Source of the DNA: Gammaproteobacteria bacterium
Lineage (GTDB): Bacteria; Pseudomonadota; Gammaproteobacteria; Arenicellales; Poriferihabitantaceae
DNA length: 40,650 bases
NCBI GenBank assembly: GCA_028817015.1
Contig: JAPPQJ010000021.1
Coordinates: 1-40,650, forward strand
Direction: 5' to 3'
A model generated the notes under the pieces. It had not been told where the DNA came from and did no database searches. It worked only from the letters and a program-made list of their open reading frames with translations. The position numbers and the translations under genes are program-made. This document shows, piece after piece, positions 1-40,650 of the stretch (position 1 is its first letter; the number at the start of each line of letters is the position of its first letter).

Positions 1-78
1 CACGGTGAACGAGATGGAATCCACCGCCACCAGCGCGCCAAAGCGCTTTTGCAGATTATCAACCTGAATTTTGCTCAT
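1..78 (-). CDS. ABC transporter ATP-binding protein, N-terminal fragment (runs off window start)
   Basis: Manual minus-strand translation from ATG at 78: MSKIQVDNLQKRFGALVAVDSISFTV, the typical pre-Walker A start of ABC ATPases. Not in the ORF track. Confidence 0.8.
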   Translation of the reverse strand, partial: MSKIQVDNLQKRFGALVAVDSISFTV

Positions 79-130
79 CGCTGTTGCGGTCGCCAGCCCC
101 TTGAGGCCTTCTGTTGAAACAGTGCCGATT

Positions 131-158
131 ATTATAAGGGGCGCCGAAAAAATTTCAA
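131..158 (-). promoter_or_regulatory. Putative sigma70 promoter of the ABC ATPase gene
   Basis: Minus strand TTGAAA (158-153), 16 nt spacer, TATAAT (136-131), about 50 nt upstream of the ATG. Confidence 0.6.
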
Positions 159-364
159 TAATGCGTTTGCAGTCTCCTCATTCTCCGGCCTCCCGGGTAT
201 TGTTCGGCGATGGCTCGACCGGGGCTCAGGGTCCCATCCCTGGTGCCGGGGCTCGCCGTTGCGCGGCTCGGGTGGCCGGCGGATGCTCATCCCGGGTCGG
301 CCAGCCCCCTTGCGCCGGGCAGACTTTTATACTCTCGGCGGCAATCCCGGTTTTGCCCGGCCGT

Positions 365-1963
365 TCAAACCTGGTTCTGGCGCCGGAAGTAATCGGCGAG
401 GAAATCATCGAAAGTCATCCGGTCGCGGGCTTCAATTTCCTTTTGCCGAACATGGGAGCGTTTCGCCTCAGCCTGCATTTTTTGGTGGTCGCTGCGCTTC
501 ATTCGCGCTTGCTTGAAGCGCGCTTCGTGCTGTTCGGCGGTGCCCATCGCGAATTCAAAGAAACTGGCCCGCTGCTGTGACATTTGCCGAAGGATTTGGG
601 CCGAAGGGGTGAGGGACGCATCTTCCGCCTTGGCGGCCTGCGCGCTTAACGACGACAGGTAGGCTTGCCCGGTGACTTGCTCGAGCAACTCGGCCAGCGG
701 CGCGATGTCGTCCAGCAGGCGGCGGGCGCGCTCGGCCAACGAGCGTGGGCGCACTTTTTGTTTCGGTTTCCCGGTCGGTTTCGGGTGCTCGCACAGCTCC
801 AGGCCGGCGCGCCGGCCGTTCATGACCGCGCGCCGGCGGTTTTCCGCCGCGCATTCCCATTCCGTGCGGCTGATGTCGGGGCTGCCGGAAAACAGACAGT
901 AAAGCAGCAGCATGTCGAGGAAGCGGATGCAGTCGGCGTCTATGCCGACCGGGACGAACGGGTTGAGGTCGATGCTGCGCACTTCGACATATTGCACGCC
1001 CCGCTGCTGCAGCGCGTGGGTGGGGCTTTCGCCCGACAAGGCGATGCGTTTGGGGCGGATCACCGAATAAAATTCATTTTCGATTTGCAGGAGGTTGGCG
1101 TTGAGTTGCCGGTAGGCGCCGCCCACCTTGACGCCGAATCGCCGATATTCGGGATGCGGCATGCGGATCGCCCGGCGCAGCGAGCGGACGAAGCCTTCGA
1201 CGCTGTTGTAGTTGATGTCGATGCCGGCCTGGGCGTCGCTGTTGTAGCCCAGATTGCTGAGCCGCAGGGAAGTCGCGAAGGGCGCGTAGAAACTGTGCGA
1301 ATCGAAGTCATCCAGCAGGTGTTCGCGGCCTTGCAGGAAGGTTTTGCAGACCGCCGGCGAAGCCCCGAACAGATAGCAGATGAGCCACGAATGGCGGTGG
1401 AAATTGCGAATCAGGCCGAAGTAGGAAACCGACTTGCGGTCGCGGATGGCCGCCTCGTCATCGCTGTCCAGGAACTCGCTCCAGAACGCTTCGGGCATCG
1501 AGAAGTTGAAGTGAACGCCGGCGATGGTCTGCATCAAACTGCCGTACCGAAGGCTCAGCCCGCGCCGGTATACCTCCTTCATTCGCGCGATGTTGGAGGC
1601 TCCGTAGCGGGCGATGGGGATGTGCTCGGCGCCGCGCACGATGCACGGCATGCTGTTGACCCAGAGTTTTTCCCGGTCGAGATTCTGGTAGGTGAAGTGG
1701 TGGATGTCGAACAGGTCTTGCAGCAGGGCGTCTATGCTGGTGTGGGTCGGGGTGATGAATTCCAGCAGCGCTTCCGAGTAGTCGGTGGTGATGGTCGGGT
1801 GGGTCAGCGCCGAGCCGAGCGCGCGGGGGTGCGGGGTGTGCGCCAGGGTGCCGTGTTCATCGACGCGCAAACTTTCTTTTTCGATGCCCCGGTTGAGGCG
1901 GGCGAGGTGGCGGTCGAGGCCTAAACGGCACAAACGCTCCAGGGTCTGGCGCAGGTTATTCAA
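365..1963 (-). CDS. gshA: Glutamate--cysteine ligase
   Basis: RGIEKESLRV, THPTITTDYSEALLEFITP, LQIENEFYSVIRPKR, GVQYVEVRSIDLNPF motifs. Start trimmed to TTG at 1963 (ORF track starts at 2158, overlapping dusA). Confidence 0.95.
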   Translation of the reverse strand: MNNLRQTLERLCRLGLDRHLARLNRGIEKESLRVDEHGTLAHTPHPRALGSALTHPTITTDYSEALLEFITPTHTSIDALLQDLFDIHHFTYQNLDREKLWVNSMPCIVRGAEHIPIARYGASNIARMKEVYRRGLSLRYGSLMQTIAGVHFNFSMPEAFWSEFLDSDDEAAIRDRKSVSYFGLIRNFHRHSWLICYLFGASPAVCKTFLQGREHLLDDFDSHSFYAPFATSLRLSNLGYNSDAQAGIDINYNSVEGFVRSLRRAIRMPHPEYRRFGVKVGGAYRQLNANLLQIENEFYSVIRPKRIALSGESPTHALQQRGVQYVEVRSIDLNPFVPVGIDADCIRFLDMLLLYCLFSGSPDISRTEWECAAENRRRAVMNGRRAGLELCEHPKPTGKPKQKVRPRSLAERARRLLDDIAPLAELLEQVTGQAYLSSLSAQAAKAEDASLTPSAQILRQMSQQRASFFEFAMGTAEQHEARFKQARMKRSDHQKMQAEAKRSHVRQKEIEARDRMTFDDFLADYFRRQNQV

Positions 1964-2083
1964 AGCGTGTTGTCGGTTGTCGGATTGGGGGGTGCAGGAT
2001 GTCCCGAGTCGGGGGCAAAAGCAACCGTTTTTTGCGCCGCCGCTGCGGGTAATCAATGCGGCCGCCGTCGGTGTTAGAATCCG

Positions 2084-3082
2084 ATGCGGACTGATTCGGA
2101 TATGCCGATGGTTGCGGAATTTTCCGTTGCGCCGATGCTGAATGTAACCGACCGGCACTGCCGGATGTTTCTGCGCCTGTTTTCCGGGCGCATGAAATTA
2201 TACACCGAGATGACCGTGTGCGGCGCCGTCATCCACGGCCAGCGCGCGCGTTTCCTGGATTTCGACCCGCGCGAGCGCCCGCTGGCGCTCCAACTGGCGG
2301 GCTCCGACCCGGCCCAACTGGCATGGTGCGCGCGCCTCGCCGAGGAGGCCGGATACGACGAGGTCAACCTCAACATCGGCTGCCCCAGCGCGCGCGTTCA
2401 GAACGGCCGCTTCGGCGCCTGCCTGATGGCCGAGCCCGGCCGGGTGGCGGATTGCGTGGCGGCGATGCGCGCGGCGGTCGCCATTCCGGTGACGGTGAAA
2501 ACCCGCACCGGCATCGACAACCGCGACAGTTATGAGCACCTGGCGGCGTTCATCGCCCGGGTGTCGCAAAGCGGCTGCGAGCACTTCATCATCCACGCCC
2601 GCAAAGCCTGGTTGCAGGGCCTGAGCCCGAAGCAGAACCGCCTGGTCCCGAAGTTGCGTTACGAGCGCGTGTATCGCCTGAAACGGGATTTCCCCGCCAT
2701 CCGCTTCACGATCAACGGCGGCATCAGTACCCTCGACCAGGCGCTCGGCCATTTGCGGCACGTCGACGGCGTCATGATCGGGCGCGAGGCGCGCCATCGT
2801 CCGTGGATGCTGAGCGCGGTTGACCGGGTTATCTTCAAAGCGGCGGATGCGGCGCCCGCCACCCGGGTTGAAACGGTGCGGGCGTATCTGCCCTATGTCG
2901 AGCAGCAACTGGCGCGCGGGGTTTATCTGCGGCATCTGACCCGGCATATCCTGGGGCTGTTCCACGGGCAGCCGGGGGCGCGCGGCTGGCGGCGGCATTT
3001 GTCGGGGCAGGGGTCAGGGCAGGGGGCCGGGGTTGAGGTGATTCGCGAGGCGTTGAAAATCGTTGAAGAGGCGGCCGGGTGA
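2084..3082 (+). CDS. dusA: tRNA-dihydrouridine synthase A
   Basis: FSVAPM..TDRHCR, LYTEM, DEVNLNIGCPS.RVQNGRFGACLM, IHARKAWLQGLSPKQNR. True start may be slightly downstream (2102 or 2108). Confidence 0.95.
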   Translation: MRTDSDMPMVAEFSVAPMLNVTDRHCRMFLRLFSGRMKLYTEMTVCGAVIHGQRARFLDFDPRERPLALQLAGSDPAQLAWCARLAEEAGYDEVNLNIGCPSARVQNGRFGACLMAEPGRVADCVAAMRAAVAIPVTVKTRTGIDNRDSYEHLAAFIARVSQSGCEHFIIHARKAWLQGLSPKQNRLVPKLRYERVYRLKRDFPAIRFTINGGISTLDQALGHLRHVDGVMIGREARHRPWMLSAVDRVIFKAADAAPATRVETVRAYLPYVEQQLARGVYLRHLTRHILGLFHGQPGARGWRRHLSGQGSGQGAGVEVIREALKIVEEAAG

Positions 3083-3097
3083 ACCTTTTATACGGCC

Positions 3098-3126
3098 TTG
3101 AGTCTGTATGCCTGGCGGTATAGAAT
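3098..3126 (+). promoter_or_regulatory. Putative sigma70 promoter heading the TRAP/paa/hmg block
   Basis: TTGAGT (3098-3103), 17 nt, TAGAAT (3121-3126). RBS-like AGAGGAG at 3154-3160. Confidence 0.55.
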
Positions 3127-3168
3127 GCCGGGCATCGTCAATATCAGATGACCAGAGGAGTCAAACAA

Positions 3169-4176
3169 ATGAAATCATTGTATCGATTCGCGTTGCTGGC
3201 CGGCTCGCTGTGCGTCAGCGGCACGGTGTTTGCCGTGGACATGACCGTCGGCACCTGGCTCAACCCCAAGCATCCGCAAAACGCCGTGGTGCTGAAAACC
3301 TGGGGCGAGTGGATCGACATCGCCACCGAAGGCCGGGTGCAGTTGCAACTCAAATACCACCAGGGGCATCCCAAGGGCGTTTTCGGCGATGTCGAGGACG
3401 GCAATTACGATGCCGGGTGGTCGTTTCACGGCTACCTGCCGGGGAAATTCAAACTGACCAGGATGGCCGAGTTGCCGCTGTTAGGCGCCGAGGCCGAGGC
3501 GGCGTCGCTGGCATACTGGCGCGTTCACCGGAAGTATTTGGCCAGGGCCAACGAGCACCGGGGCATGGTGCTCGCCGGGTTGTTTCTGCACGGCCCGGGG
3601 CAGATCATGCTGCGCGAGCCGGTCGACTCGCTGGACGACATGAGGAACAAGAAAATCCGCATCGGCGGCGGCGTGCAGACCCAGATCGCCGAGTCGCTGG
3701 GTGTCAAAGGCATCTCCGCCCCCGGCTCCAAAGTTTATGAAATTCTTTCGCAAGGCGTCGCCGACGGCGTGTTCATGCCGGTCGGTGAGCAGAACACCAT
3801 GCGCCTGTATGAGGTAACCCGTTTCATCTACAAGGCGCCGGCGGGCATGTATTTGGGCAGTTTCGGCATCTTCATCAACCCCGATTTTCTGAAAAAGGTC
3901 GGCGCCAAGGACGCCGAAGCCATCATGGAGGTGTCGGGCGAGAGTCTGTCGCTGCTGGCCGGGCGCGCCTGGGGCGAGAACGATAACATCGGCATCACCA
4001 AAGCCAGGCAGGCCGGCGTGCAAATCGTCGACTGGTCGGATGCCGATGTGGAGCGCTTCACCGCCCTGACCGGCGACATCGAGCGCGACTGGCTTGAATC
4101 GGTTGCGGACCGCCCGGTGGATGCGGCCGGGGCATTGCGCGAATTTCGCCAGGTGGCGCGCGCCTATCCGTTTTAG
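3169..4176 (+). CDS. dctP: TRAP transporter substrate-binding protein (DctP family)
   Basis: Signal peptide ending VFA, DDMRNKKIRIGGG, VYEILSQGVADG, 335 aa. ATG 3169 follows a GGAG RBS. dctQ/dctM lie nearby. Confidence 0.9.
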   Translation: MKSLYRFALLAGSLCVSGTVFAVDMTVGTWLNPKHPQNAVVLKTWGEWIDIATEGRVQLQLKYHQGHPKGVFGDVEDGNYDAGWSFHGYLPGKFKLTRMAELPLLGAEAEAASLAYWRVHRKYLARANEHRGMVLAGLFLHGPGQIMLREPVDSLDDMRNKKIRIGGGVQTQIAESLGVKGISAPGSKVYEILSQGVADGVFMPVGEQNTMRLYEVTRFIYKAPAGMYLGSFGIFINPDFLKKVGAKDAEAIMEVSGESLSLLAGRAWGENDNIGITKARQAGVQIVDWSDADVERFTALTGDIERDWLESVADRPVDAAGALREFRQVARAYPF

Positions 4177-4213
4177 TTTTTTTTTTCCACCCTGGCCCGT
4201 TGACGGGGGCGTC

Positions 4214-4495
4214 ATGAACGACACGGTGTTATACGAGGTGTTTGTGCGCTCCCATCACGCCGCCGGCCATCAGCATGTCGGCAGCCTGCGGGCCACCGGC
4301 CCCGAAGAGGCTCTGCTGCATGCGCGGGATTTATACACCCGGCGCAATGAAGGAGAGAGTTTGTGGGTGGTGCGCGCCGATGCGGTCACGGCCAGCGAGC
4401 CGGGCCAGCGCCACTCGCTGTTTAAGCCGGCGGCCGGCAAAGGCTACCGCCACCCGACCGCCTTTCCGCTTCACCCGGGCGTGAAAAACATGTAG
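4214..4495 (+). CDS. paaB: 1,2-phenylacetyl-CoA epoxidase subunit B
   Basis: LYEVFVRS...HVGSLRA...ALLHARDLYTRRNEG.SLWVV...K.YRHPT, 93 aa. Confidence 0.92.
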   Translation: MNDTVLYEVFVRSHHAAGHQHVGSLRATGPEEALLHARDLYTRRNEGESLWVVRADAVTASEPGQRHSLFKPAAGKGYRHPTAFPLHPGVKNM

Positions 4496-4551
4496 CGCCT
4501 GGCGCCGGCCGCGCGCGAGGCTGCGGGCGGCCAGGCCAGCGGAGGTGTCAT

Positions 4552-5025
4552 TTGCGTCACCGGATCAGCCAGTATCTGTCGGTCATCTCGGCCTTCCTGT
4601 TGTTCATTTTGATGTTGATCACGGTGGTCGATGTGATCGGCCGCTATGGCTTTAATCAGCCGCTGGCCGGCTCCAGTGAGTTGACCGAAATTTGCCTGAG
4701 TCTGATCATCTTCGCGGCGTTCCCGCTGTTGTGCCGCAACAACGACCACATCGCCGTCGATTTGCTCGAAAACCGCTTCAGCGCGCGCTTCAAGCGCATC
4801 CGCAACCGCGTCGTTCAAGCGGTGGTCAGCGTCTGCCTGCTGACCCTGGGTTACGGGCTTTTCCTGCTGGGGCTCCGCGCCCGCCGGGATGCGCTGGTTA
4901 CCGAAATTCTGGAAATGCCGAACGATGTGTTTTTGTTCCTGATGGCGTTTTTACTGCTGCTGTCGGGGGCCATGAGCGTTTGCATTCTGTTCACCGCTGA
5001 TGCCGCCGGGGACGGTCAGCCATGA
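4552..5025 (+). CDS. dctQ: TRAP transporter small permease
   Basis: Four hydrophobic segments, DVIGRY.FN.P..GS.EL, HIAVDLL. TTG start after GGAGG. Overlaps dctM by 4 nt. Confidence 0.9.
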   Translation: MRHRISQYLSVISAFLLFILMLITVVDVIGRYGFNQPLAGSSELTEICLSLIIFAAFPLLCRNNDHIAVDLLENRFSARFKRIRNRVVQAVVSVCLLTLGYGLFLLGLRARRDALVTEILEMPNDVFLFLMAFLLLLSGAMSVCILFTADAAGDGQP

Positions 5026-6347
5026 CCGTCGCGCTGTTCGGTTTTGCCGCGCTGTTGTTGCTGATTTTGCTGAGGATACCGCTGTTGGCGGCCATGGGTG
5101 TAGTCGGTTTTTTCGGTTTCGCGGTGACCCAGGGGCTGTTGACCGAAACCGGCTGGTGGGATTTCAACTGGAAGGGAGTGGTCTATCTAATCGCCAGAAC
5201 CGCGGTGTCGGTCACCCAGTCCTACGAATTGTCGGTCATCCCGCTGTTTCTGCTCATGGGGGATTTTGTCGCCCAGGGCGGGTTGTCGAAAGATTTATAC
5301 CGGCTGGCCTATGTTTATTTCGGATACAAGCGCGGCGGCCTGGCGGTGGCCACCATCGTCGCCTGCGGCGGTTTTTCCTCGGTGTGCGGTTCATCGCTGG
5401 CGACCACCGCGACCATGGGCCGCATCGCCTATCCCGAAATGAAACGCCTCAACTACGGCACCAGCCTGGCCAGTGCGTCCATCTCCGCCGGCAGCACGCT
5501 GGGCATTCTCATCCCGCCGAGCGTCATCCTGATCATCTACGGCCTGCTCACCGAGCAAAGCATTCGCGAATTGTTCGCCGCCGGCTTTCTGCCCGGGCTG
5601 CTCGGCATCGTATTGTATGTGGTGGCGATCAAACTGGTGGTGTGGCGCCGCCCGGACATCGCCCCGGCGGGCGGCCGCGAGGACCGGCGGGCCAAATGGG
5701 GCGCGCTGAAAAACGTCTACCATACCGTCCTGTTGTTCACGGTCATCATGGGCGGCATCTATTTCGGCGTGTTCACGCCCACCGAAGCGGCCGGCATCGG
5801 CGCCTTCGGCGGATTTCTGATCGGTTTGCTGCGCCGAACTCTCACCCCCGCCGTGTTGATCGACATCCTCAAGGGCGCTGCCGTCACTTCCGTGAAATTG
5901 TTTTCGCTGCTCATCGGCGCGCTGATTTTTTCCCGTTTCATCAGCAACACCGGCGTGGTGGAGGAGTTGACCGCGCTCATCGCATCGTGGTCGGTCAACC
6001 CCTATTTCGTCATCATCCTGATCATGCTGGTGTATATCGTGCTGGGCATGATTCTGGAGAGTTTGTCGATGATCCTGCTGACCGTGCCGCTGTTTTTCCC
6101 GATAGTCTCGCAACTGGGGTTCGATTTGGTGTGGTTCGGCATTTTGGTGGTGGTGATCACCGAAATCAGTTTAATCACGCCGCCGGTCGGCTTGAATGTG
6201 TTCGTGCTGTCGAGCATCATCCGCGACTTGACCCCCAGGCAGATTTTCCGCGGCGTGCTGCCGTTCTGGTGCGCCGACCTGGTTCGCCTGCTGCTGCTGA
6301 TTTTGTTTCCGGCGGTCAGTTTGTGGCTGCCCCGTTTGTTGTATTGA
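5022..6347 (+). CDS. dctM: TRAP transporter large permease
   Basis: IPLFLLMG, GSSLAT.ATMG, GTLGILIPPS-like segment, GVFTPTEAA, LITPPVGLNVFV. Confidence 0.95.
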   Translation: MTVALFGFAALLLLILLRIPLLAAMGVVGFFGFAVTQGLLTETGWWDFNWKGVVYLIARTAVSVTQSYELSVIPLFLLMGDFVAQGGLSKDLYRLAYVYFGYKRGGLAVATIVACGGFSSVCGSSLATTATMGRIAYPEMKRLNYGTSLASASISAGSTLGILIPPSVILIIYGLLTEQSIRELFAAGFLPGLLGIVLYVVAIKLVVWRRPDIAPAGGREDRRAKWGALKNVYHTVLLFTVIMGGIYFGVFTPTEAAGIGAFGGFLIGLLRRTLTPAVLIDILKGAAVTSVKLFSLLIGALIFSRFISNTGVVEELTALIASWSVNPYFVIILIMLVYIVLGMILESLSMILLTVPLFFPIVSQLGFDLVWFGILVVVITEISLITPPVGLNVFVLSSIIRDLTPRQIFRGVLPFWCADLVRLLLLILFPAVSLWLPRLLY

Positions 6348-6373
6348 AACCTTAACCCGGCAACGAGGGCGCG

Positions 6374-7150
6374 ATGACATTTCACCCCGGCGACTTGAAC
6401 GCGCAGGAAAAACTTCTCCTGCACCTGGCCGACAACGGTTTAATCATGAACCACCGCCTGTGCCAGTGGTGCGCGCATGCGCCGGAACTGGAACTGGAGA
6501 TGGGGCTGGCCAATATCGGTTTGGACCACCTGGGGCAGGCGCGGTTGTGGCTGGGCCGCCTGATTGAAACCCTGGCCGCGCGCGGAGTTGAAACCAGCGA
6601 GGATGAGTTGGCGTATTTTCGCGATGACGATCAATACTTCAACCTTTTGCTGGTGGAGCAGCCCAACGACGATTTCGCCATGACCGTCGGCAAGTTGTTT
6701 TTGTATGATGCGTTCCACCATCTGGCATTGAACCAGTTGTCGCGGGCCGGCGACCCGCCGGTCGCCGCCATCGCCGGGAAAGCGGCGGTTGAGGTCGGTT
6801 ATCATCTGCGGTTTTCCACGCACTGGATGAAGGTGATGGTCGGCGGCACCGAATACAGCGCCGGGCGAATGCGGGTCGCGCTGGACTATCTCTGGCCGTT
6901 GTGCGGGGAATTTTTCACTCCCGCCGACTATGAAAAAACCGTCAAGCAACCGCGAGTCGCCTTTGCGCAACTGAAGGATGCGTGGCTGCAAAGCGTGCTG
7001 CCCGTGGTGCGGCCCCTGGGGTTGGCGCTTGGCGAGGCGCTGGCGTTTCACCATCCTTCCGGCAAACACAACCGCCACAGCGAACACCTGGGTTATGTTC
7101 TCGCCGAAATGCAGGTGCTGGCGCGCAAACACGCGGGGGCCGCATGGTAG
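6374..7150 (+). CDS. paaC: 1,2-phenylacetyl-CoA epoxidase subunit C (structural beta subunit)
   Basis: LAD..LI..HRL.QWC.HAPELE....LANIGLD.LGQAR, EDELAYFRD, LLVEQPN.DFA, HSEHLGYVLAEMQ. Confidence 0.93.
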   Translation: MTFHPGDLNAQEKLLLHLADNGLIMNHRLCQWCAHAPELELEMGLANIGLDHLGQARLWLGRLIETLAARGVETSEDELAYFRDDDQYFNLLLVEQPNDDFAMTVGKLFLYDAFHHLALNQLSRAGDPPVAAIAGKAAVEVGYHLRFSTHWMKVMVGGTEYSAGRMRVALDYLWPLCGEFFTPADYEKTVKQPRVAFAQLKDAWLQSVLPVVRPLGLALGEALAFHHPSGKHNRHSEHLGYVLAEMQVLARKHAGAAW

Positions 7151-7599
7151 CCGAAAACGCCGCCGGCACCGCGCAAATCAAGGCCATTCTCGGCAAGGTG
7201 CGCGACCCGGAATTGCCGATGATCTCCATCTGCGATTTAGGGATCGTGCGCCGCATCGAGGAGGGCGGCGGGCAGTATACGGTGGTGATCACCCCGACCT
7301 TCAGCGGCTGCCCGGCGATGACCATGATCGAGCAAAACATCGCTGCGGCGCTGGCCGAGGCGGGAGTGGAATCGTTTCGCATCGTCAAAGAACTGTCGCC
7401 GCCCTGGCAATCCACCGATGTCACCGAGGCGGGGCGCAAGTTGCTGATGGCAAACGGCATCGCCGTTGCCTGCGAAGGCGTGCGCTGTCCCCATTGTCAA
7501 AGCGACAACACCGAGACGGTCAGCGAATTCGGCGCCACCGCCTGCAAGCGGTTTGCAAGGTGCCGGTGTTGCCGGGAGCCGTTCGAGGTTTTCAAATGA
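7144..7599 (+). CDS. paaD: Phenylacetate-CoA oxygenase maturation subunit PaaD
   Basis: V.DPELP.ISI.DLGIVR, ITPTFSGCPA, CPHC.S..T..VSEFGATACK...RC..CREPFE.FK. Confidence 0.93.
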   Translation: MVAENAAGTAQIKAILGKVRDPELPMISICDLGIVRRIEEGGGQYTVVITPTFSGCPAMTMIEQNIAAALAEAGVESFRIVKELSPPWQSTDVTEAGRKLLMANGIAVACEGVRCPHCQSDNTETVSEFGATACKRFARCRCCREPFEVFK

Positions 7600-8708
7600 G
7601 CCCGCCGGCCGCGGCCAGGCGCGGGTTTTTCCCGGTGGCGATTCGCTCCATCGTCGCCGAAACCGGCGACTCCCGGGTGATCGAGTTGTCCCCGTTGCAA
7701 GACCAGGACCGGGGGCGCATCACCCACCGAAGCGGCCAGCATGTCTCGGTCAGGGTCACCGCAGGTGGGCGGGAAATCTATCGCACCTACTCGATCTGCG
7801 AGCCGTCGTCATCCGGGAAAATCGCCCTGGGCGTGCGGTTGCTGCCAAACGGCGTTTTTTCCGACTGGCTGCGCCGCTGCAAGGCGGGCGACCGGCTGGC
7901 GGTCAGTGGTGCGCAAGGGCGTTTCTACCTGCGTCCGCCCGAACATCCGCGCCAGCAGAGTTTGTTCATCGCCTCCGGCAGCGGCATCACCCCGGTGATC
8001 AGCATGCTGGAAGAATTCCTCGGCGCACACCCCGAGGCCGGCGCGCTGCTGCTGTATGCCAACCGCAACACCGCATCCACCATGTTTCTGGAGCGCCTGA
8101 TGCAGTTGAAGAACCGGTTCATGGCGCGTTTCACGCTGCACTTTTTCACCTCGCGGGAGCAGCAGGCCGTGGCCTGGCGCAACTCCCGCATAGACGCCGC
8201 CGCGCTGGGCGGATTGCAGGACAAGCGCCTGTTGCGGGTGCCGGATTTCCGGCATTTCTACTTGTGCGGCCCGCCGCCGATGATGGAGTCGTGCGGCCGA
8301 TTCCTGCGCGCCGGCGGCGTGGACGGCGCGCGCATCCACAGCGAACACTTCGCCCCGGCCCGCCGCCTCGACGCCTCCGACTCTCCCCAACCGCAGTCGG
8401 TGCGCGGCCCCGACCCGGCGGCCCGCATCGTGGCGCGCGTCAGCGTCATCTTGAACGGCACACGGCGCGAATTCAACTATTGCGACCGCGACCCGTCGGT
8501 GCTCGCGGCGGCGGCGCGCCAGCATATCGCCCTGCCTTTCGCCTGCGCCGGCGGCGTCTGCGGAACCTGCCGCTGCAAAATCCTGCAGGGCCGGGTGCTG
8601 ATGGAAAAAAACCACGCGCTGGAAGCGCAAGACATCGCCGACGGTTTCGTCCTGGCCTGCCAGTCCCGGCCGCAAGACGGCAAACTGTCGTTGTCGTTCG
8701 ATTATTGA
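7596..8708 (+). CDS. paaE: Phenylacetyl-CoA epoxidase reductase (FAD/NAD plus C-terminal 2Fe-2S)
   Basis: RTYSIC, ASGSGITPVIS, YLCGP..M, PFACAGGVCGTCRC...LACQS. ATGA overlap with paaD. Confidence 0.92.
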   Translation: MSPPAAARRGFFPVAIRSIVAETGDSRVIELSPLQDQDRGRITHRSGQHVSVRVTAGGREIYRTYSICEPSSSGKIALGVRLLPNGVFSDWLRRCKAGDRLAVSGAQGRFYLRPPEHPRQQSLFIASGSGITPVISMLEEFLGAHPEAGALLLYANRNTASTMFLERLMQLKNRFMARFTLHFFTSREQQAVAWRNSRIDAAALGGLQDKRLLRVPDFRHFYLCGPPPMMESCGRFLRAGGVDGARIHSEHFAPARRLDASDSPQPQSVRGPDPAARIVARVSVILNGTRREFNYCDRDPSVLAAAARQHIALPFACAGGVCGTCRCKILQGRVLMEKNHALEAQDIADGFVLACQSRPQDGKLSLSFDY

Positions 8709-8769
8709 ACGGGCCGTTTGCGCGGAAGCGGTATTCGTGATATTTTGCCGGCCGCGTGGAGAGTGGATC

Positions 8770-9546
8770 ATGGACAACATCATTTTCAGCATCACAAACC
8801 GACTGGCGGTGATTACCCTGAACCGCCCCGAGTCGCTCAACAGTTTGAATGCCGACATGCTCGGTGAGTTGAACCGGGCGGTGCGAGAGGTGGCCGACTC
8901 GGACGCCCGCGCGCTGTTGATCAGCGCCAAAGGCCGGGGCTTTTGTTCCGGCCAGGATTTGTCCGACCCCGGCATCGACGCCCGGGCCGGCGGCGACTTG
9001 GGGCGAATGCTGGAGCAATACTACAACCCGCTGATGCGCGCCTTGTCGGCGCTGGACATCCCCGTGGTCAGCGCGGTGGGCGGGGTGGCGGCCGGCGCCG
9101 GAGTCAGCCTGGCATTGGCGGCCGACATCATGCTGATGCACCGGTCGGCGTCCCTGGTGCTGGCTTTCAGCCGCATCGGCCTGGTGCCGGACGCCGGCAG
9201 TTCGTGGTTGTTGAGCCGCGCCGTCGGCCTGCGGCGCGCCACCGCGCTGGCCCTGATGGGCGCGACCATCAGCAGCACGCAGGCCCTGGAGTGGGGGCTG
9301 GCCTGGGCGGTATATGAAGACGACTTCCACGACCAAACCGAAACAATCTGCGCCCGGCTGGCCGCTGCGCCGACCAGGGGGCTGGGATACACCAAGCGGG
9401 TGTTTGGCGGTGCGGCGGTCAACGACTTTGACCGGCAACTGGAGGTGGAAAAGGATTTTCAGCGCCTGGCCGGAAACAGCGCCGATTACCGCGAAGGGGT
9501 GGACGCTTTCTTCGCCGGCAGAAAACCCCAATTCACCGGCCAGTAA
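8770..9546 (+). CDS. paaG: Epoxyphenylacetyl-CoA isomerase (crotonase family)
   Basis: ITLNRPE.LNS, GRGFCSGQDLS, LEQYYNPL, IGLVPDAG.SW.L, DYREGV.AF...RKP.F.G. In paa context. Confidence 0.88.
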   Translation: MDNIIFSITNRLAVITLNRPESLNSLNADMLGELNRAVREVADSDARALLISAKGRGFCSGQDLSDPGIDARAGGDLGRMLEQYYNPLMRALSALDIPVVSAVGGVAAGAGVSLALAADIMLMHRSASLVLAFSRIGLVPDAGSSWLLSRAVGLRRATALALMGATISSTQALEWGLAWAVYEDDFHDQTETICARLAAAPTRGLGYTKRVFGGAAVNDFDRQLEVEKDFQRLAGNSADYREGVDAFFAGRKPQFTGQ

Positions 9547-9559
9547 GGAAACCCAGGCC

Positions 9560-10042
9560 GTGGAGCGCCCGATTGAACAGCGCCAATGCGCTGCGCTGCG
9601 CGAACAGGATGACCGCCTGGCGTTGCGGTGCGTGGAAACCATGCTAAGCGAAGACCATTGCTCGGCGGGGCTCGGCATGGTGCTGGAGGGCGCGGGGGCC
9701 GGCTGGGCGAAGTTGCGCATGCCGGTAACCCGCAGCATGATCAACGGCTACAATGTCTGCCACGGCGGGTTGATCTTTGCGCTGGCGGACAGCACCTTTG
9801 CGTGCAGTTGCAACGGTTACAACCGGGTGACGGTGGCCAGCGGCTGCCAAATCGAATACCTGCGCCCGGCTCTCCTCGGCGATGTTCTAAGCGCCCACGG
9901 CAGCGAGCGCAAACGGGGGAAATGGACCGGCGTCTATGACATCGAAATCCGCAATCAGAAAAAGCAACTCGTCGCGTTGTTTCGCGGCAAATCCTTCACC
10001 ACTCAAAAACCCATCATCGAAAGGCGGGAGAAGCGGGGCTGA
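9560..10042 (+). CDS. paaI: (Hydroxy)phenylacetyl-CoA thioesterase
   Basis: M.NG...CHGGLIFALADSTFA.SCN, G.YDIEI.NQ...LVALFRGKS. GTG start after AAGGA. Confidence 0.9.
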   Translation: MERPIEQRQCAALREQDDRLALRCVETMLSEDHCSAGLGMVLEGAGAGWAKLRMPVTRSMINGYNVCHGGLIFALADSTFACSCNGYNRVTVASGCQIEYLRPALLGDVLSAHGSERKRGKWTGVYDIEIRNQKKQLVALFRGKSFTTQKPIIERREKRG

Positions 10043-10082
10043 AGCGCTTTTTCCGCCGGACCGCGTTTTTCAGGAAAACCAC

Positions 10083-11363
10083 ATGCCGAACCTTGAACCC
10101 CTGGACAAAATCGAACGCGCCGGCGCCGATGAACTGCGCGATTTGCAGTTGCGGCGGATGCGGTGGAGTTTGCGGCATTGCTATGAGCGCATCGGTTTTT
10201 ACAAAAACCGCTTCGATGAATGCGGCGTGCATCCCGACGACCTGAAGGAGTTGAGCGATCTGGCCCGGTTTCCGTTCACCACCAAGCGGGATTTGCGCGA
10301 CGCCTATCCGTTTGGGATGTTCGCCAGGCCGCCTTCGGACATCGTGCGCGTTCATGCGTCGAGCGGCACCACCGGCAAGCCGACCATCGTCGGCTACACG
10401 CGCAAGGACATAGACGACTGGGCGCACTGCATGGCCCGCAGCATTCGCGCCGCCGGCGGCGACGCCCACAGCGTGGTGCATGTCGCCTACGGCTACGGAT
10501 TGTTCACCGGCGGCCTGGGCGCCCACTACGGCGCCGAGAAATTAGGCGCCATGGTGATCCCGGTATCCGGCGGTATGACCACCCGCCAGGCGCAACTCAT
10601 TCACGATTTGCGGCCCGACATCATCATGGTCACGCCGTCTTACTTTCTCAACATCGTTGACCAATACATGGCCCAGGGGTGGGACCCCCGGCAATGGTCG
10701 CTGCGGGTCGGCATTTTCGGCGCCGAGCCGTGGAGCGGCGCGATGCGCGATTCCATCCAGGCCGGCACCGCCCTCAAGGCGACCGACATCTACGGGCTGT
10801 CCGAAGTGATGGGGCCCGGCGTCGCCCAGGAGTGCCTGGAAACCCAGGACGGGCTGACCGTGTGGGAGGATTATTTCTACCCGGAAATCATCGACCCGGA
10901 AACGCAGCAGACCCTGCCCGACGGTTGCGAAGGCGAACTGGTGTTCACCACGCTGGCCAAGGAGGGCACGCCGCTGGTGCGCTACCGCACCCGGGACTTA
11001 ACCGCGCTGTTGCCCGGCACCGCCCGCACCATGCGCCGCATGATGCGCATCAAGGGGCGCAGCGACGACATGATGATCGTGCGCGGGGTCAACGTCTATC
11101 CGTCTCAAATCGAGGAACACATCCTGCAGATGCCGGAATTGTCGGCCACCTATCAACTGGAAATCGCCCGCCGGGGCCGCCTCGATGAATTGCTCATTCA
11201 TGTCGAGATGAATCAACCCGGCCAGCCTCACCAGCCGGCCGGGAAAACCCTGCAGCAGCGCATTAAAGACACCATCGGCATCAGCAGCCAAGCGGTGTTT
11301 CACGAGCCGGGGACGCTGCCCCGGTCGCAGGGCAAGGCGGTGCGCGTGAAGAGTCCGCAGTGA
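10083..11363 (+). CDS. paaK: Phenylacetate--CoA ligase
   Basis: RVHASSGTTGKPT, YGYGLFTGGLGAHYGAE, DIYGLSEVMGPGVA.EC, GRSDDMMIVRGVNVYPSQIE, LPRS.GKA.RV. Confidence 0.95.
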   Translation: MPNLEPLDKIERAGADELRDLQLRRMRWSLRHCYERIGFYKNRFDECGVHPDDLKELSDLARFPFTTKRDLRDAYPFGMFARPPSDIVRVHASSGTTGKPTIVGYTRKDIDDWAHCMARSIRAAGGDAHSVVHVAYGYGLFTGGLGAHYGAEKLGAMVIPVSGGMTTRQAQLIHDLRPDIIMVTPSYFLNIVDQYMAQGWDPRQWSLRVGIFGAEPWSGAMRDSIQAGTALKATDIYGLSEVMGPGVAQECLETQDGLTVWEDYFYPEIIDPETQQTLPDGCEGELVFTTLAKEGTPLVRYRTRDLTALLPGTARTMRRMMRIKGRSDDMMIVRGVNVYPSQIEEHILQMPELSATYQLEIARRGRLDELLIHVEMNQPGQPHQPAGKTLQQRIKDTIGISSQAVFHEPGTLPRSQGKAVRVKSPQ

Positions 11364-11475
11364 TGGTTGGCGCCGCATCGGTGCCGTCGAACCGGCGGTT
11401 TGTTGCGCCGCCGCCGGCCGGATTGCGCATTGAACCGGCCTTCTCAACCCACTTCATCGCCTGGCGAAAACCGAC

Positions 11476-12441
11476 ATGACTCAACCCGCAACCTTCGCCT
11501 CCACCGGCGATCTTGACCCGAAGCCGGTCACCTTTGCCGAACTGGGGCCGAAGGGCTCCGGCTGTTACGGTTTCACCGCCGAAGGCGACCCCAACTCCGG
11601 GGTCATCATCGGCGATGATTCGGTGATGGTGGTCGATGCCCAGGCGACTCCGGGGCTGGCCCGCAAAGTCATCGAGTGCATCCGCACGGTCACCGACAAG
11701 CCGGTCAGCCACATCGTGCTGACCCACTATCACGCCGTGCGGGTGCTGGGGGCGGGCGCTTATGGCGCATCGCAAATCATCATGAGCGACCGCGCGCGCG
11801 ATGATGTCGCTGAGCGCGGGCGGCAGGACTGGGATTCGGAATTCGGCAGATTCCCCCGCCTTTTCGAGGGGCACGAGGAGATCGCCGGGCTGACCTGGCC
11901 GAACGCCACCTTCAGCCGCTCGATGCGCGTGTATTTGGGCGGCCGGGAGGTGCAACTGCATCACCTCGGGCGCGGCCACACGGCCGGCGACATCGTCGTT
12001 TATGTGCCCGACAGCAAGGTCCTGTTTTCAGGCGACCTGGTCGAATATCGCTCCGCCTGCTATTGCGGCGACGCCCATTTGGCCGACTGGCCGGCGACCC
12101 TCGACAACCTGGTGCAATTTGATATTCAGGCGCTGGTTCCGGGGCGCGGCGACGCCTTGACCGATGCGGCGATGATTGCCGAGGGCGTGGCGTTGACGCG
12201 GGATTTTCTGTCCACACTGTATGATTCGGTGAAGTCCAGCGTGGCCGAAAAGCGCGGCTTGAAGGAGGCGTTCGACGCCTGCAACCAGGCCATGCGCCCC
12301 AAGTTCGGCGACTTCGCCATCTTTGAACATTGCCAGCCGTTCAATGTCGCCCGCGCATACGACGAGGCGCAGGGCCTGGAACACCCCCGCATCTGGACCG
12401 CGCAGCGCGACCTGGAAATGTGGGAGCAACTGAGCGACTGA
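11476..12441 (+). CDS. MBL-fold metallo-hydrolase of the type linked to homogentisate clusters
   Basis: FAS.GD, AEGDPNSGVIIGDD, VLTHYHAVRVLGA, GRGHTAGD, FSGDLVE, LVPGRG. Confidence 0.85.
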   Translation: MTQPATFASTGDLDPKPVTFAELGPKGSGCYGFTAEGDPNSGVIIGDDSVMVVDAQATPGLARKVIECIRTVTDKPVSHIVLTHYHAVRVLGAGAYGASQIIMSDRARDDVAERGRQDWDSEFGRFPRLFEGHEEIAGLTWPNATFSRSMRVYLGGREVQLHHLGRGHTAGDIVVYVPDSKVLFSGDLVEYRSACYCGDAHLADWPATLDNLVQFDIQALVPGRGDALTDAAMIAEGVALTRDFLSTLYDSVKSSVAEKRGLKEAFDACNQAMRPKFGDFAIFEHCQPFNVARAYDEAQGLEHPRIWTAQRDLEMWEQLSD

Positions 12442-14099
12442 TGGATGGGGGCCCGATGAACACCGCCTGCCCGCACTGGCGAGAGGTTGAAAAACTGCAG
12501 TTTGTGCATTCGTGCCACCGCGACTCCGAACAGTCGGTGGTCATCGCCGGCGCCGGCCCGATTGGGTTGACTTTGGCCATCGACCTGGCGCAGCGCGGGG
12601 TGCCAAGCGTGGTGCTGGAAAAGTCGGACCGTCTGTCGGACGGCTCGCGCGCGCTGTGCTGGTCGAGGCGCACGCTGGACATCTTCAACCGCCTCGGCAT
12701 CGCCGGGCCGATGCGCGAGACCGGCGTTCAATGGCAGGTGGGCCGCGTGTTCCACCGACAAGAGCAAATCTACAACCTGCGGCTGACCCCCGACACCTTT
12801 CCCGAAAACCCGTTTTTCGTCAATTTGCAGCAGCCGCTTTGCGAATACCTGCTGTTGCAGGCGTGCGCGCAATATCCCCAAATTGATTTGCGCTGGGCCA
12901 ACCGGTTGACCGGTGTGCGGGCGCATCCCGGCGGCGGCGTTGCCCTGACCGTGCGCTGCGACCGCGGAGAATACCGCATCGACACCGAATATTTAGCCGC
13001 CTGCGACGGGGCCAGATCCACGGTGCGGGAAAAACTCGGCCTGCGTTTTGCCGGCCGGCGGTTCAACGACCGTTTCCTAATCGCCGACATCGAGATGGCC
13101 GGCGATTTTCCGAACGAGCGCCGGTTCTGGTTTGAGCCGCCGTTTCACGACGGCCAATCGACGCTGTTGCACAAGCAGGCGCAAAACCTGTGGCGGGTTG
13201 ATTTTCAGTTGAACACCGGGCCCGGGGTGTCCAAAGCGCAACTGCGCCTGGACCGCGACCGGCGCTCGGTGCGCAAGCGCATTCGCGCCTTTTTGGGGCG
13301 CGATGATTTGGACTTTGAAATCGTCTGGTGCTCGGTCTACTTGTTCACCTGCCGGCGCATCGAGCGGTTCCGCCACGGCAACATTTTTTTCGCCGGCGAC
13401 AGCGCGCATTTAGTCTCGCCGTTTGGCGCGCGGGGCGGCAACGGCGGCATCCAGGACAGCGACAACCTCGGCTGGAAACTGGCCGAAGTCCTGCACGGCC
13501 ATGCCGCCGACCGGTTGCTGGACAGTTATGACGCCGAGCGCGTCGCCGCCAGCGATGAGGACATTCTGAACTCGTCGCGCACCACCGATTTCATGACCCC
13601 GAAGAGCGCCAGGTCCAAACGCATCCGCGACACCGTGCTGAAACTGGCGCGCTCCCACGACTTCGCCGTGCACATGGTCAACGCCGGGCGCATGAGCCGC
13701 CCTTTTTCCTACCGCCACCTGGGCCCGTTCAAGGATCATCCCAACGGCATCCGCGTCCGGGCCGGCGATGCGGGCCTCGACATTCCGCTCATTCACGCCC
13801 GCACCGGCGCGCGCAGTTATCTGCTCAGGCACATTCGCGACTACACCATGGTCGCGTATCAGCGCCCGGCGGTGGCGTGGCCGGGGCGCGCCGCAGCCTG
13901 CGATGTCGTTCATATCGGCGATGCCCGGCAGGGGGAAGGGGAATATCTCGACTCGCAGGGTTTGATGAAAAAGCATTATGTCGGCGACACGGGCGGCTAT
14001 GTGTTGTTTCGCCCCGACCAGCATATCCTGGGCGTGTGGCGCGACCGCGAACCGGATGCCGTCATCGCGGCGCTTGAACGGCAGCGCGGCGCGCGTTGA
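12441..14099 (+). CDS. FAD-dependent aromatic monooxygenase (MhpA/MhaA-like), putative hydroxyphenylacetate hydroxylase
   Basis: VIAGAGPIGL, ACDGARS, FAGDSAHLVSPFGARGGNGGIQD..NLGWKL, C-terminal RPDQH domain. Start at 12441 (TGATG overlap) or 12456. Substrate inferred from hmgA context only. Confidence 0.85.
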   Translation: MDGGPMNTACPHWREVEKLQFVHSCHRDSEQSVVIAGAGPIGLTLAIDLAQRGVPSVVLEKSDRLSDGSRALCWSRRTLDIFNRLGIAGPMRETGVQWQVGRVFHRQEQIYNLRLTPDTFPENPFFVNLQQPLCEYLLLQACAQYPQIDLRWANRLTGVRAHPGGGVALTVRCDRGEYRIDTEYLAACDGARSTVREKLGLRFAGRRFNDRFLIADIEMAGDFPNERRFWFEPPFHDGQSTLLHKQAQNLWRVDFQLNTGPGVSKAQLRLDRDRRSVRKRIRAFLGRDDLDFEIVWCSVYLFTCRRIERFRHGNIFFAGDSAHLVSPFGARGGNGGIQDSDNLGWKLAEVLHGHAADRLLDSYDAERVAASDEDILNSSRTTDFMTPKSARSKRIRDTVLKLARSHDFAVHMVNAGRMSRPFSYRHLGPFKDHPNGIRVRAGDAGLDIPLIHARTGARSYLLRHIRDYTMVAYQRPAVAWPGRAAACDVVHIGDARQGEGEYLDSQGLMKKHYVGDTGGYVLFRPDQHILGVWRDREPDAVIAALERQRGAR

Positions 14100-14105
14100 A
14101 CGCGG

Positions 14106-15428
14106 ATGCCTGAACTGCAATACATGACCGGTTTCGGCAACACCTTTGAAACCGAGGCGTTGCCGAACGCCCTGCCGCGGGGCCGCAACTCGCCGCAGCG
14201 GTGCAATTACGGCCTGTATGCGGAGCAGTTGAGCGGCACCGCGTTTACCATGCCAAAGCACGCCAACGCGCGCTCGTGGCTGTATCGAATGCTGCCTTCG
14301 GTCAAACATGCCGGCGCCTTTCGCGCCGAATCCCCCGGCCACATTCGCACCGCCCCCTGCCGCGAGCCGCATTCGCTGCCCATCGGCGCGCAGCGCTGGA
14401 GCGCCACGCCGCCGCCGGATCATCCGGCCAACTTTATGGCGGGGATGCTGACCATGACCACGGCCGGCGACAGCGACGCGCACACCGGCATGGCGGCGCA
14501 TGTGTATGCCTGCAATACATCCATGACCGACGACTATTTCTTCAACCGGGACGGCGAATATCTCATCGTGCCGGAGCAAGGCGGGGTCCGTTTCGACACC
14601 GAGTTCGGCATACTGGAAGCGCATCCGGGCGAAATCGTCATCATCCCGCGCGGCGTGGTTTTCCGCGTCGCATTGCCAGAGGGGAGCGCCAGAGGCTATG
14701 TGTGCGAAAACTACGGCGCCCGCTTTGAACTGCCCGAGCGCGGGCCAATCGGCGCCAACGGCCTGGCCAGCCCGCGTGATTTCCAATACCCGGTGGCCGC
14801 TTATGAAGAAGGCCGGGGGCGCGGCCGCCTGTGGGCCAAATGGGGCGGCGATTTATACTCCTGCGAGATCGACCACTCGCCTCTGGATGTGGTGGCCTGG
14901 CACGGAAACTATGCGCCGTGCAAGTATGACTTGCGCGCTTTTTCGCCGCTCGGGGCGGTCGCCTTCGACCACCCCGACCCGTCTGTTTTTACCGTGCTGA
15001 CTTCGCCGTCATCAACGCCGGGCGTCGGCAATGTCGATTTTGTCATCTTTCCCGAGCGATGGATGGTCGCCGAAGACACCTTCCGCCCGCCGTGGTTTCA
15101 CCGCAACATCATGTCCGAATTCATGGGTTTGATCGACGGGGTATACGACGCCAAACCGCGCGGCTTTCACCCGGGGGCGATGAGTCTGCACAACTCCATG
15201 CTGCCGCACGGCCCCGACGCCGATGCGTTTGAAGCGGCCAGCCGCGCCCGGTTGAAACCGGTCAAGCTGGAAAACACCCTGGCGTTCATGTTCGAGAGCA
15301 GCCTGCCGCAGCGCGTCACCCGGTATGCGGCCGAGAGTCCGCAACGCCAGGCGGACTACCGCGACGGCTGGAGGCCCCTCAAAAAAACGTTTCACCAACA
15401 ACCACCCGATGAAACTGGCAACGCTTAA
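14106..15428 (+). CDS. hmgA: Homogentisate 1,2-dioxygenase
   Basis: [73 protein letters not shown]. Confidence 0.97.
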
Positions 15429-16386
15429 AAACGACTGCAGAGACGGCCGGCTGGTCGTGGTCAACCGCGACCTCAGCCGTTTTGCCGAGGCCCCCGCCGA
15501 CCTGCCGACTCTGCAAGCCGCGCTCGATGACTGGAGCCGCGCCCGCCATTCGCTGGCCGCGGTTTACCGCGCCCTGCAATCGGGTGACATCGACGGGCGG
15601 GCGATGGCCATGGAGCAACTGGGTGCGCCCCTGCCGCGCGCCTACCAGTGGCTGGACGGTTCCGCGTATCTCAATCATGTTGAGCTGGTTCGCAAAGCGC
15701 GCGGCGCGCAGATGCCGTCCACATTTTTGACCGACCCGCTGATGTATCAGGGCGGCTCCGACATCCTGCTGGGCTGCCGGGACCCCATCGCCGCCGGCAG
15801 CGAGCGGCACGGCATCGACCTGGAAGCGGAAATTTGCGTGGTGACCGACGATGTGCCGGCGGCGTGCCCGCCGCAACAGGCTGAGCGGCGCATCCAACTG
15901 ATCGGGATGTTGAATGACATCTCGCTGCGCAACCTCATCCCGGCGGAACTGGCCAAGGGTTTCGGCTTTGTGCACGGCAAGCCGCCGACCGCTTTTGCGC
16001 CGGTCCTGGTGACGCCCGATGAATTGGGGGGCGCCTGGAAGGACGCCAAAATTCACCTGCCCCTGCGCACCTGGATCAACGGTCAATGGCTGGGGCATCC
16101 CGACTGCGCGACCGACATGCAGTTCAACTTCGCGGAACTCATCGCCCACGCCGCGAAAACGCGGCCCCTCGGCGCCGGCACGATCATCGGCTCCGGCACC
16201 GTTTCCAACCGCGATGCGTCGCGCGGGTTCTGCTGTCTGGCCGAGGCCCGCATGATCGAAACCATCCGGCACGGCAAACCGCGCACCGGGTTTCTTCGAT
16301 TCGGCGACCGCGTGAAAATCGACATGACCGACGCGCGCGGCAACAGTCTTTTCGGCAGCATCGAGCAAACGGTGGTGAAACGGTGA
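15409..16386 (+). CDS. Fumarylacetoacetate hydrolase family protein (probable fumarylacetoacetase)
   Basis: MKLATLK...[61 protein letters not shown]. Lies between hmgA and maiA. Confidence 0.9.
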
Positions 16387-17018
16387 AACTCCACGGTTAT
16401 TGGAGGTCCTCGGCGACCTACCGGGTGCGCATCGCGCTGAACTTGAAAGCGGTGCGGTGTGAGTTGGCGCCCGTCAACCTGCTTTCCGAAGACGACAAAC
16501 AGCGCTATGGCGACAAGAATCCCACGGCGCTGGTGCCCACGCTGGAGTTGAGCGGCGGCGCCTGCATTCGCCAGTCCATGGCCATCCTTGATTATCTGGA
16601 GCGCGAATACCCCGAGCCCGCGCTTATCCCGGCGGATTCAACCCGGCGGGCCGCGGTGCTGGCGTTTGCCTGCGACATCGCCATGGAGGTTCATCCGCTC
16701 AACAACCTGCGCGTGTTGCGGCGCCTTAAGGATCGGCACGGTTTTTCCGAAGAGGGAGCGGTCGAATGGATGCACCACTGGATGCACGCTTCTTTTGTGA
16801 ACCTGGAGAAAATGGCGGACGCTTCGGGGCGTTATTGTTTCGGCGATGCGCCGACCCTGGCCGATGTGTTCTTAATCCCCCAGATGTATAACGCCGCGCG
16901 CTGGGAACTGGATGTGTCCGCCTACCCCAAACTCGTGCGCATCAACGACCACGCCACCCGGCAAAGCGCGTTCAGCAAAGCCCACCCCAGCCGGCAAGCG
17001 GACGCAGTCGGCGCATGA
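16383..17018 (+). CDS. maiA: Maleylacetoacetate isomerase (GST zeta)
   Basis: GYWRSSATYRVRIALNLK, QSMAILDYL, HPLNNLRVL, FGD.PTLADV.LIPQ.YNA, AHPSRQ.DA. GTG start. Confidence 0.93.
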   Translation: MKLHGYWRSSATYRVRIALNLKAVRCELAPVNLLSEDDKQRYGDKNPTALVPTLELSGGACIRQSMAILDYLEREYPEPALIPADSTRRAAVLAFACDIAMEVHPLNNLRVLRRLKDRHGFSEEGAVEWMHHWMHASFVNLEKMADASGRYCFGDAPTLADVFLIPQMYNAARWELDVSAYPKLVRINDHATRQSAFSKAHPSRQADAVGA

Positions 17019-17218
17019 AGCGGATGAGCCTGGCGAACAACTTTGACGACGCCGATGCGTTCTACGAGCGCCTGGTGGCCGTTCACGAATCGCTCGACGA
17101 CGAGCAGTCGGATCAGTTCAATCTGTCGCTGATTTTGATGTTGGCCAATCACATCGGCGATGCGGCGACGCTGGCCGATTTAATGGACAAAGCCGAACAG
17201 TCGGCATGCAACCGGTGA
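17015..17218 (+). CDS. DUF2783-like small protein (possible MhaB-type coupling subunit)
   Basis: 67 aa, N..D.DAFYE.LV..H..L.DEQS...N..LIL.LANHIGD signature. ATGA overlap with maiA. Confidence 0.85.
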   Translation: MKRMSLANNFDDADAFYERLVAVHESLDDEQSDQFNLSLILMLANHIGDAATLADLMDKAEQSACNR

Positions 17219-17229
17219 TGGGCGGGGGG

Positions 17230-18735
17230 TCAGCCGACCGCCGGAATCTCTCCGTAGCGGCGGCTAAATCGCGTTCTCGCTAACGGCGGCGCCGGAGGTT
17301 GGGTCGGCGCAGGGGGCGGAATCGGCCGGGCCGGGCGTTTCACGGCGGGTGGTTCGGCGTGGGTCATCGGTGCTGCCGGCTCAGTTGGAGCGGGCCGCAT
17401 CACGGGGTCGGGAGCGGGGGCCGGGCCGGGCGCATTGCGCTGCACCGCTTCGCCGCACGGTGCACGATCCGGCCTGTGTCCTGGCGCTTGGTCGGCGTGC
17501 GGTTTGCGCCTTCGTCCGGGGTCGCGGCTTTGCCGCGGCCGGCCGGCGCCCGGCATCTCGATGTCTTCGAGCAAGTCCGGGCCGATGTCCCGGCGCGGCA
17601 ATGCGTGGCCGATGGTTTCCTCGATGTCCATGATGGAATACGCATAGCGCTCGCAGACAAAACTAATCGCCTCGCCGCTGGCGCCGGCCCGGGCGGTGCG
17701 TCCGATGCGGTGAATGTAATCGTCCGCATCCTGGGGCAGGTCGAAGTTATAGACATGGCTGACATCGGGGATGTGCAAACCGCGCGCGGCCACGTCGGTG
17801 GCCACCAGCACTTTGTTTTTTCCGGATTTGAAGGATTCCAGCAGTTGCTCGCGCTTGCGCTGGGGAACATCGCCGGACAGCGCGCCGTTACCGATGCCGT
17901 TGGCGGTCAACACGCCGGCGACTTTGTCGACCGCGTGCCGGGTGTTGACGAACACCAGAATGCGCTCGTGGTGGTCGCGCTTCAACAGGTTCACCAGCAA
18001 CCGCAGTTTTTCCTCTTGCGCCGGGTAGAAACTGTATTCGGTGACCTGGTCAACGACCACGGTGCCGCTCTCGATCTTGATTTCTTCGGGGTTGTTCATG
18101 TGCTCATAGGCGAGTTCCATGACCTTGAACGACAGCGTGGCCGAAAACAGCAGGTTGAGGCGCTCGCCGGCGGCGGGCATGCGCCGCAAAAGAAAGCGGA
18201 TGTCGCGGATGAATCCCAGGTCGAACATGCGGTCGGCCTCGTCGAGCACCGCCACTTGCGCGCAGGCGAGGTCATACAGGCCCTGCCTGAAAAAATCAAT
18301 GAGGCGGCCCGGGGTGCCGATCAGGATGTCGGCGCCGCCGGCCAGCATGGCTTTTTGCTCGTCGTAGCCGGTGCCGCCATACACCAGGCCTAAGGTGAAG
18401 CCGGTGTGCTTGCAGAGAATCCGGGCATCACGGTAAATCTGAATGGCCAGTTCCCGGGTCGGGGCGAGGATCAGCGCGCGCGGCTGGCCGGGCCGCCGCC
18501 CGGGCGCCGCCGGGTGGGTCAGCAGGTAGTGGCCGCAGGCCAGCAGGAAGGCCACTGTTTTGCCGGTTCCGGTCTGCGCCTGGCCGGCCACATCCCGGCC
18601 TTCCAGCACCGCCGGGAGGCAGGCCGCCTGAATCGGCGTGCAGTAGGTGAAATCGGCGTCTTGCAACCCCTGTTGCAGCGATTGATCGAGGTTGAATTGC
18701 GTAAACTTTTGATTGGTAAGGTGCTTTTCGGTCAT
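17230..18735 (-). CDS. rhlB: ATP-dependent DEAD-box RNA helicase RhlB with Pro-rich C-terminal tail
   Basis: HLT.QKF..F.L start, AQTGTGKT, PTRELA, DEADRMFDLGF, FSATLS, YIHRIGRTARAG. Divergent from trxA-rho. Confidence 0.93.
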   Translation of the reverse strand: MTEKHLTNQKFTQFNLDQSLQQGLQDADFTYCTPIQAACLPAVLEGRDVAGQAQTGTGKTVAFLLACGHYLLTHPAAPGRRPGQPRALILAPTRELAIQIYRDARILCKHTGFTLGLVYGGTGYDEQKAMLAGGADILIGTPGRLIDFFRQGLYDLACAQVAVLDEADRMFDLGFIRDIRFLLRRMPAAGERLNLLFSATLSFKVMELAYEHMNNPEEIKIESGTVVVDQVTEYSFYPAQEEKLRLLVNLLKRDHHERILVFVNTRHAVDKVAGVLTANGIGNGALSGDVPQRKREQLLESFKSGKNKVLVATDVAARGLHIPDVSHVYNFDLPQDADDYIHRIGRTARAGASGEAISFVCERYAYSIMDIEETIGHALPRRDIGPDLLEDIEMPGAGRPRQSRDPGRRRKPHADQAPGHRPDRAPCGEAVQRNAPGPAPAPDPVMRPAPTEPAAPMTHAEPPAVKRPARPIPPPAPTQPPAPPLARTRFSRRYGEIPAVG

Positions 18736-18859
18736 GTTGCTCTGTGTTCAGTTGCGGCCCGCCACCCGGCGGGGGATTTATTTTTCGCTGAAATACTTGA
18801 TTTGTTCGGATAATCGCGGCATAGTCAGCGTCATCATTTAGATAATCGGTCGATTACCC

Positions 18860-19201
18860 ATGTCTTCCAAAATTGTGCATGTCAGCGACGAATCGTTTGA
18901 GGAAGAAGTTCTCAATGCCGATATTCCGGTGCTCATCGATTACTGGGCGGAATGGTGCGGCCCGTGCAAGATGATCGCGCCGATTCTCGACGAATTGGCC
19001 GAAGAATACGGCGGGCGCGTGAAAATCGCCAAACTCAATATCGATGACAACCCTGAAACACCGCCGAAATACGGGATTCGCGGCATTCCGACCCTGATGA
19101 TTTTCAAGGACGGCAATGTCGAAGCCACCAAGGTCGGCGCGGTCTCGAAATCCCAACTCACGGATTTTATCGAGAACAATGTCGACAATCGGTCATTCTA
19201 A
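18860..19201 (+). CDS. trxA: Thioredoxin 1
   Basis: [27 protein letters not shown]. Upstream of rho. Confidence 0.97.
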
Positions 19202-19378
19202 CAGAAAAGCGCCCGATTTCCAACGCCTCTTAGCGACGGTCATTCGCGGCGGTCATTGGCAACGGTTTTGGCCGGATGCGGACCGACCGGATTGATTTAT
19301 TCCGAATTTTGGATTAGATTTCCGTATCCGCATCGGATTTGCCGCCGGTTGCTGTAGCGTTTTTACGCGGCTGGAGGC

Positions 19379-19553
19379 TGGACATTCGCACCGAAGTGGT
19401 CTATGCTGACCGCCATCCCCCGACACAGCCGTCCCCGGCTTCTCGGCTCAAGCGCCCGGTAAACTTTTTTTCTCTTTCTTTTAACGCATTCTGCATTTCA
19501 CCAGCCGCCTGCATTCCGCGCAGGCCCGCAGACTGCACAACCATCCTTTCTCC
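19379..19553 (+). promoter_or_regulatory. Putative rho promoter and C-rich, G-poor leader (likely Rho autoregulation)
   Basis: TGGACA (19379-19384), 17 nt, TATGCT (19402-19407), then about 140 nt of pyrimidine-rich leader. Rho-dependent attenuation in the rho leader is established in E. coli. Confidence 0.5.
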
Positions 19554-20816
19554 ATGGCCATCAATCTAACCGAACTTAAGTCAAAATCCCCCACCGAGTT
19601 GATGGAGGCCGCGCGCGCGCTTCGGCTGGACAACATCACCCGCCTGCGCAAGCAGGACCAAATCTTCGCCATCCTCAAGGCGCAGGCGCGGCAGGGCGAA
19701 AGTGTCATGGGCGAGGGGGTGGTGGAAATCCTGCAGGACGGTTTCGGGTTCCTGCGCTCCGCGAAATCATCCTACCTGGCCGGCCCGGATGACATCTACA
19801 TGTCGGCCAGCCAGATTCGTCGTTTCGGCTTGCGCACCGGCGACACGGTGTCCGGGCAAATCCGCCCGCCCAAGGACTCGGAGCGGTATTTCGCGCTGCT
19901 GAAGGTTGAGAAAATCAACGGCCAGTCGCCGGAGGAGGCGCACCGCAAGGTGTTGTTCGAGAACCTCACACCGCTGCACCCCGACGAGCGCCTCAAAGTG
20001 GAGCGGGAAAACGGCACCACCGAGGACTTGACCGGCCGGGTCATCGACCTGGTCGCGCCCATCGGCAAGGGCCAGCGCGGCCTGATCGTTTCCGCCCCGA
20101 AGACCGGCAAGACCGTGATGCTGCAGCAAATCGCCCAGTCGGTTACCGCGATTAACCCTGAAGTCATCCTGATGGTGCTGCTCATCGACGAGCGCCCCGA
20201 GGAAGTCACCGAAATGGAGCGCACCGTGCGCGGCGAAGTCATCTCCTCGACCTTCGACGAGCCCGCGACCCGGCATGTGCAGGTCGCCGAAATGGTGATT
20301 GAGAAAGCCAAGCGCCTGGTCGAGCACAACAAGGATGTGGTCATCCTGCTGGATTCCATCACCCGCCTGGCGCGCGCCTACAACACCGTGGCGCCGGCCT
20401 CGGGCAAGGTGCTGACCGGCGGCATCGACGCCAACGCCATGCAGCGCCCCAAACGGTTTTTCGGCGCCGCGCGCAACATCGAGGAGGGCGGCAGTTTGAC
20501 CATCCTGGCGACCGCGCTCATCGACACCGGCTCGAAGATGGACGACATCATCTACGAGGAATTCAAGGGCACCGGCAACTTGGAGATCCACCTCGACCGG
20601 CGCATCTCGGAAAAGCGCGTTTACCCGGCCATCAACATCAACCGCTCCGGCACCCGGCGCGAAGAACTGCTCACCGGCCCGGCCGAACTGCAGAAAATAT
20701 GGCTGCTGCGCAAATTGCTGCATCCGATGGACGACCTGCAGGCGGTTGAATTCCTGATCGACAAACTCAAGGCCACCAAAACCAACGCCGAATTCATTAA
20801 ATCGATGAACCGGTAA
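19554..20816 (+). CDS. rho: Transcription termination factor Rho
   Basis: [63 protein letters not shown]. Confidence 0.98.
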
Positions 20817-20877
20817 CCGGCAACGGCCTCCCTCCCGCCACCGCCGTGCGCCGATTGAGGGTGAACCGGGCGCCGGG

Positions 20878-21153
20878 TCAGAAGTATTGACGGCGTTTGA
20901 GGATGCGCACCAGGGGATTTGTGGATGTCTCGACCAAATTGACGGAAAGGCCGTTGTCGGGCTTTTGACCGGCCATCGCCAGGCAGCGGGTGATGGGTGT
21001 GGGTTTGTGAAACGGATGCGTTCTGACTTTCAATCCGGCCCATGCGAAGAGGTGATACTCCACCTGCGCCAGGAGATAATTGCCATGATAACTGATTGGC
21101 AGCAAATATATGCGCAACGCATCGGTTGTCAAGGTCAAGTCGGCCCGTTCCAT
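20878..21153 (-). CDS. Hypothetical protein (91 aa), lower-GC orphan
   Basis: Open frame MERADLTLTT...KRRQYF. The overlapping + strand ORF reads like an antisense shadow. No recognisable domain. Confidence 0.35.
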   Translation of the reverse strand: MERADLTLTTDALRIYLLPISYHGNYLLAQVEYHLFAWAGLKVRTHPFHKPTPITRCLAMAGQKPDNGLSVNLVETSTNPLVRILKRRQYF

Positions 21154-21408
21154 TCTCCAATCCCACGGCACTCATCTCGCCGCATTGGCCGGCTTCAGCC
21201 ACCGCCATGCCTGACGCCGGTGCGCCGGAAACCCCCAAACCGGATGACCTCCACGGGGCATTATCGGCACCTGACCGAGGCCACCGGACGGGGTTTTGCG
21301 CGTATTGGCCCGTGCTTGATGCGCAACCGCTTTTTTTTATATGATCGGCGTTATTCGTTAACTGCGATTTTGGCGATTAACCCGAACAAATAATCTCGAG
21401 GGCATACG

Positions 21409-21612
21409 ATGAAACCAGGCATTCATCCCGACTATCATGATCTTAAGGTAGCGTGCGCGTGCGGCAATCGCTTTGAAACCAAATCCACCCTGAGCGAGGA
21501 ACTGCATGTGGAAATCTGCTCGGCCTGCCATCCGTTCTACACCGGCAAGCAGAAGATCGTTGACACCGCCGGGCGGGTGGGGAAATTCAAGGCAAAATAC
21601 CGCCGCCAATAG
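21409..21612 (+). CDS. rpmE: 50S ribosomal protein L31, zinc-binding type
   Basis: MKPGIHPDY...CACGN.FET.ST......[25 protein letters not shown]. Confidence 0.97.
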
Positions 21613-21665
21613 CAAAGCGGGCGGCGGAGCGGCCGTTCGGCGTGAACGGTTCCGGGTGTCGTCGG

Positions 21666-22505
21666 ATGTTTCAACTGCGCCGTCTCACGCTGTGGCACGG
21701 GGCTGCGGTTGGCGCTCTGTTTGGCGTTTTCTCCGGCGTTGTTTTGGCTCAAGGCGCCGGCCCGGCTTCCGCCGACGGGCTTGTTATGGTCACCCATGTG
21801 ATTGACGGCGACACCGTAGAGATCGAAGGCGGCGAAAGAGTGCGGCTGCTCGGCATCGACACGCCCGAAGACAAACGCATCCGCAAGAGCAAAGACGGCG
21901 GCAAACGCCTGGTGCCGGCGCAACCGTTCTTCATCGAAGCCAAGCGCCTGCTGCGCGAACTGGTGGCGAAACAGCGGGTAAGAATCGCGGTCGGCGCGGA
22001 GTCGGTCGGCTATTATGGCCGCACCATCGCCCAACTCCACCTGCCCGACGGAACCGATGTGCAGCAAGCGCTGCTCCGGCGCGGCTACGCGATGGTGGTC
22101 GCCTATCCGCCCAATATCGCACACCTGCAGGACTACGGCGCCACCGAGGCCGAAGCCTGCCGCGCCGGCCGCGGCCTTTGGGGGCACCCGCATTTTGCGC
22201 TGCAAACCCTCGAAGATGGCGCGGCCATCCGAAGCGGGCTGGGGCGCGTGGTCGGCACGGTCACGGCGGTGGCGCGCCGCAACAACGATGTTCGTTTGAA
22301 TCTCGACGGCCGCTTGACGCTGCTGATTTACCGCGGCGCGTGGCGCAAATTCTGGCGCGGCCGGGCCGAAGACCTGATGGGCCGGCGCCTCATTGCGCGC
22401 GGCAGAATTAAATCCGCGGGCCGGCGCCACATTCTGCGAATCCGTCATCCTTTCATGCTGAGGGAGCGCGAATGCGCGGCGTGGCGGCCGGCGGCAAACC
22501 ACTGA
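21666..22505 (+). CDS. Thermonuclease (SNase) family protein with N-terminal hydrophobic segment and C-terminal OB-like extension
   Basis: VIDGDTV, VRLLGIDTPE, YGRT.A, LLRRGYA, E.EA..AGRGLW. Confidence 0.85.
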   Translation: MFQLRRLTLWHGAAVGALFGVFSGVVLAQGAGPASADGLVMVTHVIDGDTVEIEGGERVRLLGIDTPEDKRIRKSKDGGKRLVPAQPFFIEAKRLLRELVAKQRVRIAVGAESVGYYGRTIAQLHLPDGTDVQQALLRRGYAMVVAYPPNIAHLQDYGATEAEACRAGRGLWGHPHFALQTLEDGAAIRSGLGRVVGTVTAVARRNNDVRLNLDGRLTLLIYRGAWRKFWRGRAEDLMGRRLIARGRIKSAGRRHILRIRHPFMLRERECAAWRPAANH

Positions 22506-23801
22506 ATGCCGATGAACGACAGCGACCTCAACAGCGACCTTTTTAAGCGCGCCGGACGAGTCATTCCCGGCGGCGTGAATTCGCCGGTGCGCGCCTTTTA
22601 TGCGGTCGGTGGCGCTCCGGTTTTCGTCCGCCGGGCCGAAGGCGCGCACCTCATCGGCGAAGACGGCACGCGCTATATCGACTATGTCGGCTCCTGGGGG
22701 CCGATGATTATCGGCCACGCCGACCGCCGAATCCTGGAGGCAGTCGGGGCGCGCATGGCGCGCGGCCTTAGTTTCGGCGCGCCGACCATGCTGGAGACCC
22801 GCATGGCGGAGGCCATTTGCGCGCGGCTGCCGTGGGTGGAACAGGTGCGGATGGTCAATTCCGGCACCGAAGCGACCATGAGCGCGATTCGCCTGGCCCG
22901 CGGCCACACCGGGCGCGACAAAATCGTCAAGTTCGAGGGTTGCTACCACGGCCACGCCGACAGCCTGCTGGTCAAGGCCGGCTCCGGTGCGCTGACCTCC
23001 GGGGTGCCCACTTCCCTCGGTGTGCCGGAGGCCGTCGCCCGGCATACGCTGACCGCGAATTTCAACGACCTGGATTCCCTGGACGCGATTTTTTCGCAGG
23101 CCGGCGCGCATATCGCGGCGGTCATCATCGAGCCGGTGGCCGGCAACATGGGCTGCGTCCCGCCGCTGCCGGGATTTCTGGAAGGCGTGCGCCGGCGGTG
23201 CGACGACGCGGGGAGTTTGCTGATTATGGACGAAGTGATGACCGGCTTCCGGGTCGGCCCGCAGGGTGCGCAGGGGTTATACGGCGTGCGCGGCGACCTC
23301 ACCGTGTTGGGCAAAATCATCGGCGGCGGCATGCCGGTCGGCGCATTCGGTGGCGCGGCCGGCATCATGGCCGGCCTGGCCCCGCAGGGCGGCGTCTATC
23401 AGGCCGGCACCCTGTCCGGCAATCCGGTGGCGATGGCGGCCGGCCTGGCCACCCTGGAAATCGCCGCCGGGGACGATTTCTACCGCCAACTCGACGCCCG
23501 CACCGCGCGTTTAGTCGGCGGATTCCTGGATGCGGCGGCGCGCGCCGGCGTGGCGTTGCGCGCCAACCGCGCCGGGTCGATGTTCGGGCTGTTTTTTACC
23601 GACCGGGAAGCGGTGAATTCATTCGCCGATGTGAGCGCATGCGACGCCGGGCGTTTCAAGCGGTTTTTTCACGGCATGCTGGAAGGCGGGGTCTATCTGG
23701 CGCCGTCGCCGTTTGAAGCCGGGTTCGTGTCCGCCGCCCACTGTGATGCGGACATCGAGCGGACCATCGAGGTGGCGCGGGCGGTGTTCGCCGGGTTGTA
23801 G
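22506..23801 (+). CDS. hemL: Glutamate-1-semialdehyde 2,1-aminomutase
   Basis: [81 protein letters not shown]. Confidence 0.97.
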
Positions 23802-23829
23802 CGGCGCCGGGCGGCGCGGCGGTCGCAGG

Positions 23830-25002
23830 TCAGCCCGGATACCACAGCGTGATGCGCCGGAACCAGTTGAAGCGCGCCAGGCGCCGATTCAACTCATCTT
23901 GCAGCGCCCGCCGCTCGGCCGCGGTCAAATCGCCGCCGCTTGCGAACAATTCCACCTCGATTCGCTCGTGCAGGTAGTGCAGCGCGAGATGCCCGCGCCG
24001 CATGCCGCCGCCGGCCGCCTGCAGCGCCTCGTCAACCCGCGCCGTGACTTCCGCGCGCAACGGCAGCCGCGCGGCGTGGCGGGGGTCGTCGTCGTGTTCG
24101 GTGTCGATGTGGAAGATGATGTGGCCGATGGAGTGGAATTCCCGCAGCAGTTTCATCATCACGCAGTCGCCAAGGTGGTGGCTTTCGGACACGCTGAGAT
24201 AGGGCGCGACCTGCAAATGCAGTTCCAGCAGGATTTTTGAGCCCATTCGCCGCGACTTGAAACTATGCACGCCGCGGATGCCCTCCACGCCCAACGCCGC
24301 ATCGGTGAAGGCGCGCAAATCGGCCGGGTCAACCGCGGTATCGACCAGTTCGCGCAGCGCCTTGTGGCTCAACTTCCAGCCAATGGCGGCGATGAAGCCG
24401 GCCACCACCACGGCCCCCAAACTGTCCAGCCACGCGAAGCCCAGCATGGCGCCGCCGACCCCGGCGAACACCACCAGCGATGACCACGCATCGGAGCGGC
24501 TGTGCCAGGCGTTGGCGATGAGCAAATCCGACTCCAGGCGGCGCGCTACGCGGCGGGTGTAGCGGAAAATCCACTCCTTGGCGGCGATGGAGAGCAGCGC
24601 CACCGCCAGCGCCGGCCAGCCCGGGGCCTCGGCCGCCTCGCCCGCCAGCAGGCGCGCGCCGCTTTGATACGCCAGGCCTGCCGCAACCGCCAGCAGCAGC
24701 AAGCCGAGGAACACCGTGCCGAGGGTTTCGAAACGCGCGTGTCCGTAAGGATGTTCGGCGTCCGCCTCGGCCCCGGCAACCCTGACCAGCGCCAGCACCA
24801 TGAAATCGGTCAGCAAATCCGACAGCGAGTGGATGCCGTCGGCGATGAGCGCCTGCGAGAGGAACAGCCAGCCAACCACCATTTTGGTCAGCCCCAATAC
24901 GCCGTCCACCACCGCCCCAACCCAGGTGACGCGCATTGCATCACGGGAGAGGTCCCCGGCGCCCGGGGCGCGTTCAAGCGGGGGTGGGTGGTGGCGCATC
25001 AT
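23830..25002 (-). CDS. Cation diffusion facilitator transporter (FieF-like) with C-terminal extension
   Basis: SQALIADGIHSLSD, D.EHPYGHARFE, ANAWHSRSD, ELVD, SRRMG...ELH.QV..LSVSE.H. Confidence 0.9.
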   Translation of the reverse strand: MMRHHPPPLERAPGAGDLSRDAMRVTWVGAVVDGVLGLTKMVVGWLFLSQALIADGIHSLSDLLTDFMVLALVRVAGAEADAEHPYGHARFETLGTVFLGLLLLAVAAGLAYQSGARLLAGEAAEAPGWPALAVALLSIAAKEWIFRYTRRVARRLESDLLIANAWHSRSDAWSSLVVFAGVGGAMLGFAWLDSLGAVVVAGFIAAIGWKLSHKALRELVDTAVDPADLRAFTDAALGVEGIRGVHSFKSRRMGSKILLELHLQVAPYLSVSESHHLGDCVMMKLLREFHSIGHIIFHIDTEHDDDPRHAARLPLRAEVTARVDEALQAAGGGMRRGHLALHYLHERIEVELFASGGDLTAAERRALQDELNRRLARFNWFRRITLWYPG

Positions 25003-25136
25003 CAGGGTGTGAGGGTGCCGCGATGGCGGTGATTATCGCCGATTCCCGCGCTGCCCGGTTTTTATTCGGGGCAAAGTAAAATATAGTCGCTGTTTGGCTC
25101 CAAAGCCTCCCATCAACCGACAGCCGCACCGACATC

Positions 25137-26276
25137 ATGCCAGACAGCGCCATCTACCGGGAACTGACCCGCTGGGCCGGGGAAAACGCCTGGATCGTGC
25201 AGGTGTTCGTGGTGGTGTTTGCGGCCCTGCTGTGCAGTTTTCTGCTGCGCCGCGTGCTGAAACGGCTGCACGAGAGGCTGAAAACAACGGCCAATCTGTG
25301 GGATGACGCGCTGATCTCCGCGATGCAGGGGCCGGCGTTGCTGCTGGTGTGGGTGGTCGGCCTGACCTTCGCGGTGGATATCGTCTATGCCCAGACTCGC
25401 GCTGCGATCTTCACCGCGGTCGGGCCACTCCGGCAGGTCGGCGTGGTTTGCGCGATCACCTGGTTCCTGATGCGCCTGACCCGGCACTTGCAAGACCGGA
25501 TCATCGCTCGCCGGCAAAGCGGGGAAGGGCGCCTGGATGCGGCCACCGCCGATGCGCTCGGCAAGCTGCTGCGCGCCTCTATTCTGATCACCGCCGGCCT
25601 GGTCGCCCTGCAAACCTTGGGCTTTAGCGTCTCCGGCATCCTCGCCTTCGGCGGCATTGGCGGCATCGCCATCGGTTTTGCCGCCAGGGATTTGCTGGCC
25701 AACTTCTTCGGCGGGCTGATGCTGTATCTCGACCGCCCGTTTGCAGTGGGCGACTGGGTGCGCTCGCCGGACCGCAACATCGAGGGTGCGGTCGAGCACA
25801 TCGGCTGGCGGCTGACCCGCATTCGCTCCTTTGACAAGCGCCCGATCTACATCCCCAACGGGGTGTTTTCGACCCTGGTCATCGTCAACCCGTCGCGCAT
25901 GACCCACCGCCAACTATACGAGACCATCGGTATTCGCTACCGCGACGCCGACAAGATGGCGGCGATCGTGGCCGATGTGGCGGCGCTGCTCAAACGCCAT
26001 CCGGGCATCGACCCATCGCAGGCGATCATGGTCCATTTCACCCGCTTCGCCCCTTCATCCCTGGACTTCTTCGTCTGCGCGCATACCCACACCACCGTGT
26101 GGGCGGAGTTTAACCAGGTTAAACAAGACATCCTGCTCCAGATCAACGACATTATCGCCGCCCACGGCGCGCAAATCGCCTTCCCGACATCGACCCTGGA
26201 TTTGCCCGATGCGGTGCGCCTGGTCTCCGGCGGCCAAGCGAGCGAGAGCGGTCCGCTGCCGCCGCAGGGGGATTGA
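25137..26276 (+). CDS. Small-conductance mechanosensitive channel (MscS family, YnaI-like)
   Basis: LAFGGIGGIAIGFAARDLLANFFGG, DRPFAVGDWVRSPDRNIEG.VE.IGWRLT.IR.FDKRP.YIPN, IAFPTST. Confidence 0.92.
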   Translation: MPDSAIYRELTRWAGENAWIVQVFVVVFAALLCSFLLRRVLKRLHERLKTTANLWDDALISAMQGPALLLVWVVGLTFAVDIVYAQTRAAIFTAVGPLRQVGVVCAITWFLMRLTRHLQDRIIARRQSGEGRLDAATADALGKLLRASILITAGLVALQTLGFSVSGILAFGGIGGIAIGFAARDLLANFFGGLMLYLDRPFAVGDWVRSPDRNIEGAVEHIGWRLTRIRSFDKRPIYIPNGVFSTLVIVNPSRMTHRQLYETIGIRYRDADKMAAIVADVAALLKRHPGIDPSQAIMVHFTRFAPSSLDFFVCAHTHTTVWAEFNQVKQDILLQINDIIAAHGAQIAFPTSTLDLPDAVRLVSGGQASESGPLPPQGD

Positions 26277-26282
26277 GGCGGC

Positions 26283-26567
26283 GTGGCCGGAACGCAGTGG
26301 AAGGCGGTGCATTTCATCGTCAGCGGGCGGGTGCAGGGCGTCGGATTTCGCCACGCGGCCCGGCGCAAGGCCGGGCAACTGGGGTTGTCCGGCTGGGTGG
26401 CGAATCGGCCGAACGGCGATGTCGAAGCGGTGGCGCACGGCGATGCGGCACGGCTGGGCCGGTTCGAGGCCTGGCTGCGGGTCGGCCCGCAATATGCGCG
26501 CGTCGACCGGGTCGAGGCGACGCCGGCCGCCGCCGGGCCGGTCGGTGATTTCCACATCCGCTTATAA
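26283..26567 (+). CDS. acyP: Acylphosphatase
   Basis: VSGRVQGVGFR, GL.GWV.N.PNG.VE.VA.G, WL..GP..ARV..VE. Confidence 0.9.
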   Translation: MAGTQWKAVHFIVSGRVQGVGFRHAARRKAGQLGLSGWVANRPNGDVEAVAHGDAARLGRFEAWLRVGPQYARVDRVEATPAAAGPVGDFHIRL

Positions 26568-26598
26568 TCACCGGCAATTTCCGACCGGGCATCGGGTT

Positions 26599-27252
26599 AT
26601 GAAACTGGTTATCTTAGGCGCTCCGGGCGCCGGCAAGGGCACCATCGCCAAACTGCTGTCGGCCGTGGACGGCTCGGTGCAGATATCGACCGGCGACATT
26701 CTGCGCGGCGCCATCGAGTCGGGCAGTGAATGGGGGCGCCAGGCGCAGGCCTATATGAGCCGCGGGGAATTGGCGCCGGATGCGTTGATTATGGAGGTCA
26801 TGGAAGCGCGGCTGCAACAGCCGGACTGTGAAAACGGCTTCCTGCTGGACGGTTTCCCGCGCACCATCCCGCAGGCGCAGGCGTTGCACCAATTGTTCGA
26901 CAAACTGGGCATCACGCTCGACCTGGCGCTTAACATCGAAGTGCCCCGGGACGTGGTTCTGGAACGCCTGACCACCCGCCGCACCTGCGAAAACCCGGAG
27001 TGCCAGGCAATCTACAACATTAAGAGCAAACCGCCCGCGCGCGAGGGAGTCTGCGACAAATGCGGCAGTGCGGTGGTGCAGCGCGACGATGAAACCGAAG
27101 CGGCCATCAACCGGCGCCTGCAAACCTACACGGAAAAAACCGCGCCGCTCATCGGGTTTTACCGGCAGCGCGGGCTGTTGCTGACCACGCCATCCACCTC
27201 CAGCGAGGAGGTGGTCGCAGCGGTAACCGGGCGGCTTGGTTCAGCGCATTGA
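26599..27252 (+). CDS. adk: Adenylate kinase with Cys4 (zinc-type) LID
   Basis: GAPGAGKGT, ISTGDILR, GFLLDGFPRT..QA, LID CENPEC-x16-CDKC, QRDDE. Confidence 0.95.
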   Translation: MKLVILGAPGAGKGTIAKLLSAVDGSVQISTGDILRGAIESGSEWGRQAQAYMSRGELAPDALIMEVMEARLQQPDCENGFLLDGFPRTIPQAQALHQLFDKLGITLDLALNIEVPRDVVLERLTTRRTCENPECQAIYNIKSKPPAREGVCDKCGSAVVQRDDETEAAINRRLQTYTEKTAPLIGFYRQRGLLLTTPSTSSEEVVAAVTGRLGSAH

Positions 27253-27286
27253 TAACGCGCCGGGGCCGGGAAGCCGCCGCCCGCCG

Positions 27287-27667
27287 CTACTCCATGCCCG
27301 CTTCCGCCATCACCTTGCGGGCCACGCGAAAACATTCCAGGGACTGGGGCACGCCGCAGTAGATCGCGATGACATGGATGATGGCGCGCAGTTGTTCCCG
27401 GGTGACGCCGTTGCCGATGGCGCCGCGGCAGTGCAGTTCCCATTCATGCATTTTGCCGAGCGCGCCGATCATCGCCAGGTTCATCATTGAGCGGGTTCTG
27501 GCGTCGATGCAGTCGTCGCCCCAGCCGAAGCCCCAGCACCATTCGGTCATCATTTCCTGAAACGGCCGCGAGAAATCATCCGACTCCGCCAGGGTTTTTT
27601 CCACATAGTTGGCGCCTAAGGTGGCCTTGCGCCGGGCCACGCCGAGTTCAAATCGCTGCTTGTCCAC
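27287..27667 (-). CDS. Carboxymuconolactone decarboxylase / AhpD-like family protein
   Basis: FE.G...RK.TLG..YV, F..PFQE..TE.CWG..W, RS.MNLAM..AL, E.ELH.RGA..NGVT, AIYCGVP. GTG 27667 after GGAGG. Confidence 0.85.
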   Translation of the reverse strand: MDKQRFELGVARRKATLGANYVEKTLAESDDFSRPFQEMMTEWCWGFGWGDDCIDARTRSMMNLAMIGALGKMHEWELHCRGAIGNGVTREQLRAIIHVIAIYCGVPQSLECFRVARKVMAEAGME

Positions 27668-27697
27668 GTGCACCTCCACAGTTGATAAGGGCGGGCG

Positions 27698-27726
27698 ATT
27701 ATGTCATCCCCGCGCTGTTTGGCCAA
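27698..27726 (-). promoter_or_regulatory. Putative sigma70 promoter of the CMD-family gene
   Basis: Minus strand TTGGCC (27726-27721), 17 nt, CATAAT (27703-27698). Confidence 0.35.
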
Positions 27727-27902
27727 TTCGCCGCCCTCTCGTTGACCGAAGGTTGGCGTTGGCGCCGCTTCGACCGGCCGCTGCGACACGCTATGCCGCG
27801 GCCAGGGCCGTCTGCCTGGCCGGCGTGCCCGTTGCCGGGCGCCTCATCCGCCGGTCACCGCCAGCCCCTGCCGGGCGGAGATTGGAAAGCGCAAAGCGCG
27901 CG

Positions 27903-28118
27903 TCAGTATTGGCGCTTGCGCCGCGCTTTCTGCCGGGACACGCGCTTCTTTTCCCGGCGAACGGCGATGTCGTTGTCGCGCTTGCGAATGGCGGTGGGTT
28001 TTTCGTAACACTGGCGGCGGCGCGCTTCGGTGAACACGCCGGCGCGCTCGCAGGTTCGGCGAAATCTCCGCAATATCACATCGAACGGCTCATTTTGCCG
28101 AACTTGGACGGATGGCAC
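27903..28118 (-). CDS. rpsU: 30S ribosomal protein S21
   Basis: [37 protein letters not shown], 71 aa. GTG start after AAGGAG. Confidence 0.93.
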
Positions 28119-28246
28119 AGGCTCTCCTTCGGGATGCTGACAAAAGCGGCATTATACAACGCATGCAAGCGGCGCGCACAGACCGCCGCCGTTGCGCAAG
28201 GGGTTGCCATGCCGGGAAAGCCGCCCTTCCCTCCGCCAATCCCGCC

Positions 28247-30007
28247 TCAGCCGGCGGCTTTAATCTCCAGCAAATACATCACCGTTACCTGTTCATCGGC
28301 GCCGAAGGTGAAGTGATAGGCGTCCGACAACTCCTCGACCCGCTGGATTTGTTCGAGGTGGCGGTGGAACACCGGGTTGAATTGATACAGGTTGAAATCC
28401 GCCACGCGCGCGGTGTAGCCGTGTTGTTCGAGGAGTTTTTCGGTGCGGTGGGCGCCAAGGATGGAGATTTGCATCACATAGGCGAGGCCGCCGGGTTCCA
28501 GGTAGTGGGGCAGTTGCGAGATGAGGTGGTCGAGCAGGTTGCGGCCCCAGTAATCGACATCGCGGTGGCCGCTGTATTGCCCGCGCGGGTCGGTCGGCAT
28601 CTGGTATAGGCTGGCCACGACCAGGTCGAACTTGTGCGCCGGCGTGAACGAATACAAATCTTCGGCGACCCCGGTGATCTTGTCGGCGACGCCGTTGCGA
28701 AAGGCGTTGGTCAGGGTGTTGTCGATGGCCGCCTGCTGGATGTCCACGGCGGTTACTTCGGTGGCGCCGTTCAACGCCAACTGAATGGCCAGGATGCCGA
28801 CGCCACAGCCGATGTCCAGGCAGCGCTTGCCCTCGCCGACCGTGCCGTTGAACAGGTATTTCCAAATCAGGTAACTGCCCTGGGTGGGCATGAACACGCC
28901 GGGGTCGACCACGATGGCGGGCAGCGGCAGCGGAAACAGCGGCCGCCCGGTGGCGTCTCGCCAGCGGTTGGTTAAGGCCTCGGGCGGCTCCCGGTCCGGC
29001 CCGGACTCCGAATCCCTCACATCCCGGCGCGCCCGCCCCCGGCCCCGCGGCATGTCCGCCACGCGCGCGCTCAGCAGGCCGATTTCCTCCGGCCCCACGC
29101 CGCAACAGCCGCCGATGATGTGCGCGCCCTCGGCGCGCCACGCCAGGGCCTGTTCGACGAATGCCTCGGGGCCGGTGTGGGGGTCGAACTTCCAGCCCGA
29201 CTCGACATAACGGCCGACATTGGGATACACGCCAAGCGGCAGGTCGGTGAAATCGCGCAGCCACGGCAGCGTGCCGCCGACCCGTTGCATCGGCAGGCAG
29301 TTGATCAGCAACGCCTCGGCTCCGGCCTTTTCCAGTTGCCGCGCCAGCCTGCCGAAGCGGTCGCCTTCCGGCCCGCCCCACAATTGTCCGTGAATGCCGC
29401 ACAGCCCCTGGCGGCAGCGCCGGAAACTGACCCACACCGGCCAGCCGCGCTCGATGAGTTTCTCGATGCTCGGCAGGGTTAGATTGTCGCCGATCATGGA
29501 CAGCGTCTCGAACAGCACCAGGTCCGGCGGGTCGTGCTTAAACAACCGCAGCAGCAGATCGACGGTGGTCGCCTGCGCTTCGCTTTCTATATCCCCGCCG
29601 ATGCTGAACGCGACCGCCACCCGGCCCTGTTTGCCGGCCTGCGCAATCGCCCGGCGCGGCAGTTCAATGGCGGTTCGCGCCATGTCCATCCAGTGCGCCG
29701 GGTGCCCCCGGTCGGTGTGGTGGCGGCCGGTATACGACGGCGCTTCCAGAATCGAATAGGTGTTGGTGGTTAGAATGTCGGCGCCGGCGTCCAGGTAGGA
29801 GCGATGCACATCGAGCACCGCCGCCGGCGAATCGTGCAGCGCGTCGAATCCCCAGTGCGCGTCATCGCTCAGGTGAAAGCCGCCGGCGCCGAGGCGCTGC
29901 AATTCGGTGGCGATGGCGCCGTCCAAAATCACGCACTGATCCTCGGCAATGCGCCGGCGGATGCGGGCGATGGCGGAGTCGGGCCGGGCCGGCGAATCGC
30001 GGCTCAT
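28247..30007 (-). CDS. Fusion of homocysteine S-methyltransferase (MmuM/BHMT family) and class I SAM-dependent methyltransferase
   Basis: N-domain: ILDGAIATEL, HRSYLDAGADILTTNTY, FET, INC, GVYPN, IIGGCCG.GPE.I. C-domain: GVF.PT, LDIGCGVGILAI, AVDI, FDLVVASLYQMP, YLEPGG. Single uninterrupted frame. Start at ATG 30007 or TTG 30013. Confidence 0.85.
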   Translation of the reverse strand: MSRDSPARPDSAIARIRRRIAEDQCVILDGAIATELQRLGAGGFHLSDDAHWGFDALHDSPAAVLDVHRSYLDAGADILTTNTYSILEAPSYTGRHHTDRGHPAHWMDMARTAIELPRRAIAQAGKQGRVAVAFSIGGDIESEAQATTVDLLLRLFKHDPPDLVLFETLSMIGDNLTLPSIEKLIERGWPVWVSFRRCRQGLCGIHGQLWGGPEGDRFGRLARQLEKAGAEALLINCLPMQRVGGTLPWLRDFTDLPLGVYPNVGRYVESGWKFDPHTGPEAFVEQALAWRAEGAHIIGGCCGVGPEEIGLLSARVADMPRGRGRARRDVRDSESGPDREPPEALTNRWRDATGRPLFPLPLPAIVVDPGVFMPTQGSYLIWKYLFNGTVGEGKRCLDIGCGVGILAIQLALNGATEVTAVDIQQAAIDNTLTNAFRNGVADKITGVAEDLYSFTPAHKFDLVVASLYQMPTDPRGQYSGHRDVDYWGRNLLDHLISQLPHYLEPGGLAYVMQISILGAHRTEKLLEQHGYTARVADFNLYQFNPVFHRHLEQIQRVEELSDAYHFTFGADEQVTVMYLLEIKAAG

Positions 30008-30130
30008 CTGCAAGGGGGCGTCGGTGATGTTGTCATGTCAAATGCGCTGATGCGGGGGCGCCTGCCGGCAACCTGCGATTAGTCGAATGGGGGGCGGCCG
30101 CGGTTCTAATCTCCGCCCGGCGGGTTGAAT

Positions 30131-30179
30131 TTCCCTCCCCCTTGATCCCTCTCCCACAGGGAAAGGGCCGGAGAGAGGG
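30131..30179. repeat. Degenerate CCCTCTCCC...GGGAGAGGG-type palindromic intergenic element
   Basis: CCCTCTCCC-ACA-GGGAAAGGG hairpin (30147-30167) flanked by TTCCCTCCCC and GGAGAGAGGG. Resembles dispersed REP/RIME-like elements. Only one copy in the window. Confidence 0.45.
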
Positions 30180-30277
30180 CGGCGCAACGAAGAAAAGCCG
30201 CTGGACGCATGGCGAGGCGGTTGGCGGGCGACGAGTCAGCGGCCATGCTCGGTCGCCGCGCGGCAAAGCGGCGCAGG

Positions 30278-30598
30278 CTAATGCCCGCCGGCGTTCGACC
30301 CGCCCAGGCACGGCGGCGAATCGGCGACCCGCCCGCCGCGTTCGCTCCATTCGTCGGGCGTCAGGGTGTGCAACGCCAGCGCGTGTATCGAAGACGACAA
30401 TTCCTGCGCCAACAACTGGTTGACCATGCGGTGGCGGGCCAGCAACGGCTGGTCGTCAAAACGCGGCGACACCACGGTCACCTTGAAATGCGATTGCGCG
30501 CCCGGCGGCACATTGTGCTTGTGGCTCTCGTTCTCCACTTGCACCCAGCGCGGCTGCAACGCGCGCAGTTTGCTTTCAATCACGGACTGCATGTTCAT
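30278..30598 (-). CDS. bolA: BolA family protein
   Basis: IE.KL..L.P....VENESH.HNVP.G..SHFKV.VVS..F....L.RHR.VN..L..EL...IHALALHT.TP.EW...SPPCLGG. Confidence 0.93.
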   Translation of the reverse strand: MNMQSVIESKLRALQPRWVQVENESHKHNVPPGAQSHFKVTVVSPRFDDQPLLARHRMVNQLLAQELSSSIHALALHTLTPDEWSERGGRVADSPPCLGGSNAGGH

Positions 30599-30668
30599 CG
30601 GGCTGGCCGGTAGTCGAGGAGGCGCCATTATAAGCGACTGCGCGGGTTGATTGGGGCGGCTCCGCCAC

Positions 30669-31982
30669 TCACCCGGTGGCGGCAAAAGCCCGGCACGCGG
30701 CGTCCAAAGCGCGCACAGTCTGCTCCAGGTCCGCTTGATCGTGCGCCACCGACACAAAACGCCGCACTCCCGGCAGGATGTACTGCCCCTGCTTCATCAA
30801 CGCCGCATCCAGGCGCTGCATGGCCGCCGCATCGCCGGCTGACAAATCGGCCTGACAGGCGGGCGGCTGGGGCATGAACAGGATTTGCCACAGCGAGCCG
30901 GTGTTGCAAGCGATGGCGGGCAGGCCGTGCGCGTTCAGCACCGCCTGGCATTCCCGGCACAATTCATCGGCATAGCGGTTCAGGCGCTGATAGACGCCGG
31001 GGGCCGACAATTCATCGAGCAACGCCAGGGTGGCCGCGGCGGCGACCGGATTGCCGTGCAAGGTGCCGTTGAAATAGGTGAATTTGTCCTCGCCTTTGCG
31101 CCTTGGGTTGGCCTGGTCGATGATTTCCGCCGGCCCGGCGATGCACGACAACGGGCCGCCGGCGCCGACCACCTTGCCGTAGGTGGCCAAATCGGGTTTA
31201 ACCTCATACCAGCCCTGCGCCCCGCCGGGCCCCAGGCGGAAGCCGGTAACCACTTCGTCGAGAATCAGCAGGATGTCGTTGCGGTCGCACAGGATGCGCA
31301 GCCCGCGCAGGAATTCGGGGCGCGCCGGAATGATTCGCTGCACGCCTTCGGCGATAACGGCGGCGATGTCACGGCCGTGTTCGGAGACGATTTTGCCGAC
31401 CGCCTCGAGGTCGTTGTAGGGCGCCACTAACACGGTCGAGGTGGTGGCCGGCGGCTGACCAAAAGAATCGGCGCGGGCGGCCGCATGGCTGCCGGGCGCG
31501 GGGAAGGTGGAGACCAGCGCGTAGTCGTGGTTGCCGTGATAGGCGCCCTCGAACTTAAGGATTTTGTCCCGCCCGGTGAACGCCCGGGCCAGGCGCATGG
31601 CGTACGCGGTGGCCTCCGAGCCGGTGGTGGCATAGACGATTTTCTCGGCGCACGGGATGTCGCGCACCAGGCGCGCGGCCAGCGCGATGGCGGGCCCGGT
31701 CAGCGAGCCGAAGACATGCGCGCCGCGCGCCAGTTGCTGCTGGGCCGCCCGCACCACCGCCGGATGCGAATGCCCCAAAATCAGCGCGCCGGCGCCGCCG
31801 ACATAATCGATGTATTGGTTGCCATCGACATCCCACATCTTTGAGCCGCGGGCGTGGGAAAACACCAGGCGAATGTCGTCCGCCAGCGCATAAGCGCCGA
31901 GCCCGGCGCCCGGCAGGCAGCGCTCGGCGGTGGCCAGCAAATCAGCGCCGCATTGCACCGGCGCCAGGGCGGGTTTGGTCAT
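30669..31982 (-). CDS. Class III PLP-dependent aminotransferase, HemL-like paralog
   Basis: WDVDGNQYIDY..G.GALILGH, TGSEAT.YA.RLARAFTGR, KFEGAYHG.HD, LILDEVVTGFR, DLATYGK, GTLHGNP. Lacks the Hem[10 protein letters not shown] motif. Confidence 0.88.
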   Translation of the reverse strand: MTKPALAPVQCGADLLATAERCLPGAGLGAYALADDIRLVFSHARGSKMWDVDGNQYIDYVGGAGALILGHSHPAVVRAAQQQLARGAHVFGSLTGPAIALAARLVRDIPCAEKIVYATTGSEATAYAMRLARAFTGRDKILKFEGAYHGNHDYALVSTFPAPGSHAAARADSFGQPPATTSTVLVAPYNDLEAVGKIVSEHGRDIAAVIAEGVQRIIPARPEFLRGLRILCDRNDILLILDEVVTGFRLGPGGAQGWYEVKPDLATYGKVVGAGGPLSCIAGPAEIIDQANPRRKGEDKFTYFNGTLHGNPVAAAATLALLDELSAPGVYQRLNRYADELCRECQAVLNAHGLPAIACNTGSLWQILFMPQPPACQADLSAGDAAAMQRLDAALMKQGQYILPGVRRFVSVAHDQADLEQTVRALDAACRAFAATG

Positions 31983-32038
31983 TGGGATTCCTCCGTTGGG
32001 GTGAAATGAGATGAGCGCGGGCGGCGCTTGGGGGCGGC

Positions 32039-33148
32039 CTATTCATAAACCGCCACCGCGGCGCCCAGCAGGTCCGCATCCGGGGCCACGCCCAGGCCCG
32101 GCAACTCCGGGGCAATGGCGCTGTGGCCGCCGGTATTGCGCGAGCCGCGGCCGGGGGCGGTGTCAACGCTCAGCATTTCCTGGCACAGCCAGGTGCCGAG
32201 CCGGTTTTCCGCGGGGATGGATTGGGCGAAATGCTGCGCGGCGGTGTCGGCGATGACGCTGCCTCCGGTCTCCATCGCCAGCATCTGGATGCCCGCCGAC
32301 AGCGCCGCATCGCGGATGCGCCGCGACTTGGTCAGGCCGCCGCAGCGGTTGATCTTGATGTTGACGATTTCGCCGATGCGCTCGGCGATAATGCGCTGCA
32401 TGTCGGGCAGGGTTTCCAGGCGCTCGTCTATGGAGATGGGTTGCAGGGTGCGGGCGCGAACGGCGGCGCATTGAGCCAGCGACTCGCACGGTTGCTCGAT
32501 GATGACCGGCAGCGCGCGCACCGCATTCATCACCCGCACCGCCTGGGCCGGCAGCCAGGCGCGGTTGACGTCGTAGATCATCACCTCGCCCTCGTCGCGC
32601 TCGGCCTCAAGGCGGCGGATACGCTCGATATCGACCTCGGCATCGGCGCCGATTTTGGCCGAGTGAAGGCGGTAGCCGCGGCTGCGGTATTGGCGGATAT
32701 GCGCCAACATTTGCGCCGGCGTGCCGGTTGGAATGCTGGATGCGATGGGAGTCGGCCGGGCGTCGCCGCCGCCCAGCAGGTCGGCAATCGGCAGGCCGGC
32801 CGACTGGCCGAAGACATCCCAGCAGGCGATGTCAAACGGCGATTTGGCGTATTCATGGCCGGGCAGGGTGATGTCCATCACGCGGTTGACCTGGTCGAGG
32901 CGGCGCGGGTCCATGCCTAACAACGCCGGTGCCAGCAACTTCGCCGCCGCGCGAATGCCGCCGCCGTGGGCCGGCAGATAGGTGTGCCCCCACGGGCAGC
33001 CTTCGCCCCAGCCGGTCAAGCCGTCGTCGGTGTCGAGCCGCACAAAAGTGGAATCCAGACGCTCGAAGCGCAGCCGGCCGCCGGACAGCCGGTATGGCTC
33101 CTTTAGCGGCAGGGTTTTGCGGTGGATGGCGATGCGGCGGATTTTCAT
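32039..33148 (-). CDS. Mandelate racemase/muconate lactonizing enzyme family protein (HpbD / cis-3-hydroxyproline dehydratase-like clade)
   Basis: GWGEGCPWG.TYLPAH, AKSPFDIACWD, SAKIG, YDVNRAW, IEQPC, DE, NIKINRCGGLTK. Exact substrate unknown. Confidence 0.85.
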   Translation of the reverse strand: MKIRRIAIHRKTLPLKEPYRLSGGRLRFERLDSTFVRLDTDDGLTGWGEGCPWGHTYLPAHGGGIRAAAKLLAPALLGMDPRRLDQVNRVMDITLPGHEYAKSPFDIACWDVFGQSAGLPIADLLGGGDARPTPIASSIPTGTPAQMLAHIRQYRSRGYRLHSAKIGADAEVDIERIRRLEAERDEGEVMIYDVNRAWLPAQAVRVMNAVRALPVIIEQPCESLAQCAAVRARTLQPISIDERLETLPDMQRIIAERIGEIVNIKINRCGGLTKSRRIRDAALSAGIQMLAMETGGSVIADTAAQHFAQSIPAENRLGTWLCQEMLSVDTAPGRGSRNTGGHSAIAPELPGLGVAPDADLLGAAVAVYE

Positions 33149-33154
33149 GCGCGC

Positions 33155-34288
33155 TCAGGCCGGCGGCGGGTCAACCGCCTCGCGCAGCCAGCCGTGCAGG
33201 ACGGCGATGGCGTGTTCGTTGCCGATGCCGCCGTTCGGGTCGATCATCAGCGGGCCGGGTTGGAAGCCGCGGCTGCGTATTCCGCGTTGCACGCCGCTGA
33301 CCAGTTTCAGGTCCTCGGCGAAGGTGGTTTCCCGGTCCAGGTCGATGATCTTTTGCAGTTGCGCGCTGACCGCCCCGCGCGACGAATACCAGGTGCGGTG
33401 CACTTCGGTGTCATCGACCGCCAGCGGCCGCCAGTGATAACTGTTGACCACGCCGCCGGGGTATACCTGCAGCGAAAACGCCGGCCACAGATAGAAACTG
33501 CCGTACTCGGAGCCGGACATGTCATACCAGGCGCGCGCGCTGCTGGTGGCCCGGGAGGTGTGCCGCAGGCAGCGGCCGCCGCCAAACGGCGCGATGTTAT
33601 AAGAGGCGGGGTCGATGACGCCTTCGGCAAAATGACGGTGCGCGCTCTTGCAATGGTAGCACTCGTTGTAGTTCTCCACCGCGATAGCCCAGTTGCATTG
33701 CTCGCTGGCCGCGAAGGTGTGCGCCAGGGCGCGCGCTTCAAGGTCCGGGCACAACGCCAGTGCCGCGTCGCGCACCCCCGGATAGCAGGCGTCCATCGGC
33801 GCGGCGCGGTCGTCGAGGTTGACGAATACCAGGCCCAGAAACACCTCCAGCGCGACCTCGCGCAGGCTGATGTTGCGCCGCTCAAAACCGGCCACATGAT
33901 GCGCATTGGGCGCGCCGCGCAAGCGCCCGTCCAATTCGTAACTCCAGGCGTGATACGGGCAGACCAGGGTCTCGCAGTGGCCGGCCATGCGCGCCCGGCC
34001 GCCGCTGTCCACCAGCGGGTGGCCGCGGTGCCGGCAGACGTTGTAAAACGCGCGCAGTTTGGCGTCGCGCCCGCGAATGACCAACAACATCTGCTCGCAA
34101 AGCGACAACGCGATGTAATCGCCGGCCTCCCGGACTTCGCTGACGTGGCACGCATATTGCCAGGTGCGAAAAAAGATCCGCTCGCGGGCGCGGGCAAAGA
34201 TTTCGCGGTCGGTGAAATACTCCGCCGGCAGGCCGGTTGCGGGCACCGCGTCAACGGCGGCGCCGGTTTCCGGGGCCTGGCGTTTCAT
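33155..34288 (-). CDS. Rieske non-heme iron oxygenase, CntA/choline monooxygenase-like
   Basis: Rieske NVCRHRGH...CPYHAWSY.LDG.L, mononuclear site ENYNECYHC..AH, C-terminal ED..LV..VQRG..SRG. Start at 34288 or 34318. Confidence 0.88.
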   Translation of the reverse strand: MKRQAPETGAAVDAVPATGLPAEYFTDREIFARARERIFFRTWQYACHVSEVREAGDYIALSLCEQMLLVIRGRDAKLRAFYNVCRHRGHPLVDSGGRARMAGHCETLVCPYHAWSYELDGRLRGAPNAHHVAGFERRNISLREVALEVFLGLVFVNLDDRAAPMDACYPGVRDAALALCPDLEARALAHTFAASEQCNWAIAVENYNECYHCKSAHRHFAEGVIDPASYNIAPFGGGRCLRHTSRATSSARAWYDMSGSEYGSFYLWPAFSLQVYPGGVVNSYHWRPLAVDDTEVHRTWYSSRGAVSAQLQKIIDLDRETTFAEDLKLVSGVQRGIRSRGFQPGPLMIDPNGGIGNEHAIAVLHGWLREAVDPPPA

Positions 34289-34446
34289 TCGCGCCGGCGG
34301 TTTGTCGCCTGCAACCATTGAATGTGGCATCGGGTGCGGGTCATGGCCTGGGGAGAATCTATCACAAGGGCGCGCCGGCGGCGGGTTTGCAACCGGCCAC
34401 CGCGCTTGCCGGGTTTTTTGACGGCCGCCGGAAACGCTCCCCCCAA

Positions 34447-35562
34447 TCAACGCCCCGCCGGGCAATGCGCCGCCGGGTCGGCGCGCGCCGCTGAGGGCGG
34501 ATGGGTGGACAGGAATTCCAGCAGGCGCGCGGCGGCCCCGGCGTCTTCGTCGGCGTATCGGTCGGCCGGGTTCGGGGGGGTGTCCGGCGGCGCATCCTGC
34601 CATTGGCGATCGTCGTCTTCGATGCGCGCCAGGGCTTCGCCGAAGACCTCCCAGGCGATGCCCCTGGCGGCTAAGTAGCGGTAGGCGAAACAGTCGGCTT
34701 CGGTTTCAAAATTGCGCGAGTATTGCAACTGGGCCAGCACCACCGGGGCCAGGGCGAGGCCCGACACATCGCCGATCAACAGCCCGAACAGCGTGAGAAC
34801 GGAAGCGTTTTGAATCAACAGGCGCAGCGTGTGGCGGCCGCGGATGTGGCCGATCTCATGGGCGGCCACCGCTTTGATATGCTCGCTGTCGGGCATGATT
34901 TCCACCAGGCGGTCGGTCATCACCACGATCCCGGAGGGGAAGGCCAGGGCGTTGGCGGTGGGCGGGCCCCGGTGGCCGAACGAGAAGGTGTGCAGGCGCA
35001 GCCGGTAGTGGAATGGGTCGCCGCCGGCAAAATCGGCGGCGACTTCATCGAAGGCGGCCCGGGCGCGCGCCCGCTGCGTTTCGGACAACTTGCTCGGTTG
35101 CAGCCATTGGTAGTCCTGCAGGCGCTGGTAGAAATCGTCCCCGATCCGCGCCACCGCATCGCCCGGCAGGTTGGCGGCGACCAACTCGGCGGCTGCGGGA
35201 ATCCCGTGGCGCACCACCGCGACTGCGACCGCCAGCGCGAGGATCAGCAAAACCGGCGCCATCCACAGGCGGCTCTCCAGAAAATACAAAGCCCGCGCCG
35301 CGCGCCCGCCCAACGCACCGGCGCGGGCCGATTGGCGATCGATGAAATCGTTGTCGGCGATGCACGCCCAGCCGCCGCCGGGAAACTCCACCCGCCGCGG
35401 CACCCCGGCCAGGCGCGGCGACACCTGGATATCCCGCCACCGGGCGCGGTAGCGGCGGCCGTCGGCGCAGCGGATTTCAGCGTCTCCCGATTCGCTCAGC
35501 GAAAACGCCGCGGCGGTCTTGGCGGAGCAACCGGGCGCATACCAGTCGGCGGGGGTTTCCAT
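34447..35562 (-). CDS. M48 family metallopeptidase
   Basis: VSPRLAG.PRR.EFP.G, one TM segment, ANALAFPSG.VV.TD, AHEIGH (HExxH), YSR.FE.EAD, FLSTHP...R. Confidence 0.9.
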   Translation of the reverse strand: METPADWYAPGCSAKTAAAFSLSESGDAEIRCADGRRYRARWRDIQVSPRLAGVPRRVEFPGGGWACIADNDFIDRQSARAGALGGRAARALYFLESRLWMAPVLLILALAVAVAVVRHGIPAAAELVAANLPGDAVARIGDDFYQRLQDYQWLQPSKLSETQRARARAAFDEVAADFAGGDPFHYRLRLHTFSFGHRGPPTANALAFPSGIVVMTDRLVEIMPDSEHIKAVAAHEIGHIRGRHTLRLLIQNASVLTLFGLLIGDVSGLALAPVVLAQLQYSRNFETEADCFAYRYLAARGIAWEVFGEALARIEDDDRQWQDAPPDTPPNPADRYADEDAGAAARLLEFLSTHPPSAARADPAAHCPAGR

Positions 35563-35585
35563 CCTGAAGGCGGCGGCGGCGCGGC

Positions 35586-36734
35586 TTAAATCAGGCCGAC
35601 ATCGAAGTCGAACCCTTGGCCGGCGGCAAATTCGTCGCCGAAGGCGCTGCCCGCACGGGCGGTGTCGGCGAGCAGGAATTGCATGGCCTGCGGTTCGGTT
35701 TCCACCGCAAAATGGGCGGCGAGGTAGGCGGCACGGCGGATCCGCGTCCACGGAATCGCCAGCCCCAGGGTCAAGAGGGCGGCGAGCAGGTTGACCAGGC
35801 GGATGTGCAGCGCAAAACGCCACACCGAAATATCGCAGAGGATTCGCCCGCGCTGCGCCGTTACGCCGGCCCAGTAGAGTTTGAACAGCATCGAGGTGAG
35901 CAACAGCCAGGCGGTGACCAGGGCCAGGACCAGCAGCAGGATGTAGGCGGCAATCGCGTCGTACCATCCCAGCATCGCTTGCAGCCAGCCGGTGCTGAGA
36001 AATATCCAGCCGATGCCGGCCGCAACCGCGGCCGCGGCCAGCGGGAGCAGCCATAACGCGCACAAATATCCGCGCCGGCGCGCCGGGCGGAAGCCCAGTT
36101 CGGTGCGCCCGAGGCGGTGATGTTCGGCCTTGAAGCGGTGATAGGCGCGGCTGGTAAATGGCGCTGACACCCACACCCCGGCCAGCGCGGCCAGTACGGG
36201 CGCGACCACCAGCGGATACACCGACGCCAATTCGTTTTCCGGGGTCAGCAGGAGCGCCGCTATGTAATAGTTGAAGGCGATGATCAGCGCGGTTGCCGGC
36301 AGAAAAATCAGGTATAACCTCAGGTAGCGGCGCACAAAGCCGAAGCGAATCCCGCGATACGACGAGTTGCGGGCGTTGAACGCGAAGCCGCGCACCATCG
36401 CCCAGGGGAGCAGCAGGAACAGCAAAGACGAATGCACCGCCGAGCGCACCGCATCTTCGCCGGCGATGAACGAGCCGCCGACGATCAGCGCCACCAGCAC
36501 CAGGCGGGCGACTAAAATGCTGCGGGGGTCGGCGTGATATTCAAAATTGGCGCCGCCGAGCACCGTGGTGCCGTAAAAATACCGGCGGGTTCGCACCGTG
36601 GCCCACGGCGAATACAGGCCCAGGGTGATGATCGACAACAGGACGTTGACCAGCCAGATTTTGAAATACTCCGGGGTCTTGCCGCGGAATTCAAAACGGT
36701 GGATTTCCCGTTCGTCCCGTTGGGTTTGGGTCAT
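35586..36734 (-). CDS. YjgN / DUF898 family membrane protein
   Basis: FEFRG...EYFKIWLVN.LL.I.TLGLYSPWA.VR.RRYFY..T, RNSSYRGIRF.F, LTLGLA.PW, C-terminal G.DFDVG. Paired with M48. Start at 36734 or 36743. Confidence 0.9.
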   Translation of the reverse strand: MTQTQRDEREIHRFEFRGKTPEYFKIWLVNVLLSIITLGLYSPWATVRTRRYFYGTTVLGGANFEYHADPRSILVARLVLVALIVGGSFIAGEDAVRSAVHSSLLFLLLPWAMVRGFAFNARNSSYRGIRFGFVRRYLRLYLIFLPATALIIAFNYYIAALLLTPENELASVYPLVVAPVLAALAGVWVSAPFTSRAYHRFKAEHHRLGRTELGFRPARRRGYLCALWLLPLAAAAVAAGIGWIFLSTGWLQAMLGWYDAIAAYILLLVLALVTAWLLLTSMLFKLYWAGVTAQRGRILCDISVWRFALHIRLVNLLAALLTLGLAIPWTRIRRAAYLAAHFAVETEPQAMQFLLADTARAGSAFGDEFAAGQGFDFDVGLI

Positions 36735-36844
36735 GATGGTCATCGGCCGCGGGAGTGATCGATAAAGGATGGCCGCGCCGCTCCCTGTGCGCGAACTGCG
36801 CGGCAATGTATCATACTTCCCCGTTATCAACTGGCTTGTCGACC

Positions 36845-39280
36845 ATGAAAAACCACGCGGAAATCGTCATCATCGGCGGCGGCGTGATGGGTTGCTCGTT
36901 GGCCTACCACCTGTGCAAAGAGGGGCAGACCGACGTCATCCTGCTGGAAAAAGGCGAGTTGACCAGCGGCTCGACCTGGCACGCGGCCGGGCAGATCACC
37001 CACTCGGTGAGCCACTACGCGCTGGCCCAAATGGCCGCTTACGGCACCGCCCTGTATCCGCAACTGGAGCGCGAAACCGGCCAGTCCTGCAATTGGCACG
37101 GTTGCGGCAGTTTGCGCATGGCCTACCACGAAGACGAGGTGGACTGGCTGCGCTACACGCTGTCGGTGAACAAGGGCCTGGGGCACGCCATGGAAATCAT
37201 CGGCCCGCGGCGCATCGCCGAGTTGCACCCTTTCTACCAACTGGACGGAGTGAAAGCGGCGTTGCACACCCCGCGCGACGGCCATGTTGACCCGGCCGGG
37301 GTTTGCCTGGCCATGGCCAAAGGCGCGCGCCGGGCGGGGGCCACGGTGATGCGCCGCAACCGCGCCCGCGGCATCAGCGTGCGCCGCGGCGGCGAATTCA
37401 CCGTGCACACTGAGCGGGGCGACATCACCGCGCACACCGTGGTCAACGCCGGCGGCGTCTATGCGCGGCAAATCGGCCAGTGGGTCGGCCTCGACCTGCC
37501 CATCGCCAACCTCCTGCATCACTACCTGGTCACCGACCGGGTGCCGGAGTTTGCGCAATTACCGGGCGAGTTGCCGGTGGTGCGCGACGACCGGGAAGTG
37601 TCGGGCTACATCCGCATGGAACAACAATCCGGGCTAATCGGCATTTACGAGAAAACCGGCGCGGTGACGGTGTGGGACGACGGCGCGCCGTGGGAATCGG
37701 AAAACGAGCTGTTCGAGGCCGACTACCAGAAAATCATGCCGTGGCTGGCCAACGCCATGGCGCGCATGCCGGTATTGGCCGAACGCGGCATCAAGCGCGC
37801 GGTGCGGGGCGCCATCACTCATCCGCCGGATGGTCAGATGCTGTTGGGGCCTTCGGGGGTGCGCAATTTCTGGCTGTGCTGCGGCGCGCAGGTTGGCATC
37901 GCCTGGGGGCCGGGGGCCGGCAAATACCTGGCGCAGTGGATGCTCCACGGTGCCGCCGACATCTCCATGCAGGCCTTCGACCCGCGCCGCTTCGGGGCCG
38001 TGCTGGATGACCGATACCGCATCGGCAAGGCGGTGGAGGACTATGCCTTGCGCCACGAAATTCCCTATCCCGCGCGCGACCGCCCGGCCTGCCGGCCGTC
38101 TCATTCCAGGACCTCGCCGCTGTATGAAACGCTCAAGCACAAAGGCGCCGTCTATGAGGAAGTGTTCGGCTGGGAGCGCCCGCAGTGGTATGCGGCGGAT
38201 GGCGTGCCGCGCGCGCCCATTGACAGTTTCAGGCGCACCAGGTTGCACGACATCATCGGTGCCGAGGTGGCCGGGCTGCGCGCCCACGCCGGCATCGCCG
38301 ACCTGAGCGCCTTCGCCAAGGTCGAGGTGTCGGGCGCGGGGGCGGGCGCATTTTTGCAGAGAATCTCGTCCAACTTGCTGCCGCACCGCGACGGTGCGCT
38401 GTGCCTGACTTACTTCATCCTCGACAACGGCCGCATCGAAGGCGAGGCCACGCTCCTGAAACTCGGCGGCAACCGCTACTACCTGGTCTATGCCGCGGCC
38501 CGCGAAGCGGCGCTGCTCGACTGGATGAAATCACGGGTGCCAGGCGGTGAGGCGGTGCGCTTCGACAATTTATCCGAGGCTTACGGCGTGCTCCTGGTGG
38601 CCGGGCCGAAATCCCGGGACATCTTAGCCGCGTGCACCGGCGCTGCGCTGGACAACGCCCGTTTCCCGTGGCTGTCGGCGCGCCCCATCGCGCTCGGCGG
38701 GGTCGAAAACATCCGCGCCATGCGGGTAACCTACACCGGCGAACTGGGCTGGGAACTGCATGTGCCGATGCCGGGCATGGCGGCGGTTTACCGGGCCCTC
38801 ACCTCAACCGGGCCCGGTCGCGGCCTGGTGCATGTCGGCTCCGCGGCGTTAGGCGCGATGCGCATGGAAAAAGGCTACCGCTCCGGCCGCGAATTGACCC
38901 AGGAAGTCACCATGGCCGAGGCCGGCATCCTGCGCTTCGCCCGCGCCGGCCCATTCCAGGGGCGCGCCGCCACCGTGGCCGCGCCGCGCCGGTGGCGCCT
39001 GGTCTGCCTGCGGCTGGATGAACCGGCGCCCGGCCAAATCGCCGCCGACCCGCTCGGCGCGGAGGCGGTGTGCCGGCAAGGTGAAGTGGTCGGGCACATT
39101 TCCTCGGGGGGCTACGGCTACGCGGCCGGCTGCTATCTGGGCTTCGCCTATGTCGACCCCGCCACGGCCCGCGCCGGCACTGAACTGGAAGTGCAGGTGT
39201 TAGGCGCGCCCCGGCGCGCGGTGGTCGTTGAGCAACCGCTGCGCGACCCGCATAACAAACTGCCGCGGGATGTTGAATGA
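36845..39280 (+). CDS. FAD-dependent N-methyl amino acid dehydrogenase with GcvT (THF-binding) domain, dimethylglycine dehydrogenase-like
   Basis: IIGGGVMG.SLAYHL, LTSGSTWHAAG, DGHVDP, GWERP.WYA, DLS.FAK, R.TYTGELGWELH, RMEKGYR. 811 aa. Confidence 0.9.
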   Translation: MKNHAEIVIIGGGVMGCSLAYHLCKEGQTDVILLEKGELTSGSTWHAAGQITHSVSHYALAQMAAYGTALYPQLERETGQSCNWHGCGSLRMAYHEDEVDWLRYTLSVNKGLGHAMEIIGPRRIAELHPFYQLDGVKAALHTPRDGHVDPAGVCLAMAKGARRAGATVMRRNRARGISVRRGGEFTVHTERGDITAHTVVNAGGVYARQIGQWVGLDLPIANLLHHYLVTDRVPEFAQLPGELPVVRDDREVSGYIRMEQQSGLIGIYEKTGAVTVWDDGAPWESENELFEADYQKIMPWLANAMARMPVLAERGIKRAVRGAITHPPDGQMLLGPSGVRNFWLCCGAQVGIAWGPGAGKYLAQWMLHGAADISMQAFDPRRFGAVLDDRYRIGKAVEDYALRHEIPYPARDRPACRPSHSRTSPLYETLKHKGAVYEEVFGWERPQWYAADGVPRAPIDSFRRTRLHDIIGAEVAGLRAHAGIADLSAFAKVEVSGAGAGAFLQRISSNLLPHRDGALCLTYFILDNGRIEGEATLLKLGGNRYYLVYAAAREAALLDWMKSRVPGGEAVRFDNLSEAYGVLLVAGPKSRDILAACTGAALDNARFPWLSARPIALGGVENIRAMRVTYTGELGWELHVPMPGMAAVYRALTSTGPGRGLVHVGSAALGAMRMEKGYRSGRELTQEVTMAEAGILRFARAGPFQGRAATVAAPRRWRLVCLRLDEPAPGQIAADPLGAEAVCRQGEVVGHISSGGYGYAAGCYLGFAYVDPATARAGTELEVQVLGAPRRAVVVEQPLRDPHNKLPRDVE

Positions 39281-39327
39281 GTCCAGCCGTGGCCGGGTAG
39301 CGGCGGGGCAGAGACCTTCAGGTTGTT

Positions 39328-39659
39328 TCAGGTTGCCTCATGCCGCCTGATGGGTTTTCCGCATTCCTTGCATCTGCGCTTGAAGTTCCTTCAGGTTCTC
39401 CTGCTTGTCGACCCATCCGCCCTTATGCCCGCCAACGATGGGTCCATCGGCGAGCGGTGGTTCATAACCCGGCGTTTCATTTCCCCGGCGAGGGCGTCGT
39501 GTCGCGAGCGGATTTTGGACAGAGCCACCAGCCCCGTCTCCTCGCAGCCCCGGGTGCTGACGCTCTTCCTGATCGACCCGGCGAACAGGCGCATCTCCAC
39601 ATGCTCGCCAGGCAGTGCTTGCCGCAAAGCGACGCCGGGTTGACTGCCCACATCCTTAT
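39328..39659 (-). pseudogene. Frameshifted pyrimidine-dimer DNA glycosylase / endonuclease V-like gene
   Basis: Stitching frames gives RMWAVNPASLCGKH / GEHVEMRLFAGSI...GLV...I.SRHDALAGEM.RR..NHRSPM / VDKQENLKEL / KRRCKECGKPI*, matching my recollection of the family pattern MRMW..P..LC..HL.GEH.E.H....RH..L..EM..RG..H.SP. Disruptions near 39612, 39420 and 39382. Start codon appears to have decayed to ATA. Confidence 0.7.
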
Positions 39660-39811
39660 AACGCGATACTGTATCACATATTCAACTCATCCGGTGCTGA
39701 GGCATCTTCGCCCGCCGGGGGGCTATACAAACCCGCAAAACAAATCCATAATCCGCGCCTTTATGCACTTTGCCCGTGTCAGCCGATTAACTTGAACACC
39801 CACATAAACCC

Positions 39812-40650
39812 ATGTCCGATATTGAAATCGCGCAGAACGCGCCGCTCCAACCGATAGCCGACATCGCCGCAAGGCTGGATATTCCCCATCAATCGCTGAT
39901 GCCTTTCGGCCACACCAAGGCCAAGGTCAGCCTGGATTTCATCGACTCGCTGAGCCGGCGGCCGAACGGCAAACTCATCCTGGTCACGGCGATTACCCCG
40001 ACCCCGGCGGGGGAGGGCAAGACCACCACTTCGGTGGGCCTGACCGACGGCCTGAACCGCATCGGCAAAAAGACCATGGTGTGTCTGCGCGAGCCGTCGC
40101 TGGGCCCGTGCTTCGGGATGAAAGGCGGGGCGGCCGGCGGCGGCTACGCGCAGGTGGTCCCGATGGAGGACATCAATTTGCACTTCACCGGCGATTTCCA
40201 CGCCATCACCTCGGCCCACGCGCTGTTGTCGGCGCTCATCGACAACCACATTTACTGGGGCAACCAGGCCGGCCTCGACCCCCGGCGGGTGACCTGGCGG
40301 CGGGTGGTGGACATGAACGACCGCGCGTTGCGGCAAATCATTAGCTCGTTGGGCGGCGCGGCCAACGGCTACCCGCGCGAGGACGGCTTCGACATCACCG
40401 TGGCCTCCGAGGTGATGGCGATTTTCTGCCTGGCCCGCGATGCCGCCGATTTGGAGCAACGCTTAAGCCGCATCGTCATCGGCTACACCCGCGAGCGAAA
40501 GCCGGTGCGCGCCGACGCGGTGCTGGCGCCGGGGCCGATGACCGTGCTGCTGAAAGACGCCATTGCGCCGAACCTGGTGCAGACCCTGGAGCACAACCCG
40601 GCGTTCATCCACGGCGGCCCGTTCGCCAACATCGCGCACGGCTGCAACTC
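39812..40650 (+). CDS. fhs: Formate--tetrahydrofolate ligase (partial, runs off window end)
   Basis: Manual translation: MSDIEIAQ...[28 protein letters not shown]..., [55 protein letters not shown]. Confidence 0.97.

Follow-up and report, generated by a model that had tools for sequence, protein, structure and literature searches.

The window, i.e., the whole stretch of 40,650 nucleotides that was analysed, carries on its + strand, between positions 3169 and 17218, a block filled end to end by 16 co-oriented genes (Table 1). The widest intergenic gap, between paaK and the MBL gene, is 112 nt, and at seven junctions the genes overlap by 1–20 nt; with the preferred starts of paaG and paaI (8770 and 9560), two other gaps come to 61 and 13 nt. 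The initial annotation had described such a packed run (gaps of at most about 110 nt, many overlaps) with paaK, B, C, D, E, G and I and without paaZ, paaJ, paaF, paaH or a regulator. This description holds: five of the paa genes pass their NCBIfam cut-offs, PaaE and PaaG are best matches below them, and none of the missing genes was found within 3169–17218. The TRAP genes are interleaved with paa genes (dctP-paaB-dctQM-paaC). The block is real, as its gene content and order, including paaB between dctP and dctQ, recur unchanged in the sister species (G006). In addition, run X1 yielded a 14,377-nt contig covering 3117–17493 with 39 letters different, and contigs of run X8, from another study and from a strain roughly 94–95% similar, bridge dctP-paaB-dctQ (4065–5423) and paaK-MBL (10855–11991). 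Taken together, these observations rule out an assembly artefact for the layout. The 16 genes make up a single operon for the catabolism of aromatic acids of the phenylacetate type in a sponge-associated bacterium, in which genes for the import of aromatic acids stand together with those for the early half of phenylacetate degradation and for the whole pathway from hydroxyphenylacetate to homogentisate.

Table 1. Genes of the block, in order, and the promoter-like site preceding them (scores and cut-offs in bits).
Feature	Position	Strand	Assignment	Support and remarks
promoter match	3098..3126	+	sigma-70-like, upstream of dctP	TTGAGT-17-TAGAAT, 9/12; consensus match only
dctP	3169..4176	+	TRAP solute-binding protein with signal peptide, aromatic-acid-binding clade	Pfam DctP 77.1
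paaB	4214..4495	+		TIGR02157 97.6, cut-off 85.45; between dctP and dctQ
dctQ	4552..5025	+	TRAP small membrane subunit	Pfam DctQ 75.8
dctM	5022..6347	+	TRAP large permease	TIGR00786 313.4, cut-off 268.45
paaC	6374..7150	+	structural epoxidase subunit	TIGR02158 208.1, cut-off 133.35
paaD	7147..7599	+		TIGR02159 141.3, cut-off 108.15; start overlaps paaC stop codon (GTGA)
paaE	7596..8708	+	divergent reductase (FAD, NAD, 2Fe-2S domains)	TIGR02160 285.2, best match, below cut-off 420.8; Pfam Fer2, NAD_binding_1, FAD_binding_6; ATGA overlap with paaD
paaG	8770..9546	+	1,2-epoxyphenylacetyl-CoA isomerase homologue	TIGR02280 306.1, best match, below cut-off 345.15; alternative GTG start at 8737
paaI	9560..10042	+	hydroxyphenylacetyl-CoA thioesterase	TIGR02286 139, cut-off 118.9; GTG start preceded by AAGGA; ATG at 9641 as an alternative
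paaK	10083..11363	+	phenylacetate-CoA ligase	TIGR02155 650.4, cut-off 646.3
MBL	11476..12441	+	cytoplasmic metallo-beta-lactamase-fold hydrolase, conserved companion of mhaA/hmgA/FAH	Pfam Lactamase_B 62.9
FAD monooxygenase	12441..14099	+	MhaA-like class A FAD aromatic hydroxylase	PRK08132 608.2, cut-off 416; FAD_binding_3 212.4
hmgA	14106..15428	+	homogentisate 1,2-dioxygenase	TIGR01015 639.9, cut-off 510.75
FAH	15409..16386	+	fumarylacetoacetate hydrolase family, two-domain bacterial type	Pfam FAA_hydrolase 102.2, FAA_hydro_N_2 79.3
maiA	16383..17018	+	maleylacetoacetate isomerase (glutathione-dependent)	TIGR01262 241.9, cut-off 171.05
DUF2783	17015..17218	+	67 aa	Pfam PF10932 74.4, cut-off 25

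Gene identities were assigned from NCBIfam scores against the curated cut-offs, plus Pfam. The best PDB sequence match of DctP was 4p56 (212 bits), which also appears (Z 39.2) among the 15 best structural matches of the predicted model (pLDDT 83.4). Also in this set are TarP proteins with cinnamate, coumarate, caffeate, ferulate or 4-hydroxyphenylacetate bound, along with marine “aromatic acid” TRAP binding proteins; four further TRAP binding proteins complete it. The closest solved relative of PaaG is that of E. coli (4fzw_C, 261 bits). The catalytic epoxidase subunit, paaA, is not among the 16 genes and was found as a lone gene on another contig of the source genome (G000:C214:9322-10188, 501.3 bits, cut-off 280); its displacement and the position of paaB are additions to the initial annotation. 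The neighbours of paaA are not conserved between G000 and G006 and this, with the low scores of PaaE and PaaG, could be taken as a sign that the paa genes no longer serve phenylacetate catabolism (but detoxification or another aryl-acetyl-CoA, or that they are decaying remains), which would leave the homogentisate module as the only functional part. We consider this very improbable: all frames are intact, PaaK, B, C, D and I exceed equivalog cut-offs, and the dN/dS values between G000 and G006 were 0.08–0.27 for the 16 block genes and the displaced paaA (0.245 for paaG, 0.082 for paaA), indicating purifying selection on every one of them.

In the second part of the operon, the MBL protein has a close solved homologue for which no function is named (8d2z, 371 bits); beta-lactamase models score far under their cut-off on it (76.2 vs. 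200). No NCBIfam equivalog was assigned to FAH. DUF2783 usually comes directly after the MhaA homologue (50 of 86 loci) and is a candidate for the small, MhaB-type coupling subunit of this enzyme, to which a complex prediction (0.58 for the pair vs. 0.01 for the best control) lends weak support. The initial annotation saw the MBL protein, monooxygenase and DUF2783 as standing in place of paaZ, J, F and H. This had to be abandoned, since together with hmgA, FAH and maiA these genes make up a pre-existing module that is widespread in Alphaproteobacteria without paa genes. In 72 of 80 MBL-centred genome loci there was at least one of MhaA, HmgA, FAH and MaiA, and none of the 80 had paa genes in the flanks retrieved (up to 10 kb each side); over the same span, one of 80 metagenome loci had them. 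That the module mostly stands alone favours two separate funnels with a common transporter and promoter, which would lie together because their substrates are related and they are co-regulated. The TRAP-MBL-MhaAB-Hmg half would then take imported 3-hydroxyphenylacetate (3-HPA), as in P. putida U, or 2-/4-HPA to fumarate and acetoacetate. The paa half would follow the classical route, with an unrecognised crotonase or MaoC hydrolase and a generic aldehyde dehydrogenase opening the ring, and a PaaF-like hydratase with the paaH/paaJ pair of a box cluster carrying out the final steps. We regard this as a serious alternative, at less than even odds but almost as probable as the coupling set out below.

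The absence of paaZ extends from the block to the whole genome, whereas that of paaJ, paaH and paaF does not. The best PaaZ score in G000 was 107.7 (TIGR02278, cut-off 562.8 bits), with all six matches ending at or before position 484 of the 664 of the model; the PaaN_2/PacL type reached 53.8 (TIGR02288, cut-off 578.75) and the alternative oxepin-CoA hydrolase 184.2 (NF046063, cut-off 300). A tblastn search of G000 with the PaaZ of the family-mate G013 found only generic aldehyde dehydrogenases with 23–25% identity and nothing on the hydratase part. PaaZ was likewise not found in G006, G011 (closed, one contig), G019 (two contigs) and G032, and in these four and G013 neither PaaN_2 nor the alternative hydrolase passed its cut-off; the PaaN_2 model works, detecting G322 (890.7) and G374 (586.9). 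Among 41 relatives, PaaA exceeded its cut-off in six and PaaZ in only one (G013). Two separate pathways would thus require an unknown enzyme in five small genomes (2.3–4.4 Mb) with few paralogues, two of which are closed or almost closed, and in these the alternative hydrolase scores at best 184–211 bits. However, besides paaG, G000 has a paaJ (681 bits, cut-off 597) and a paaH-like gene (644 vs. 669.4) in the box cluster on contig C19, a PaaF-like hydratase on C181, four aldehyde dehydrogenases without equivalog assignment (C58, C80, C91 and C185) and about ten crotonase-family genes. The known alternative hydrolase is described, in a passage of PMC9007349, as a crotonase that is difficult to identify, so that G000 could hide a PaaZ substitute. 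In G000 and G011 the sole paaH-paaJ pair adjoins boxB, and BoxB is present in G000, G011, G019 and G032 and absent from the PaaZ-positive G013; the box pathway can explain why paaG, paaH and paaJ were kept, a point in favour of a link between the operon halves. HPPD had no match in G000 and was found in only four of the 41 relatives. As G006, G011 and G019 are not among these, the hydroxylase is left as the only recognisable source of homogentisate in G000 and these three genomes; the genomes with HmgA are exactly G000, G006, G011, G019, G032 and G037.

Our preferred, although tentative, reading (probability about 0.42) is that the two halves are coupled via 2-hydroxyphenylacetate. The acid would be imported by the TarP-like TRAP system and converted by PaaK to phenylacetyl-CoA, whose ring would be epoxidised by PaaBCDE with the separately encoded PaaA, PaaG interconverting the epoxide and oxepin-CoA. 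Because no PaaZ-type ring-opening enzyme is present, the epoxide would drain irreversibly to 2-hydroxyphenylacetyl-CoA, from which PaaI, perhaps with the aid of the MBL hydrolase, would release 2-hydroxyphenylacetate. The MhaA-like flavoprotein and its small DUF2783 partner would hydroxylate this para to the OH, giving homogentisate, which HmgA, MaiA and FAH would convert to fumarate and acetoacetate; imported hydroxyphenylacetates may be further substrates of the same hydroxylase module. All these chemical steps are inferred, the critical one being that this MhaAB-type enzyme accepts 2-hydroxyphenylacetate. Loss of paaZ or paaG in E. coli and P. putida reportedly leads to excretion of this compound. 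We also count for the coupling that within the operon a promoter-like site was found only upstream of dctP (a consensus match only, as the scan gave four such sites vs. 2.8 expected) and that the 112-nt paaK-MBL gap has only a weak terminator-like hairpin; two independent pathways leave unexplained the fusion of both halves in a single transcription unit without a regulator. Against it, paaG is kept under purifying selection and is closest to the true E. coli isomerase, and oxepin-CoA would be useless without a hydrolase.

The synteny is found again in relatives: paa genes adjoin the module in G000, G006, G011 and G019, in three different arrangements. G011 has dctPQM-MBL-mhaA-DUF2783-(maiA, FAH, hmgA reversed)-paaGIKABCDE and G019 has paaABCDE-(dctMQP reversed)-MBL-mhaA-DUF2783-hmgA-FAH-(paaKJIHGF reversed). 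We also found paaK-MBL-mhaA-DUF2783-FAH in G014 and paaG-I-K ... dctPQM-mhaA-DUF2783-MBL in metagenome contig L232. The MBL proteins fall into three separate supported groups (FastTree), G000 with G006, G011 with G019, and G013 with G014 and G032, indicating that even the genus-mates G000 and G011 hold different module versions beside their paa genes, which independent pathways do not explain; the MhaA-like proteins of G000 and G006 share a long branch. The hybrid route of the initial annotation thus keeps the lack of PaaZ and HPPD, purifying selection and recurrent adjacency on its side, but the module also adjoins paa clusters with PaaZ or PaaN_2 (G141, G323 and G322), hmgA lies near paaZ in G047, and G019 retains paaF, paaH and paaJ within a full paaFGHIJK set, all of which fits separate pathways better. 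Moreover, in the class-level sample the PaaA-positive G113, G169 and G341 likewise have neither PaaZ nor PaaN_2, and G169 lacks DUF2783 and G113 HmgA, i.e., PaaZ-less paa clusters exist without the homogentisate module. In favour of the coupling, DUF2783 was present in 11 of 20 PaaA-positive and 5 of 380 PaaA-negative genomes of this sample, related genomes not being independent. The ten other PaaA-positive genomes with DUF2783 (six with PaaZ over the cut-off, one with PaaN_2, one with an aldehyde-dehydrogenase-only match), the direct adjacency in G141, G323 and G322 and the annotation of PaaI as hydroxyphenylacetyl-CoA thioesterase would also fit a classical route through an unknown ring-opening enzyme, with the module as a clean-up branch for 2-hydroxyphenylacetate leaked from the reactive epoxide. 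We find this improbable, as it meets the same missing-enzyme problem and a whole TRAP importer and five-enzyme pathway are a large investment for a leak.

Regarding known systems, the module matches the known arrangement of MhaAB (3-hydroxyphenylacetate 6-hydroxylase) with homogentisate genes. In the part of PMC3053370 dealing with it, MhaAB beside hmgABC is described as a 3-HPA route, as separate funnels would have it, and the P. putida U enzyme, the only characterised member of the family, as highly specific for 3-hydroxyphenylacetate, which argues against both the coupling and a clean-up branch. In some Alphaproteobacteria (L059, L067 and L081) a TRAP importer accompanies MBL-mhaA, suggesting that the hydroxylase substrate is imported, a further point against the coupling. 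According to the abstract of PMC3417372, hydroxylated phenylacetates can be activated by PaaK enzymes, and 3-OHPA induces the paa genes of B. cenocepacia, in favour of two pathways with related substrates. In C. pinatubonensis, according to the relevant section of PMC8449657, phenylacetate does not pass through homogentisate and a P450 hydroxylates 2-hydroxyphenylacetate, and we have weighed both points against the coupling. If the coupling is true, phenylacetate may be burnt here via homogentisate, for which no bacterial example has yet been described.

The block of 16 co-oriented genes at 3169–17218 lies in a draft genome of 2.52 Mb (G000; 220 contigs, 93% complete, 3.8% contaminated, 64% G+C), where the window corresponds to positions 1–40,650 of contig C175. 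Upstream, dus and gshA border the block; on the downstream side it is followed by a DEAD-box helicase gene in convergent orientation. There is a promoter-like match at 3098–3126 and no regulator gene was found within the block. Consecutive genes overlap at seven junctions, and the widest gap, located between paaK and the gene for a metallo-beta-lactamase-fold hydrolase (MBL), measures 112 nt and contains only a weak hairpin. The initial annotation had described these genes as one block and suggested looking for the same synteny in relatives. The order is indeed real, since all 16 genes recur in identical order in the sister species (G006), where paaA is likewise outside the block, and metagenome contigs bridge the odd joints. 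We compared four runs labelled sponge metagenome from three studies, one of them possibly the source sample. A contig of 14,377 nt from one run (X1) covers 3117–17493, and contigs of another study (X8), from a strain ca. 94–95% similar, bridge both odd joints, i.e., dctP-paaB-dctQ and paaK-MBL. The order in G006 together with these contigs rules out mis-assembly as the cause of the gene order. Farther downstream (28247–39280), the window contains genes that suggest methylated-amine or betaine-type metabolism.

Genes of the phenylacetate–homogentisate block and of the downstream part of the window
Feature	Position	Strand
dctP, TRAP binding protein	3169–4176	+
paaB	4214–4495	+
dctQ	4552–5025	+
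dctM	5022–6347	+
paaC	6374–7150	+
paaD	7147–7599	+
paaE	7596–8708	+
paaG	8770–9546	+
paaI	9560–10042	+
paaK	10083–11363	+
MBL-fold hydrolase	11476–12441	+
FAD monooxygenase (MhaA-like)	12441–14099	+
hmgA	14106–15428	+
FAA-hydrolase family protein (FAH)	15409–16386	+
maiA	16383–17018	+
DUF2783, 67 aa	17015–17218	+
Homocysteine S-methyltransferase fused to methyltransferase	28247–30013	-
MR/MLE enolase-superfamily gene	32039–33148	-
Rieske oxygenase alpha subunit	33155–34603	-
DAO-GCV_T fusion	36755–39280	
Formate-tetrahydrofolate ligase	39812 onward	

Transporter and oxygenase genes are interleaved, since paaB sits within the TRAP operon (dctP-paaB-dctQ-dctM, 3169–6347), an arrangement kept in G006 and in the contig of the second strain. 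The order suggests an ancestral paaA-paaB pair in which dctP has replaced paaA. The predicted DctP structure (pLDDT 83.4) clusters with aromatic-acid TRAP binding proteins at Z values of 34–39, compared to about 30 for other TRAP binding proteins. Its best 15 structural matches include TarP-type transporters (PDB 7nra, 7nr2, 7nqg, 5i7i, and 4p56), and among the matches are TarP proteins with cinnamate, coumarate, caffeate, ferulate or 4-hydroxyphenylacetate, marine “aromatic acid” binding proteins, and 4p56, whose ligand we take to be mandelate. DctQ and DctM are present as in those systems; however, the identity of DctP to TarP-type proteins is only 19–35%.

Among the paa products, PaaK (TIGR02155, 650.4 bits, cut-off 646.3), PaaB, PaaC, PaaD and PaaI score over their equivalog cut-offs, and PaaE (285.2 vs. 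420.8) and PaaG (TIGR02280, 306.1 vs. 345.15 bits; nearest solved relative E. coli PaaG, 261 bits) are best matches that stay below theirs. The initial annotation had built on the PaaABCE epoxide. As a correction, paaA, the gene for the catalytic subunit, lies outside the block as a single gene on contig C214 (501.3 bits, cut-off 280); all the epoxidase subunits, PaaABC(D)E, are in the genome, not encoded together. The lone paaA (C214:9226–10254, outside the window) is 88% identical to its counterpart in G006 (L157:9757–10635). Its neighbors in G000, an efflux MFS gene, a gene for a 292-aa protein of unknown function and an AlkB-like 2OG oxygenase, are not conserved in G006 and therefore yield no candidate partner. 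Between G000 and G006 the dN/dS values of all 17 genes were between 0.08 and 0.27 (paaA 0.082, paaG 0.245), indicating that the paa genes are in use.

A genome-wide search for paaZ, paaJ, paaF and paaH, missing from the block, gave a divided answer: paaZ was not found in G000, but the others have candidates elsewhere. A paaJ/pcaF gene (681.2 bits, cut-off 597) and a paaH-like gene (644 bits, just below the cut-off of 669.4) adjoin boxB, an ABC transporter and a benzoate-CoA ligase on contig C19, and a hydratase on C181, 49% identical to the PaaF of the relative G019, is the PaaF candidate. The same boxB grouping with paaH and pcaF, with no adjacent boxA or boxC, is found in G000 (C19:1–11280) and in the closed genome G011 (L161, C1:972000–991900), and boxA-boxB-boxC are together in G019. 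The boxC of G000 lies in two pieces, one at the C208 end and one at the beginning of C164, and tblastn found no boxA in this genome above 60 bits.

For PaaZ, the cut-off is 562.8 bits and the best match in G000 reached 107.7; none of the six matches extends beyond model position 484 of 664, which leaves the hydratase part uncovered. A search with the PaaZ of the family-mate G013 (tblastn) recovered only generic aldehyde dehydrogenases at 23–25% identity. Neither the PacL/PaaN_2 type (best 53.8 vs. 578.75 bits) nor the alternative crotonase-type oxepin-CoA hydrolase (best 184.2 vs. 300) was found over cut-off. Since G000 is 93% complete, it is relevant that PaaZ, PacL and the alternative hydrolase were equally not found in the closed G011 and in G019, assembled in two contigs. 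The 4-hydroxyphenylpyruvate dioxygenase (HPPD, TIGR01263), which would supply homogentisate from tyrosine, gave no matches in G000, and none was found in G006, G011 or G019. Tropone-type secondary metabolism was dropped as an explanation, because it too requires the PaaZ hydratase domain, and a non-catabolic role of the paa genes is in our view very improbable.

The second half of the block is supported by HmgA (639.9 vs. a cut-off of 510.75 bits) and MaiA (241.9 vs. 171.05), and for FAH by Pfam domains only (102.2 and 79.3 bits). With the MBL protein as query we retrieved 80 loci from species genomes, nearly all of Alphaproteobacteria, at 58–69% identity. Within the retrieved flanks of at most 10 kb per side, 72 of them had at least one of MhaA-like (59), HmgA (40), FAH (33) and MaiA (31), and none of the 80 had paa genes. 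In a more sensitive search, 50 of 86 loci had DUF2783 immediately behind the gene for the monooxygenase. Judged by these gene neighborhoods, the MBL, monooxygenase and DUF2783 genes, with hmgA, FAH, maiA and often a TRAP importer, constitute a pre-existing module. The earlier idea that MBL, monooxygenase and DUF2783 stand in place of paaZ/J/F/H thus has to be abandoned, and MBL as a replacement of PaaZ was rejected, its homologs sitting in hmgA/FAH/mhaA clusters without paa genes. Among the 80 metagenome loci, one (L232) did carry paa genes, with paaG-paaI-paaK beside dctPQM-mhaA-DUF2783-MBL, and is a further independent case of linkage between paa genes and module. This contig of 15,071 nt comes from an unrelated organism, and ca. 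2.4 kb separate the two groups. In four alphaproteobacterial loci the HmgA-like gene was only 22–25% identical.

The MhaA-like protein has 552 aa (FAD_binding_3, 212.4 bits; PRK08132, 608.2 vs. a cut-off of 416), and in a FastTree phylogeny, with an arbitrary root and flagged long branches, the G000 and G006 versions are set off from the remaining homologs by a long branch (0.83). By its size and position, and from the literature, the DUF2783 protein would correspond to MhaB. Complex prediction of both proteins scored 0.58, compared to 0.01 for the best of three controls, and lends weak support to a pairing; of 157 solved complexes, 116 reach this mark, as do two of 215 mismatched pairs, and those that do so with 0.60 or below are only 18 of the solved complexes and both passing mismatches. 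At least 95% of the contacts are shared between runs, with a partner pLDDT of at least 85. The search for DUF2783 homologs gave four proteins, none informatively named, and in the literature, as far as its accessible text goes, we found one mention, in a paper on a Bradyrhizobium regulon. The MBL gene recurs as a conserved part of alphaproteobacterial hmgA/FAH/mhaAB clusters (L038–L117, L163–L242), and the cytoplasmic protein has a close solved homolog (8d2z, 371 bits) without a stated function; a literature search for 8D2Z gave only unrelated matches. The protein does not match the acquired subclass B metallo-beta-lactamases: the best beta-lactamase model scored 76.2 bits, far below the cut-off of 200, no signal peptide is seen that would point to the periplasm, and the genomic context is catabolic. 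The protein may represent an unrecognized step of hydroxyphenylacetate or homogentisate catabolism. As a guess, it could be a lactonase or a thioesterase, which may open 2-coumaranone or homogentisate lactone, or cleave the 2-hydroxyphenylacetyl thioester.

We analyzed 41 genomes of the same order. PaaA was over the cut-off in G000, G006, G011, G013, G019 and G032, and PaaZ in G013 only. PaaN_2 and the alternative hydrolase were not over cut-off in G006, G011, G013, G019 or G032, and the PaaN_2 model recovers true members in other genomes. HmgA was present in G000, G006, G011, G019, G032 and G037, and HPPD in G030, G032, G034 and G036. Therefore, in G000, G006, G011 and G019 the epoxidase has no recognizable ring-opening enzyme to go with it, the homogentisate pathway is missing the enzyme that usually feeds it, and the two lie adjacent to each other. 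In G011 the order is dctPQM-MBL-mhaA-DUF2783-(maiA, FAH, hmgA reversed)-paaGIKABCDE, and in G019 paaABCDE-(dctMQP reversed)-marR-MBL-mhaA-DUF2783-hmgA-FAH-(paaK, J, I, H, G, F reversed). G014 has paaK beside MBL-mhaA-DUF2783-FAH at a contig end. The MBL tree, built with FastTree only, with an arbitrary root and flagged long branches, had three separate supported groups (G000 and G006; G011 and G019; G013, G014 and G032), so that the genus-mates G000 and G011 carry different versions of the module. BoxB was found in 15 genomes, including the PaaZ-less G000, G011, G019 and G032 and not the PaaZ-positive G013; BoxC or BoxD as PaaZ substitutes were rejected, the only basis being this co-occurrence of BoxB with PaaZ absence among related genomes.

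In G013, the sole PaaZ-positive relative, MBL-mhaA-DUF2783-FAH (L151, C7:1329800–1349700) lies ca. 27 kb from the paa cluster. HmgA was not found in this genome (94% complete), and the hydroxylase product may therefore be cleaved there by another dioxygenase. G032 has paaABCDE and an extra PaaC-like gene between gshA/UPF0047 and dus (L158, C13:64000–83900). The same gshA...dus neighborhood flanks the block at 365–3082 of the window, a possible trace of an old site of paa insertion in the order.

Among 400 scored genomes of the class, PaaA was found in 20, DUF2783 in 16 and both in 11. DUF2783 was thus present in 11 of the 20 PaaA-positive genomes vs. five of the 380 PaaA-negative, related genomes not being independent and both traits marking aromatic degraders. 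Thirteen of the 19 other PaaA-positive genomes had PaaZ, two had PaaN_2, one had an aldehyde-dehydrogenase-only match just below the cut-off, and three had none (G113, without HmgA; G169, without DUF2783; and G341). The adjacency of paa genes and module is not confined to PaaZ-less genomes, because DUF2783 and hmgA lie within ca. 10 kb of paaZ-paaA in G141 and G323, DUF2783 is 10 kb from paaA in the PaaN_2-positive G322, and hmgA is near paaZ in G047.

In bacteria, phenylacetate degradation is attributed to the paa pathway, with 2-hydroxyphenylacetate (2-HPA) as a dead-end by-product that E. coli and P. putida mutants in paaZ or paaG reportedly excrete. PaaI prefers hydroxylated phenylacetyl-CoAs, in agreement with its NCBIfam name, “hydroxyphenylacetyl-CoA thioesterase.” We give a probability of about 0.4 to a coupling in which phenylacetate would be converted, via phenylacetyl-CoA, the epoxide and 2-HPA, to homogentisate and then to fumarate and acetoacetate as a main or major route. 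Speaking for it are the lack of both a recognizable ring-opening enzyme and HPPD in four genomes (of which G011 is closed and G019 nearly so), the fusion of both halves in one operon without regulator, the repeated presence of non-orthologous module versions beside paa genes, and the purifying selection on the latter. The box pathway, which requires these isomerase, dehydrogenase and thiolase reactions as well, can explain why paaG, paaH and paaJ are retained.

However, paaG is conserved in the operon, the G019 cluster keeps paaF, paaH and paaJ, and G000 has four aldehyde dehydrogenases without equivalog assignment and about ten crotonases, the known alternative oxepin-CoA hydrolase being, in the accessible part of its report, an inconspicuous crotonase (PMC9007349). 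The module is usually found alone and can travel with its own importer; two independent modules with separate functions are accordingly a strong competing explanation, if not the one that we favor. Also against the coupling, the available text of two studies reports MhaAB of P. putida as specific for the 3-isomer, 3-hydroxyphenylacetate (3-HPA; PMC3053370), and, in Cupriavidus pinatubonensis JMP134, a phenylacetate catabolism that bypasses homogentisate and a P450 that hydroxylates the 2-isomer (PMC8449657). A stricter version of the coupling, which we consider rather unlikely, would send phenylacetate entirely through homogentisate, with PaaABCDE, PaaK and PaaI acting as a CoA-dependent ortho-hydroxylase and the MhaAB-type flavin enzyme as a 2-HPA 5-hydroxylase. 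Bacteria would then have a third way of degrading phenylacetate, one in which a side reaction known as a dead end has become the main route. The module as a salvage branch only, with a side product as its substrate source, appears improbable.

All the parts belong to known families; what is new is the PaaZ-less and HPPD-less combination, the operon fusion and the interleaving of TRAP and paa genes. We found no literature proposing a phenylacetate-homogentisate link via 2-HPA, and a 2026 survey of paa remodeling does not include homogentisate in its accessible text, although its supplements might list PaaZ-less configurations. If the coupling is true, a toxic side reaction would be shown to be recruitable as a pathway, with the first flavin-type 2-HPA 5-hydroxylase and functions for DUF2783 and a widespread MBL protein. 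Should the rival explanation hold instead, these genomes, which are small and in part closed, would be well suited to the search for a PaaZ substitute.

Compared to the paa pathway of E. coli K-12 and P. putida (paaZ, paaABCDEFGHIJK, paaXY), G000 shares the paa-type proteins described here, including PaaA, PaaJ and a PaaH-like protein encoded elsewhere in the genome, but has paaA unlinked, paaB in the TRAP operon, paaF/H/J outside the cluster, and no PaaZ, PacL or alternative hydrolase was found. The closest likeness of the module is to MhaAB and hmgABC of P. putida U and Paraburkholderia xenovorans LB400, as far as described in the accessible text (PMC3053370). There, a 566-aa flavoprotein and a 60-aa coupling protein produce homogentisate from 3-HPA and, in LB400, are encoded next to hmgABC. 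Both systems have an FAD hydroxylase of roughly 550 aa and a small protein of 60–67 aa together with hmgA, FAH and maiA, whereas in our block DUF2783 is located three genes downstream of the hydroxylase and the module includes MBL and a TRAP importer. The reaction proposed here, 2-HPA to homogentisate, would be that of OhpA, the self-sufficient P450 2-HPA 5-hydroxylase of C. pinatubonensis JMP134, which feeds HmgA, HmgC and HmgB and is likewise encoded with a substrate-binding transporter subunit, although a P450 and a flavoprotein with a small subunit are unrelated families (PMC8449657, available text). The fungal route of Aspergillus nidulans, as cited in that text, has the same overall logic as the proposed coupling, from phenylacetate through 2-HPA and homogentisate to fumarate and acetoacetate; however, fungi hydroxylate free phenylacetate with P450s, whereas here the ortho-hydroxyl group would stem from a CoA-dependent di-iron epoxidase and a subsequent rearrangement.
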